From positions 111,414,001 to 111,478,000 of the forward strand of contig OZ260663.1 of assembly GCA_965285935.1 (NCBI GenBank): DNA of 64,000 bases, written 5' to 3'. Positions 1 through 64,000 of this stretch are shown here, one piece after another. The position numbers were made by a program, and so were the translations under genes. The first letter of the stretch is position 1; every line of letters starts with the position of its first letter. Under the pieces are notes generated by a model, which was not told where the DNA came from, ran no database searches, and was given only the letters and a program-made list of their open reading frames with translations. The stretch is from Ophelia neglecta (lineage: Eukaryota).

Positions 1-163
1 AATCACAAAGCTGATCATCGTCCACATATGGTGTAAGCTGAACAATGTCCGGCTCATAATTAGAAGCCAATTCATCGTTTTCATAATTCATATTCAATAA
101 ATACTTCAGGGAGTTAGAGTTTAATCCACCAAAGGTTTTCAGAAACGTGCTTGAGCTATCCAC
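1..163 (-). CDS. N-terminus of LINE ORF2 (pre-endonuclease segment), partial at the window edge
   Basis: Translating from GTG at 163 gives VDSSSTFLKTFGGLNSNSLKYLLN...DIVQLTPY, which aligns with (M)DSANTFLKTFGGLNNNSLNYILN...DIIQLSPY of ORF 16815..19997. Confidence 0.85.
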   Translation of the reverse strand, partial: MDSSSTFLKTFGGLNSNSLKYLLNMNYENDELASNYEPDIVQLTPYVDDDQLCD

Positions 164-822
164 AATCTAGGAGCCATAAGCATATAATAGTATATGTATA
201 TGTCACGATGTGTGAGCCAAACATGTCGATGAATATATCAGTGGCCATGAAGCAATGGAGGCATGTCAAACATATTAACCACACGCATACAACCAAACAC
301 AAATAAGTATCCACGAGCAAAAATGCGTAAATGAACAAGTGTCGTCCTGCAATATAGTGACAAAACAAAACATCACCACAATGGGCAAAAGGTTACTTGG
401 GTGCATCATACCAAACACTATCGATGAAGCGTGGTTATGTGAGGTAACGAAGACAATTTATTTTATCATCCAATAATAATGACAGACATAATTATTATTA
501 TTACCTGTACTCAGTAAAGAACATGTCCAACACAAGATCTCCATGTTTAACCTGTCTTAAAAACGTCTAGGTGAGCAGTTATAGTTATTCACATATAAAT
601 CGTCCTTACCAAATAAATGGAAGATACATAGCTCTCAACTATGTCAGGGCGTTGTAAACTGAAGTCCATGTCGGACAGTAAATGAGATATACACGTTGTT
701 GTACGGGGTTCATGTATGCAGCCAACTGAGTCAATCTCGGACGATTCCCAAAGTTCAAATTCTGGCACAGCATTCATACATACATGCATGCAATGAGGGG
801 GAGACCCTGCCAAATGCAAAAA

Positions 823-1599
823 TTATGATGTGTCAGTCTGGCATTTGTCCATCTCCTCCTGTGACAATCTAAGAGTCTTGAGGGGACCGGTTCCTGGCAT
901 GTCACGGAATTTCAAGATTCTAGGCACCGAAAAAGGAATAAAGGCGATCCTACCATTTTCTCGGATGGCCTTCATTTTTTCCCGTAATATTGCCTCTTCC
1001 TTTCTGGTTACAACGTCGACATCATCAGTGATAAAGAGACCAGATTTTGCGAGAGATTTGGGAGCTCCTTTGAGGATAATGTCACGATCCGTCCAGTTTA
1101 GCAGCTTGGCGTGTATTATGCGTGGCTTTTTCCGCTTGATATCGGGTCTAGCAGGGGTTCTATGAGCTCTCTCAAATACAATGTCTTGCAGGTCCAGCTT
1201 ATCCTTTAACAGAGTGTTTATATCTTGCATTAGATTTTCACTTGTTTCGTCCTTTCTCTCGGCCAGTCCGTGAATAATTATATTGTTTTGTCGCCCTCTA
1301 TTACTCAAGTCAACATTTCTCCTCTTTAGTTCGTTGAGATCTTCTTTAGTGGCCATACTCTGCTTAGCATTGAGACTTTCATTTTCATTGCACAACACAG
1401 ACTCCTCCATGTGGGCCAACCCTTTTTCTAATTCGTTAATCCTGAATTCGTTTGCCTCTGTCTTCCTCTCAATATCCTACATGCGCTTTTCATGTGAATC
1501 TAGTTTGACTTCAATAGCAGTGACTGTTTGGAGAATCTTAACCAGCATATCATTTTGTGAGGGGTTACCCCCCAGTGACTTCATGGTTGATTCTGACAT
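823..1599 (-). pseudogene. LINE ORF1 (coiled coil + L1-ORF1p/Transposase_22-like RRM-CTD) with one premature stop
   Basis: ATG at 1599 (MSESTMKSLGGNPSQ...) is in frame with ORF 823..1419, with a single in-frame TAG at 1479..1477. Motifs NRGRQNNIIIHGL, FERAHR, KPRIIHAKL and FITDD match ORF1 20684..21448. Confidence 0.88.
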
Positions 1600-1839
1600 A
1601 GTTCAAATACTTTCAAGTAGAATTGCTAAAAGGGCAGCAAAAAACTAATAATTTTCGAATTCCTTTCTTAAACACAGTACCTTCATTCACCTTATGTCTA
1701 ACTTTTAGTCCTCACAGATTAGTATAAGTGCAGTATTATCTACATATTGTCCCACGCCTGATAGCAACGACCTTCGCTAGTTGACCATCCTTCACCCAAG
1801 TCTGGGAACACAAATGGAGAAGGCCTCAAAGGCGTCTCT

Positions 1840-2297
1840 GTGGACTCTGACCAAGAATCTAAAGACACTGATCAGCAAACAGACTCCATCAATATATTCT
1901 CTAGAAGTGAATCTGGTGATAATGATCATGAAATGAACTCAGTCAGTGCGACTTCAGATCAAAACACCAATCCTGTGGATTCCAAGAATGAGTTTCTAGA
2001 CACCAAAATCATACCCCGTTGGCTACCCAGCCACCGAGATCTGACAAAGACAACAAGGGTAACAAATCAAGTAAAAACACTGATGGTGACCCATTACTTA
2101 ATAAAGACAAGGGGAAAAAATTGACTCCCAACAGTAAAAAGCAGACTGCTATACAAAAGGGAGCTGTAGGCAAAGGAAGTCAATCTAAGGGAGACAGTAT
2201 TAGGGGATATATTACACCCCAAAATACAGGTCTTCCTTCAAAAAGAAAAAACACGCCACCAGAAAATGAAAAGAAGAAAGAAAAACTGGGAAAATGA
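1840..2297 (+). pseudogene. C-terminal remnant of Tx1/L1 ORF1 (S/D/N-rich then K-rich), frameshifted
   Basis: Two overlapping ORFs (1840..2124 and 2019..2297) of low-complexity sequence end KKKEKLGK* 21 nt before the ORF2 ATG. The call rests on position; no diagnostic domain is visible. Confidence 0.55.
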
Positions 2298-2318
2298 TAA
2301 TCGCTGTAAAATAACACT

Positions 2319-2711
2319 ATGCCAAGAATAGTTAATATTAACATAAATGGATTGAATAGAAAACTAAAGAGGCAAGTGTTGTTTAACAAATTGAAACAGC
2401 TGAAAGCAGATGTTGTTCTTCTACAGGAAACTCATCTAGGATCAGTGGATATTCTGACTCTGGAAGCTAGGTGGGCGGGACAAATTTATTGTGCTCCAGG
2501 CGCAGCACAAAGTAAGGGTGAACTGATATTATTAAGTCCAACATTTGTTGAATCATGTAGCAATATTAATGAAATTATAAATGAAAGTAGAATTTTGGGA
2601 GTGCGAGCAACTTATGATAACAAGTGTCACATTTTCCTTAATATTTATGCTCCATGTAAATCACATGACAAATTATTTTTTTTAGAAGGTTAAATTTAAT
2701 TATTAAGGATA
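2319..2711 (+). pseudogene. Tx1/L1 ORF2, 5' segment (APE endonuclease N-half)
   Basis: NINGL...DVVLLQETH...NIYAP motifs. An apparent 1-bp frameshift lies near 2691; the frame resumes after the LTR insertion as IKDIQDNHPDCYLILGGDFN. Confidence 0.92.
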
Positions 2712-3102
2712 TGAAGTAGTTCTAGGTTCTTTTATGCAGTGAAAATACAATAGTAATAAATAGCAACTTACTATTAGTTTCTGCCGATATGTGTCAGAAA
2801 TGGCCTCTATTAAGGGGCCTCGATACGTCAGAAGCCCTGTTTGCTGAGGGGTCCTGACAGGTCCGTATTCAATGAGATGTCCAACCAATCTGCCGACTGC
2901 GTTACTAGATCCCCTCGATCCGGTGGTTGGTGGCGTCCTCTAGTGGAAAGTCTATGAACTGACTTCCCGAGACCAGTCTCTTGGCGGTAGTTTACTCTCA
3001 ATTTCATCCGAGACCGGAAGTAGAAGATAATCCGAAGGGAGGTGTGCAAAGGCCATGTGCGAGCCAGAAGTGTAAGCACATAAAAGATAGGCGCCTACAT
3101 CA
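2712..3102 (-). repeat. 3' LTR (391 bp)
   Basis: Direct repeat of 5720..6110 with no mismatch seen by eye. In element orientation the termini are TGATGTAG...CTACTTCA (7/8 inverted repeat). Confidence 0.96.
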
Positions 3103-3115
3103 CTCTTCCCCACTT
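3103..3115 (-). promoter_or_regulatory. Polypurine tract (plus-strand primer site)
   Basis: AAGTGGGGAAGAG on the minus strand directly abuts the 3' LTR. Confidence 0.85.
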
Positions 3116-3288
3116 AAAATTTTAGGAGAACGTCACCCAGAAAAGAATAGAGCAGTCGACTAGTAAGTAATCTACACTCAAAGAAATGCGACTCAGGATA
3201 TAGAGAGTTAACAATATTTTCAGTTACTCCAAACAGGTGTAAGAATTGAGCTTATGAGTGCCCAGACTTAATATATATATATATATAT

Positions 3289-3446
3289 CAGTTTCATTCA
3301 GAAACTATTTATCACACTAGTGGTTACGTATGAACTTAAATATAACTCCACCAGTCATACCAGATATGTAACAGTTTCATTCAGAAACTATTTATCACAT
3401 TAGTAGTTTCGTATAAATTTACATATATAAAACCACCAGTCATACC
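3289..3446. repeat. Imperfect tandem duplication (~83-bp period) in the 3' non-coding region of the LTR element
   Basis: cagtttcattcagaaactatttatcaca...ccaccagtcatacc occurs at 3289 and 3372, preceded by a short (TA)n. Confidence 0.85.
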
Positions 3447-3469
3447 CTCCTTAATATTAATTACAGAAA

Positions 3470-4969
3470 TTAGGAAGTGCCCGGAACAACTTGATTGCCA
3501 GCAAAGTCTTTAACGGACTCTTTCATCAACATTTCTTGTTGTTGGGCAGGGGTGAGTAGGGAGAAAAGGGTCTGAAGACTTCTCCAGTGTGTCAGAAATT
3601 CGATTTTTCCCATCATAGAGAAGTCTTCAGGAGGGCAAGTATAGATAGTGACATCTTTCTTCATTGCCAACAATATGCATTCAAAAAGGTGATTTTCTTT
3701 GTCGGTAAAATTACAATTATGAGAATTCTCCCTCCACCATCGCTGATTAATCAATATTTTTGCCAACTTATTTAGAGGGTTGTCGCCAGAACACCACCAA
3801 TAGCCAGAATGATCCAGGTATGAGTAGGCCAATTCATTAGGGAGCACCTGAGCCAGTTCATGTAGCCAACCTAGAACCAGATTGCCTCGCAGTGCTTTGT
3901 CTACATCAGAAACATTAGTGTTGTGTTTCCAATTATAATGATATTTCTGAAACAGCGCACTGTTTCTGGAAGCCCTACCATATGGTGAACAATACCACGG
4001 AGTGTGATGTTTCTCAAAGTGTTGTCTAAGCTGTCTCACCATTATTTGACAGCTGGGACATTTTCGGAGAAGTTTTTTCTTTTCAGTGGAATTGTTCTGG
4101 CTCCCGTTTCCCCCACTATTATGGCCCTTCACCGGATATGGGTGATGTCTATTACTTCTGACATTACCAAGTCTGGATCTTATTGATGGTGTGGGTGCAG
4201 CTTGGGGGAGTTTGTTGAAATTCTTATCAGAATTTCGATTTGAACTCCCTGGCATGTTAGGGTTAGCCGGAAGTGTTAATGGGTTAGTAGGTGTATTGTC
4301 TCTAGTAGTCTCTTTGGTATTCGAAACCACTTTTTCACTATTGCTTACATTGGGTTCCGTCCCTTTCCTCGTGCTTATGTACTCTAATTTATTTTTCAGG
4401 TGTGCCTCCACTGTCCGTTTTACCGGAGCATCTACTTCGGGCAGAAGCATCAGTGGGTGGCTAAACTGGGGGTGCAGCACAGGAAACTTTTCCATAATCA
4501 CATGATTGAGGAGGAAGTCAATGTCGCCCGCTAAGGCTTCGCAATGGAAAATTTCGGGGACAATACAACTAAGGGACACATAAAAAGAAGAATGGCTAGG
4601 CTTCTCTCTTAACATCTTGGCTAAGTAGGTGGGATTCCAATAGGCCCTTGCTCTACCTATTTTTCTGAGCAATTGCGCTAGAGGGACGGGAATAAGTTTA
4701 GTAGTTACCATAGGGAAAACCAGTGCAGATGTTTCATCGCTATTTTCTACTACTATGGGTGCCCGTAGTGCAGTTTGGAGAGACACTTCAGCCGCAGTTT
4801 TAAAATGAAACAAATGGTGTTCGTGTCTCTCTTTAGGGTCTATTTTTTCCAAATAGACCAGTGCATAGAGTTTAAAGTCTTCACCTTTAAAAAAGGCTAC
4901 CACCGACTTTACTTGTGCTGGACTTAAAAGTTGGAATTGGATTACTACCATAGGCCTAGAGAGTTCCAT
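3470..4969 (-). CDS. Uncharacterised 499-aa protein of the LTR element: N-terminal globular domain, N/S/P/T-rich linker, basic patch, C2H2-like zinc finger and helical C-terminal domain
   Basis: Uninterrupted 1.5-kb ORF with an optimal Kozak context (ACC ATG G). CPSC-x9-H-x3-HH directly follows KKKLLRK. No signal peptide or transmembrane stretch is apparent. Confidence 0.8.
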   Translation of the reverse strand: MELSRPMVVIQFQLLSPAQVKSVVAFFKGEDFKLYALVYLEKIDPKERHEHHLFHFKTAAEVSLQTALRAPIVVENSDETSALVFPMVTTKLIPVPLAQLLRKIGRARAYWNPTYLAKMLREKPSHSSFYVSLSCIVPEIFHCEALAGDIDFLLNHVIMEKFPVLHPQFSHPLMLLPEVDAPVKRTVEAHLKNKLEYISTRKGTEPNVSNSEKVVSNTKETTRDNTPTNPLTLPANPNMPGSSNRNSDKNFNKLPQAAPTPSIRSRLGNVRSNRHHPYPVKGHNSGGNGSQNNSTEKKKLLRKCPSCQIMVRQLRQHFEKHHTPWYCSPYGRASRNSALFQKYHYNWKHNTNVSDVDKALRGNLVLGWLHELAQVLPNELAYSYLDHSGYWWCSGDNPLNKLAKILINQRWWRENSHNCNFTDKENHLFECILLAMKKDVTIYTCPPEDFSMMGKIEFLTHWRSLQTLFSLLTPAQQQEMLMKESVKDFAGNQVVPGTS

Positions 4970-5094
4970 GGTGTATACCTTAAAAGAAAGGATTTCAATA
5001 CTTCATTAATTTCTGTAATGTCATGTTTATCGTGAGATAATGCATTACCAGTATAGACAATCCTCTCGTTTATTACTTTTAACTTTACGGCCTC

Positions 5095-5178
5095 TTAAAG
5101 AGTTTCTTTCTTTGACCCAATTCCAGTTTATTCTTTTAGTTCCTCTACACTTGCATCATTAATATTTATTTGATCCAT
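5095..5178 (-). pseudogene. Relic helix-hairpin-helix (ComEA/HHH_3-like) peptide at the gag position
   Basis: Manual translation MDQININDASVEELKE*TGIGSKKETL* fits the ININxASxEELxxLPGIGxxKA HhH consensus, with TAA in place of the conserved Leu. Confidence 0.7.
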
Positions 5179-5705
5179 ATTGTACAAATGTCAATTTTCA
5201 AATAAACATGTTCTGAAGTGAAAAGGGAATTCTGTTTCTATTTCCAAAGTGTGAAATTTACAAGTAAATTTAGAAGTAATTTGTACTAAACTGCACAAAT
5301 GTTCAACAAAAGCTGCATAAATTTCTAAGCTAGAAGTCAGTAGGCTAAACTAAGGTAGGGCCGAACTGCCTTAAACATGTACTGACATATAAACAAAGGA
5401 AACACACGCCTAAGCTAACTAGGAGTGTTGGCACACCTTGCCTGCTGACACCACAACAATGGAATGTTTGTTTAAGGGTTAGCAAGCCTGCCTGCCAGTT
5501 ATATAACAGCAGTTTTCTGCAGATGCAAAGTCCTGCTAATATTCAAAATTATCTAGATGAACACAAATAAAGATGCCCTATCTAGACTTAATTCACGTAG
5601 GAGGATTGTCTCATTAAAGCTCCTAAATGAAAATAGCAAGTGTCAGAAAACCTGCAAGTTGCGTTATTCACCTGTATTTTTCACTACAATATTTTGAAAA
5701 AACCG

Positions 5706-5717
5706 CTTCTGACACCA
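5706..5717 (-). promoter_or_regulatory. Primer-binding site complementary to the tRNA-Leu 3' end
   Basis: TGGTGTCAGAAG(CGG) lies 2 nt inside the 5' LTR. Metazoan tRNA-Leu(CAA) ends ...CCCACUUCUGACACCA. Confidence 0.85.
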
Positions 5718-5719
5718 GT

Positions 5720-6110
5720 TGAAGTAGTTCTAGGTTCTTTTATGCAGTGAAAATACAATAGTAATAAATAGCAACTTACTATTAGTTTCTGCCGATATGT
5801 GTCAGAAATGGCCTCTATTAAGGGGCCTCGATACGTCAGAAGCCCTGTTTGCTGAGGGGTCCTGACAGGTCCGTATTCAATGAGATGTCCAACCAATCTG
5901 CCGACTGCGTTACTAGATCCCCTCGATCCGGTGGTTGGTGGCGTCCTCTAGTGGAAAGTCTATGAACTGACTTCCCGAGACCAGTCTCTTGGCGGTAGTT
6001 TACTCTCAATTTCATCCGAGACCGGAAGTAGAAGATAATCCGAAGGGAGGTGTGCAAAGGCCATGTGCGAGCCAGAAGTGTAAGCACATAAAAGATAGGC
6101 GCCTACATCA
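5720..6110 (-). repeat. 5' LTR (391 bp)
   Basis: Direct repeat of 2712..3102, followed on the plus strand by the target duplication GATA. Confidence 0.96.
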
Positions 6111-9100
6111 GATATACAAGATAATCACCCAGACTGTTATTTAATATTAGGTGGCGACTTTAATTGTACTATTCAACCTGGTCTCGATATTATCGCAGGA
6201 AAACCACATCCAACCAATGAGGTTTCTGCTTTCAAGTGCATTTTAAATACCCTACACGATGCTTATAGAATATTCCACCCAGAAAGGAAAGACTTTACCT
6301 GGAAACATCTATCTAATAATATAATTAGGAGACTTGATTACATATTTGCCTGTGGTTTGGCCATGGAGTTGATTACCACCATAGATATTATAGATTTCCC
6401 CCAAACTGACCATAGGGGGATATATGTAACCTATTCAGAAAGTAAGGAAATCAGGGGCAAATCTTATTGGAAGTTTAATAACAGTCTTCTTAAAGACATA
6501 CAGCATGTTAATTCAATCTATAACCTTATTGAGTAATTATTAAACACACATGAACATTGGCCACCAGAAATGCAGCTGGAGACGATAAAAACGAAGGTTA
6601 GGGAATATACCATGAAACACAGCCAAGAGAGAGCTTCTAAAATGAAATCAGAAGAAAAAATACTGAAATTACAACTAGAAAAAATTAACTTAGAATTAGT
6701 AAATAACCCTAATGATAATCTATTAAATACAAAGCTAAGAGATATTAAGTTTAAAATTTAATTATTTGAAATTGAAAGGGCAAGGGGGGCACAACTAAGG
6801 TCAAAAAACAAATGGGTAACAGACGGCGAGAAAAACACCAAATATTTTCTGGGTTTAGAGAAATCTAAGGGTAAAAATAACAATATTAACCATCTAAATA
6901 CAGATAGCGGGGATATTAGGGGAACTGATCCAATCCTAGTTGAAATTGAGGCATTCTATAAACAGTTATATAAAAGAGAGGATAATTACAATAAAAGAGA
7001 TTTTGAAAACTTAATAAAAGATATTGAATTTAACACGCTTACTAATGATGAGCGGAATTCTTGTGAAGGTCTGTTAACCCTCTCTGATTGTACTATTGCA
7101 TTAAAGGGAATGAAAAATGACTCAAGCCCTGGAATTGATGGATTAACATCGGCCTGGTATAAAATGTTTTGGCCAAAAATAGGACAAATAGTGACCAATT
7201 CCATAAATAATGGTTAAAAGATCGGTTTTCTAAGCCCCTCGCAGAGGCTTAGTATAATTAACCTTCATCATAAGGGAAAGGACCTGCCACGGGAAAAACT
7301 TAACAATTGGAGGCCAATAGCGTTATAAACAACCGATTATAAAATAGCTGCAAAAGCCCTAGCTAATAGGCTTACCAAAGTTATAAAAAACTGGTTTCTT
7401 CTAAACAAACTGGATTCATCAAGGGAAGAAGTTCCGCGGAAATAATTAGGGCGATAGACGATATTTTAGAATATTTAGACCAAAAGAATTTGCATGGAAT
7501 CTTAATTGCAATAGATTTTAGAAAAGCATTTGATTCAATAAATAAAAGATACATGATTGACTGTTTAGAAAAAATTAACTTTGGCCCTATGTTTGTTAGA
7601 TGGGTGGAGACACCGAACAGCTTTCTACAAGCTAGAGTTGTTAATAATGGTTGATTTACAAATACTTTCACGCTAGAGCGGGGGTATAAGACATGGATGC
7701 CCCTTATCCCCCATGTTGTTTATCCTGGCACTTGAATTCTTCTCAATTAAATTAGATAATGAAAACTCAATTACGGGTATATTTGTACCGGGCTGTGATA
7801 AGCCCATTAAACTGTTGCAGTTTGCAGATGATAGTACTGGCTTGCTCAATGATGAAGAATCTGTTATACTCTTTTTGCAACTACTGCACAAATTTGATAT
7901 TATATCTGGATTACAACTTAATAAGTCAAAGACAGAAGCCATGTGGCTTGGATGTTGGAAATACCGAAGGAAGCAAATAGAGCAACTAAAATGGAAACTG
8001 TTCCCTGAAAACAAAGTTACCATTTTGGGAATAACCGTGTGTTCAAATAAAACAGCTAGTCATTGTGATGAAAACTGGGAACGGCATACTGCAATATGTG
8101 AAAATGTTATCAGGGCCTGGTCCAAAAGATATTTGTCAATATTTGGTAAAATTGTAATAATTAAAAATTTTCTTTCGTCACAATTTGCATACACTCTTCG
8201 ATGTATTAGATACCCAGTACATGTATTAAATAAGTTGAATGGGATGTTTTTTAAATTTCTGTGGTCTGATAAAGATCCAGAAAGGAATCGGGTAACAGAC
8301 CGTGTTAAACGAGAATTTGTTTCTCAGCCAATCCCACAAGGCGGTCTTGGCATGCCTGATTTACACATTATGCAGAAACAACTCCATTTTAAATGGATCT
8401 CCAAATTAATAGAAGATAGCAATGAAATGTGGAAATTCCTTCCCCGTACTTATTAGGCATCATATGGGAGAAATATGGATGTATTTAATAGTAATATTAA
8501 ATCAGACGGATTTAGGCAAATAGAAACATCGAAACTCGAATTGGAATTTTGGAAATATTTTCTTTTTGATTGGCTGGACATAAATTCTCTGGATACAGGC
8601 AGAGTCACCAGTGTTATATTCAACAATAGGGATATCACGTATCGTGGTGCTCCTATCTTTGTACCTAGATGGTTGCAACATGGTTTGGTGTATGTCCAAG
8701 ATATCTTGCTTGATGGAGTACTGAACTATGAAAAAATATTCAATATATTAGGTGACAATGCGAGAACTCGATGGGAGCTAAATATTGTTCGAAATGCATT
8801 ATCTATTAAAAATATGGATAAAATAAGTGGAGTGCTAACACGTCGGGATATTATATTTAGGGGCTCACCCCTGTTAACATATACATCGAAAATGTTAAAA
8901 ACTGGAATTATGAAATTACTTCGTAGAAATGAAAATATAATATTTTCTACATATTTATATGAAAGATATGGTAATATCTGTACAACTGAAGAAGTCTTTC
9001 AAATGGCAGATATATATACACGTAGTGAAGCCAAAATTGCTAGTCTCCAATGGAAGATACTACATAACATCTACCCAGTAGGAGCATATCTGAAAAAATT

Positions 9101-9428
9101 AAGAATTCATGAGAATGATAAATGTAAATACTGCAATGAGGTGGACTCAGTAGAACATTTCTTTTTTCAATGTCACACAATATATAATCTGTGGCAACAT
9201 GTAGAAGTGGACATTATGATAAAAGCCGAAAAACGTGTAAAACTATCAGTAGCAGAAATAATTTTCGGTATAAATCGCGACGTCTGTCCATCACTCAAAA
9301 TATATAAATATGTCAATTTACTAATTTTATTAGGCAAACTTTGTGTGACAAAATTCAAATACGGAAAATCTTGTAATTTATTACAAATATATGAACACGA
9401 TAGGTGTGTACGCAATTGTTACTTATAA
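6111..9428 (+). pseudogene. Tx1/L1 ORF2, 3' segment (endonuclease C-half, reverse transcriptase, C-terminal zinc-binding domain), multiple stops and frameshifts
   Basis: GGDFN, RRLDYIF, TDHRG, NNWRPI, DFRKAFDS, GCPLSPMLF, QFADD and CKYCNEVDSVEHFFFQC are spread over broken ORFs (6570..6761, 7713..8456, 8475..9428). Confidence 0.93.
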
Positions 9429-12400
9429 GAAACTTATAGTATTGATCAAATGATGTAATTTGTATTAATTCGATGTAACACGAAATTTAAATATGGAAAA
9501 TAAACTTTGATTTAAAAAAAAATAAAATAAAAATAAATATTTATAAATCAATATCTGCATTATTTGTTTCAGTTGCCTAAGTGGTTCTTTGCATGAGCTA
9601 ATGCTAATTCAAACAAACCTAACATGATGCGGACGTAGGCTCATGTGTAAAAGCCAGTACTCATACATAAGGCCAGTTATGTCTTTATTGTAACACACAG
9701 ATGATCATTATAGTAGCACACCCAACTTTTATTAATATATGCGGACACTTTTGGAGAATATTGGGTTTTCCGTCAACTGTCGAGTTGAATTAAGAACCAG
9801 TAAGGAACAAGAGCACGAAATTTAACATAATAAACCATCTGGCGAGATGTCTTGTGGATTGTATATGATACGCAGGCACATATTTAGCAATATAGAAGAA
9901 GTGCGTCTTAAATTCCTTCAGTTAATGTGCCATTTAAAATACATGATATGCATTGCAGTTAGTGTTGGGACAAGACCTACAAATCAACTTTTACATCTAG
10001 AGATTCAAATTGTACATTCTGCGTTTAATAATTAACCAGTTAAGGTGACCAATATAATATAATATAATATACCAAGCTTCAATACAAATGGTGTATTTTA
10101 ATGGTGCCGGTACAATTGTACAACAGGTGCCCCCTTATCAAATATGGTTTGTATAAGGTATGGACGCACATTATTTCTACCATGATAAATGACGAATTGG
10201 CGTGTACAATACAGCATTCAATCCTTTTGTTTACCTTTCTAAAGGCGGAATCGTCCATTGTAAGGCAAGGAATATACGAAAATAACCGAGACATATAACA
10301 TATAACTTGTATTAATTAGATTTGTGCTCAGATGCTATATTCAGCCATTGTACCTGACAGTTACTTATAGAACCAAACAGAAAACTATCGGTCTTGCCTA
10401 TATATAATAAGACTTTATTATCTACGAAACATTCAAAGACTTCAAATTCTGACGCAATTCTCCTTTCAATTGATTTGTCCTATTCGTTAGTATGCATCCA
10501 CAACTGGCAAGGTTCATCTTCTTAACGTCACACGGATAATCTGGTGGGACATATAACGTAGGGGTGATTCTGGATTACACAAGGGTAGAAGTGTAATATA
10601 TAGGTCCGTTGCTAACAGTTTTTAACAAACGAGGAGAGAAATAAATATACATAGGGCATTTCGGGACACCAAACTGTTGTGAATAGTAGCTTGGATTGAC
10701 GCAATGTGAAGCAATCTGGACCTAGCAGGAAGGAACATTTAATGCATTCAAAATTATTTTGTTGTGGCCAGATTCTCTCGTTGGTATCGTTGGTTGGTTT
10801 TCGATAATTTACTAGTAATAAATTTCATTCGTTAGAAGCAGTCTGTTGTCATATCTAATTATACGAAATACACATATTTAAAAAAAAAACACAAATAACG
10901 GCATTGCAACATATACCGCTTTAAGCTGTCGGTATATTTGGGATTCTAGTTATTGTCTTTTATTCACTGTTTACCAGCAATTGTTTTCCTTATATGGATA
11001 ATTCATGTTTCCCTTTTGGGCAAGCCTGGCTATTTTAGTCTTCAACTAGCCTTAAGCATGCCTTCGTAAATGGAATCCACAGACTTGTATATGTGAAAGA
11101 AGTTTGACATTTGAGTAGTTTCACCCTAATGAGGCATTGTAATTGATTTCGTAAACACGTACAGCACCCTTCTGACATTTGTAACAATAAGTTTCCATAA
11201 GGGGTTATTTGTTTTGTCAAAACTTCCACCATAATTGACAGATAATAATATGGTGGGGAAATGAGGAGCAAAGAAACGCCATTTATGTTGGCACATCGCG
11301 TAAGATAATGCTAATTATGGGAGAAGTGGGTTGATTAACTTCCGCCGCACACTTGAGTAGTGCCTCGATCAAAGTTTCCTCTTCACCTGGAATGGACTCG
11401 ACAGCCTATTACTATGTCGACAAAAGGCCGACTTTCGTGTAACAAACCATCTTCATTGAACAAACCATTGAAAACATGCACATAGGAAAATCCTGTACTC
11501 AAATGATGTCGAGGATTCATGCTTTGCGGCCCTGCGGATGTTAGTCCCCGATTAATGCGGCCAATTAAATGACCACAAAGAAATTGAAATTTTCTTATTC
11601 ACCAGTTTAATGCTGCCTGCATGTGTATTTGCTGCTTCGGTATAACATAATTTACATTATATAATGTTACACTGATTTAACTATGTTCCAGGTGCCAAGT
11701 TCATAAGCTCGCCATCTTCTGCACTGTTTGTTCAGTGTATATAGAAACATTTTGTTTCGTTAATTATGAAAAGGAATCCCTGCTGGAGAAATTCGAGTTC
11801 GTTCTTCATTTAAAACAATTTATAGCTTTCAACGCAATCTTATCAGCATCTGCGAAACGGATGTTATTAAGTTTTCTCAACACATCTCGTTATATATTAA
11901 GTGGCAATGCTTATCGGTTTATTTTCTTACCAATGCTAATAATAGAATAAGTGCTAAAATTGAAAAGGCTAATTCAATTTGTGACAACTTTAAACCTACT
12001 AAGTGACCACTTTAATAGCCATCAACTGGACAAACAGTGTATAACGCATCCATACTCACCAGACCGAGTTTGTGCTGAATGCGATGTGTATAATTTCAGC
12101 TCATAGTTAAATAACAATTTAAAGGTTCAGAATGACACTGTAGGTGCATAGATTTGTGAAACGGTTTTTTCTTATTTAATTACTGTGATTCCTTCTTATT
12201 TGCACGTTATTGTTTTAGTGCTAAAACAATCAGCTTATTTTGGTCTAACTGCAGACTGAATCCTGCTTCTTATATCAATTCTATCAAAACGCCCATATTT
12301 TCAGTCAATTGTCTACAGATGCATTCTAATTATTTCATATATGCACCGTTGGCACATGTGATTCGCTCGAGCATATCACATTTGACTTGGGTCGCTTATT

Positions 12401-13186
12401 ATATTATATAATTCGGCTTGAAAGGAACAGCTATAATACAATCAATCAGTGAAATGCCCCATTATTGTCTACCATATGCCTTACGCAAATGGCACTTTGT
12501 CAACATTGTCAATAATGTCACTATTCAGTATTAGTATACAGCATGCGGTCGGAGGATATTCATAAAAACTAGTGCAAACACGAATTAACAAATGTATGCC
12601 AGTTCAAATTGGTTTGGAAAAGTATGTTATAATTTGAAATGTCCCGAATTCTACAGTTTATTTATAATAAAAAGATGAATGGAGAGGGGGGAATGTAGGC
12701 AACCTTGCGTAATTTTGTGATAGGTGTGACTATTGTGGAGGGGGTGGACTTTTTAGCTGCATTACTTACGCCAGGAAGCTGTGTGTGTGTGTGGGGGGGG
12801 GGGTGCGGTTATGATTGTCTTCTATATGTTTTTTTAATTATGATATTACTGGTTCTTGTGTCTTATCATAAACATGGCAGATTTAAAACACCTGCTCATT
12901 TTCAACCTTGCCAACGACAAAATGGTGCTAACATGTTCATTATTTTGACCATTAATTGAATAATGTGAAGTTCCTAGAATATGGCATGTATAAATATGAA
13001 TAATATCATAATGTATTATAATATAAAAGATGCCAAAACGGAAATGTTTATTTAAATTATTTGCATGAAAGTTCAGAATGCAGCCAGGAAAGTACTAATT
13101 GCCAAACAGGATGTGATACGGCTTATTTATTTTTCACTATGGTTAGTTCCAATCTATTTCTCAATTATTTATCCTAAAATCCCGTC

Positions 13187-13562
13187 TTGTCTTGTTTTAT
13201 GTTGATTAGCTCGTACCCATTGTAAAACAAGGAATAAAGGGCAATCAGTCTCTATAATAAAATTCAATTGTGCCGACACCCCATGTTATGAGTCCCTTAT
13301 AAATGAATTTCAGATTAGAATGTATAAGAACCTATTATAAATCTATTTCACTGCTATCACCATAGTTGTTGTTTTAACTAATATATGAGTTTTGGGATTA
13401 ATGTAATATAATAAATATAAATGAAATCAATAGGGTCTTATAACATGGGGTGGGGGCATACTTGAATTTGATTATAAAGACTATTTTTGCCCTTTAGTCG
13501 GATTTAATCATTGCTTTCTTTACAATAGGTTAAATAGAGTTAATCGACATAAAAGTAGACAA
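13187..13562. mobile_element. Old foldback/MITE-like element with ~120-140 bp imperfect terminal inverted repeats
   Basis: The left arm ttgtcttgttttatgttgattagctc...taaagggcaatcagtctctataataaaattcaattgtgccgacaccccatgttatgagtccc matches the reverse complement of 13431..13562 (ttgtctacttttatgtcgattaactc...taaagggcaaaaatagtctttataatcaaattcaagtatgcccccaccccatgttataagaccc). No ORF and no clear TSD. Confidence 0.75.
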
Positions 13563-15409
13563 AACCATATATTCCTTTTGAAATTCGTACATGCTTGCCC
13601 GGACTCACTTGCTACGAACGGTGGATTGCACAATACTGCCAATGGCCAAGTTGGCCTCCACTATGTTTTTTTCAACAGTCAATTAATATGGTAATTGAGC
13701 TGGAGAAATACTCACTTAGACAAGAACAAGTTAAACGACAGGTGAGCTACTCACACAACTGCAATAAAGCAGAATGTAAAATAAAAGCATACTCCAGTAA
13801 AACTAAAGATCTTGTGTTGTTAACTTCTTAGTTTATTAGTTGGTTTAGTCTGCCGGGCGCCCTCTCTAGGTTCTTCAGTCCTTGATCGGCAGAAGCTGTT
13901 TTATGAATTTACACGGAAGTAATTATATGTTGTTTTAAGTAAGCCTCGGAACTCTAGGTCACTTGGCATGGTTGACCCAAGTAGTCATTTAATTGCCCCT
14001 CTGGCCATTAAAAACTGTGTTAATAATAACAGAAATATAGTCTTAAAGTAAACCTCATAATGCACATGATTATAACACCCTCTTTTACTCCTATTTGTCA
14101 AATCAGTTTCGTGGCTCGACTTTTAGCTATATCCCACTTCTCCAACGCTTGTTTTAATACAAATATTGATACGTTTTGTTGATGTGTGTTGCAACTTCTA
14201 TAAATGAACATTAATCCACAATTTTCCTTGGTGTTTGGCATCTATTGACCTGCAACCTTCAATAAATAAGAGGCGGGTTGGCACCCGATGCCACATTGTA
14301 AACGGCATGCACTTGACCATTCGCGAGGGAAAAAAACAAAGGCATCCAATTGGTGTGGTTACTGGGGGATAATTAAATAAATCACTGATGCATAACAAAA
14401 AGAGTCCACAGAAGTTGCATCAATTAAGATACCTGAAGGTATAATCGTTCCGTAGAGTGCTATTCCTATGAAAAATGAGGGGCCAGTTAATTGTAGAACA
14501 AAACCTGTTATTTCCTGACTCTGTTACGTCTCTTCATATCATTTGTGTACAAGGCATACAGATACACGTAATACAATAATATGCTCAACAGAGATACTTG
14601 CCCGGGAAGCCATCTTATTCTATTGCCCTGGTATTATAGACATTATCCCTACACACGCGAGTAGCCAATCTGTTTACTCATTATTAGGTTAAATTGAGTC
14701 GTGGACCCCAAAATAACATTTTGCTTGGTTTTAGAAGAAATCGTCTTGTATACTGAATGTTATATGTGGGAAAATTATGTGTGGGAATAGATCTATTAAA
14801 TGCAAGTTATCGGCTTAATATGAAGTTGGTTTTCAGGTTAGGATATGGGCGATTCTGCTGTTAGAAAGGTAAACGCAAGATAAAATGTTCTGTATCGTGA
14901 ACGCCAATTCATAAATTGTGACGTGAGAAAATGTTCTTTAACTGGCTTAAAATGTCTTCAATTTTAAAAATTGAATGTGACTCCCATGTTCTGTAGAAAT
15001 GCAAATGTTTGCTATGGCTTTATTATGCGGAATTGGCGAGGACGAGAGAAAAAGGGTTCATCGCAAATAAATTTCAGTTCATCCATTTACTGAAGAAGTT
15101 GAAACATTGGACTTGGATTTTTTGAGTTTTAACAAGACATAAGCGCTATGTGGACAATTTAGTGTATTTAGTATGGTATATTGCATGTTAATATCTCAAC
15201 TGCGTTTATTCGTGTTAACATGCAGTAAATGTATCTGCGATATGTTATTGAGCTTTATTGGGAAAAAATATTCTAAATATATGGATCAGAGATCTTTGCT
15301 CCGATTAAAAAGCATAAGTGAAGGTCCATTAAACGTTTGTTGGCGAATGTATCGGAAAAAAGGGTTTTGAAACCCTCAACATTTAAAAATCGCTATCACA
15401 CTCGAGATC

Positions 15410-15990
15410 TACTACATTTTGAGGTGGACGCCTATAGCTCTCGAGTATTGAAGGATCTATTGTGGACAACATTTTCAAATAGAGTTTTTAAGTTATCAAC
15501 ATTATAAAAACCTTTTTTAGTTTCGGTGAAATCTCTGCACTCCAACAGAATATGTTAGGTGGTGATGTGGTACTGACAGCCGTCAAAAAATGGGCATCGT
15601 CTCTCTTCAGGAGATTAGAGGGTGTAAAATAGGAGTAGCCAAATCGCAGACGAGCTATAATTAAATCGTCTGTCCATGAAGCAAGAGGCTGCCTAAAACA
15701 GTTTGGTATGGTGTGGCAGATCACGTGTAATTTGTTTTCTGTTGCTTGATCCCAGGATGCCTGTCATAGTGTCAGCAATATGCCTTGATGGGGCTTTTAT
15801 TGTCAGAAAATGGCATTTTGACTGGGAAGATTGTATCTTCAAGGGCCTCTTTCGCACATTTGTCGGCAGCCTCGTTGCTTTTGCTGCATACATGGCTCGT
15901 CACCCAAAGGAGAACAATGGTTTTACCTCCGGTGAGGATTTTTTTTTATAAATTATTAAGATGGCAGTAATATGAGCCATTTTAACCGGT
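15410..15990 (-). mobile_element. 5'-truncated, degenerate I-group (Nimb-like) LINE: end of RNase H and C-terminal CCHC domain
   Basis: Manual translation gives GKTIVLLWVTSHVCSKSNEAADKCAKEAL (RNase H WVPSHxGIxGNExAD motif), IIARLRFGYSYFT and GCQYHITT*HILLECRDF...LKTLFENV. Confidence 0.85.
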
Positions 15991-16693
15991 ATGAAAAAGG
16001 ACAAGCATACTGTGTAATACAACGGGGTAGAATGACTTCATGTCACCTAAGATGTAAATACTAAACGCCCCTACATAACCAATTAAATACAATTCAATCC
16101 TTAAATAATTCATAAATAACATACAATAAGTATTTAGTTACGATTCAATTGAATTACTTACTATGAAATGGAAGAACATAGTGGAAGATTCAGATTCAGA
16201 TTCAGAACATTTTATTTGACCAAAAAACAATCATAACACAAGAAACTAAGTCATTATGCTAATTATAAACCAACACGCATGCCGAGAAACCACCGAGACG
16301 CGACGGGAACCCCCCAGCCACGCAGGACAGGACGCAAGGTCACCACCAAATATGAGACCCCGCACCATGCCCCCCGAGGCCGAGAAGCACCCGCGACCCC
16401 CAGCGAATCCCCAACATGCGCGTAACTAGATGTAGATATATACAGTTAAGGAATATGGTCAGGGAGACTGCCATTAAGTCTTGGAAAAGACGCTAGCATG
16501 ACAGCCACCCCAGAATATATATATATATAACACTTATATAAGCTTAATGGACATGACTTTAAAGATGAAGGACATAACACATCCAAAATAAGCAAATATG
16601 TCAATAAAATGTCGATGGAACAAACAAAAACAAAAGAAAGAAAAAAAAAACACATGAAAATACGTGACAACAACTGCAACAATACCATTTTAT

Positions 16694-16827
16694 ATGGGAA
16701 TTAATGAAAGAGAGTATTTAACAAGAAAATATTAATATCAACCAACATTAAACCACATTGATGGGAATTAATGAAAGAGAGTATTAAACAAGAAAATATT
16801 AATATTAACTAATATTAAACATCATTG
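16694..16827. repeat. 67-bp tandem duplication spanning the ORF2 stop and proximal 3'UTR
   Basis: atgggaattaatgaaagagagtatt(t/a)aacaagaaaatattaatat... occurs at 16694 and 16761. Confidence 0.85.
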
Positions 16828-19800
16828 ATGTCCAACGTATTTTGGAGGTTACATGTTTGACAAACATAACAGTTTACAACAGTACAGTCAACAGAATAGC
16901 AGTTTATTAAGAAAGACTTTATATATTTTGCAAAACCATGTAAGCTATGTGTGTATACCATGTCCTTAATATGATCTGGTATTTCATTTAAAATATGAAT
17001 AATCTTAAATCTGATACATTTTTTGGCAAACTCGTGTTTTACCAGACCTTGGTAATATCTGGATTTATTTCTAGTATCATACGAGTGAATTTCTGATACA
17101 TGCTGTATATTGAACTGTGTGAAGTAATATGGAATACTATTATTCACATATTTGAAATAGAATTTCAAGGCACAAAGTTTATAAATATCCTCTGATTTTA
17201 GTAGATTCAATCGTTTAAAGATTGGTAAGGTGTGTGATATGTAAGAGCTGTTTGTAATGATGCGGACTACTTTTTTCTGCAATTTATCTATTCTAGTAGT
17301 TTCTAAACCCCAAGCAAGAATACAATAATTCAAATGTGGCAAAATAAGAGTGTTGTAAATAGTTCTCAAAACTTCCCGAGGAAGAATGAGCTTTATTCTA
17401 TTAAGAACTCCAATAGTTTTAGAAATCTTATTTGATATTTTATTCAAATGATCATTCCAATTCATGTATTTGTTCAAATTTAGACCAAGAAAATTGAAAT
17501 CATCCACACACTCTACTTCCACCGCATCCATAAATAGTCTAGGAATCATTATCCTCTTTCCCGGCATGTGAGAAATCATAAATTTGGTTTTAGCTGTGTT
17601 TAAGGATAATTTGTTCAGCCTGAGCCATTCACTAATTTTTGCCAATTCAGAATTTATAATGTCACCGACGGCAAGAGATAAGTCCAAGTGCTTGAACATA
17701 CTAAGTGTGCTGGATAACGTAGTGTCATCTGCATATATGATAGTTTGAAATAAGTTACTGACAGTACTGATGTCATTCATGTAAATAATAAAGAGTAGAG
17801 GACCCATAATTGATCCTTGTGGGACGCCTGTAGCAATAGAGGCCGTATCAGAGCGAGTGTTATTTATGTGGACAAGCTGTTTACGGTCATTTAAATAGCT
17901 TCTAAGAAGATCCAAAGAAGAGCCTGAAATACCATAATAGTTTAATTTATAAAGTAAGATATCGTGATTTAACGTGTCAAACGCTTTAGATAGATCCATA
18001 AAAATATTAAGCGGAGTTTCATCCTTATCTAACTCATTTACTATTCTATCAATCAATTCTAAAGCAGCAAACTCCGTAGAGTGCTGTTTTCTGAATCCAT
18101 ATTGACTGTAGCAAAACAATTTATAATGCTCAAAGTATTCATGTAATTGGTCGGCAATGATTCTTTCAAATATCTTGGATACAGTTGGAAGGACAGATAT
18201 GGGACGATAATTCTCAAATAAAGTGCTGTCGCCTTTCTTAAAAATCGGTGTAACTTTCGCAATTTTAAGTTTATTTGGAAATATTCCTGAAGCAAAAGAT
18301 TGATTAATTACTTTAGTTAAAGGGCAAACAAGTTCATGTTTAATTTGTTTCAATAATATAGAGGACAACCCGTCCAAACCGCAACTACTTTTTGATTTCA
18401 TTTTGTCTATCTGAGAAGAAACAGTCAATTCTGACACTGGCTTAAATATAAATGTATTTGGAGAAGGGGTTTTAAGGTAATAGTGGAGAGATTTGTTAGA
18501 GTTATTTGTTAATTTTGATGCTAAACTAGGACCGATATTGATGAAGTATTTATTAAATTCATTGGCGACAACCTGTGGGTCAGAAACTAGTAGACCATTT
18601 ATGTTAAATTTATCAGGGTATGATTTAGTTACCCTCTGCCTATTTAAGATTTCATTTATTGTTGACCATGTGTTTTTCATATCGCCTTTGAATTTTGTGA
18701 AGCGCGAATTATAGTAGTTACGTTTAGCCAATCTAATATTGCGGTTAAGAATTGTATTGTATGTATCTAGGTTTGTTTTAAGTGTGCTATATTGTGGTGT
18801 ATTCTGTAATGTTGATTTCACCCTTTTATACAGCTTATCTCTAAATGTAATAGATCTAATGAGCCCCTGAGTAATCCATTTTGATTTTTTATGCCTGTGC
18901 TTGTTATATTTAACCCACTTTGGTTGCAAATGTTTATTGTATGAATCTGTGATAATTTTATCAATGACATTATAATTAGAATTAGGGTCAGCAGATTCGT
19001 TTGGATCAATATTTGCCATTATTTGTTGGTTAACAATTTCAGTTTTAAAGCGTTCAATAGATTGAGGGTTTTGTTGACTTATCTCAATGTAAGCAGGGGA
19101 AATTTTGCGAGTGTGTATCATATTATTAATAGCAATATAATACGGATGATGATCTGATATTTGACTTAATAAAATACCACAAGTCGAATCGTACATTCTA
19201 GTACTCAGTTTACAGATAAAATTGTCTATTAATGTTGCACTGCATTTAGAGAATCTAGTTGGAAGTGTAATTTTAGGATAAAAACTGTGAGAGGTAAGAT
19301 TGTCGAAATATTCAGCAAATACAGGTTTTTCATTTATCTTTAATAAATCAATATTGTAATCTCCAGCAAGTAGGGCTTCGCAATTAGTTTTCTCTAAACT
19401 CAGAAGTACACCGCCAAATTCTTCAATGAACAATCTATAATTATCAAGCAGATCTCTAGGTGGTCTGTATATATTGCCTATCACAACCTTTCTTTGAATA
19501 CAGGGTCCGGTTACCTCTATGAATTGACCCTCCCAGACTGTTGAGGACTTACATAAATCCAGTACATTATAATCATAACATTCCTTCAGATATATAAGAA
19601 GGCCACCATGAGCTGAGCACATTTTACTTTGTGATATCATCTTATAGCCATCTAGTTGCAACAGTGACAAATCTGAGCCTTCAGAGAGCCAGGTTTCCTG
19701 GAAGCAGATAGCACTAAATGAGGTATTACAGGTATTTAGTTCTTCAAGAAAAATCTGGATCTGGTCGAATTTTGCATTTATACTCTGACAATTCATGCTA

Positions 19801-19997
19801 AGTACACTAAAGGCACTATGTTTATTAGCTAATATACTAGAAAGTTCATCTGTTTCGTGATATGGAGATAGCTGAATTATATCTGCCTCGTTATCAGCTG
19901 ACAATTCGTCACTAGAGCAGCCAGGGTTCAATATATAATTTAAGGAGTTATTATTTAAACCTCCAAATGTCTTCAAAAATGTATTGGCACTATCCAC
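16815..19997 (-). CDS. LINE ORF2: APE endonuclease + reverse transcriptase
   Basis: MNCQS, FQETWL, GNIYRPP, AGDYN, IDN and SDH (endonuclease); NYRPIS, QYGFR, DLSKAFD, GVPQGSIMGP and YADD (RT); C-terminal CTVVNCYVC. Starts at GTG. Confidence 0.96.
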   Translation of the reverse strand: MDSANTFLKTFGGLNNNSLNYILNPGCSSDELSADNEADIIQLSPYHETDELSSILANKHSAFSVLSMNCQSINAKFDQIQIFLEELNTCNTSFSAICFQETWLSEGSDLSLLQLDGYKMISQSKMCSAHGGLLIYLKECYDYNVLDLCKSSTVWEGQFIEVTGPCIQRKVVIGNIYRPPRDLLDNYRLFIEEFGGVLLSLEKTNCEALLAGDYNIDLLKINEKPVFAEYFDNLTSHSFYPKITLPTRFSKCSATLIDNFICKLSTRMYDSTCGILLSQISDHHPYYIAINNMIHTRKISPAYIEISQQNPQSIERFKTEIVNQQIMANIDPNESADPNSNYNVIDKIITDSYNKHLQPKWVKYNKHRHKKSKWITQGLIRSITFRDKLYKRVKSTLQNTPQYSTLKTNLDTYNTILNRNIRLAKRNYYNSRFTKFKGDMKNTWSTINEILNRQRVTKSYPDKFNINGLLVSDPQVVANEFNKYFINIGPSLASKLTNNSNKSLHYYLKTPSPNTFIFKPVSELTVSSQIDKMKSKSSCGLDGLSSILLKQIKHELVCPLTKVINQSFASGIFPNKLKIAKVTPIFKKGDSTLFENYRPISVLPTVSKIFERIIADQLHEYFEHYKLFCYSQYGFRKQHSTEFAALELIDRIVNELDKDETPLNIFMDLSKAFDTLNHDILLYKLNYYGISGSSLDLLRSYLNDRKQLVHINNTRSDTASIATGVPQGSIMGPLLFIIYMNDISTVSNLFQTIIYADDTTLSSTLSMFKHLDLSLAVGDIINSELAKISEWLRLNKLSLNTAKTKFMISHMPGKRIMIPRLFMDAVEVECVDDFNFLGLNLNKYMNWNDHLNKISNKISKTIGVLNRIKLILPREVLRTIYNTLILPHLNYCILAWGLETTRIDKLQKKVVRIITNSSYISHTLPIFKRLNLLKSEDIYKLCALKFYFKYVNNSIPYYFTQFNIQHVSEIHSYDTRNKSRYYQGLVKHEFAKKCIRFKIIHILNEIPDHIKDMVYTHSLHGFAKYIKSFLINCYSVDCTVVNCYVCQTCNLQNTLDINDV

Positions 19998-20262
19998 AGT
20001 ATGATGGAGATGTGAAAAGAATAAAATTTGCAGTTGCCGTCATATAATTAACATGCCCGTCCAAAAACAACCAGGTGCCAAAACAAAATAGAATAAATAG
20101 AAAATATACTGGATCTGAATATCCCAGAGAAAAACACATTACTATACAAATGGTAGGACATCTAATCATGTCCCACGGTGTGCACATGCCATCATTAGCC
20201 ATTGACACACTCTTCAGCATTGAAAGATGGAATAACAGGTGTGGTAAATGAGGATTAGACAT
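19990..20262 (-). CDS. Candidate small hydrophobic upstream ORF whose stop overlaps the ORF2 start
   Basis: 90 aa with an ATG start and a hydrophobic stretch (VYFLFILFCFGTWLFL). It ends ...CG* in TGTGGATAG, exactly as ORF 156..368 does in the related element. Confidence 0.35.
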   Translation of the reverse strand: MSNPHLPHLLFHLSMLKSVSMANDGMCTPWDMIRCPTICIVMCFSLGYSDPVYFLFILFCFGTWLFLDGHVNYMTATANFILFTSPSYCG

Positions 20263-20574
20263 TTAGGAACGCAAGTAGTACAAAAACAACGTATTTAGGA
20301 GTGTCTGTGCATTGGAGTCATGCAGAAAGATGCCTGACAAGCGTGTATACCAAGTGGACAGAGTAATATAGTGAGTCAGAGGCATAAATGATTCAATAGT
20401 CCACCAGGCCCATAGTGGTACAGGGGTCAAATAAAGTAGATCATAAAGGCGTATACATGTACATTTTCACCAGACCCCATCAAGTACCCACCGACATCAG
20501 GTAAGTCAGCAGAGTTAACTGTGAACAGTCATGTAATGTTAGGCCCAGTGTACACATTCACCCGGCATACCTGA

Positions 20575-20692
20575 GACAATATTTAAAGGTCAACCGCGGG
20601 GTCCTACAGATACAGAACAATGGTGTGTTTAAGACAATATTTAATGGTCAACCGCGGGGGTCAAAAAGAACAAAAAGGTGTGTTTAAGACAA
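20575..20692. repeat. ~58-bp imperfect tandem duplication just downstream of the ORF1 stop
   Basis: gacaatatttaa(a/t)ggtcaaccgcgggg...ggtgtgtttaa occurs at 20575 and 20633. Confidence 0.8.
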
Positions 20693-21448
20693 ACACTTAT
20701 CTAGTTCCTCCTCAGTTAACCTGTATGTCTTTAGTGGCCCAGTGCCCGGCGAATCCCTATATCTCAGTATCCTAGGAATAGTGAAGGGTATGAACGCGAT
20801 CCTGCCATTTTTTCGGATTTCCTTCATTTTAATCCTCAGGAGATCCTCTTCTTTTCTAGTTACTGCGTCAATGTCATCCGTAAAAAATAGGCCGGAATCC
20901 TTAAGAGCTTTATGAGCTCGTCTAAGAATGTTATCCCTGTCTGCCCAGTTGAGAAGTTTAGCGTGAATCATACGGGGTCTATCTTTACTTGGGTCAGGTT
21001 TAGATGGAGTCCTGTGTACCCGTTCAATGATGACATCTTTTAAGTTTAGTTTTTCCTCTAGTATGGTCTTAATATCAGCTTTAAGATGGTCGCTTGTTTC
21101 CTCGTGTCTCTCTGGCAGACCATGTAAGACAATGTTATTGCGCCTGCCTCGATTACTTAGGTCCACGATTTTCTTTTTCATTTCACGGACTTCAGTCTTA
21201 GGTACCATATCCCTCTTTAGAGAGTCTATCTCATGTTCCTTTTCAAATAGAGTTTCCTCTAAGTTTGCCAGCCCCCTCTCCAGATCAGTAATTCGAGAAT
21301 TGAAGTCCTTACAGTCACTTTCAATATCCCGCATACGTGTTTCCTGAGTGTCTAGCTTTTCCTCAATGGAAGTGACCTTTGCAAGGATCAGTGCCAGCGT
21401 TTGTTCCTGGGAGTTACCCCCCTGAGCCTGAGCCTGAGACAATGACAT
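20684..21448 (-). CDS. LINE ORF1 protein (coiled coil + L1-ORF1p/Transposase_22-like RNA-binding region)
   Basis: Heptad-rich N-half, then NRGRRNNIVLHGLPE, IERVHR, RPRMIHAKL and FFTDD. Intact 254 aa upstream of the EN-RT ORF2. Confidence 0.92.
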   Translation of the reverse strand: MSLSQAQAQGGNSQEQTLALILAKVTSIEEKLDTQETRMRDIESDCKDFNSRITDLERGLANLEETLFEKEHEIDSLKRDMVPKTEVREMKKKIVDLSNRGRRNNIVLHGLPERHEETSDHLKADIKTILEEKLNLKDVIIERVHRTPSKPDPSKDRPRMIHAKLLNWADRDNILRRAHKALKDSGLFFTDDIDAVTRKEEDLLRIKMKEIRKNGRIAFIPFTIPRILRYRDSPGTGPLKTYRLTEEELDKCLS

Positions 21449-21687
21449 TCTTTCCGTCAGAACCTGTACACACTTTTAAGCCAAAATAACAGTAATTCAC
21501 TAATATCTAACCAGGCACATTCGCAGCACAACACCAAGACACACAGTATAGCCTAGAAGTTCCTCATTTTAATTTAATCCAACACATACAAATCTAGTAT
21601 TTTAGTCCCACACCTCAATGCCTGCAAACCACTAAGTAGCCATGACCTTCACCTTCAGGCATTTAATATGAGATTACTTGTAGGTTT

Positions 21688-21690
<3 letters not shown>

Positions 21691-21734
<44 letters not shown>
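21691..21734. repeat. (TA)n microsatellite
   Basis: About 21 uninterrupted TA units, ~35 bp from the LINE 5' end. Confidence 0.95.
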
Positions 21735-21740
<6 letters not shown>

Positions 21741-24617
21741 ATATATAAATCAGAAGGACTGGGAGGTAATGGAAAAAGAAGTATAAAGGAATAAGTGAAT
21801 TCTGTACCAACTGTTTCCATGTTTTAGCGCAGCTCGGTTCCCAAGAGACAAATTGGCTGTGTGAGGCCGAAATTAGATGAAAAATGTCGACGGGAAGGTC
21901 GTAAAAGACGTTCGCTCATTCATGTCAGTTATAAAAACATAAGTGCACAAAGGCAATGGGAGCTACTGCAGTTTCAGCCATAGCAAATATATCAACTTAA
22001 GATTGATGGTGGGACGATAGCGCCCAATATGTTTTTGTTAGTTTCCTTCCAGTGGCAGCTTTTCAAACTTCTTTCATTCTGTGGTAGAGTGCAGTTATAA
22101 GCAGAACAACCATCGATGAATAGGCTTGACAGTTGATTATATTATCCATACGTTAATTTAATTATTCGTAGCGCATGCCATGAAGGTACCTTGATTATTA
22201 TCCACAAATTATGTCTCACGTTTCACTTTCGTTAATTCTATTTTAATTTAGCTAATAATTCAATCATGGGCCACTCAGTCGGTTGCAATGTTTACACCGA
22301 TTACCAATATCACATTTTTCTCTTTCTCCGTCGTGTGTCCCCATGGTCAAATGAAGCATTTAGAGCGAGGAGTCGATCAATATGCTTGGTAACTGATATT
22401 GGTCCGAGATCTTCTATCTTGTAGAAGCATATCTAAGGAGGAAATCATATCGTTGCACTCAGGACAATGTCTACGTTCGATTTGAGGTTTAAATTCAGCC
22501 GACATAAGATCCCTAATCAGGACACGCGCTACGAACACAGAACAAGGCTAGTGTTATCTGGAATTTACTCATGTGAGCGTAATTAGTGATTACAAAAAAA
22601 AGAAGTGTGTGTGTGTGTGTGTGTTGCCTTGTGGAGAAGGGGGCGGGTACTAACTGTACATTGGATTCACAGTGTGTACATGAGCATCACAACAACCATG
22701 CTTAACGTTTATATGATGAACCAAACTGACCCTAGTATAATCGCCTAAATAAATCGTCATCAAAACCAGGGACTGGAAAAAAGATCACAGTTAAGAAAGC
22801 AACTACACTTTACGCCTGTGAAAGGTGATAATGGGGGAATTCGCAATTGCATAGTCCGGAGTGTCCATATTAGTAGCTGGATTAATTGTTATAGTCGATA
22901 TAAAAGAAAAAAATATATCTTACGAGCAATAGGAAGAGCGAAAAGTGAACCGCAAACGGCTGGCAGTTTCGGGCAAAATTAAAATGTCCATGGTACGTAT
23001 AAGAATTGATATAAGGGAAAGATTTTACCCGGGATTAAAAGATCTTCAAATTTTGTAATAAGGGTGAACTCGTAATTAAAGAACATGCCATTACTATATG
23101 TGAATAATATATCATAAGGTTAAAATTCTATTCAAAACTCTCATACTTTACTGAATTTTATGTTTATAGACAGATTTATTTCCTTTGATGATTAAACGTA
23201 AAAAAACCTTACGGGTTTACCTTCAATTACAAGTTCGATAAAACAACCTTATACCATGTTTGTGTCGTGTGCAAGCAGGTTAACTCGACATTTTTGAAAC
23301 TATTACGTTTATACATGAATCAATCTGAATATTGACTCTTTGATTCTAGATTATTTCAGTTATTAATGGTATTAAGTTGGTGTTATATGGAAATATGGGT
23401 ATGTTTGACCATATTTTAGACATCTCTATTCATTCCTTGTATTATAAATTCCGCCCTTTGTCGCTACAGCAAATACTGCACATAAAAGTAGGCCACACTA
23501 TAAAGGACGAATCAATTAATTAGTATATATGATGTAACCCAAGGAGATGTTGCATGCAGGCGATGTTTTCGATATTTTGGCCAATCATGTACTATTGTAA
23601 AAGGTAAGCCTTTTAATAACAGTACAAGCCAGTCCATTAATGTCACCTGTGCCACATTATGGCAAAACATGGAATGGCGAAATTTTCCTGTCCCGAAACA
23701 TCCCTGTTTACATTAGAATAAATTGTGAAAGTATTTTTCCCTTTTAGTCAGGTCCAAACGCTTATATTCCCCAAGCGCTAGTGAAATCAAGGGCGAACTA
23801 ACAGATGATCTCATAACAGTCACAAACAATACTAAACACGTCGGGCGAATTTTAAGTGCCTAGGTAATGAAGGGAATGAACTTTAAGGTAGGCTAGACGA
23901 TTCTCCGTGGACCCGCCTTCTTCACTTCTAAGGGAATAATGTTGACCGAAACGATAGTATAACATATATATTATGTAGACAACAATAGTCTACCTTTATT
24001 GAAACAACACTAACGGCAGACCATTATTGTGTCTGTATATCAACGAGGCTGCTGATAAAGAGGGTAATTCTGCGTTATTAACACAGTAGAAGAGCTAATT
24101 TGAAAACACGAATAAGGCAAATCCGTCATTTACTATATTCTTACACGTTAGCAAAAAGTAATTAATCTAATTTCTCAACCAAATCTGATCTCTGAGCATG
24201 TCTTATTACTCAACTGAAAGAAATCGGGCACAACAAACAGTAATCATTCGCCAGAAGTTGAAATTAACTAGAGTAAAGAGTTCTATTGTGTTCAATTTTA
24301 ATTAGGCCGTGTTTTCGTTCCTGAGTTTCGAAGCTTCGAAATCCCGTATAAAACCATAATCACGTAAATATTTAACAACTTCTAATTCATAACATGGGAG
24401 AAGATTGTCCCAAAGATTCAATGCATTGATACCTGATGATAACCGATTAGTAAGTGAATGTTTCTATTTAAACACTACCAGGGCATATCCACCATGCTTG
24501 TAACTTTGGTATTTATACAAGTGGCAACCTTCGAACACTCTTATCATGGCGTAGACCGAGTGCGTTCAAGGTACACAACAAACGAAAATAGTTCAATTCG
24601 CGAGAGAAAGTGCCTCC

Positions 24618-25665
24618 ATGACGTTGGACATGACTACAAATCCTATTTCCCTGTATACGGAAATTGTGTTATCATCCAACCTTTCCCGGTGAATACATGC
24701 CCGATCACTGGCAGAACAAAAAAAAAGAATCTATGTGTCCTGACCTGCTTGGAAGACAATCAGAAATGTACGGAGGGCCACCTATCGCAGCGATTGGATT
24801 ATTCGGCCACCTTTATGGTCATTTGGTGTTCCAGTGTGCGCCATTTGTCATCGTCCGATTATCTGTCTGTACTGGAACTACAGACACACGGGCGCTGCTC
24901 TACCTTGTTTGTGGTACTCTTATTCAGTTGCTTCGACCGTTTTCTACAGGGCGAATTGTATTCTTCGCGATACGAAGATGATTGTGGAAGTAATTCAGTA
25001 TTCTGCTACCGGCCTGATAGTATCGCTATTAGTCGAAGGCTTTCTAGTCACGTGGTTTCCTTTCACAGCTCCAGGCTCATATAGACCTACGACGGCCGGC
25101 ATAGTTTTTGCCACAATGAGAGCCCTATCACTGGTTTACAGTTTATCCACTGTAGCTCAATTCAGGATCCGTCATGGACGATGCGATGTTATAGATCATG
25201 ACTTCTACTTTAACCAGTATCGAGCCGATTGATGTTCCCAAGTCTTTACTCGTTTATCCCCGTATCGCTTCTGGTCATCATAAAAACCGCTACGGCTGTA
25301 CACCTACTACGCAATCGTGACGACTCCTTAGCATAAAATCAAGACAAGACGTCCCCCTGGTGACCAAAGTAATTTTCGTCGTAGAAGCTGCCTACACAGC
25401 GTTCACCATTGCCAGGAAGCATATTCCAGCCAGTAATGAAGGAGCGGCGTAGGTGCCAATTGTTTAAGATGGCGTATACTTCTAATATGTGCTTGTTTCA
25501 GAGGAATTCAGAAAAAGATTTCTGGCCAAGGTTGGCGTAAGGAGTGCAAAAAAAAACACAACCAAGGTAGGATGCGCCTCTGGGAAGCAATCGCATAGTC
25601 ACCAGCTCAGGTACTTGTCTGTTATTAGTAGGATGTCTCACAAAAACATTACAAGCATGGTATAA
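24618..25665 (+). pseudogene. Intronless rhodopsin-class (class A, peptide-receptor-like) GPCR pseudogene
   Basis: Stitching frames gives colinear segments: TM1 YGGPPIAAIGLFGHL, TM2 RHLSSSDYLSVL/TDTRALLYLVCG, TM3 VIQYSATGLIVSLLVEGFLVTWFP (degenerate ERF), TM4 AGIVFATMRALSLVYSL, TM5 LYSFIPVSLLVIIKTA, TM6 VTKVIFVVEAAYTAFTI and TM7/H8 YF*YVLVSEEFRKRFL. Several frameshifts and stops; the end coordinates are approximate. Confidence 0.8.
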
Positions 25666-25934
25666 AAAAAGCTATGACGATCACAAGCAAGTCACCCTTT
25701 TCTGGATAAATAAAGATGGACGCTTAAGCGAACTTGAATGTTTAGTTTGCAGTTGGAGATTGCAACTATCCCCGCGTATGCCGTTATGTACAAATTGTAA
25801 GGCGATAGTCTTAACCTTAATGCCGTAGTTTATACATGGATTGATAGATTGTGTAGTTTGTAGTGTATAAATTTTAATTCTTATGTCATAACATTTTATT
25901 AAAAGGAACAAGAAATGATTTACAAATATCAATA

Positions 25935-26012
25935 CGAGCCATATAACTAATATACGCCATGTCACTAATATACGCTGTATCAATCGCCATGTCACTAATA
26001 TACGCCTTATCA
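25935..26012. repeat. Short ~18-bp degenerate tandem repeat
   Basis: cgccatgtcactaatata is repeated 3-4 times with variants. Confidence 0.7.
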
Positions 26013-26221
26013 CTGACATTGGTAGTATCAGTCCACACATTTACTAGCTGTAAGGAAATGCAGGAACAAGCAATGTTCCATGTGTACCATTGTTTGGATC
26101 ATATTGAAGGGTCGCATAGATCTTTGCGGCCAAAAGGAAATCTGCGTGAACCCCATTATCACGATATGTCAATGCCAATAAAACACAACTTATATATAAC
26201 TCAACGTGTAGAACATAACTA

Positions 26222-27170
26222 GTGGTGGGTTATGGGTGTGTTATGTGTTATGGGAGGGCTATGGGGCGGGTTAAGAGTGTGTTATGTGGTATGGGAGGGC
26301 TATGGGGTGGGTAAGGGGTGTGTTATGGGAGGGCTATGGGGTGGGTTAGGGGTGTGATATGGGAGGGCTGTGGGGTGGGTTAGTGGTGTGTTATGGGAGG
26401 GCTATGGGGTGGGTTAGGGGTGTGTTATGTGGTATGGGAGGGCTATGGGGCGGGTTAGGGGTGTGTTATGGGAGGGATATGGGGTGGGTTAGGGGTGTGT
26501 TATGGGAGGGCAATGGGGTGGGTTAGGGATGTGTTATGGGAAGGCTATGGGGTGGGTTAGGGGTGTGTTATGGGAGGGCTATGGGGTGGGTTAGGGGTGT
26601 GGTATGGGAGGGCTATGGGGTGGGTTAGGGGTGTGTTATGGGAGGGCTATGGGGTGGGTTAGGGGTGTGTTATGGGAGGGCTGTGGGGTGGGTTAGTGGT
26701 GTGTTATGAGAGGGCTATGGGGTTGGTTAGGGGTGTGTTATGGGAGGGCTGTGGGGTGGGTTAGGGGTGTGTTATGGGAGGGCTGTGGGGTGGGTTAGGG
26801 GTGTGTTATGGGAGGGCTGTGGGGTGGGTTAGGGGTGTGTTATGGGAGGGCTATTGGGTGGGTTAGGGGTGTGTTATGGGAGGGATGTGGGGTGGGTTAG
26901 GGGTGTGTTATGGGAGGGCTATGGTGTGGGTAAAGGGTGTGTTATGGGAGGGCTATTGGGTGGGTTAGGGGTGTGTTATGGGAGGGCTGTGGGGTGGGTT
27001 AGGGGTATGTTATGGGAGGGCTATGGGGTGGGTTAGGGGTGTGTCATGTGAGAGCTATTGGGTGGGTTAGGTGTGTGTTATGGGAAGGCTATTGGGTGGG
27101 TTAGGGGTGTGTTATGGGAGGGCTGTGGGGTGGGTTAGGGGTGTGTTATGGGAGGGCTATGGGGTGGTTT
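26222..27170 (+). repeat. 34-bp G-rich minisatellite, about 27 copies
   Basis: Consensus TTATGGGAGGGCTATGGGGTGGGTTAGGGGTGTG, head to tail with no spacers. Confidence 0.97.
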
Positions 27171-30100
27171 AGACGACTAATATTCAGGGGCTATTGAGGT
27201 ATCACGGCAACCATTATCCACAAGCCCATCGCACAAAGAAGACAGCTGCTTAATTAAAAGAAATAATCTCTCGCTTTTGAGTGTAAGTGTTTCACTACGA
27301 ATTAATAATACATACAGGTAGAACTGAAATGCATTTTTCGTTTCCAACTTTTAACATGTTGGGCATACATGGCCTACCCAACCTTCCTTAATTATAAATA
27401 GAATATACCTCGCGGCATGAAAGGACCTTTTCGGATCCTGACTGCATATACTCAAGAACAATCATCTTATGCACTTCACAGCTGAGGTTGGTGTTACAGT
27501 GAAAAGTGGATGGTGGATGTTAAATGTACCTTGAGGAAAATTCCAGAATGCATGTTTGTTGATGCATTCTTTACCTGTGAGTATCTGTTATTTATAACTA
27601 GAGACCACAGTTATTTATTACAGAAGATGTTTGATGTATTTTTGGGGGGGAAAATCCTGAAAAAGCGGCTTCGCTTTTTTGACTGCAAGCAGCTTGTCAC
27701 GTCTCGCAAGAGATATCTCATCATAGTATATATGAAAGCAACCGTATCTGGCATTAATGAGGTAGTAATGATGCGCGAAATATCCTCGGCAGTGTACTGT
27801 CTTTTCTAGCAATAGTTGGCACAAAAGCGTTACAAAGGTTACCAAACGGTACGCTAATGATGGCTGTTTCTCCTTTCTACGTGACATCCTCTGCAAAACT
27901 GATATGGTATTGATCGGGGTTTCTGGTAGCCTTAAACCTAGACATTTTGTTCCACAATGATCTATTTAGGTTTTTTTTCGTCTGCATTAGCGATTCCCAT
28001 TGATGTTTAATTTTGCCCCATTTGTAGTATATAATGATGACACTAGCATGGCCTTTCTCATAAAGATATATTCAATTTCTGGATGTATCTTATGATCGAT
28101 TATAAAGCTGACAGATTGATGACAAAGAGAATGTGAAACATAATACGTCAAATTATGGTTGTTCTTAATAACTTAAGAAATCAATAAAAAATGATATGTA
28201 GTGCCCTTATAGCCGAACCTTTTGGATGGCCTGAATTGACAAAAGAAATCAAACATGCTTTACCTAATTATTTAAATATCATACGAGTACCTATGCGAAT
28301 TTTCACATGCCCATCACCTCATCAAAATATACAATTATCTGTTTATTCCTTATATCTAATGCCGTTTATTATGTAGCATCTGGAATGTGTGGGTGAACAA
28401 TATGCATATATTTATAACGCAAGTGCTTATAGTTATACTTATTACAGTCAAAATGAATACATAAGTGTGATACAAAATGTATCGGTTGCCGTTTCATATG
28501 CTTATAAAGAAACTACAGTATTGAATGCATTAAAGTTGCTTTCAATAAGACTTTTATGATATCAATAATATACAGACACGACAAGTAATTGATTTCTTCG
28601 TTGGAAATTATGCGTGAATGCTAAAGATATTTAAATTTCTACAGAGCAGTTGAACACAGCAGACTGCCTTCCATGTTACCAACAAACATGTCGTCCACAT
28701 GCACTATATGGTTAATCTGACCATAGCCAAGTTCTATCCCCTGGAGTGCTTAACACCAAAGTAGCCATAGAACGACAACTTTCATCTTTCAGAATCCAAT
28801 TTGTTGGTCGAATTAGTAAACTACACAGTCAGACAGTTCAATTACAAATTCACCTGCGACCACCTCGTGAGGAGAAGAGTTTGTACGGCACCAAATCTAA
28901 AATAGGACTGTTTACTTGCTTTGAAACACTGCTTCGAAGAAAAAACTAGAGCTGAATTTCATGGCTCTATTCACATGAATGTTTGCATCTTTATATATAG
29001 TTCTCATCAAAATGCATCACCAAAATCTGTAGTTCACGGACCAATTAATCCTCTTCACACTGTTCCAATATTATGCATATTTATCTTTATAAGAATGAAT
29101 ATACTTTGAATATGCACTGTGTTTGCCCTTTAAATATCTGTGTTTATTATTAAGCTATTTATTAAGTATTCAAACTGGCATGGTTTTTGCAATTTCAAAT
29201 AATAATAAAAATACTAACATATCCTTATTTGCACTGGAATTGACATATTGGAATGAGAAAGCAAAACTTAGGATTAAATTGTCATATTGGAAGCTGGCAT
29301 TAACCGCTTATACAGTCCCGCTTGCCGGAAACCGTGGTGATATCGCGATATGGGGTCGGAAAAATGTCGCCGTTATGCCGCAATAATATCCCGATAATGT
29401 CGGCATCCCTGGCGACATTATTGCGATATTTCCTCGACGTAGGTCGCAACATTATCGCGAGATCGCCCCAAGGCCAATACCTATTCACCTACTTACACCC
29501 GTGTTTATAAACGCGACAGAAAATATAGTTCCTTTCAATAACATCAATTTCTAGTATAAGAGCTTTAACGTAGTGACAAAGGAAAATGCTTTTCCGCCGC
29601 CGCCGCCGTGTATCCTAGTAGGCCATTCCACAAAAAACGGCCTCTTTCTTTTTAACAATTACTACTAACAACTCACCGAAACCATATAATATTGGGCTAC
29701 TGACATTTTATTGGGCTAATTAAATACGTGAAGAATGGAAGATATTGTATATATTCAAAGTAATTAAATTTATTTTTAACCGGAGCTCCAAAGAGCTTCA
29801 CAGAATGCTCCAAAACACTACGCGCATTGTAAGTGGCAAACAAGTCCAGCACGTTAGAATGGAAACTACTGGATTTGTGTAACGTAAGTACTTTGTTGTT
29901 GCGTTATATGATCTAACAACAGTTTTACTTAAAATAGATACTGCTGCACAAGAGATAAATATACATGTACTTGTAAAAGCACACTCAATGGTGCCGATTC
30001 TTCTTCACAGCCTTCATTGAATGTCATTTTTAAAGCGGCTAAAATGCTTATTATCGCATGTCTAATTATTGAGGCAATTAACTGTCTGATTTGAAGAATG

Positions 30101-33100
30101 GTCTAGGGAAATTCAATATTAAGGGCGTACGTTTTTATACATGCAAGAATTAAATTGATTATCTGAAAACTACAAATGACTGATGATATGCATTATTGCA
30201 ATTAATGCCAATTAAAGACTATTTACTACGCACGCGATGCCGAATTTGCACAAACTATACATCAATTTGGTCAGAATAATTCAATTCCGATCAACAAATT
30301 GGAAGTCATCGAGCCAGCAGCCATTATTTTTATATAGAAAACATGGATTGTGTTTCGTTTATAAAGTTATTATATGACAAGGCATTCCACTCAAAAAGTA
30401 CCCAAACAGAGCAATGTTCATGTTACTTTGCAAAAAGTCTTCAAATACCTGTCTTGGTTAGTATTGAAATGTGCATAATGCGAAATAATCCCCAGTCATT
30501 AGTGACAAAAGAGATGGAAATAAATCTCCTTGTTAAATCCAGAAAAGAACGCACTACTATATCTGTATGTGTTTAACAAACGACAACCTCGTCCGTTTCA
30601 AAGACGCTGCTGGTTTATTTTACACAGACACTTCTTCATTTCGGCTGCTCGTTAGTGATTGAAGCACTATATTCATGGGCCCAGTTAAAAGCAGTATCGC
30701 GGGCCTTATGTGAATGAAACTTGGTAAAAAACAATAAAACTCTACCATTAACTTGCACGATGATCAGCGTCATTTTGCAAAACAACGCTAGTCATTTAGG
30801 CTTATTGTTCTGAGGCAGGGAGACTAATGTCAAAAGATGATTTAGCAGGCTTAGAGTACACCCTCATGGCTCGTATAACAAAAGGACCGGACGTGATTAA
30901 TAAGAAACATTTATGATTGGATGTGAAGTAATGTGCAAAAGACTGCACTGCATGCACGATTATGTAGTGGCTCTAGAATGAGTCTAGACTATGAATTGCT
31001 CATTACAAGAACTTTACAAATAGGCGAAGAATGAAACAAAGGCTAAATTTTAATAAAATACCATAAATAACGCCAAGAATGTTTTGACCACCGTGATTTT
31101 TATTTTTGTACATTTTGACATTTATATTATAAAAGTAATGGAATTGACAATTATGCCACCAGAAAATCATCTAAGCTGCAGGTGCTTAAAAAAGTATAAT
31201 GCAGAAATCTCAAATAAAATACCAAGGCGTAATAATATGGAATAGTCTCGCTGATAAAATGCAGGTATTCCTGGTTTGAAATATAATCTAAGGCTTATCT
31301 ATTGCCAAATGTCTATTTGCCTATAATTTATTATTTGCTTGTTGTAGCCATTTGAATATATAGCGGACCATTTCTGCTTATATACATGTACTGGCACGTT
31401 TTGGTCAATTTCTATTACAATTGACTATTGAGTATGACTTGATGGAGTACATACTCCAGTAGGAGTATATATATTTTTAAAACCAGTAACGATGTGTATT
31501 ACAATGGTAATAAATCTTTTTCTGAACTAAATTAATTTTCTGCGTTGGAATTCCATTAGAAAAAAGGATACAAAACAACATGAAATTTGAATAATGCATC
31601 CGCATATGCTTAAGTGGGATGAATTGGCGAAACATAACAGACATGCTAAGATTTTTTTATTTTTTTATATTGCCAATCCTCTGGCATCAAGCTTATAAAA
31701 CCTTGTAAGATACGGGGGTACTTTTTTAGTTGAACTTGATAGCAAATTTTTCTAATATGAGTGACAACCAAATAAACAGCGTCAGAATGCATAGATATAT
31801 CCAACTAAGATCTAACTTACAGCCTCATAGTATTCCTTTGTACTCCTTTGTTCCCGCCTGTTGTTTCAGAATATTGCGGAAAATATAGCTGAATAATGCA
31901 CGAAAGATTTCTTAAAGAAAGTAAGGCAACTTAGCGAAATCGAATTCAACGAGTTTCCGACCTGCTAACTTCTCTTGATTTACTGTCTAGTCGGGTACAA
32001 CAACTCCAAATAAATTATCATTTAACTAATAGAATTATACATGGGAACCAGCAAAATGAAAATCATACTCTGTTGAACTATAATTTGTGAATTTTCAACA
32101 CATACAAGGTCACTATTGGCAATAAGCATGGAATTTTGCACGATAAATCCAACAAACTACTGCACAAAACGATAGACACAACTTTTAATAATTATCGTAA
32201 GATGCTGAAGTGCCCACTGATACGATATAGCTCAGTAATCGAACATGTAGTTTCGTTCAGTATTCAGCTGCAGGTGATTAAAAAATAAGGGATTAGAAAC
32301 TAAAAAGAAGTACTTCAAATTTCCATCCAATAGAACTAAAAATAACGCCACGACCATACGGCCGTGCTCGACACGTTTTACAACTAACTTATAGCGGCCT
32401 ACCCCAGCTCTGACCTAAAAACGATCCCTATTCTTAATGCATGAAGCAAAAATAATACATAGTGGCACTAAGAAGGCACCAACTCTCCCAGGGGGCATAT
32501 GCTTCTGCAAATATAAAGCTATGCGAGGAAACAAAGAGGTGATATATCATTCTGTCCTAATCAGATCACCGTAAAAACGTTTCCGTTGTCCACTTATTGC
32601 TGCACAAATTGCCTACTAAGTTGCCACAATACCCCCGGGCAGTGCCATTTGTCATCCTCCCTTCCGACAAGGCCATAAGGGATATCTAAGTGAAGACTGC
32701 AATTTAAACCTCCAGCTTATGGGAATAAGAAGTTCACTATTAGAAAATCGAAATCATCTCTGTAATAAAGACAAGATACTAAATATATCCAAATAAGAAC
32801 AATTATAAGTGCTGTCAGTGGTATCTTTTAATTAAAAAAAAATGGTGCATAAATATTACATACTTTGATGTTTGTACAAACAATTTGCTATGTAACCTAA
32901 ATACATTATATGTTAACCTAAAATATATAGTCACAAAATCGTATTCATAATTGCACTGATACGCATATAAACCCAAAGAAGGATATTTACGGTAATACAC
33001 ACGGCAATAACGCGATAATACACAAGGCATTAGCGCAAAATGTTGATTTTTCCGTACGCAAACGCCTGATTATTCCAATAAGCTGTAATTCATGAAATGC

Positions 33101-34650
33101 GCAAATTTATCACCCACTGTTCTCACATTCATAAAGAAATCGCGGATATATATAGCTAGTCGTTAGGGGTAACAGGAATAAATTACGTCGGATAAATATG
33201 ACTAGTCTTGGAGATATAATGGGTACCCATCACACAAATCCATATCGAAGAAGCGATTAAGACATTGGTTTCCATGGTAGCCGGTAGCCGTAGAAAAATT
33301 GACTATTATAAAGAAGTATCCCTGACTTTGTCATATTGCTTTGGCATTGTCATAAAACTCGGTTTGCGCGTATATCTCGACACATCGCTGGCTGGGGATC
33401 TCAATGCCCGAAGCCTGCTGTTTGCTATTTTGTAAGCACACCTGATATGGCTGATATATCAGGAATACCACTGGTTCTAGTGCGGGAAAGGGGTGAGAAT
33501 GCAAAGGACAGTACATATTTCAAAGAACACTCACGTGGCAGAATTTCATATGTGTATGATGCTATGGAAGGAGCATTAAACCGCGCATATAAAAACATTA
33601 AAAGGCCCACTATTTTCATATCATTTGGGAAGAGGGAAGGGGGGGGCATGCAGTGGTGTAGGGCAGTGATAATTTAAAACCCCGTATTAGAACGAAATAT
33701 AAAACATGGTTATTACAGTCAACCCCTGGTGGTGCCTGGAAAAATATAGAAATATGCACGTATATTTGCCAGTTAAAGTAATGGGTCCTTTAATGTTGCG
33801 CCTCCCGCCTCCCTCCCCCTCGAGTTAAATATCAATCCCACTAGATACCCCAACTAAGGACTGGTACTTTCTTAGTGAAATCCAGATAAGCATGAATATT
33901 GCATTGCATAGTTATATTTCTTCTCCAGATGCTATGTCAGCAAGCAGATATAGTTCACATAATCTGTGTAAACACTGCTGAGGAAATTGCCTTGTGAGAA
34001 AACGGATAAAAATGATATAGTTTCAATATCCCCAATGTTGACAAATGGCACCAATTTTATCTAGTTTCCGTACCAAAGAAAGTTATCGAAGAAAAAGCAG
34101 TAAAGCCGAACAATATGGAGAGTGAAAACATGTGTTGAAACTACTAAGCAGATATAATGTTCCGGCATCAGAAATTGAGTAAAGCCAGTATATTTCCCGT
34201 TACCTATACACTAGCATGAGTTAATTAAATGTCATCTCATGCTATAAGGCATTGATGTCTTATTTTTCTTTAATTTATGCACCTTGCACCAAAGATGATT
34301 ATTATCCTTTTCCAGCGCATCGATTACCATATCAATGTAGCTGCTAAGTTCACGGAATTAACAACCTTTGGCTTCTAACCCCATTTGTCATAGTTTTCAT
34401 TGCATTTATCAAACACTCGGTGATTTATTTATGTTTAATCATAAAAATACTACTTTGTTCTGTTTTTAATTGTAGCAATTGTTACCAATTGAATTATTTG
34501 AAGCATTACATTTAAATCATCAATATAGCCTGTTTTGATTTTATTTTGCATTATATTTCTTTCTTCCATCTTTTGTTAACTTACAGTGTGTTTGATGAAT
34601 TATATATTTTTTTTATTTATTTGTATTATTTTGTATATAAAGGGTATATA

Positions 34651-34730
34651 TTCCAAAGGGTCGATAGTCCGAAAGGTCGATTGTCCGAAGGACCTAGGAT
34701 CCGAAGGGCAGATAGTCCAAAGTCGATAAT
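34651..34730. repeat. 15-bp degenerate tandem repeat (about 5 copies)
   Basis: tccgaagggtcgatag-like units in an otherwise AT-rich context. Confidence 0.7.
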
Positions 34731-36299
34731 AATTAAATTAGTAATACTCTATAAGTGTGGATATCTCGGCACTGCCTCTGATACTCTGCGATCTGAATGC
34801 AGCAGGATGTAGGAATGATCACATAGAATTCCGTAGTAAATAGCAACTAAGCCCTGATTGGTATAGAATTCCCCCTCCCTCCTCCCCCGGTAAACCTCCT
34901 TTGCGATATCCCTAGTGAAGGTGACAATAAGTCTTATTATCAGCCAGATTTTATCAGTATAGCTAGCCAATGGAAACTTTCTTTGTGCGTTTGGTTTACT
35001 TAGTTGGTGTCTCAGTTGTTCATCAAGCTGCCATCTTAAGGGTAGACTGCAGATGGAGTCTGATCTTTTCTCTCATGTCTATAACATTCCTGTTAGCTCC
35101 ATTCCGCAGTACCCCTATCTGCCAAGGCCACATCAACTCCCTTCTATATCTTCAGCAAATTGAACTGCCAGGTTTTCGGCAAAACTGACAGACTTAAGAT
35201 TACAACACTGCATTTTTGTATTTATCCTGCATGGGACAACTAATGGGTTTAACGCTTTTGGACAACTCGTCGTGTCCTTGTAGGACAGCCAAACAAAACC
35301 ATGCCAATGTGGCTTAATGCTTCTGACAACCGTGAAAGAAGAATACGCTGTGTGACGGAAGAGGCGTCTAGGGTGATACGCCAGACGCCGATCGGCTATC
35401 AATTTATGGATTTTTACAGAGAAACTACAGATAAATTATAAACTGAATACTGTCTCACTTCAGTCGAAGCAATCCATACTATTATGGTGATCACAGTGCG
35501 GTACTTCACAGTCTGGTTACTGATGTGCAATGGGTACGGTAATTCGTGAACGCAATTAAACAGTCATGATTTGTGTTTTAAAAAAAAAACACGCACATAT
35601 ATGCACATACACACGCAAACACCCTCGCATATAGTAAAATATAGGTCGCGTGGAATTTTGCGATACTTAATCTTAAAGGGACAGTTTATCAGCCACGGCG
35701 GTGTATCAGCAGCGAGTCACGTAATCTGTAGACAAAATTTTGCGTGAATGTATAATTGTGAACCCAGTGGACTTGTACGGACAGAAAGAGGAGAGCATGT
35801 CTATGAATAAAGTATGTGTGTGTCACTCTTGAGATGTCAGGAGGTGTAAGACATTATGGCAGAAAGAGCTCATTTCTAGTATTATCTTTTTGTTATATTT
35901 TCCCAGGTGGATCGGAGTAGTCCATGTTACATTATAACTACATGCCTCAGGCTACATAGTTCCGTCTGGCCTCATGAATACATACATATAATTTTAACTT
36001 GTGTTAAAAGGCAGAATATAAAAACAGCAGCCTAGTCATGTCTTTTAAATAACCGAAACAAGGTATTGAATTTGAAATGAAAATGTTATCTTTACATCAT
36101 TGACAAATACATACTGTAAACCAAAAAATAGTAAAAAAAGGGGAAATAAATACGGAAAACTAGGAAATAAATATTGAAAAACAGGAAATTTTGACGCGAT
36201 TAAAACTTTTGTAAATTTCGTAATATGTTTCAGAAAATTAAATTGGTTAAGTTGCCAAAAGCGTTCAGTCCTCGTTTTCCATACGTTCCTTCATTCCAG

Positions 36300-36368
36300 A
36301 TGACCTCAGGTATCACTTCATTCCCGAGGATCTCACGTATCCGTTCTATGCAGAGGATACACCTAAAG
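36300..36368 (+). other. Candidate isolated internal coding exon (69 bp, phase 1-1)
   Basis: Pyrimidine-rich acceptor ...gttccttcattccag| and donor AAG|gtatt. The open frame reads DLRYHFIPEDLTYPFYAEDTPK. No partner exons were confidently found. Confidence 0.35.
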
Positions 36369-39300
36369 GTATTAGTAATGATGAAAAAGGGGGCTTTCTT
36401 CTGTTCCCTGAGTTATCAGGTTTTCAGGTTTCCTTGAGTGTATAGTGGGTCATTATAGAACTGTAATTTTAGCTCCCGTTGTGTGTAATCGAAAAACGTC
36501 CCAAAGTTTAGACAGACAAGCATGCATTGTCGATGCTGTCCTTAATATTATGAATCGACTTATGTCAAACGTCAAACTGTATCTGAGAACATGTACTGCT
36601 TTTAGTGGAACTATCTAGAAAAGCATAAAATGTTCTTTTTCTCTTTTTTTTTGCACGTTGGTTGTTCCCCAAATTCAGTATACCTGTATTCTGCCTTGTG
36701 CTGCGATACAAGCTCATGAACCCACCCCTAACGCACTCCTAAACCACTGAATGAATATCTCTCGGTGCACTACAGAGGCGTTAGTTGTTACAATGAAGCA
36801 GTTACATGTTTCATTTCATACTGCACCAGGTTATCTGTAAAACTGGGATAACTTTCACATTGGAATGTATATCATCTGTACAATTTTTTAATCAACAATG
36901 AAAAGCTGCATTCAGTTTTATGAAACAGCACATCTCTTACTTATTGTTTTCTTTTGGTATGACGTTGTTGCTGTTTTACCATTCGTGGCTATCCATCTTT
37001 AGGAGAAATATGATACTACTTATGGGCACATAGTGATGGTAAAGGCGTCTTAGGTTTTTTTAAAGGGCCCTAGCCAGATGACTGCAATAAAAGGAACACA
37101 TTAACGTGTTTAAGTTTATAAATCATGTTCATGCTCGGTTTGAATCCGAGTAGGAGATACCGTCCCAATGCAAGGATCTCATGTCATCGTTGTTTTCCGG
37201 TGGTGTGTGTAGAAGTTCATAGCGGTCTTGCATGCTGGCAATCAGTTAACCGTTGATGTATGATGTTAGGTTTGGATAAAATCTTCTTCAGTGTTGATAA
37301 TGGCCTCTTTTTACAATGTGTTAAACCAAAAGGTACCTTCCATATTTTACCTTGAAAATATTGTTTCTTACTTTACATAAAATGTTGGTGTTAAATTGAA
37401 GGGAAAAACAGTCTAGACTTTGGCCCAGTCGTTAAATATCTGTTCTTCGAGAGGATCATATAGTGAAACAACCCAGAGTGTGTATCTCGTGGGCTCTGTT
37501 GGGGCACATTGCACAATTACCATTATTATTATCAACGCGATAAATTATGGTGATACTATTTAAGGAAGCAAACTGACATTTCACCCGAAATTGACTTCTC
37601 TCTACTTTGTAGTAAAAGACAGAAGTGGCCCTAATTGATCTGGTTCGCCCACTACAATAATGGGATGGGACCATGCATTGCAAGTTGTATTACATTTAAT
37701 TTTCTATAACATTATATATACTGTAGAGCAAGAAACTGATGTTGTTGAACTGCGGCTGAATGAATATACCGAACTTGTCTTAAACCGCATGTCTTAAACC
37801 CAATTTATTATCCTTAAGCTGGCTTCTTCTCTCAACCTCGATTTTTATTTTTATTTTCCCTAATTCCCTGATTAAACGGCCATCATAAACGCCCCCCCCC
37901 CCCCTCCGAGATTTGCAGGCAAAAGTGCAATAGGTTCCATTACGTCTCATGACTGAAATGTAGTTTAAAAGCAGAACATTTAGTTTTGCAAGGAACTAAA
38001 ACGGCCTTAATGGCAAATAGCTTCTTTCGATTGTCATAGATAGATTTACGGTCAACACATGTGTTTTCTTCAAGGTCAATTTCCCTCTAATCAAATAGGC
38101 GGGGTAATAGCACTGAGTGCTGTCTTGTTAACGTGATCGTTCTTAAGATCTGAATGGTGCCTGATCATTCCCGACGTCACGATATAAGTGATTCCGCTGT
38201 AATAACTTACGGGCAGAATTAATGTCGGGCCCAAGGCGACGCCGCTTTCTCTCGGCAACTCGTGTATCTCGCCGTGTCACACAGTTCGATCATGTACTCA
38301 GTTATCTTTCTTGGCCTTTTGATATATCACTTTGGCAGATGCAATAAGTTGATCGAATTTTATTTTTCATTCCCATTGCTAGTGCTCAAGGCCTACCATA
38401 GACATCAGTTTTAGGAAGCAAATGATCCAATGGCATGGTTTCCGCTAAGGGGGAAAATCAAGATATGATTGAGATGGGAGTATTGTACTTCTGTTGCAAA
38501 GAGTGGTCGAAACTATCAATTAAACGAACAGCCGAATATATTTTCTATGCATTATCTATTTATATGTTTCTTTACTTTATTCATTTAACATCCTTAAATT
38601 TACATTTAAGTAGCTACTAGTGTAACTAAACAAACGTGATTGCCTTTCACAAGGGTGTCCTTCTTTGATTACACCGTGCTCACTCTACATTCTATCAATC
38701 CTCCGTCTGCCCCTGAGGGTAATCCTGCCTCTGGGGGTCGGTACGCCTTCGTCCCGGACACCGCACACCTGCTTACTTTCAAGGCTGTATTAACTCGGAT
38801 GTCAACACGACATTAATCCACGAATCATCACTTCCGGGGTGGTTGTTTATGAGCGGACAGCCCACTCTGGGATATTCCTAGTGCGGTTGCTTCCTTTAAC
38901 GTCGCCCTCCCTGAGTTGAGAATTTCATACTTAAATTGAAGAGAATTATAACCTTTACCTGTTTATTAGAAAGGCACCGCTTACATCACTCATCTAGACG
39001 AAACGTTGCGAAAAACATAATTCCATTGTGGAAATTATTATACCTTTTGCTTATACTTTGGCTAACACTGGTCCTCTATATTGGGATAGGTTTGTACTAT
39101 CAGAGGACATTCACGAATGTCAAGAAATTAACATGTTACACTTAAAGTTGAGGCTGGAGCTGGAAGGTTCTTCTGCTAGTAGAATGTATTATTATATACA
39201 TTTTTTTTGGGTTTATGAAAGGTTTTTAATACATGAATATCCTTTATAGGAGGGGTTACACTATTTTTTTTACTCAGTAATGGGTTGGTTACATCCAATC

Positions 39301-40301
39301 ATCACGGATGAAATATACCCAAACGCCCTTTGTATAATGCAAAGAACTAACAAAAGGTGAATGGTGAATGACAAATAGAAGCAACACTAATATCATAGTC
39401 AGTGTACGTCCTGGTATTATATTATCACTATTGGAACATGTTTCATGATTTCAGTATTTTGTTTTGGATTGCTTTATTTTGTCACTTTTGTTTTACTGAG
39501 AGCTAGTGATTGATTTATTGAGCGGGGACCTGCGGGTAGTGATTCATTGTGCTTTCGGACTCATCTAATGGACTACTTAACTAAAGATATGGATTTGTCT
39601 GCCGGGTATCCACTCCTTTATTTTACCATACCAAAGGCCGTATGTTGGAGAACGAAGTGATTAGCTACACATATTGTAACTGCCACCGCTTGCCTCTCCG
39701 TCTTGACACCGGCGAATGCTTTCCAATTGTACAGCGGTGCCCGGCATGCCTACAGCTGGCAAAGCTACCACCTGCTCCAGCGGTACACTCTTTGTTCAGG
39801 ATCAATACTCAACTCACTAGAATATTTCTTGCCGAAGTGGGGCAGTCTGTCGGTAATAGCTACTATACAGTGCTGGTGATGTTAAATTAACAACTAAATA
39901 TTGTGACTTGCTGTAGAATATTCAGTTTGGTATAAATATAAATTACACTTTATAATGAACTAAACTACTTTTCACAACGTTTTTTGTTTACTTGTCTATT
40001 GTTGTTGTATTTTATGCATACCTTTACCTTATATATTTACTTTGGCATCTATGGCCCCGAACATCTGCATATTACCTATAATATACAATAAATATTGCAG
40101 CATAAATACAGCTCGATGCGGCACCATTCTCTAAAAAGCAGGAGTAGATATTGACATATGAAGCACAATGATTGATCAATAACAGTCCATTACATTGGTA
40201 AGAACAGACAGACAAACATAATGAACAATTTAAACCAAATGGAGCATTTTTTATAATATATTTCTTTGCTTGTTTTGGAAAACTGGCACTGTTGTGAATA
40301 T

Positions 40302-40359
40302 AAAGACTCGGCTGCGGCCGCTACACAAACAAAGACTCGGCTGCGGCCGCTACACAAAC
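40302..40359. repeat. Perfect 29-bp tandem duplication
   Basis: aaagactcggctgcggccgctacacaaac occurs twice in a row. Confidence 0.95.
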
Positions 40360-43300
40360 TTTGTATGATAGATCTACGACTTCAGTATCTCCGCCCTAGC
40401 TGTCTCTGATACACAGGGGTGTTTAAAACGACGAATTATATAAGGGCGGAACTGACTACAGCTGAGACTACAGCTAGACACAATCAAATTGTTTTACACA
40501 TGGAACATATTGGTATCAGATTAAATAACGGGAACTACGCAATTCTGGACACATATTTTGAACATAACACGGAAGTAGCATTGAAATGGTTTTTCCCCCA
40601 TGTTGTGTAATTGGATGATAGTAGACAGACCAATGAAAACCGAAAACATATTCATAGCAAGAAAAAAACACAGATCCCGAGAAGTCCCATGAGTGGTAAC
40701 GTTGGGCTCGATATTATTAAGTATTGTGTAACACATGTTGGACTTTATTCCCATAAATTTTACCAACAACAAGCTTAGAGTTTGACGCTTGTATAGTCTA
40801 AGGTGATGCTTTTCAATTATTTTGGGTGACATTATTTATTTGTAAAGACTATATATTGTTATTATAATAGACCTAAGTCTGGTTATCACAAGTCTAATAC
40901 TTGTACATGGAAAATCCTAAAACAGGGGGAAAATGATATAAAAAATAATAATATTTGGCTCATTCAATATCAATTGGCGTTGCTTGGTGCTTACTTTACA
41001 TGATATAGTAAAAAAAAAACATTCGCAGATTGCATCTCCCGGCTTATCTGGGCTTGCAGTCAATATTGATCTGGAACTTTTTCAAAATTGCCTTCTACTT
41101 GGTCCTAATATGGACTGGTAGGTATGACAATGGCTATTTCTCTATCTAAAATAAAGAAAATATGTTTTGCTTTGTAGGTTGCGTGTGTATTATGCATATA
41201 TTTGCTACTTTAAGTGTTTCAAGAGGACCGTTAAGCGGAAATTAATTCTCAAAAAATTGTCCCGTTGATACTCAACTGTGATCCCTACATTCAAACAGTT
41301 TTATATACTTACTATTCCAATGTTATACAAAATCAACAATGCAGTAAAATATCGCAATATTCGGAGCTAAATCTTACATATATTCAAAGAGAAAGGCAGA
41401 TGAACATGATCTAAGGAGGCTTTAAAACCGGCGGTATGTATGGCAGGAAATCGATTTATAACGGTTCTACACATAGAAACTGGATACCATTACTATACAT
41501 ATTATAGCCTGCTCTGTCATCATTTCTTAAATGGCAATATTTGTAATAGCATGGGTTGATGCAACGCCATCTACATAGCAATATTATTAGCGGTGTAACA
41601 TTATGATATCGGTCTGAAAGAGTGTTCAACCAAGAGAGAAATGGGTATCGAATAATAAACCAATACCCAGCAAGATGTGACTCGTCTTCGATTTCCTGCA
41701 GGACAGATAACAAAATAAATGCTATCAGTCAAATTAAAGAATTTCAAGTTATAAACTCAGTTTCATGGTTCTATATACATGCAAGGGCGATCACTTCAGA
41801 CATGTCTCTAACCGGTTATGCTATGGATTCAAAATATTTTACAGAAGGACCAAAAACGATTTCTAAAACCCATGTAAACAAAGCTTGTAGGTTCTAAAAA
41901 CACCATAGACCCCCCCCCCCCAAGAATTCCATTTTCCCTCTAGTACGTAGCATTTCCTAGCTCATGGTGTTCGATCTTACTCACGTACGGCATATTTCAT
42001 TTACTCGTTCATCGATTATGGCGTTGGTTGTCGTCCGTAGCAGAACTTTGTCATTGAACTTCTCGATATGGAGGCCCATATATCTTATAGCGTGCTGCTC
42101 ATGGCTCACATTTAGACACCATCACATATTATAGATGCAATATTCTTTTCGCGCACTGTAAACATCAAGTTATGTCTAAAACAATGCATTGCTTAATTGA
42201 GATTCTTAAGACTTGTAAATTTAATCTATTTCAAAGCCAGAACCAGAGTCTTTTATATCTGCCACTAGCATTGTCACTTATCGGATCGTCTCCGTTATGA
42301 ATGACGGCATTGACTTTCAGGCAAAGTAAAAATCTTTATTCTATTGGTGAAAAAATAAGGCATGTCAGTGCTGGTCTCAATAGATCATAATATGTCCGAT
42401 GGAAAGTCCATATTTCTATGTTGTATTAAAGTGTCTCGTGCGGTCCAATGATAAGATTGTCCCAGTTCAAGATATATAATACGAACAGCCTGTTAGGGTT
42501 ATCTCGGGGAAGTGATCAAATAAATGTTTTCATGTAAGTGGCCACATCAATTGTGTGACCACTTACCTGACAACATTGAAAATTGAAAATGTACATTGAA
42601 AATGTACCAAAGCTATTACTCACGAGACTCGTGAATGTATATTCCGAATCAGACTTTCTGTTTTTGATTTATACACCCGGTACAACGTCCCACCGTCGAT
42701 AGTTCATCACAGAATAGATATAATATTTGTAAAGCGCGAAACTTAAAAAATCAAATGCAAACAGCGTTTTATCTAGGCATATACTGTATAGATATATAGA
42801 AAGTATTGTGACCTATATTGATACCTCTTGCGCGGCCCCAGGGAGGCGCTTTCCGTATCACCCCCTTTCATAATAGAAAAACTAAAATGCTCGCTTCCTG
42901 GCAAGTTTACACTTTAACCGACACAGCTGTTTCAAAATTTGTCTGACGTCACAATTGTGAGAGAGTTTAGTCCATTCTCTTAGGGCATATATCATATCTG
43001 TCCTCCGTTGACATCTGACTCTTGTTTGACCCGCGTGATTGATGTAGACTACTTATTATTGTAAAGATAGTCAATTCTAATGTTAACTATTAATTAATTT
43101 CCTTACAAGTTTTAGTACAGTTATAAAAATGCTGATTCCCTTTGGGGGTCCGCAGCTGACGGTTCTTGATTACAGAACATTTTAACTCCATTCTTATGCA
43201 AATTGAATACACTTTGAATTCCCTAAGAAGCGGAGAAATTAGATAAATACGACAGTAGGGAAACAATGTCTAGTTTAGAAGGTTTCACATGTTTGGCAGT

Positions 43301-44229
43301 GATGCCATTATGGAAATATAGTCTAGTAACTAAACAGATCTGTATACTTATTCGGTTTATTTTTACCTTTGATATCTCTTTGGCAAACGTGGAACCAATA
43401 TTCACATATAACTTATTAAAGCTATTAGCAATAACCCTTCTGTTGGACTGCCATTAAGTAAAAAAAATTAACCATAAGTTTTTTCGATTTGGATTGAAAA
43501 CGTCTTTGATAATGGATCAATACTTTCATTATATGATTACATGTGTTTTTATTCTAGTTTCAGAAGCCTTACATACATTTTATCAGGCCGTCAGACCATC
43601 AAGACTTCCGATTTCAATATGTAAAATAAATTTGGTCGCAAAGGAAAGCACTCTCATGGCACACAGATATAAAGCTGTGAAATAGCGAAACAGTGGCCTA
43701 ACACTATTGATTTCCTCACTAGATTCCAATTATTGCTGATTGCTTGGAGGAAATGTAAGGTGTGAGAATGTGACGCTGACATCAAAGTTTTAAATTAAAA
43801 ATCACAGTCATTCAAGCCAATTCAATATCCCGTCTGATTATGCTACAATTTCAACATATAGGAATTGAACATCTCTGGGTCAGATTTTATGGCCTATAGG
43901 CTACATCCTCCACCATAGTTTCGCCCTTGTGGAAAATGTCCCATGAAATCTAAACAAAGACGTACTCAACAGAAGTATTAGAAATAAAATATCTTTGATG
44001 GTATTGTACAAAATACAGTCTCTTATGAAAGAAAAAACGGGAGTAGACATCGGGCAGACAAATCCAAATCAGTGATTCAATCGGCCGGAAAAAAACAGGA
44101 ATTACCAGTCACAGCACCACACAGATCAGTAAATCAATTGTCAGCTCCTAAGCAGGAGTCACTCTTCGTTTTGGTATCTTTGCATACATCTGTATGCCGC
44201 AGTATTGACATGATCCACATTTGATTTCT

Positions 44230-44760
44230 TTAACTATGAGTCCCAATACCCTATCCATATCGAGATTACACAAGTATTCTTATAATTTATCAAGATTGCC
44301 TGGGACACGGAATATGTAAAGGACATCAAACAAATACCTATCAGAACCAAGAAAAAATTGACAAATGTGTGTGTTGTATGAGTCTTCATTCAGGATAATA
44401 ATCGCTCAAACTGCAGTTTTGATTTTAATTAAGATATTGAAAGACTGAATCTGCATCAAATGCATGTCAATCTCGTTACTATTAAACCGATTAAAGCATT
44501 TTCTTCAAGGTCTTCTAAGGAAAGATGGAACGCACTGAGGCGAAATTCGTTGATGAAATTATTAAACTCTTCGTCGTAATCAAAATGGTTATATGGGAAA
44601 ACATCCTGCCAACAGTTAACGCAGAGGCAATCTGTAGCCTTTTTTGTGTTACCATACAATTAGTGGGACACTATAGGCAAGCACTGGATGTAATACGAGC
44701 TGCTGTACACCGAACCCACTCAGCAATTGGCTTGACACAATATCCGTCTCTCTCATAGTT
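44230..44760 (-). mobile_element. Degenerate CR1-group LINE fragment (PHD-like finger, linker, start of endonuclease)
   Basis: YCVKPIAEWVRC.../YIQCL...CLCVNCWQDVFPYNHFDYDEEF, then VPGNLDKL*EYLCNLDMDRVLGL, resembling the CxxC...FPFN...DDxEF and NIRSxxxNxDxL motifs of PHD-ORF2 elements. Confidence 0.6.
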
Positions 44761-47381
44761 AACACGATCTAGTCATAGAGTATAATGTAGAGCAGAGATT
44801 CGTCTACGCCGAAATTATAGTTCACATAAATATGGTCATAGGGAGAGGGTCTTCAGTACAATAAAAAGAAATACAATTTGTTCATTTATGTTTTCAAGTA
44901 TAATGTGGTTAGAGACGCTGACACCAAAAAAGCCACTATGACTATGACACAATAAATGATATAGATATTACATAGTATGCACATACAATTATAATGACAA
45001 TGGTAAATTAAAAGTGAGAAGGAAAATAAAGAATACCTACAGACATATGACTAAAGTCAAACTTGGCAAGTAATCTCTATAAGTGTGCTTTGGCTGTCGG
45101 GTATCTAGTCCCATTTTTAAGCATCGAGTAAAAGGCATGTATGTGTGTATAGCAGGTGTCCGGTGTGCGTGTAGCAAGGGGTGTCCACTTGTTTTGGCGA
45201 CTAATATTAGCTATTACCTAGTCCTGCGAAATGGTGCTGTCATAAGTGTGGCTAACTATTGGCTTAAGTGCTAAAACCAATCAGCATAGATGGCCTTCTG
45301 TCGGTTACGTACTAAGCTTCCGTGTAAGCTTGAAGAAAGCATCCGCCCTAAACCTGCATATCGCTTGGAAACCAAACACCTGCTCCACGTCCCCTGTGTG
45401 TCTTAGAGAACCAATACGCCACCCACTGCCCTGGTTCTGGTAGAGAGAAGAGTCATGAAGGCCACTATACAAGTTTAGTAGACCAAGTTGTAAGGTAATA
45501 AATTATATATTTGTGGCATCCTTTTACAGTGTACGAAAAGCACGAGGCATAATGACCATTTATTAGGCAAAAAAGAGAAAACCAATTTCTCGCGTTTTCA
45601 ATCATTTCGAGGGACCATTTTGCCAGGGCTATTTTCATATTTCCTTCACCAATCATCTATTGATAAATTAAGCCAATAAAAATAATCGTGCTTGTGTTCT
45701 AGGACTAAAAGTATTATTTTACTATCACGGGGATGTCATTTCGTAACATAATTATATTAAAAAACTGGAGAGGAAACATGTAAGTAAAAATGAAGTCATT
45801 TATCTCGATAAGTATAAGTGATCGGACTAAATTCATTAGGAACAGTCTTCCTCGGGCAAATACACATCAATTCCCAGTTCGCTAAATGTAAACAGAACAG
45901 ACCAGCAATACAGTTAATAACAAAACTAACTTTATTATCACATGCAAAGAGAACTTATTCAACGGTTTTCAGAATGTGAAAAATAGTACAAAACAAACGA
46001 GGACAGAGAAGAAAAAAGAGATTCTATGATGAGCTAGCCTCTCCGATAGGTTCAGAGAAGGAAGTAAAATGCCCCCGCATAGGCCCATGCACAGTAATAA
46101 GAAAAGATATTTAAGCGATATCTTTTATAGCATAAATGTTCACCAGTCTTCTATTATTTCGGCATCTCGGGGCGTGCGCTTTCCCTCTCATCTCTCCTGT
46201 GGGTCCGGTTAAGGTTGGTACCAACTGAAAGCCGGCCCCTGGCGTGCCACGAATACTACGAATTTGGAAAAATTAACTGGAGCAGTTGCAACAGGGGTTT
46301 TCTACTAACCATATTTCTGCTAAAAGCCCAAATTAAAACTCGAAACCAAATTAAGGAAATTCCCGGGTTTGCAAATTTTAGTGCAAGAACCCCTTAAAAC
46401 TCATAGAATACTCGACTTAAGACTTATATTTTTCTATCATTATCCGATGCCATATTGAATTTTTAAATTTTATTAGATTGATCCTAGATTTTTAGTTCAA
46501 TGACAATAATTTGCCACCTGTTTGTATTGTTCAGCGTTGCATGTTAGTTCATGTTTAAGAAAATTGGTTAGTATCACCTCATGGATGAACATAAAATAAA
46601 AAAGGGAAGCATTGATATTTACCCATTAAATATAAAATGACCTGGAACCATTGCCACCCAAAGACCATTGTTCTTTTTAAAAAAAACATAAAGAAAACTG
46701 ACGTTTACTTTAACAAGTCATTTATTCTTTTTTTTTTGGTTCAAAGGATGACAACATTAGACAGCTTTTATGGGAGGTTTGAGCACATTTGATCTACATT
46801 TGAAGGCTCCATCAATGCAGCTGGCCATCTTAGGAGACGATAAAAGGACTTTTGCTATGTAAGTTGTCATTTATCTACAGAGTAACTGCCGTGATCCTGT
46901 CTCAACAGAGTGCTTACTACCCACAAAAACTACACACCTTGAGCTCAACATTCATATAGCTATACTGTTTTGTTTCAGTGCACTGCAAGGTTCATTGCTC
47001 TTTTTTTTCTGATACCCATCGGCGGCCTTTTATAAAAGGTAAAAGTCTAGGTTGGAAAGCCATCAGACCTACAACGCTTGACGTTGATGTGGCATCAGCA
47101 CTTATAAATCACTCTTTAACAGTTATCAATTTAAAAACTTATGGAATGACGGTCATTTACAGTCGTCTTGGATGATAAAAGGGGTGCTCTTTATCCCATG
47201 ATTTATAACTGGCATTTTAACAACTGCCCCCTTGAAGATTTTATAAGAAGTTGCTTATAAGTTAAAGAAAAATGTGATACTTATATTCATTACATGGGTA
47301 TTAACTGCCGTTTCTCCCTTGATGATTTATGAGGAGTCTGTTAGTTTCTTGCAGAAACGCCTGCGGGCTAGGCTGTGGCCA

Positions 47382-47662
47382 TTAGTATCGCCCAAGATCG
47401 CACATAGTGCAAATTCCGGCAGTAAGGATTGCTTAGGAACTCACACAAACCAGGCAGCGGCAAATGGTATCAGCCTGGTTCACACACAGACCGGCAATTA
47501 GTATCGCTTAGGATCCCCTAGACGCCAGGTTGCGGCAATGAGTATCGCCAGGTCGCACACAGACCAGGCTGCTGCATTAGTATCTTTCAGGTTCGCCCAC
47601 AGACCAGCCTGCGGCAATTGGTATTACCCACGGTCGCACTTTGACCAGGCTGCGGCAACTGT
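47382..47662. repeat. Degenerate ~40-bp minisatellite (about 7 copies)
   Basis: Recurring gtatcgccaggtcgcacacagaccaggctgcggcaat-like unit. Confidence 0.8.
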
Positions 47663-48599
47663 ACACAGTACAGATTTATTTTGTATCGCCCAGTATGGTT
47701 CTGAAAACATGCTGCTCCAATTAAAACTTAAAACAATTTTAACTTGGAATACAATGAGGAATAGAATTACAAACTACCAGTAACTGAGTTAACGTACGAG
47801 AAAACTTGAACAGCTGGTATATGATGCACAAAATGATTTTTATATTCTTGATTTGTATATATAATTGGTTTACTTGTTGTTTATTGACGACCTGATGCAT
47901 ATTAGAGGAAACAAGTACAAACCAAGTAGACGTCAGTAAAATTGAACAAAAAAAGATTCATGTCTGTTACAATATCTGCGGATCCTACCCTTGTTTTTTG
48001 TTGTTGATTTTTAAAAACAAACATATCTTAGCCAAGAGTGAAACATTCAACCTACGCCCGGAAGGTGTTGTCGCTAGATGTATTTACTGTAATATGAGTG
48101 ACCCCTCTGGGGCAATGTACATTATGTGGTACCAAGGCACTCAATGCAATGGCATAGCTTGATTATAATCCAGAGTATTTCCAGACATAAACCAATAGAG
48201 GAGTATTAGAGACATATTTGTATGCGATAAAGTGCTGACAATAAAACAAAGCAGGCAATGACCTGTATATACTTAGATACATGTGATTAAAATGGATAAA
48301 TCCTGGCCCCTATGTGTAATTGCTTACTAGAAAATGAACCTGTAAACATGCACAAACTTTGAAATAAGCCTAGAAGTGTGTAATGGGTTTTTTCTAAACG
48401 TGGGGAATCACAGTTCTCTAGTTATTCTCTCCCTACATGTTTTTAATTCGATTTATAAGGGCAAGTGTTATATTTAGATAAACTGATGGAATGTATGACA
48501 GTGAATTTGAAAAATGCCCGCTTTTAACCAACATATTTCGTATCCCTTTTGACCCCAGGGTCACATGTCTCATTGTCAGGTTTAGTATATTCATCAATT

Positions 48600-48755
48600 A
48601 ATAACGAGAAACATTATGAGCGTATTATGGTGGCTCTCACGGTAGCGATTACCTAAATCTTAGTGAGGGTCTCCATAATTATAAATTCAACTTACCATCA
48701 ATCATTGTACATTTTCATTTTGCTATGGTCGAATAAATACATCTGAATCTGAATC
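48600..48755 (+). mobile_element. 3' terminal stub of a CR1/L2-group LINE
   Basis: tggtcgAATAAAtacatc(TGAATC)2 mirrors the 3' end tggtcaAATAAAatgttc(TGAATC)3 of the 16187..21655 element. The 5' boundary is uncertain. Confidence 0.6.
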
Positions 48756-50054
48756 ATTGTCACTCATGTCGGCTTTTGTCCTGGTCCCAGATAAATCTTG
48801 AAATTATCCATTCTCAGGTCATTATATAATCATTCAATGCAGACATTTATCTTTTCACAGTTTAGATAAAAGATTGCCTCGCAGCGTACATGTTTATGCG
48901 TATATTTGCGTGAATTCACCCCAACCCAATAACCCCCGAGAATTTACGGCACAGACATTGGTACGAACCCCCATTTGCCTTTTTGTGTCAGTAAGTAAAA
49001 CATGTCTCTTTTGAATATGTAGAATTAGTGGAATTAAAAATGAATGTCAACCTTGCCCTTACTTCATAACAGTAACGTCGCCCTCTTCAATACATATGTG
49101 GCGCAAAATGCATCATTGTTAGCGGTAGGTGCCCATATAATTGGCTAGTTTATAGCTGTGGCCTTTTCCAGATATGATAAGTTTCCGCCCATACCTTGCG
49201 TGAAGTAGCATTTGTGGGGATCATGCGATTGGACACTTCTGGTTTTGCTCTTCCTTGTGTTCTTCTTATATGCTGATCCTTGGCTAATACTGGGGCGCAA
49301 TGGCCATTAATTGACGCACAGCCAAGCTAGAAAGGGGTTCTCCAAAAAGCCAATTCGTTGTTGTGTCAATGTAATGTACCCGTCTCATGTTCTGGGATGA
49401 TAGAATCAAACGGAACGGGAATTTCCTTATTTGCACATCCGAACATCACGTCTGGGCAATGCATTACCTGGCAAATAGACGGCGATAATACCACGCGATT
49501 TCGAGTATAATAATATGAATAAACCGATAGGTCGTTTTGGCATCGGTTACAATACAATTCAGAACATTGAACTGTTTATATATACAGACAAATTTCGAGT
49601 ATTTTCTGCCAAATCTCGTTCGAAGCTTCATATTTACCAGCTTTAGAAACCCATGCATCCAAATCTTAAATCGAAAATGATCAAGTCGTGTAAGCCTTAT
49701 TCAGAGTGACATATCCAGGGCCGGTTTTCACTGATATGTAAATTCGTGTCTGGCTGATTACATTGGCACTCTAGTCGGCGAGTCTAAAGTCAATCGCTCC
49801 ATGCTTTAACTTTGACCTACATACCTGGGATATATGGATATGCGGGGTATTCTTATGTTGAAGTACAGAAAACCTGATATGACATAAGGGTAAAATATTG
49901 AAAAAAAAAACAAAAGTTTCAGTTTGGTTGATAGTTTAACCATACCCTCAACCATGTCACGATCAAACTCTAACTTGTATACATTTTTTTAAACTGGGTA
50001 GCTGTATTCCCCTCGTATCGAGTGTTCATCAATCTGTCATTCCCGTCTCTAGTA

Positions 50055-50280
50055 AACCATTCGATCAGGTGTTCCAATATACCTACCCTGTATCATTCTG
50101 TTGCTTTTCCCGTCTTTTGTTAACCATTCTATCAGATTTTCCAGCAGGCCCATATTCCTGTATCATTCTGGTATTCTGTCATCTTGTAAAACATTGTAAT
50201 TCATCAGATTGTGCCTATCCTTCTGTATATTTCAGGTATTTACCGTTTCTCTTGAAAACAATTCTCCGTTCCTGTATTTG
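50055..50280. repeat. Degenerate ~68-bp tandem repeat (about 3 copies)
   Basis: aaccattc(g/t)atcag...cctgtatcattctg recurs with decreasing identity. Confidence 0.6.
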
Positions 50281-52424
50281 AGATTAATCTTCACCGAAGA
50301 AACCACCCATGAGACAAAATCGGGTTCTTAGACCGAAGTTATAAGGAGAAGCATAACTTACTAATAAGGTAAGATCTCAGTGTTTTCGCTCCCCTTATCC
50401 AATAGTCGAAACACATACATACCAGATTTGATAGTGCGGTGCCAATAAATCAAAGAAGGTTATGTAATGGGTAGCACTTAAAGGAATAGGTTTCGTGTAT
50501 TACACCAGCATTAATTCCATTGCATATATATACACATACAAAACATGAACAGAAAAGGACGAAGAAAATAAATACCTAAGGAAAGGAAAGCCAAAGAATT
50601 AATGAAAATATTGACAACATATTATACTCCAATTCTGTTTTACTTTGGGTTTATATTAAAAAAACCTGGGAGGCGTTTGCTCTATAGTTGAGAAAAATTA
50701 TGTCCAATAACGCTGATAAATTACACTGATGTAGTACATGGGTGACCTCATCACATGAAGGAACACCAATAGCCATTTTCTCCTTCAGACACAACTAGAA
50801 TGCATAGGAAATACGATTATGTTACTATTAACGATTGCCCGATCCATTTCCTGAATCACCCTGTCCCTTTGGCCTTTTATTTGGAGCGTCAATTTCATGT
50901 ATTTACCGAAATGGACATCACTGTATCTACATAACTGTCTGGCAATTTTACTTCTGTGCTGGGGCACTTTGGTTATCAACAAGATTATTAAGCCAGTCCC
51001 GGGCCAGGCGAATACCCAAAAGTGGCGTTATCGAACAAATCATCTTATATATTAGAAGACGTTACTCTTGTGATGTAGAGAAAATCTCTTAACGGTTACC
51101 ACGTATTTGTGGGGGTAATTGTACCATCTTAGTTCAAGTCGGCAGTGGGAACAAAATTAAATTGATTCAAACCTTAACTAGTGTTACATAGTCCTTAGAT
51201 GATTTTTTTAGTTGGATGATCAATTCCTCAACAGGAGAAATAGTTGCCTAATCATCCTTTTGCGGAGTTTTTCCAATGTATAAATTTTATTTCCAAAAAC
51301 CATTGGTTTGAGAAGTGGCAGTGTAGGAGGAACGAAGAAATACTCTTACTTAGTATGAACTCCACAGAAGCAGGTTACTATAGCTTCCTGCAAATTGTGG
51401 AACAGAATAACAACTTACAATGCATTATATGGCAACGGGAGCACTACGGCCATATACGAATATATGGGTACAGGAATATATGGGCATAGACGGTCCCGGC
51501 CCGAACTCGCACATGCCTCCCCGTATATGCCAGTATATGTATATTTTTCATATCATTGGATCATCGCGTCCAGTTTGGCCAGGCTTTTCTGTTCATACAC
51601 TGCAGCGTAGGCGTACTGTTTGGTGATACTGTGACGAACGACCATATTAAATAAACCTGGACTTTGTCCCTGTTTTTGTTGTTTTTCTGACGCCTATCCA
51701 CTGTTTATTTTAATATTGCATATACTATTTGATCGAAAAAGAAAAATTAACCCATAATTAATCTGTTTACAGGGGCCGCAGTTAACCCGTGATGCAGAAT
51801 GACGGATGAGGCACTAGGGTTTAAAATGAATTAATAGAAATGGCTGCCTCAGAGATGTCTGTCCATCTAAAGGCGAGCAAAAGTCAGCGATTGCTTTGAA
51901 GGGGCGTTGCTGCCATGAATGGCATTCTGTCCGGACTACTTGTACCTTGTCAATTCAAATGTAAGCGAATACATACCATTAACATACACGTTACTATGCA
52001 TACTTGGACATCTTTCGAAGGTCGTCTGGTGATGTGGAATTTATCCAGCTTTCTTCCTCTAGGTTCAGTACTACTGATAGGTTACATGATAAAATCCGCC
52101 ATAAACATCTTTACGAAAAGGCATAAGCCCAGAAATATTCCACGTCAAAGAAGTCAACTGTTTGGTAACATATTACCAATACCTGCGACTATTGAATGGT
52201 TTCCCAGGAAACCAGAATACAAAACTAGATGACACAAATTTAGAGGGGATAGTGAACTTTCTTGTAGGACATTCTTAACCTATACCGTAAAGGATGATCT
52301 GCTTTATGATGTAAAGACAGCATATGGCAATAGTATTGCCAACCAGCTAACCTATCAGGACCCAGCACCCTATGTTTGGATCAAAAACTTTAAAAACAGA
52401 GGGCATTCGACCGTAACACAAAGT

Positions 52425-52610
52425 GACCACAAACAGTTTCGGCTGCTGTGTTGCTTGTAAGTCACGAACAACTTAAACTGTTGTATTGTTTGTGAGTCAC
52501 CTTAAGGTTTGGCTGCTGTTCTAATTTGTGAGTCACAAGCAGGATTTGCTGCTGTGTTGATTGTGAATCACGAACACATTTGGATGTTGTTTTATTCTTA
52601 ACCACGATCG
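52425..52610. repeat. Degenerate ~35-bp tandem repeat (about 5 copies)
   Basis: gtcac...tt(g)gctgctgtgttg.ttgtga units. Confidence 0.7.
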
Positions 52611-53739
52611 TTGGCTTTCACAGAACATACAAAGGGTTCACAGCATAAACAAGAAGAGACTGCATACGGTAATCATTAATATACTTAGTTTATCTAACAC
52701 TTTTGATACCCGTTATTTCTTTTCCGCATCAAGTGATTTATAGTTCACATTGCTCTTAGTTCCATGATCCCCTCACGCGATCGACCAATGTCACTGTGCC
52801 GTTCTACTTCATCACCAGGTATTTCAAATGTCAGACGCAACTAAAACTCTTTCATTCTTGAGTCCTCGAGGCATTCGGTAAAAGCGGACTTAACTGGATT
52901 CCTTTGCAGCCGAGAAAGTATTTTAAGACAGACCGACATCCAAACAAAACCGCGCATAGAAAAATCGGACAGGGCTTAGGCCAGCCAGGATGAAGGAGAT
53001 ACACAGAGTGTATATGTAGACCCAGATAAATGGATACTCAGTCAGATATATTCAAGCTCAAATTACTCTAAGAAAGTCTATAGTTTCTGCATACAACTCT
53101 GTGTTATCATGTTTTATTTGTAAATGGCCACATTATCCAATTAAATAGAAGCCATGCCCATGGCGTTAAGATTCAGTTAGTTGATAAATTAATTTTAAAC
53201 TTTAACTCACACTCGCCGACTTGTTTTGTTGGCTGTCCACACGTTTGTTTCTGTGTGTAGAACGAAACAAACGGAAGTGACAACAGATTTGCAATATTAA
53301 AGAAGATCCGATTCAGAAACTGACATACTCATCACTTGTTAAATATCGGGGCAAGTGCATGCTGAATAAAACGACTGCCAAATTACAAATTGGGTTATTC
53401 GTTAGTGAGCCTAAAGTTTGGATAGATGAAAGAGACAGGGCGACAGGGTGTGATTTTCACGCGTATAGCAGATTTACATCATCCTTACTTGAATAGATAC
53501 ATATTATAGCGAGTTTAATTGAAACAAAAGAACAGTGCATTTAAATATTATCTAAATGAAGAATTGTAGCCGTGTCGGAATACGATGGCATTTTGAGTCT
53601 TCATAACCTTATTATCATTACAATTTACTGCAGTCGCAAAAACAGAGTAGTATCGGGATGGTAGGTCTGACAGTAGGCCCAATCAATTAATAGTTACTGT
53701 GTAATCACAATTTCATTTCAGTGTTAACGTTGTTCACCC

Positions 53740-54900
53740 TCAGTGCCCTAATTTAATATCACTATTCTGCATTCCTGACAGATACGCCAATCGTGGTGGG
53801 TGATGGGTACTGGTGTATGAGAAATCGGCCTGGTACTCGTGCATTTCGTCAGGTAAGTCTTTTCCGAGCAGAGCTAATAGAAGATCACTTCCTTCGAGTT
53901 GTAAGAGATACTGACTTAAGTTTTGCGGGAAGTGATTCGCAATGATTGACCAGAAGCAATTTCGGATTGTGTAAAAGACGTGACATTCGGTAAGCAAATG
54001 AGTAAGTAGATCATTAATGGTCAAATCGCAATGAGTGCATGCATCATCCACATGTGTCCGCGGTATACTTACCATCTGAGCCACTGCTTGCATTTGGTAT
54101 TTGGTATGGGGTAAGTCTCTAGCCATCTTCCACAGTGTACTTGGATTTATTACGTCTGGCTTGCCCGTGTGGTCTCTGGCGACCAACTCAGAATATCTTT
54201 GCAAGGATATGTCATTGCTGATTTCCAAGGCAACATAATTCTGATAAGTACTGATAACTGCGTTTTTTACGAAATTTTTCCATAAAGCCTTTGTGGAAAA
54301 TACCCAGTCTCTAAAAAGGTACTGAGGGAGTCGTATAGGTCGTATTGTTCCATAATATTTACTATGTCACCGGCGAATCCCATTGGTTCTTTATTCAGAT
54401 TACACATAAAAGGTCTGACTGTAACAACCGTTCGGATGTGAGAGGATGCTTTTAGTCTGCAGATGTTCCAAAGAATTTTAACTTTTCCAGGTGAATCTGG
54501 AGTTCAATTGGGATCCATCCTAACAGTCCTAAGGCTATCACAGATCTTGTGCGAGGATGGAGTCCCTGAATTCTCTTTACGCAATAGCTCTATACCTTTT
54601 GATCCTATTTGAACACCGACGTGTGTAATGAGATTCCTGGGTCTCCGTTTAGTCTCCAAAAGTTCTCAAGTTGTTGGCTTCTTTTACCCCCCTTCGTTTT
54701 GTGAATATTCTTATTGCGCTCTTTGTTGGGTTGAACTTAAATCTCCACGTTTTGCTAAATAATTCACATATGTCTATAAAGTTCTGTAAACCAACAGGAG
54801 AATGGCAAATAAGTGCTATGTCATCAGCTTGGCATGGTGCTCCACAAGGCACAGTGTGAATTTTTGCACAATCTTTACTGCTGTACAGTGCTCAAAGGAG
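53740..54900 (-). mobile_element. 5'-truncated degenerate LINE (RT C-half and Cys/His C-terminus; RTE-X-like, clade uncertain)
   Basis: APCQADDIAL...LQNFIDICELFSKTWRFKFNPTKS (RT YADD-equivalent and downstream motif) and CTHC...HLLTEC, with stops and frameshifts between them. Confidence 0.8.
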
Positions 54901-56655
54901 CGGGTCGTACTTTATTATCCACTTGCGGACCGCCAGGACGCTGCCTTGTCAGAAGTACCGGTACTAATCATAATGCGGTTATTCAAGCCTAAACTGACAT
55001 TTGCTTGTACTGATACGGCATATATCAACATGTGTTTCAGACTGTTACAAGCAACTAACACGCCCTATAACCGTAATCGCCAGCGGTTGAACACCCAAAT
55101 AGCCCGTTTGTTGTTTCAGGGAATTGTTAAACCAAATTAATCAATACTTTCTCTCAAAAGGAGGGCACCAAGCGCAAACCGTGATTTGTTTCAATTGCAA
55201 TAAAACTAATTCATTTGCGGTCGGAGTTGCCAAATATTGAGGCGAAAATACCTCTAAGTGGAAGGATATGTGCATGCAGTGGTTGATGATCAATGCTCTG
55301 TGAGAAACACTATTCCAGAGGTTTATTTGGCGTCGATATAATTCGTCAACTTGGACGGCAAGTGATGTACACTAGGAACCTGCCACTTTATGAACTCCTC
55401 AAGTACAACAGTGCAAAGTAATCAATCAATACCTCAAATTTCGGAAATTCGCTATTCATTAGATATTGTTCAGTCTACTTTAAGAATACTCGAATGTCCT
55501 CAGAAGTTATTCATATATTCATCCTTGGAATCATAACTTGTTTGACATTCGTGTTATTGTGCAGGATTCAAACGGTTAAGTCTTTAATCTAGGTCATTGA
55601 ATAGGTGAAAATCTTCTGAAGGATCACCTGCAAAGCGACCATTACCATACGTAGGTGAAATATGTAGATTTTTCAATGCCTTTGCCAGAGCAGTAAGTAG
55701 GCTAGCAGATGGAGATCTACTATACTGGGACCCTCTCACTCTATGAATCATTGAAAAAAGCATGACCAAGTGGAGGCCCTGCCCTTGGCTAAAGCAAAGG
55801 GGAAGTTGGTCTGTGAGAGATATATAGTCAAGCATGTATCAGATGGAGTGGTAACATTCTCATTAGTAGGCTGTTCTTGGTCAGAAATATTACCAGAGCC
55901 GTAATGTTTGTAATGGTTGATTCAGATGTCTCTTGAAACTCGTTTTGACCAGTTTTTTTTATTCATTTCAATAGAATTTGAAACTTCTAACTTCATAGAC
56001 TCGGTATAGAGCACGTCTATTTTTGGGGGTACAAAAACACCCCATTTAAACTATATATTTGTGTAAGCTATCACCCAACTGAGTCTAAATATACCTGCGA
56101 TAAGTGATATGTCGTCATAATTATTCTTTCTAACTGTCAAAGTTTTGACATTTTTATTGGTTACAAACGAGATGTTGTAAAACATTCTAACAGGGTACAC
56201 GTTTACAAAGGAATTGCAAGAAACTGTGTAACTTACAATGGTGAATAGATTCGCGTCAGAGTGTACTTATGTGTGTTTGTCTGTGTTTGCTAATAGAAGA
56301 TAATTTCGAATGCCTTTTTCATTATGAAAGAAGAAATACAAACCATTACAAATGGTTACAGTAATGACCAAATTTATATGGATCCGGCAATTTGTTCAAA
56401 AATCATACTGGGGTGCTTCCCTGCATATGTTAGTGCAGTGTATTGGCTGTACACAACTGAAATACAGATGTATCGAAATAACCAAAGTAAATTCCTAAAA
56501 CGGAAATAAAATATCCCATGCTAGGGTATACATCAGGTTTTGTATGGTCAATGTATATCGTTTTAGACTGAATACTTTGGTAAAGTAAGGAGCTCATAAG
56601 CTAACCATTGTTTAATGATCAATTTGCCAGTAATAACATTGTCTCTTTTAAACGG

Positions 56656-56760
56656 TCCCGGGTCGTTTCGAACCGGCGCCAGTTCGAGCGGGGGACACTT
56701 CGAGCGGGGATCGTTTCGAGCGGGGGACATTTCGAGCGGGGAACTTTTCAAACGGGGCGT
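56656..56760. repeat. 15-16-bp CpG-rich tandem repeat (about 6 copies)
   Basis: ttcgagcgggggaca-like units. Confidence 0.85.
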
Positions 56761-59700
56761 TTTATAGGTGGTGAGCCGATAAATCTAGATAATGAAGCTA
56801 TATTACTTACTATTGTTTACGACGATGTTTTGAACGGTTGAATCTCGTTTATTTTTGATGTTTACTAAATACAGTGACTTGCCACGTTTTTCACAGTTAT
56901 TCTCTTCGAACTTGCACAAGTTTGGCGCATCATTACGCTGTTGTTTCATTTCCAAATCCATCTGTTTCACAGGGAGCTCCCAAAGACTCGAAAAGTGGTA
57001 TGTACACTGTATCGCTTATCCAATCTGTTGCGATTGTGCTGAAGCAGATTTATTAAGTGCCGGCGATGGAACAGTAAAAAATGTTTCACAAAATAATTGC
57101 ACATCACTCATGCTTATTTCCCATTGAGCAACATAGAGATCACAAGCCAGTTACAAATGTAGAATGTCACAACCTTAGCTGTCCTTACATATTTTGACGA
57201 CAGCAGTGATAAATTATTTTCTGGTGTGATTAGTACTATCCAACCGGCGTCGGTGTTAGGTAAGTCTCAATGTCAACAGGATGGACTATATCAATGACAA
57301 AACAATAAACGACTTATCATTAAATCAGGATATTTTCCAAATAAACCTTTTTCCTCTTCATATTTGTTTCCTGGTTCCTTGCGTTTCCCTGGCTTAGATG
57401 CCTCTTCATCACCCTCATCTTGTTCAAACAAATACTTTATTTATGTATGTGTGAAGTCGTTTCGTACATGTTTTTTTATACCGTAAAAACAATGAGTCAA
57501 TTTAAGAATCAAATGACTTGCCCAAACCTCAGTTCAAAAGATGATGTCTTGATAAATTAAAGTATAATATAAGGTTACGAGTGTTTCCTCGTTACAACGT
57601 TACTAGATTTGTATAGAAATCCCAGGCTACGCAGCGTTATTTATGAGGCAAAATACATCAGGATGTCTAAGCAAACACATACATTTGGCAAAATGCAAGT
57701 GAAGGATGAGGAATCATCACCAAAATAGATAAAAATCTAATGAGTTAGCGGTCTTTCAGAAATGGTTTGCAAAAACTGATCAGAGGTGATAAAAATCCCT
57801 TAATATGTGGAAGCAGTTGGCCTTGTCTCTAAAAGACAAACCTTTGCATTTTGAAAAATAAAATGCTCCCACGTGTTCTTAATCCTTTATACCCGACTAT
57901 TTCCTGGAGTTAGTAGATTGCCTTTTTTCAATAACTTGCTGGGAAACCAGCAAATGTATCAAACTATACAATCACAGGTCAAATAGAAGATGGTAGCCTG
58001 ACATATGGTCCAAGTTTAAAGCGCTAAAAATAATGTTTATAATAGAATGGTTGACAACCACAAGCCCATAAATATATTTGGAAGATTTGGGCCAAATTTA
58101 AGGAAACAATTTTAAATATGAATGTTTTAAATAATTCCATTGCTTCTTAGCATTTTGTAGAATCTAGGCAGTGAAGCCCACTCAGCAGAGAGAGATGGAT
58201 TAGAGGATTTCCGGGTCTTGAAATACGGGATTTTGAAGTTATTTACTGCTTCCCTATAAAACCCGAACTGGAACTAAATTACACACATTCCAGTATAAGA
58301 AACTGATGCGCATTTTACCATGTCGAGAACTGCTCTCATGAAATATTGTAGAATATAACCTGTGTATACAATGACAACTACTGATAACTGCCTCACTCCT
58401 ATAATTATTGCAAAATTCCAGAATTAGTCTGGCAGGGTGTTCTGTTATAAACTGGATGCGTGCTATCAGATATACAGTTTGCCAACTGACTGAGATGGAC
58501 ATTATATTCGGAATAAGTGCTGGTGACGATATATATTTTATCAGCTTAATTAAGTAATTCTTGTGGGCTGTTTGTTTTTTTCCCAAAATTGAAAGAACAA
58601 CGCATTTTCCCTGGACTTTTTACGTGATCTTAAGGAAAAATTGTTAATTGAGATAGGAGTTTTGGGATGAAATAACAAGCTTGAAAATTTGGGGAATCAG
58701 GCGGGAGTATTTTTGAAAAAAATGTATTTCGTATCTTATCTACATATCTTATCTAGTGGGAATATCATATTGGGAATATCATATCTAATTTGTCTATGCT
58801 AGTATTATGAATATCATGTCGATGTATTTTTTTCCTATTTTACCTAAACCGCGCACTTGTATTGTGTCAAAAATATTCTTTTAACGTGGTGAGGAAGAAA
58901 ATGAGTAAAGCAACTTTCTACATGAGAAGAAGTGACATCAAAACATGTACAGGCTTCTAAGCTCCCCAAGGAATGGCTTATGGGGGCTGTTTACCACATA
59001 GGTGTTGACAGTTTGATATCCGACATTCTTCTGACTAAATCAAACACTATTATACTATTTCTTCTTGCTCTGCCCTCTGGTGGGCAGTCGCCAACTCACC
59101 TGAAGCTGCAGTGACTCCTTTAGGCAGATGGGATCTCAAATCTACTGCTTACCTGATAATCTAAAGTGCCAAACTGTCGGGTATCCACTTCCGTTTTTTT
59201 GGTTGAACATATTTTACTAATCCCTTTTGCGAATCTGATTTTGGATATTTTTGTCGCTAGGTTCTTTTTTGCCATTCCCAGAGTAATTTGAACTGAGATG
59301 TATTATCCATGGATTGGCAGGGTTTGATCCTTGAGTTAACATATTTGGCTTCGGCAACAATTGACCTACTGTAGACAACTTGTAAGGACATGCCTAACCC
59401 CCAAATCCTGCTTCTCCTCACTTTCCTCCCACTCATGCCCCTCCCCCATCCCAATGATCCCCCTGCCTGGTACCTATCCTTTCATTACTGCCACCTCCTC
59501 ATCCTGACCATACCGCCTCGCCCCCCCCCCCGCCCCTCCTTTCCCCTACGGCCCCCCTCCCTTTAATTCAGCGCGGTGCCCTGTTGACTTCACACTCGCT
59601 TGCACAGGATTTCACGCTGTGCACAGTTGCACTTAGTGACCCGGCACCTGACAATAGGTGGCGTATGTAGACCGACCTTTGATACCATTGCTGGCATTTT

Positions 59701-62700
59701 CAAAGAGTCGGTAAATTAATTCTACTTAGTCCCACTAAGAATGATTAGTATTTGTTTTTAGTCTGATATATCAATGTGTGGGAAACAAATGCCATAGGCG
59801 AGTGTAGCAACATTCAAACAGGTGGAGGAGTACGTATCAGATCGACAAGCATGTAGTAGTATATATATATATAGAGATGGGAGAAACTATTAAGCAAACG
59901 GTAAAAAACGTAAGCTACTATTCAATAGCAATGTTCTCAAGCAAATTCCGTTGCCAGAAGTATTCAGCAAGAAAAAATAGCTATAATTATTTATTTGGTT
60001 TTCCTAAATAGTCCCTGCAACGTGGAATTTTAGCTGTCATGCGTTAAGACAGTACCCAAATTGCATTTTGCTTGATTGCTTTATGATTTTAGCGATTGCC
60101 TCCAAAAAGTAGCCATTAACGGTACAAATAAGGAGCCCGCTTGGACAATTTAGGAAAAAGACTTCCTGGGGATAATAACATAAATAGGTTTTAACGGCAC
60201 TTAAGGCCTGCTAGGAGACAGTTACGACCAAACCATGACGGCAAGCACATCCATTACAGACCCGGAGTTAGAAAGAGATGGTCAATTAATGGCCGCAGAG
60301 TGCGCAACTTCACTGAGTTATTGCACTATTTAATATCCTCCAGCAAACTTGAAATAACCCCTCAGCATAAATTCTCCGTATTAGTCGTTTATTTTTCTCT
60401 TTATTCGTGGAGAAGTATAGAATATTGGATTAGTTTTAAAGTATATGGAGGGTAGTTGACTTATTACATCCGCGTAAAGTTAAAATAGATAACACGTTTT
60501 GGATTTATCTTTTGTCTACTTGATATATCATGATATTGCAGGGTAACCCATACCGCCTGCGTTGGTTATATAATCATTTAGTTCTTGCGCACACCAACTG
60601 GTCCGTAAGTATGTTTTCTTACAAGCTGGATGGGCAAGCTGTTCAAGCCTGATTTCGATAGCAAGTCTAAAAACAGACGTAGGCAATCGCTGTGATATTA
60701 TTCAGAACCTTATGCTGAACATACATTTACGCATCCATAAACGTGAGTCATATACATTGAAAGGAGAATATTACAATTTGTCGCCCGCAATGATGCGTCC
60801 AATATGTACTAGGCCCCCTTTGCCTCCATAGGATTCCCTTTGCACGTTGTTTATCGTATAATATATTCCTCTTAGTGTTAGAATGCTATTACATGCTATA
60901 AACGCTAGCTCAAACTTGACCCATGGTTTTACGTCAGCTCAAGGCATCTCAATCGTTATAGTAATGATTGATGATCATGTTGGTTCTCTCCAAATTGCCG
61001 TCATGTCATTCATCTTCCAGCTGAAGCATTTTTTGGAAGGAACACTAATTAAAAGAGTGCATAGTCTGCAAGAAACGGTCAACAAAAATAACAAGTCTGC
61101 TATTGGACCGTTTTTTTCGAAAACCAAACTGATATTTGTGAAGATTATATTGTGTAAGATATATGAACAAATATTGTCATTAGGCTTGATGTAAGTCATC
61201 TCGGCAGACAGCTAGCAAGCATGGCATTAAGCGAGTCGAAGCTCCCGTCAGCAGTCAAGGAGAATTTTTACTTTAAATGTTCACTTTCCATCGTTACTCA
61301 TGTCAATAGGCCCAAAGTTGTAAGTCGTTTCGATATCAGAATATAGTTGGAATAATATTAATGGCATTGAAGGATATTGTGAGGTAAATTTAGAAGTATA
61401 TTGTGTAATTTGACATCTTCCTGATTGAACTACTTCACGTCACGTCACCAATGTTTAACGGCCAAGTCGGCCTGTTAATTTGTGTGTGTTCACACTTATG
61501 GCCTATGGACTGATATATTCACATAGAATAAAGACAATAATCAAATTAGTCACGAGTAGTTTTTGTTTGGAGACACGTCACCTACATATTGTATAAAAAC
61601 AACTTAAAAGGAAAAAAACACGTGTTTGTCCAGAAACTACAAACAAGACTGAAGCACTTACAGTGGCCTATAATGGCCAGCCTTATATGTCTTTTAAATA
61701 AAGGAAAAGTTTTGTTAAATGCAATTCATGAAGATAAATCAATCCGTCTAGACAAAAAGTGAGGCTGAATGTATGCGTTAAATATGCCATAATGTCTGCG
61801 ATTGGAATATAATCTCGAAGACAATGACATCATGTCGTACACTGTGGCACAAACTGCATGACCAAGGATACGAATGGTCATCGCAACCGAGCAAAGCTTC
61901 AAAGAAGCCTCATATACCGTCGACAGTGCAATACTAAACGGAATCTCGTACCAACGTCTCGTTTTGTTTTTTAATTGTTTTTCTCAATTCTAAGGGAGAC
62001 ATACCGTATTCAGGTACCTTCATATCAACTTTAATAGATTCTCATGTAGATAGAAGACACTTGAATTTTAACCTCACACATAAGTGTACGTAGGCTCAAA
62101 TCATAGAAAGAAAGGCGAAGGCCACAAACAATTAAAAACGCATGCTCACATAACACATAACAAGCTGAGCCTCAAATGATACCTTTTAAAGTTGATTTGT
62201 ATTCTTTACACGGCTTTTACCTTAATAGATGTCAGTTCGGCCGTCTCTTTGCTTTACTAAGACACATAAAGAACACAGTATACTTTACGACTGCAATTAA
62301 AACCCTGTAGTTTCTGTATTTATCGAGCAATGAAATCTGTGACATTGATAGTGCATTAGAATGATTACGTTTGCAGGTTTTGTTCAATGGGTATGAGGAA
62401 TAAAAAAAAAAAAAGAACGCTTACCTTTAAAGCATTTGCTATTAATGGGGCTCAATTTGGACATATTAAAGAACATTTGTAGTCTTTCCAGGTTGACTTT
62501 ATTCATGTATACCACGGAACCATCGCAGGGCGTTATGGCAGTGCATGGAGAATATGCTATATGTTAAAATGGTGAAATAGAATGAGAGCCATGATACTTT
62601 TTTTATCCACAGACGAAACTTGAGTTTGCCGCTAGCCAGATTATGGTTTCTAAATTGATATTGGGTATGGAGTATAACACGTTTATGCCTGACACATGCT

Positions 62701-64000
62701 AATGATGCAATTGGCAAGGGTAATAAACTATACCATTGCAAATAATGACGAAGCAAAACTTGGGTTATGGTGAGAGATACGTTTTTTCTTTTGTGTTCTA
62801 AATTATTTTCCTTTCTGCTTCAGACTATAATAAAAAAGACAGTTTGGCAATGATATCTTTATGCTTGCACCTGACGGTTCCAGAGTGTATTCAGAACAGT
62901 AAAATGGATACAAACAGATTAATTATTTTGGACTGAGTGCCAGGCACAAGTTAATAGCGCACCCAGCTAAACATTAATGTCTAGCGAATGCTTTGCGGTA
63001 CACCGGACAAATTGTGCTCGGAAAATATTTTCATGAGAAACCGGATTATGTCTGCTAATACTCGTTTTCGTCACAAAATATATCTAGAAACAATATTCTT
63101 ATTTATAATTGGACAATATTTTCTGCTCACTCGTAGTTCTTGCTTTCTTGTGTAATTTTGAAAAGGGTCAATGAATTAGTTCCATAAGCAGAATATTTCA
63201 TAAACCCAACACCCCCACTTTCATTTGACATACTAAAGTGCTTTCAATCATGTTTTTTTTTTGGGGGGGGGGGAGGGATCAAACAAATGAAGATGGAAGA
63301 TGTTCATTGCTTTGCTAATGGTCTTTTAGTTACCAACATTTTTAAATGCCGGTTAATGGTAGCGGTTAATGCTGGCTGACTTCTAATGAATGTGCCTAAG
63401 ATCAGGAAACCATTGTTCTAAACAAAATAAACACCGGACCAAAATTATGTAAAAGAAAGAGCCTAAATACAAAGCATCAGATGAACTTGTTTATAATACC
63501 GAGTAAAATTCCGAGTGAGCAATATTTATTATTATATAGCTTATATGAGTTACGGGCCATAATTTGACAAGACCTAGTGACAAGACATCAATTATAATTC
63601 CATGTACTCCGAGTTGTTCCTAGTTTGTTCCTTCTTTGGTTTCCGTATGCACTTTTCTGGTCTCCAGTTAAGGCTATGATCCTAGAGACCCAATTGTAGA
63701 AAAGTGCAGCTCAACTTACTGAAGGTAATAAATCGTACTCGCTTTATATACACCTGTCAGCTTGGAAAGGACAGGAGGGCAGTAGGGTGGGTGGGGGCGC
63801 ATAAAAATATGGTAGGCTTGAATGGAGGGAGGAAAAAATAGTGGAGTTGGGGGTTAAGAATATAGGGCGTTTGCGGTAATGAGGCAGGCGGGGTTGCGTT
63901 TAGGAGGGAAGGGTCATGGGGCTTGTGTAATAAGGATGGATGGGGGAGGGGGCGGGGGTCAACGAAGGAGGCATTTAAAAGCATATTTTAATTATATATA

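What the first reader, a model, noticed from the sequence alone, without database searches (positions are those of the whole stretch)
2712..6110. Recently mobilised pol-less LTR element that keeps one intact orphan gene
Seen: all cis signals are intact (apparently identical 391-bp LTRs, 4-bp TSD, tRNA-Leu PBS, PPT). Protease, RT, RNase H and integrase are absent and the gag position is a dead relic, yet 1.5 kb of the 2.6-kb interior is one uninterrupted ORF. Known: identical LTRs indicate recent insertion, and non-autonomous LTR derivatives (TRIM/LARD types) are usually non-coding. Inference: this is a satellite-like retroelement mobilised in trans by a Ty3/gypsy helper, whose cargo gene stays under selection while gag-pol was lost. 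That could be a two-component helper/cargo system, for example an anti-silencing, transactivating or helper-hijacking factor. It is the best candidate for an undescribed system in this window.
Basis: partly seen in the sequence, partly recalled or inferred. Interest (0 to 1): 0.9.

Follow-up and report, generated by a model that had tools for sequence, protein, structure and literature searches.

The report
Young pol-less LTR retrotransposon, orphan ORF
This is a real, very recently inserted LTR retrotransposon that has lost its enzymes and keeps one 499-codon gene with no detectable relatives; that layout is already known (gag-only or semi-autonomous LTR elements), so it is a new family of a known kind, not a proven new system.

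Summary
The anatomy is real. There are two identical 391-bp LTRs (2712-3102, 5720-6110) with TG..CA ends and a 4-bp GATA target duplication. A PBS matches the 3' end of tRNA-Leu(CAA) over 12 nt, and a polypurine tract abuts the other LTR. The element lies on the minus strand, nested in an older broken LINE.

The 2.6-kb interior has no protease, RT, RNase H or integrase. It holds one sense ORF (4969..3470, 499 aa) with a strong start context. The open frame runs 510 codons, against a maximum of 216 in shuffles.

The ORF has no hit in Pfam, in PDB sequences, in 1.84 billion protein representatives, or in the metagenome and genome contig scans. Two single-sequence AlphaFold models were unusable. 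The window holds no second copy and no autonomous partner. Selection, copy number and helper identity therefore cannot be tested here. The claimed dead gag relic has no support.

My best reading is a semi-autonomous LTR element of the TR-GAG type. Its single ORF would be a fast-evolving Gag-equivalent RNA-binding or structural protein, with enzymes supplied in trans. A non-Gag cargo gene is not excluded, at about 0.2.

The parts
2708..2711 (.). Target-site duplication, left copy (GATA)
   Evidence: Same 4 nt at 6111-6114
2712..3102 (-). 3' LTR (391 bp) of the minus-strand element
   Evidence: 391/391 identical to 5720-6110, TG..CA ends
3103..3115 (-). Polypurine tract: 13 nt with 12 purines on the sense strand, directly abutting the 3' LTR
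   Evidence: Read; position and composition fit a plus-strand primer site (inference)
3116..3469 (-). 3' untranslated interior, with a (TA)n run and an 83-bp tandem duplication (3281-3446)
   Evidence: 86-88% identity between the two units; no Pfam hit in its open pieces
3470..4969 (-). Single intact ORF, 499 aa plus stop, an orphan. Sub-regions: aa 1-200 (4370-4969); basic low-complexity linker aa 201-300 (4070-4369); CxxC-x9-HxxxH motif aa 304-321 (4007-4060); Trp-rich region aa 322-499 (3473-4006), helical only in low-confidence models
   Evidence: open frame 510 codons vs max 216 in shuffles; ACCATGG start; no TM segment. No homologue or family. AF2 pLDDT 37
4970..5699 (-). Untranslated leader between PBS and ORF. 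All 11 upstream ATGs counted for the 750-nt post-LTR stretch fall here. No recognisable coding relic
5700..5717 (-). Primer-binding site, 2 nt from the 5' LTR. 5706-5717 is the complement of the last 12 nt of tRNA-Leu-CAA
   Evidence: sequence; tRNA sequence printed in PMC10359600
5640..5870 (-). U5-PBS-leader RNA structure enclosing the PBS
   Evidence: MFE -69.7 kcal/mol, z -5.06 on the sense strand against z -3.28 antisense
5720..6110 (-). 5' LTR (391 bp)
6111..6114 (.). Target-site duplication, right copy (GATA)
2310..9425 (+). Host site: ORF2 (endonuclease-RT-zinc-binding domain) of an older LINE copy, broken. It has at least 5 in-frame stops, at least 3 frame changes and 1 insertion, which is the LTR element
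   Evidence: The N-part of Exo_endo_phos is left of the insertion and the C-part is right of it. RVT_1 and zf-RVT lie further on.

Best explanation
This is a young, non-autonomous ('semi-autonomous') LTR retrotransposon on the minus strand, nested in a decayed LINE. SHOWN: it keeps every cis-acting replication signal. These are the LTRs, a PBS for a tRNA-Leu-type primer held in a stable U5/leader stem, a polypurine tract and a 4-bp target duplication. It encodes no protease, reverse transcriptase, RNase H or integrase. INFERRED: its RNA was therefore reverse-transcribed and integrated by enzymes from an unlinked autonomous LTR element that is not in this window. INFERRED, as the most likely reading only: its one 499-aa ORF is the element's own Gag-equivalent. 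An N-terminal domain is followed by a basic low-complexity linker, a CxxC..HxxxH metal-binding-type motif and a Trp-rich tail that low-confidence models draw as helical. This protein would bind and package the element's own RNA into particles whose enzymes come from the helper. That is the layout and logic described for TR-GAG elements. The sequence has diverged so far, or the lineage is so poorly sampled, that no Gag profile recognises it.
For: Cis signals and recent insertion. No enzymes. A real coding frame: 510 open codons vs max 216 in shuffles, ACCATGG start, and GC 42.6% in the ORF against 34.5% and 31.9% in the flanking untranslated interior. The ORF is in sense, is the only long frame, and lies between leader and PPT. 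The linker at aa 201-300 has 16 K+R against 6 D+E and is followed by the Cys/His motif at aa 304-321. The layout matches the published TR-GAG1: LTR 485 bp, tRNA-Leu PBS, one 433-aa ORF with a zinc finger at residue 275 and a further C-terminal tail. Gag-only families are common among non-autonomous LTR elements, at 28 of 115 families in sugar beet, and 61 of those 115 could not be linked to an autonomous partner. Evolutionary logic (inference): in an element without enzymes, an ORF is most easily kept if its product favours the RNA that encodes it, as a packaging protein does.
Against: There is no positive evidence of Gag. No Retrotrans_gag, UBN2, DUF1759 or zf-CCHC match appears even at E<=10 on split domains. 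There is no CCHC knuckle and no PDB sequence match. Both structure models are unusable at pLDDT 37, so no fold comparison was made. The 750-nt leader carries 11 upstream ATGs, which is not what an efficiently scanned gag leader looks like. Only one copy was seen, so neither family-level propagation nor selection is demonstrated.
Confidence: 0.45

Rival explanations
1. Gag and pol are both gone, and the ORF is a non-Gag cargo or accessory gene, for example a nucleic-acid-binding, anti-silencing, transactivating or helper-hijacking factor. The element would be the satellite half of a helper/satellite pair.
For: No Gag signature by any search. The Cys/His motif is CCHH-like rather than the CCHC knuckle of retroelement nucleocapsids. 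The C-terminal region has Trp about every 21 residues and a marginal internal repeat at E 0.05, which is more like a DNA/RNA-binding repeat than a capsid. The long leader is rich in upstream ATGs. A donor-like site lies just after the PBS and an acceptor-like site lies about 240 nt before the ORF, as for accessory genes expressed from spliced RNA.
Against: All of this is absence of evidence or weak pattern. Gag proteins are notoriously divergent. The same layout occurs in a bona fide gag-only element. The splice-like sites are consensus matches only and would still leave 7 upstream ATGs. A trans-acting factor gives no advantage to the copy that encodes it, so it is harder to keep intact in a parasite of a parasite (inference).
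Confidence: 0.2
2. This is a one-off defective copy. An ordinary autonomous element lost its pol region by template switching during reverse transcription, or by deletion after insertion. The ORF is its gag or a fused remnant, and there is no propagating family.
For: Internal deletions are common in LTR elements (established knowledge). Only one copy is visible, and no other LTR, interior or protein match exists in 64 kb.
Against: No trace of any pol domain flanks the ORF. The ORF ends in a normal stop followed by 354 nt of AT-rich untranslated sequence with its own tandem duplication. With identical LTRs, little time has passed for a post-insertion deletion.
Confidence: 0.15
3. The ORF is a host or foreign gene fragment captured by the element (transduction) and plays no role in the element's life cycle.
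For: It is an orphan with a higher GC content than the rest of the interior.
Against: No homologue exists among about 15 billion proteins or 1.84 billion representatives, whereas a host gene would usually have relatives. No poly(A) remnant or other retrocopy mark lies next to it. The higher GC content is what coding sequence normally shows against untranslated sequence.
Confidence: 0.1
4. This is not a retroelement at all, but a chance or segmental duplication flanking an unrelated ORF.
For: None beyond the fact that only one copy is seen.
Against: TG..CA ends, a 4-bp duplication, a PBS at 2 nt, an abutting PPT, sense orientation of the ORF and a clean split of a LINE endonuclease domain all coincide.
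Confidence: 0.01

Closest known systems
[quoted passage not shown] 2015, PMC4350172)
   Same: Under 4 kb; LTRs plus PBS plus PPT plus target duplication; one sense ORF and no pol. TR-GAG1 has a tRNA-Leu PBS, a 433-aa ORF with a zinc finger about 60% of the way along and a C-terminal tail. No autonomous partner was found for it either.
   Different: There the ORF has recognisable GAG domains (UBN2, zf-C2HC), the duplication is 5 bp and the hosts are plants. Here no GAG domain is detectable, the duplication is 4 bp, and the host looks like an animal, probably a marine invertebrate, judging only from LINE relatives.
MaLR elements of mammals (non-autonomous relatives of ERV-L/MERV-L)
   Same: [quoted passage not shown] From my own knowledge, not tested here: LTRs of 350-400 bp, a tRNA-Leu-type primer site shared with ERV-L, and a short interior with one non-retroviral-looking ORF.
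   Different: This is not a mammalian context, since the LINEs here are at most 52% identical to anything in the databases. No sequence comparison with MaLR was possible because no repeat library is among the tools. No membership is claimed.
BARE-2/BARE-1 of barley (two-component LTR system)
   Same: A dependent LTR element that relies on an autonomous partner for a missing function (described in PMC4350172).
   Different: BARE-2 lacks Gag and keeps pol, which is the opposite deficiency. Its partner is known; none is known here.
LARD / TRIM non-autonomous LTR elements
   Same: LTRs, PBS and PPT without enzymes, moved in trans.
   Different: Those are non-coding by definition, and under 1 kb (TRIM) or over 4 kb (LARD). 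This element is 3.4 kb and 44% of it is one ORF.

Membership tests
LTR retrotransposon (order LTR) | Direct long terminal repeats with TG..CA ends | tested here: met
   391-bp LTRs, 100% identical, TG..CA
LTR retrotransposon (order LTR) | Short target-site duplication (4-6 bp) | tested here: met
   GATA on both sides. The flanks are the two halves of one LINE endonuclease domain
LTR retrotransposon (order LTR) | PBS complementary to a tRNA 3' end next to the 5' LTR | tested here: met
   12 contiguous nt match tRNA-Leu-CAA as printed in PMC10359600. The host's own tRNA is not available, since no tRNA gene lies in the window, so the remaining 6 nt are untested
LTR retrotransposon (order LTR) | Polypurine tract next to the 3' LTR | tested here: met
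   13-nt tract with 12 purines at 3103-3115
Autonomous LTR retrotransposon (Ty3/gypsy, BEL/Pao, Ty1/copia, ERV) | pol with protease, RT, RNase H and integrase | tested here: not met
   No such domain in the ORF or in any interior open piece
   The element has no pol, and no LTR-type pol lies anywhere in the window. The source genome is not in the collections
TR-GAG | Under 4 kb with LTR/PBS/PPT, and a single ORF without pol | tested here: met
   3,399 bp with one 499-aa ORF
TR-GAG | The ORF encodes a recognisable GAG (capsid domain and zinc knuckle) | tested here: not met
   No gag or zf family in Pfam at E<=10. The fold test was impossible at pLDDT 37. I therefore say it works like a TR-GAG and do not file it as a member
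LARD / TRIM | Non-coding interior; size over 4 kb or under 1 kb | tested here: not met
   1.5-kb intact ORF; element 3.4 kb
Retrozyme / Cassandra | Hammerhead ribozyme or 5S-like sequence in the LTRs | tested here: not met
   No Rfam match at E<=1 in 2600-6200
Env-like ORF | Signal peptide and transmembrane anchor | tested here: not met
   The best 19-residue hydropathy window scores 1.53, so there is no TM-grade segment
MaLR | Sequence similarity to MaLR LTRs or interior; mammalian host | not testable with these tools
   No repeat library is available. The LINE context argues against a mammal

The most novel reading that the evidence does not exclude
The ORF is not a Gag. It would be a new kind of nucleic-acid-binding accessory protein (a CCHH-type motif plus Trp-periodic repeats that low-confidence models draw as helical). 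It would let a gag-less, pol-less LTR element exploit the particles and enzymes of an unrelated autonomous element in an animal genome. That would be a true satellite/helper pair among LTR retroelements, with a satellite-specific gene kept by selection.
Probability: 0.15. Interest if true: 0.75.

Novelty: new member of a known kind. Interest (0 to 1): 0.35.

Why it matters
If the family proves to be multi-copy with a conserved ORF, it would be an animal counterpart of the plant TR-GAG or 'semi-autonomous' elements. It would also be a very young one, useful for asking what a dependent retroelement must encode for itself. If the ORF proved not to be a Gag, it would point to an unknown way of parasitising another retroelement. 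As it stands, the value is mainly annotation: a clean, recently inserted, orphan-coding LTR element that standard domain-based pipelines would call non-coding or miss.

Tried and rejected
1. Homology for the ORF gave nothing at any level:
- Pfam on the whole ORF and on three parts, up to E 10
- PDB sequences at E<=10, noise only
- word-index search of 5.8 billion clusters, on the whole ORF and on aa 293-499 alone
- full phmmer against 1.84 billion representatives
- exact look-ups
- metagenome contigs by LTR/PBS junction pattern and by protein
- prokaryotic genome contigs by protein

2. Structure: AlphaFold2 without an alignment gave pLDDT 36.9 for the whole ORF and 37.3 for aa 293-499. I ran no fold search, because matches to such models are meaningless.

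3. Other copies or a helper in the window: blastn, tblastn and repeat finders found none. Pfam on 50 open pieces across the window, nearly all of the longer ones, found only LINE domains.

4. 'Dead gag relic': the open pieces of the leader have no family match, so I rejected the claim as unsupported.

5. Retrozyme, Cassandra or tRNA-derived LTR: no Rfam or ARAGORN hit.

6. Host identification: the LINE ORF2 relatives are anonymous metagenome contigs, one from a hydrothermal-vent sample. This supports only a weak guess of a marine invertebrate. I do not take the contig for human.

7. Splicing: only consensus-like donor and acceptor sites were listed. No tool predicts introns here, so I built and searched no joined model.

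8. Literature searches for animal gag-only LTR elements returned nothing useful.
Full report
OBSERVATION

The two repeats at 2712-3102 and 5720-6110 are 391 bp long and identical at every position. They start with TG and end with CA, and their 8-nt termini are inverted repeats matching at 7 of 8 positions. GATA lies immediately outside both ends, at 2708-2711 and 6111-6114. This is the only dispersed repeat of at least 150 bp in the 64-kb window.

ORIENTATION AND CIS SIGNALS

The element reads on the minus strand.
- Two nucleotides inside the right-hand LTR lies an 18-nt primer-binding site (5700-5717).
- Its first 12 nt are the exact complement of the 3' end of tRNA-Leu-CAA, as that tRNA is printed in PMC10359600. 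The CAG isoacceptor printed there differs within those 12 nt.
- The host's own tRNA is not available, because no tRNA gene lies in the window. The inner 6 nt are therefore untested.
- Abutting the left-hand LTR is a 13-nt tract with 12 purines on the sense strand (3103-3115).
- The opposite orientation offers neither signal.
- The sense RNA from U5 through the PBS into the leader (5870..5640) folds to -69.7 kcal/mol. Its z-score is -5.06 against 200 shuffles, compared with -3.28 for the antisense strand. The PBS is enclosed by a long U5/leader stem.

TARGET SITE

The left flank (from 2310) encodes the N-terminal part of an AP-type endonuclease. The right flank (from 6111) continues with the C-terminal part. 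RT and zinc-binding RT-associated domains follow up to 9425. I compared the two flanks separately and did not join them.

The LTR element is thus a clean nested insertion in an older LINE copy. That LINE's ORF2 carries at least 5 in-frame stops, at least 3 frame changes and this 1 insertion.

AGE

Zero differences in 2 x 391 bp give a 95% upper bound of 3/(782 x mu) years. That is about 0.4 to 3.8 million years for mu of 1e-8 to 1e-9 per site per year. The host rate is unknown, and LTR-LTR gene conversion could also keep the LTRs identical. The age is therefore an inference.

INTERIOR (2,617 bp)

The interior holds one long frame in sense orientation. It runs 4969..3470 and encodes 499 aa, with the ATG in an ACCATGG context.
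- The open frame is 510 codons, against a maximum of 216 (mean 94) in 2000 shuffles of the interior. It is a genuine coding sequence or was one until very recently.
- Its GC content is 42.6%, against 34.5% in the leader and 31.9% in the 3' untranslated part.
- Upstream lie 750 nt after the LTR with 11 ATGs and only short open pieces, none with a Pfam match.
- Downstream lie 354 nt of untranslated interior with a (TA)n run and an 83-bp tandem duplication, and then the 13-nt polypurine tract.
- No protease, RT, RNase H or integrase is detectable anywhere in the interior.

THE ORF PRODUCT

No relative was found at any level:
- Pfam, whole and in three parts, up to E 10
- PDB sequences
- the 5.8-billion-cluster word search, on the whole ORF and on aa 293-499 alone
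- phmmer against 1.84 billion representatives
- exact look-ups
- contig scans

The intact LINE ORF2 of the window is also absent from the collection by exact look-up, and its best relatives are only 52% identical. The source genome is evidently not in these collections. 'Orphan' is therefore partly a sampling statement.

Two AlphaFold2 runs without an alignment gave pLDDT 36.9 and 37.3. I ran no fold search on such models.

What the sequence itself shows:
- a first 200 residues of mixed character
- a basic, Ser/Asn/Pro/Thr-rich linker at aa 201-300, with 16 K+R against 6 D+E
- a CxxC-x9-HxxxH motif at aa 304-321
- a C-terminal region containing 8 of the protein's 9 tryptophans, five of them spaced about 21 residues apart
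- a marginal internal repeat, aa 321-361 against 387-428, at E 0.05
- no transmembrane-grade segment

MECHANISM

Shown: the element has all cis signals and no enzymes, and it inserted recently.

Inferred: reverse transcription and integration were done by proteins of an unlinked autonomous element. No such element lies in the window, since every Pfam hit on the open pieces tested belongs to LINEs.

For the ORF I commit, at moderate confidence, to a Gag-equivalent role in binding and packaging the element's own RNA. The reasons are as follows.
- Its position and orientation fit a gag.
- The basic linker followed by a metal-binding-type motif is a nucleocapsid-like arrangement.
- Its layout closely matches the published TR-GAG1: LTR 485 bp, tRNA-Leu PBS, one 433-aa ORF with a zinc finger at residue 275 and a C-terminal tail, and no autonomous partner found.
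- A cis-acting packaging protein is the kind of gene a dependent element can keep, because it favours the RNA that encodes it.

Against this reading, there is no positive Gag signature, the motif is CCHH-like rather than CCHC, and the leader is rich in upstream ATGs.

RIVALS

- A one-off pol deletion of an ordinary element (0.15).
- A captured gene (0.1).
- Not a retroelement (0.01).

None can be settled without other copies.

COMPARISON WITH WHAT IS KNOWN

Coding non-autonomous LTR elements are established.
- TR-GAG are described as elements that keep only GAG (PMC4350172).
- In sugar beet, 28 of 115 non-autonomous families retain only GAG/PROT, and 61 of the 115 have no traceable autonomous partner. 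The authors describe a continuum rather than classes (PMC13570524).
- BARE-2/BARE-1 is a described two-component pair.
- MaLR is a huge mammalian non-autonomous group with almost no retroviral homology (PMC6466679).

The present element works like a TR-GAG. It fails that family's defining test, a recognisable GAG domain, so I do not file it as a member. I rate it a new member of a known kind, namely non-autonomous single-ORF LTR retrotransposons.

STEPS LEFT OUT, AND A SLIP

I did not scan the viral-contig collection with the element's protein or LTR pattern. I could not tell whether that would amount to fetching an animal virus by pattern.

I tested no spliced model, because no tool predicts introns here. 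Donor-like and acceptor-like sites are consensus matches only.

In my private reasoning I began to recall tRNA-Leu letters from memory. The tRNA comparison rests only on the sequence printed in PMC10359600.

I do not take this contig for human.

VERDICT

The interpretation as an undescribed two-component system goes beyond the evidence. Interest is 0.35. The cargo reading keeps a probability of about 0.15-0.2 and would deserve about 0.75 if shown.

Noticed in passing
window 5835-5843 and 5799-5807 (same places in the 3' LTR: 2827-2835, 2791-2799), 5640-5648, and one site inside the ORF: The sense RNA carries four matches of at least 9 nt to the strand that mimics the primer tRNA's 3' end, that is, the complement of the PBS. 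Two lie in the LTR upstream of the PBS, one about 50 nt downstream of the PBS, and one in the ORF. Two such matches in the LTR occur in only 0.1% of 5000 shuffles. They could be intramolecular partners of the PBS or extra primer contacts.
   Followed up: partly
window 16815-21475, minus strand: A LINE with both reading frames open. ORF1 is 254 aa with coiled-coil-type matches only, and ORF2 is 1060 aa with endonuclease plus RT. A 67-bp tandem duplication sits at its 3' end and (AT)22 lies upstream. Its best relatives are 52% identical and sit in anonymous metagenome contigs, one from a hydrothermal-vent sample.
   Followed up: partly
window 26285-27172: A G-rich minisatellite with a 34-nt unit in about 26 copies at 91% match. 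It gives the strongest GC skew in the window, +0.51.
   Followed up: no
window 8-163, minus strand: A fragment encoding the first 52 residues of a LINE ORF2, 60% identical to the intact ORF2 at 16815-19997. This is a second, truncated copy of that LINE family at the window edge.
   Followed up: no
window 3281-3446: An 83-bp tandem duplication (two units, 86-88% identical) and a (TA)n run lie in the element's 3' untranslated interior. Short internal duplications are reported as frequent in non-autonomous LTR elements.
   Followed up: no
window 826-1476 (-), 24458-25081 (+), 53743-54366 (-): Three open frames of 208-217 codons have no Pfam match and no similarity to the finding's ORF. They may be unknown repeats or chance frames.
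   Followed up: no

Follow-up and report, generated by a model that had tools for sequence, protein, structure and literature searches.

The cargo gene of a short LTR retrotransposon in the genome of Ophelia neglecta is the third gene (ORF3) of a Ty3/Gypsy family, and it is probably expressed from an env-style message spliced to an acceptor at position 4979, just upstream of its start codon. Positions refer to the window, the whole 64,000-nucleotide stretch of contig OZ260663.1 that was analysed (assembly GCA_965285935.1, positions 111,414,001 to 111,478,000). Comparison between diverged families supports the acceptor well, and the choice of donor is divided between two candidate sites.

The window element is a 3,399-bp LTR retrotransposon on the minus strand (6110..2712) with the Ty3/Gypsy hallmarks of TG...CA LTRs, a primer-binding site (PBS), a polypurine tract and a short target duplication. 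The 5' LTR (5720..6110, minus strand) is 391 bp long and 100% identical to the 3' LTR (2712..3102, minus strand), and a 4-bp duplication, TATC, flanks the element (6114-6111 and 2711-2708). The PBS, TGGTGTCAGAAGCGG, which we take to be tRNA-Leu-like, lies at 5703..5717 on the minus strand with its core at 5717..5706, and the polypurine tract at 3103..3115 on the same strand. Two 83-bp tandem repeats (3281-3427) were also seen in the 3' untranslated region. An empty-site allele, the joint 2707-6111, was bridged by contigs from three of three DNA-type runs of one sample, so that the insertion is polymorphic and recent; together with the identical LTRs, this allele marks the insertion as very recent. 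The element interrupts the endonuclease-reverse transcriptase (RT) ORF of a plus-strand LINE (2319-2693 and 6111-9428), which gave a weak RVT_1 match and a zf-RVT match. Elsewhere in the window, pieces on the minus strand (823-1410 and 16815-21448) presumably represent ORF1 and ORF2 of other LINE-like elements, judging by their ORF sequence, and a G-rich tandem array with a 34-bp period (26180-27600) lies near a short cluster of 18-bp repeats (25920-26033).

A first-pass annotation of this DNA had proposed env-style splicing of the cargo ORF, and the motifs on which it relied are all present on the minus strand. The donor CAG/GTGAAT (5674..5666; the slash marks the end of the exon) has its GT at 5671-5670, 35 nt past the PBS core. 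The acceptor, CCTTTCTTTTAAG followed by G, ends at 4979 and leaves nine exonic nucleotides before an ATG at 4969 in the context ACC ATG G. It is an AAG preceded by a branch-like TTAAT (5009-5005) and a pyrimidine tract (whole feature 4979..5009). The predicted intron of this copy is 693 nt long, and the ORF that follows (3470..4969, minus strand) encodes 499 aa. Its assignment to the env slot also held, since the ORF follows gag, protease, RT, RNase H and integrase in two near-full-length sister copies, L053 and L220; it is thus ORF3 of the family. In L053, which is 9.4 kb long and broken in several places, ORF3 begins 76 nt past the pol stop, and L220 aligns with L053 end to end and has both splice sites. 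Pfam searches recovered the Ty3/Gypsy order protease-RT-RNase H-integrase in the pol of a related family (B), and L053 reads likewise; this order is absent from the window copy, which is a deletion derivative. The nearest RT-RNase H matches were mostly unnamed, at about 55-64% identity, the one named match coming from a gastropod.

The account given earlier of how gag and pol were lost required correction. A search of the genome with the element DNA, in which 40 of the 126 candidates were scored, gave at least 43 matches; 32 copy regions were examined initially and further loci were added later. The usual copy of the window family (family A) measures 5.1-5.25 kb and begins with LTR and leader, followed by a gag that is open for about 600-650 codons and by the 499-aa ORF. 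Instead of gradual erosion inside a 693-nt intron, a deletion of about 4.1 kb, shared throughout the family, took out the zinc knuckle of gag together with almost the whole of pol, and a second deletion of 1,757 nt (measured against copy L033) took most of gag from the window copy. The junction of this second deletion, 5135/5134, occurs once in the genome, in the window copy. The gag relic that had been described within the intron does exist. It consists of the first 15 codons of gag (5135..5178, minus strand, the beginning of a helix-hairpin-helix motif), to which the deletion has fused 21 nt from the 3' part of gag and the last integrase codons (5045..5134, minus strand; pol stop at 5047-5045). 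Nor is gag dead in the family, as it is open over at least 590 codons in 11 of 24 copies. An intron of 693 nt together with a dead gag is an accident peculiar to the window copy. Predicted introns measure 2,361-2,544 nt in 17 copies and range from 1,967 to 6,713 nt among the sisters. Among the 32 copies, 25 carry both splice sites, six lack the acceptor and one lacks the donor only. The helix-hairpin-helix at the start of Gag (PF00633/PF12836) scored above cut-off in both gags scanned; it lies at L031:1336-1446, and similar starts are visible in families B-I.

ORF3 is intact in 15 of the 24 copies that have its start, and the pN/pS among these 15 is 0.25, which indicates purifying selection. 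This ratio reflects selection on the protein in the history of the family, not necessarily in the pol-less copies. The main pol-less derivative retains a gag without zinc knuckle and the whole of ORF3. By contrast, a second pol-less lineage (L032, L035, L041, L044, L051 and L056) has a full gag with zinc knuckle and a protease-containing frame joined to the last 68 codons of ORF3, the acceptor being lost. As these six copies without acceptor and most of ORF3 sit at six separate loci, ORF3 is dispensable in cis. That the L032-type deletion is itself a splice product was considered and rejected, because its end does not fall at an AG. Three loci that were truncated or head-to-head and not delimited (L045, L055 and L060) were left out of the family counts, and L056 was left out of the donor alignment.

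The acceptor supports a spliced ORF3 message. Among close copies, TTTAAG and its pyrimidine tract are kept at 28 of 28 genomic ORF3 starts found by pattern, and a branch-like YTAAT word lies 27-28 nt upstream in 26 of them. Protein searches of the genome revealed many more families with ORF3, at 17-44% identity, always in the same slot wherever pol is present. The spacers between pol and ORF3 in these families are 73-353 nt long and, except for those of G and O, cannot be aligned with one another; even so, an acceptor-like site scoring at least 10 was found within 1-15 nt before the homologous ATG in 14 of 15 rows, that is, in 13 of 14 families once G and O are merged. Only 9.8% of 2,326 background ATGs have such a site, and shuffling gave a Fisher-combined p of 7e-11 over the 15 rows. 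These p-values are optimistic, because the scoring of acceptors, the limits of 1-15 nt and the windows for donors were chosen with the sequences already in view; the families also share ancestry. The effect is nevertheless large, and an acceptor just before the ORF3 ATG is well supported by this comparison. The exception, family N, is represented by a degenerate copy. In family I an ATG that is out of frame lies 4 nt past the acceptor, the start chosen for family P is uncertain, and family F (L106, without an ORF3 start) was left out of the test.

The acceptor of the window copy counts to some extent against a spliced message, since it is an AAG and is outscored by another site within the intron. 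Its score is matched by 2.0% of the 2,326 background ATG contexts and ranks joint second among the 47 AGs that the predicted intron contains, the highest belonging to a strong site at 5213 (TTCCCTTTTCACTTCAG, 5213..5229, minus strand), 34 nt upstream of the gag ATG. As most relatives have CAG (TTTCAG, TTGCAG or TTCCAG), the AAG of family A is a weak version of a conserved site. The distance from acceptor to ATG is 1, 3, 4, 6, 9, 11 or 15 nt, which covers all three phases with none constant, and the upstream exon is thus probably non-coding. Acceptor-like sites scoring 12-13 were also seen 34-244 nt before the gag ATG in six of eight families (A, E, G, H, I and D), a count made without controls. 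They hint that the gag message may have an intron in its 5' untranslated region.

The donor is less clear. Within the LTR and leader, CAG/GTGAAT is the best partner of the host U1 5' end among 50 GT sites (-8.4 kcal/mol). Donors as good make up 0.9% of background GT sites (0.5 per kb), however, so that about 0.5 would be expected in the 933 nt, and the post-PBS donor by itself is within chance. A good donor lies 19-49 nt after the LTR in five of nine families (A, C, H, I and J, reading CAG/GTGAAT, ACG/GTATGT, CAG/GTATCT, CAG/GTACGT and AAG/GTATGT), and the remaining four (B, D, E and G) have no good donor in the first 60 nt past it; this lack, like the chance level of the motif, weighs against the splice as originally drawn. 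Families L, M, N, O, P and Q were left out of the donor test because their 5' LTR was not delimited, the repeat of Q not being an LTR. Across the nine families, donor-like sites are enriched in the post-PBS window (combined p 0.004) and in the 3' part of the LTR (0.003), compared with 0.84-0.87 in three control windows. Within family A both donor candidates vary at three of nine positions, like their flanks (164 of 391 sites in the LTR, 38 of 131 in the leader), and a weakened CAG/GTTAAA occurs in three of 31 copies, one of which, L043, has an intact ORF3. Conservation within family A is thus uninformative for the donors.

The enrichment inside the LTR raises the main competing possibility, which is that the splice is real but starts mainly from ATA/GTAAGT (5774..5782, minus strand; exon end 5780, GT 5779-5778), 59 nt before the LTR end. 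Joining 5780/5779 to the same acceptor would remove an 801-nt intron and give a message without PBS, and CAG/GTGAAT would then serve otherwise or not at all. A GT(A/G)A donor-like site is found 59-133 nt before the LTR end in nine of nine families, at exactly -59 in both A and B, as against five of nine for the post-PBS site, and it offers the better donor wherever the latter is missing, in four families. Its GT is intact in 31 of 31 family A copies, and an initiator-like (G/T)CAGT word lies upstream in eight of the nine LTRs. On the other hand, its pairing with U1 in family A is weaker than that of the post-PBS site (-5.6 against -8.4 kcal/mol), it does not stand above shuffled sequences there (p 0.32), and the motif could have another function in the LTR. 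We regard this site as a possible main donor, though a doubtful one. The stronger U1 pairing slightly favours the post-PBS donor in family A; that CAG/GTGAAT is the donor used, with the exact junction 5672-4978, is our tentative assignment and falls somewhat short of an even chance. Both donors may be used. Env-style splicing as first proposed is likely with regard to its acceptor, and the choice of donor is divided between two candidates. Two further features of the LTRs were noted: a CC(A/C)CT(A/G)G word, which we assume to be CTCF-site-like, 170-235 nt before the LTR end in seven of nine (A, C, D, E, G, I and J), and the absence of a canonical AATAAA from all nine.

Spliced copies that had returned to the genome were also searched for. 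The predicted junction had no genome match with up to one mismatch, the acceptor in front of the 28 genomic ORF3 starts was unspliced in every case, with no spliced copy among the pattern matches, and 23 of the 58 matches to the 14-mer before the donor lay outside known copies and were unrelated chance matches. This lack is uninformative for the LTR donor, whose product has no PBS and could not be retro-copied, so that the absence fits it, and it is weak evidence regarding the post-PBS donor. The three DNA-type runs, from one sample, showed no joint at 4978/5672 among the three joints listed and, being DNA, are silent on expression.

The remaining explanations dispense with a leader donor. An internal promoter in the end of pol or in the spacer, either alone or combined with a short local intron to the same acceptor, would agree with the ATG that ORF3 possesses, in a good context, in every family, and local donor-like sites do occur in some spacers, such as AAG/GTGAGT about 40 nt before the acceptor of family H. 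The space for such a promoter is limited, however: the spacer measures merely 73-76 nt in families A, B and Q, and about 70 nt of pol are left before it in the main family A derivative, yet ORF3 is still intact in most of its copies. A promoter alone would also leave the conserved acceptor unexplained, and we consider this origin improbable. Still less probable is that no splicing takes place and that full-length RNA yields ORF3 through frameshift, readthrough, reinitiation or internal ribosome entry, the motifs being incidental. Some copies of family A do have an ORF3 frame that is open for 42-49 codons upstream of the ATG and overlaps the end of integrase, but this overlap is broken in nine of 28 copies by a 1-nt indel in the pyrimidine tract that shifts the upstream frame, several of these copies having an intact ORF3. 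In other families, stops in frame with ORF3 occur no more than about 20 codons from the ATG, and the frame from pol to ORF3 varies between families. The tract indels and the frame differences disfavour a fusion to pol, and the retention of the acceptor in 13 of 14 families speaks against unspliced expression altogether. Spliced-leader trans-splicing at this acceptor, which would free ORF3 from full-length RNA with no cis donor, agrees with the acceptor position, since trans-spliced genes also show an acceptor a few nucleotides before the start codon, but is the least probable reading of all, as the elements show an enrichment of donor-like sites at their 5' end and nothing in the analysis shows that the host trans-splices.

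According to the preferred model of an env-style message, a short and probably non-coding first exon from the LTR or leader would be spliced to the AAG acceptor at 4979. In the unspliced RNA sequence of the window copy, 11 AUGs precede that of ORF3 on the stretch from the LTR onwards, and there are none from 6014 to 5615; after splicing from either donor, the AUG at 4969 would be the first for any transcription start downstream of 6015. Neither the private deletion nor any other inside the intron would alter the spliced message. The same donor or donors may also be joined to the 5213 acceptor for a gag message.

The ORF3 protein comprises a folded N-terminal domain (residues about 1-155), a disordered variable linker, a C2H2 finger and a helical C-terminal domain. 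The finger residues are C304, C307, H317 and H322; the CxxC...H...H pattern is invariant in the alignment, and a basic stretch precedes it. No clear membrane span was found, the best 19-residue hydropathy being 1.53 in the ORF3 protein P0001 and 0.84-1.74 in seven aligned rows, and a furin site (R-x-K/R-R) is absent from all of these sequences. By these two features the protein is not Env-like. Searches of Pfam, the PDB and viral folds matched it neither to F-type or gB-type fusion proteins nor to anything else. We predict a zinc-finger accessory factor that is soluble and probably nuclear, and not an envelope.

Searches for relatives of this protein outside the genome were negative. P0001 found no homologue at E 0.001 (among proteins of lengths 274-874 only), a 13-row alignment found none at E 0.01, phmmer with P0001 gave no match in 1.84 billion representatives, and the family D protein had no match in metagenome contigs. 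Pfam returned nothing above cut-off for the four ORF3 proteins scanned, and the Atlas leads were low (0.76 for a zf-C2H2 cluster; 0.90 for an unnamed one with low recognition). The predicted model of P0001 has a mean pLDDT of 48.6, and that of the family D protein is confident (76.7). Foldseek at E 0.001 found no PDB match for either model and none in the viral set, which was searched with the P0001 model. A tandem-ACT-like fold of the N-terminal 90 residues (1zvp/1zhv) was considered and set aside, the best Z scores of the wide search, made with whole models and not single domains, being a weak 4.6 and 3.9. No paper describing the ORF3 family was found in a literature search whose scope did not extend to subscription papers, supplements and Repbase-type entries.

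Spliced expression of an ORF located after pol is standard among such elements. Simple retroviruses have gag, pol and env in this order between a 5' LTR and a 3' LTR, and a spliced env, as stated in the available part of PMC10309623. As in the env messages of MLV and RSV, so far as their descriptions at hand extend, the third gene here follows gag and pol and is predicted to have a spliced RNA of its own, whose donor lies close to the 5' end; unlike them, its cargo is no envelope glycoprotein, the window family is Ty3/Gypsy by domain order and the splice is predicted from sequence. In Drosophila errantiviruses the env junctions have been mapped experimentally, and Env-F splicing occurs in the ZAM, Beagle, springer and idefix subclades (PMC12992720, available sections). 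As is predicted here, the post-pol ORF3 exon is joined there to an upstream exon near the 5' end, but what that exon contributes is a peptide, an AU dinucleotide or a part of gag (same sections of PMC12992720), whereas the ORF3 ATG described here lies 1-15 nt past the acceptor in any phase and the first exon is predicted to be non-coding. Unlike errantivirus Env, moreover, ORF3 shows no furin site or clear membrane span and no signal peptide, as far as can be judged short of a dedicated predictor. A survey of env-carrying Ty3/Gypsy elements (PMC13524379) contains, in the accessible portion of its main text, no word beginning 'splic', and PMC8220671, in its accessible portion, provides clade background only.

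The closest precedent is CERV of Cer1 in Caenorhabditis elegans. In the available text of PMC10309623 this is a non-envelope orphan ORF of about 500 aa in the env position of a Ty3/Gypsy element, with a spliced RNA, a putative zinc finger and acceptors conserved across relatives. ORF3 resembles it, to the extent of that text, in being a non-envelope ORF in the env slot, in its size of about 500 aa, in its zinc finger and in an acceptor conserved across families. CERV is, however, a five-exon product that shares exons with gag and has a demonstrated role in RNA export (same text of PMC10309623), whereas no sequence link was found between it and ORF3, whose role is predicted only. From the C2H2 finger and the Cer1 precedent we infer, weakly, that ORF3 might be a nucleic-acid-binding regulator, an idea that is at best tentative. 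LTR retrotransposons of bdelloid rotifers also carry non-envelope ORF3s (GDSL, DEDDy), typically from spliced messages, and TelKA2n is a gag-truncated, pol-less non-autonomous family that retains ORF3 (PMC5408684, sections available). Within what those sections cover, they share with the present families a family-specific cargo in the env slot and a pol-less derivative that keeps ORF3, but their ORF3s are recognisable enzymes or fusion proteins, while that of the window has no Pfam, sequence or fold match.

With respect to genomic surroundings, one family B copy lies inside a U1 snRNA gene array (L096:9608-9771). As the other nine loci scanned had no Rfam match beside them, no general targeting of U1 arrays is shown.

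The expression mechanism is thus a known one and the cargo family is new. The splice itself, a textbook expression route, would be unsurprising; what stands out is the unusually clear comparative support for the ORF3 acceptor from sequence alone, the exact junctions being predicted, and the cargo, a selected and foldable protein family present in at least 14 diverged retrotransposon families and unmatched in the sequence and structure libraries searched. A broader picture, which we consider rather unlikely as a whole, is that these families, at least 14 in one genome, would form a broad Ty3/Gypsy lineage whose env slot holds an undescribed accessory protein, combining a C2H2 finger with an N-terminal fold that has no match. 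This protein would be expressed through a choice between LTR and post-PBS donors and between pre-gag and pre-ORF3 acceptors, and would act as a Rev/CERV-like or anti-silencing regulator that pol-less derivatives continue to supply. If ORF3 does regulate RNA export or silencing, it would represent another independent way in which LTR elements control their unspliced RNA.
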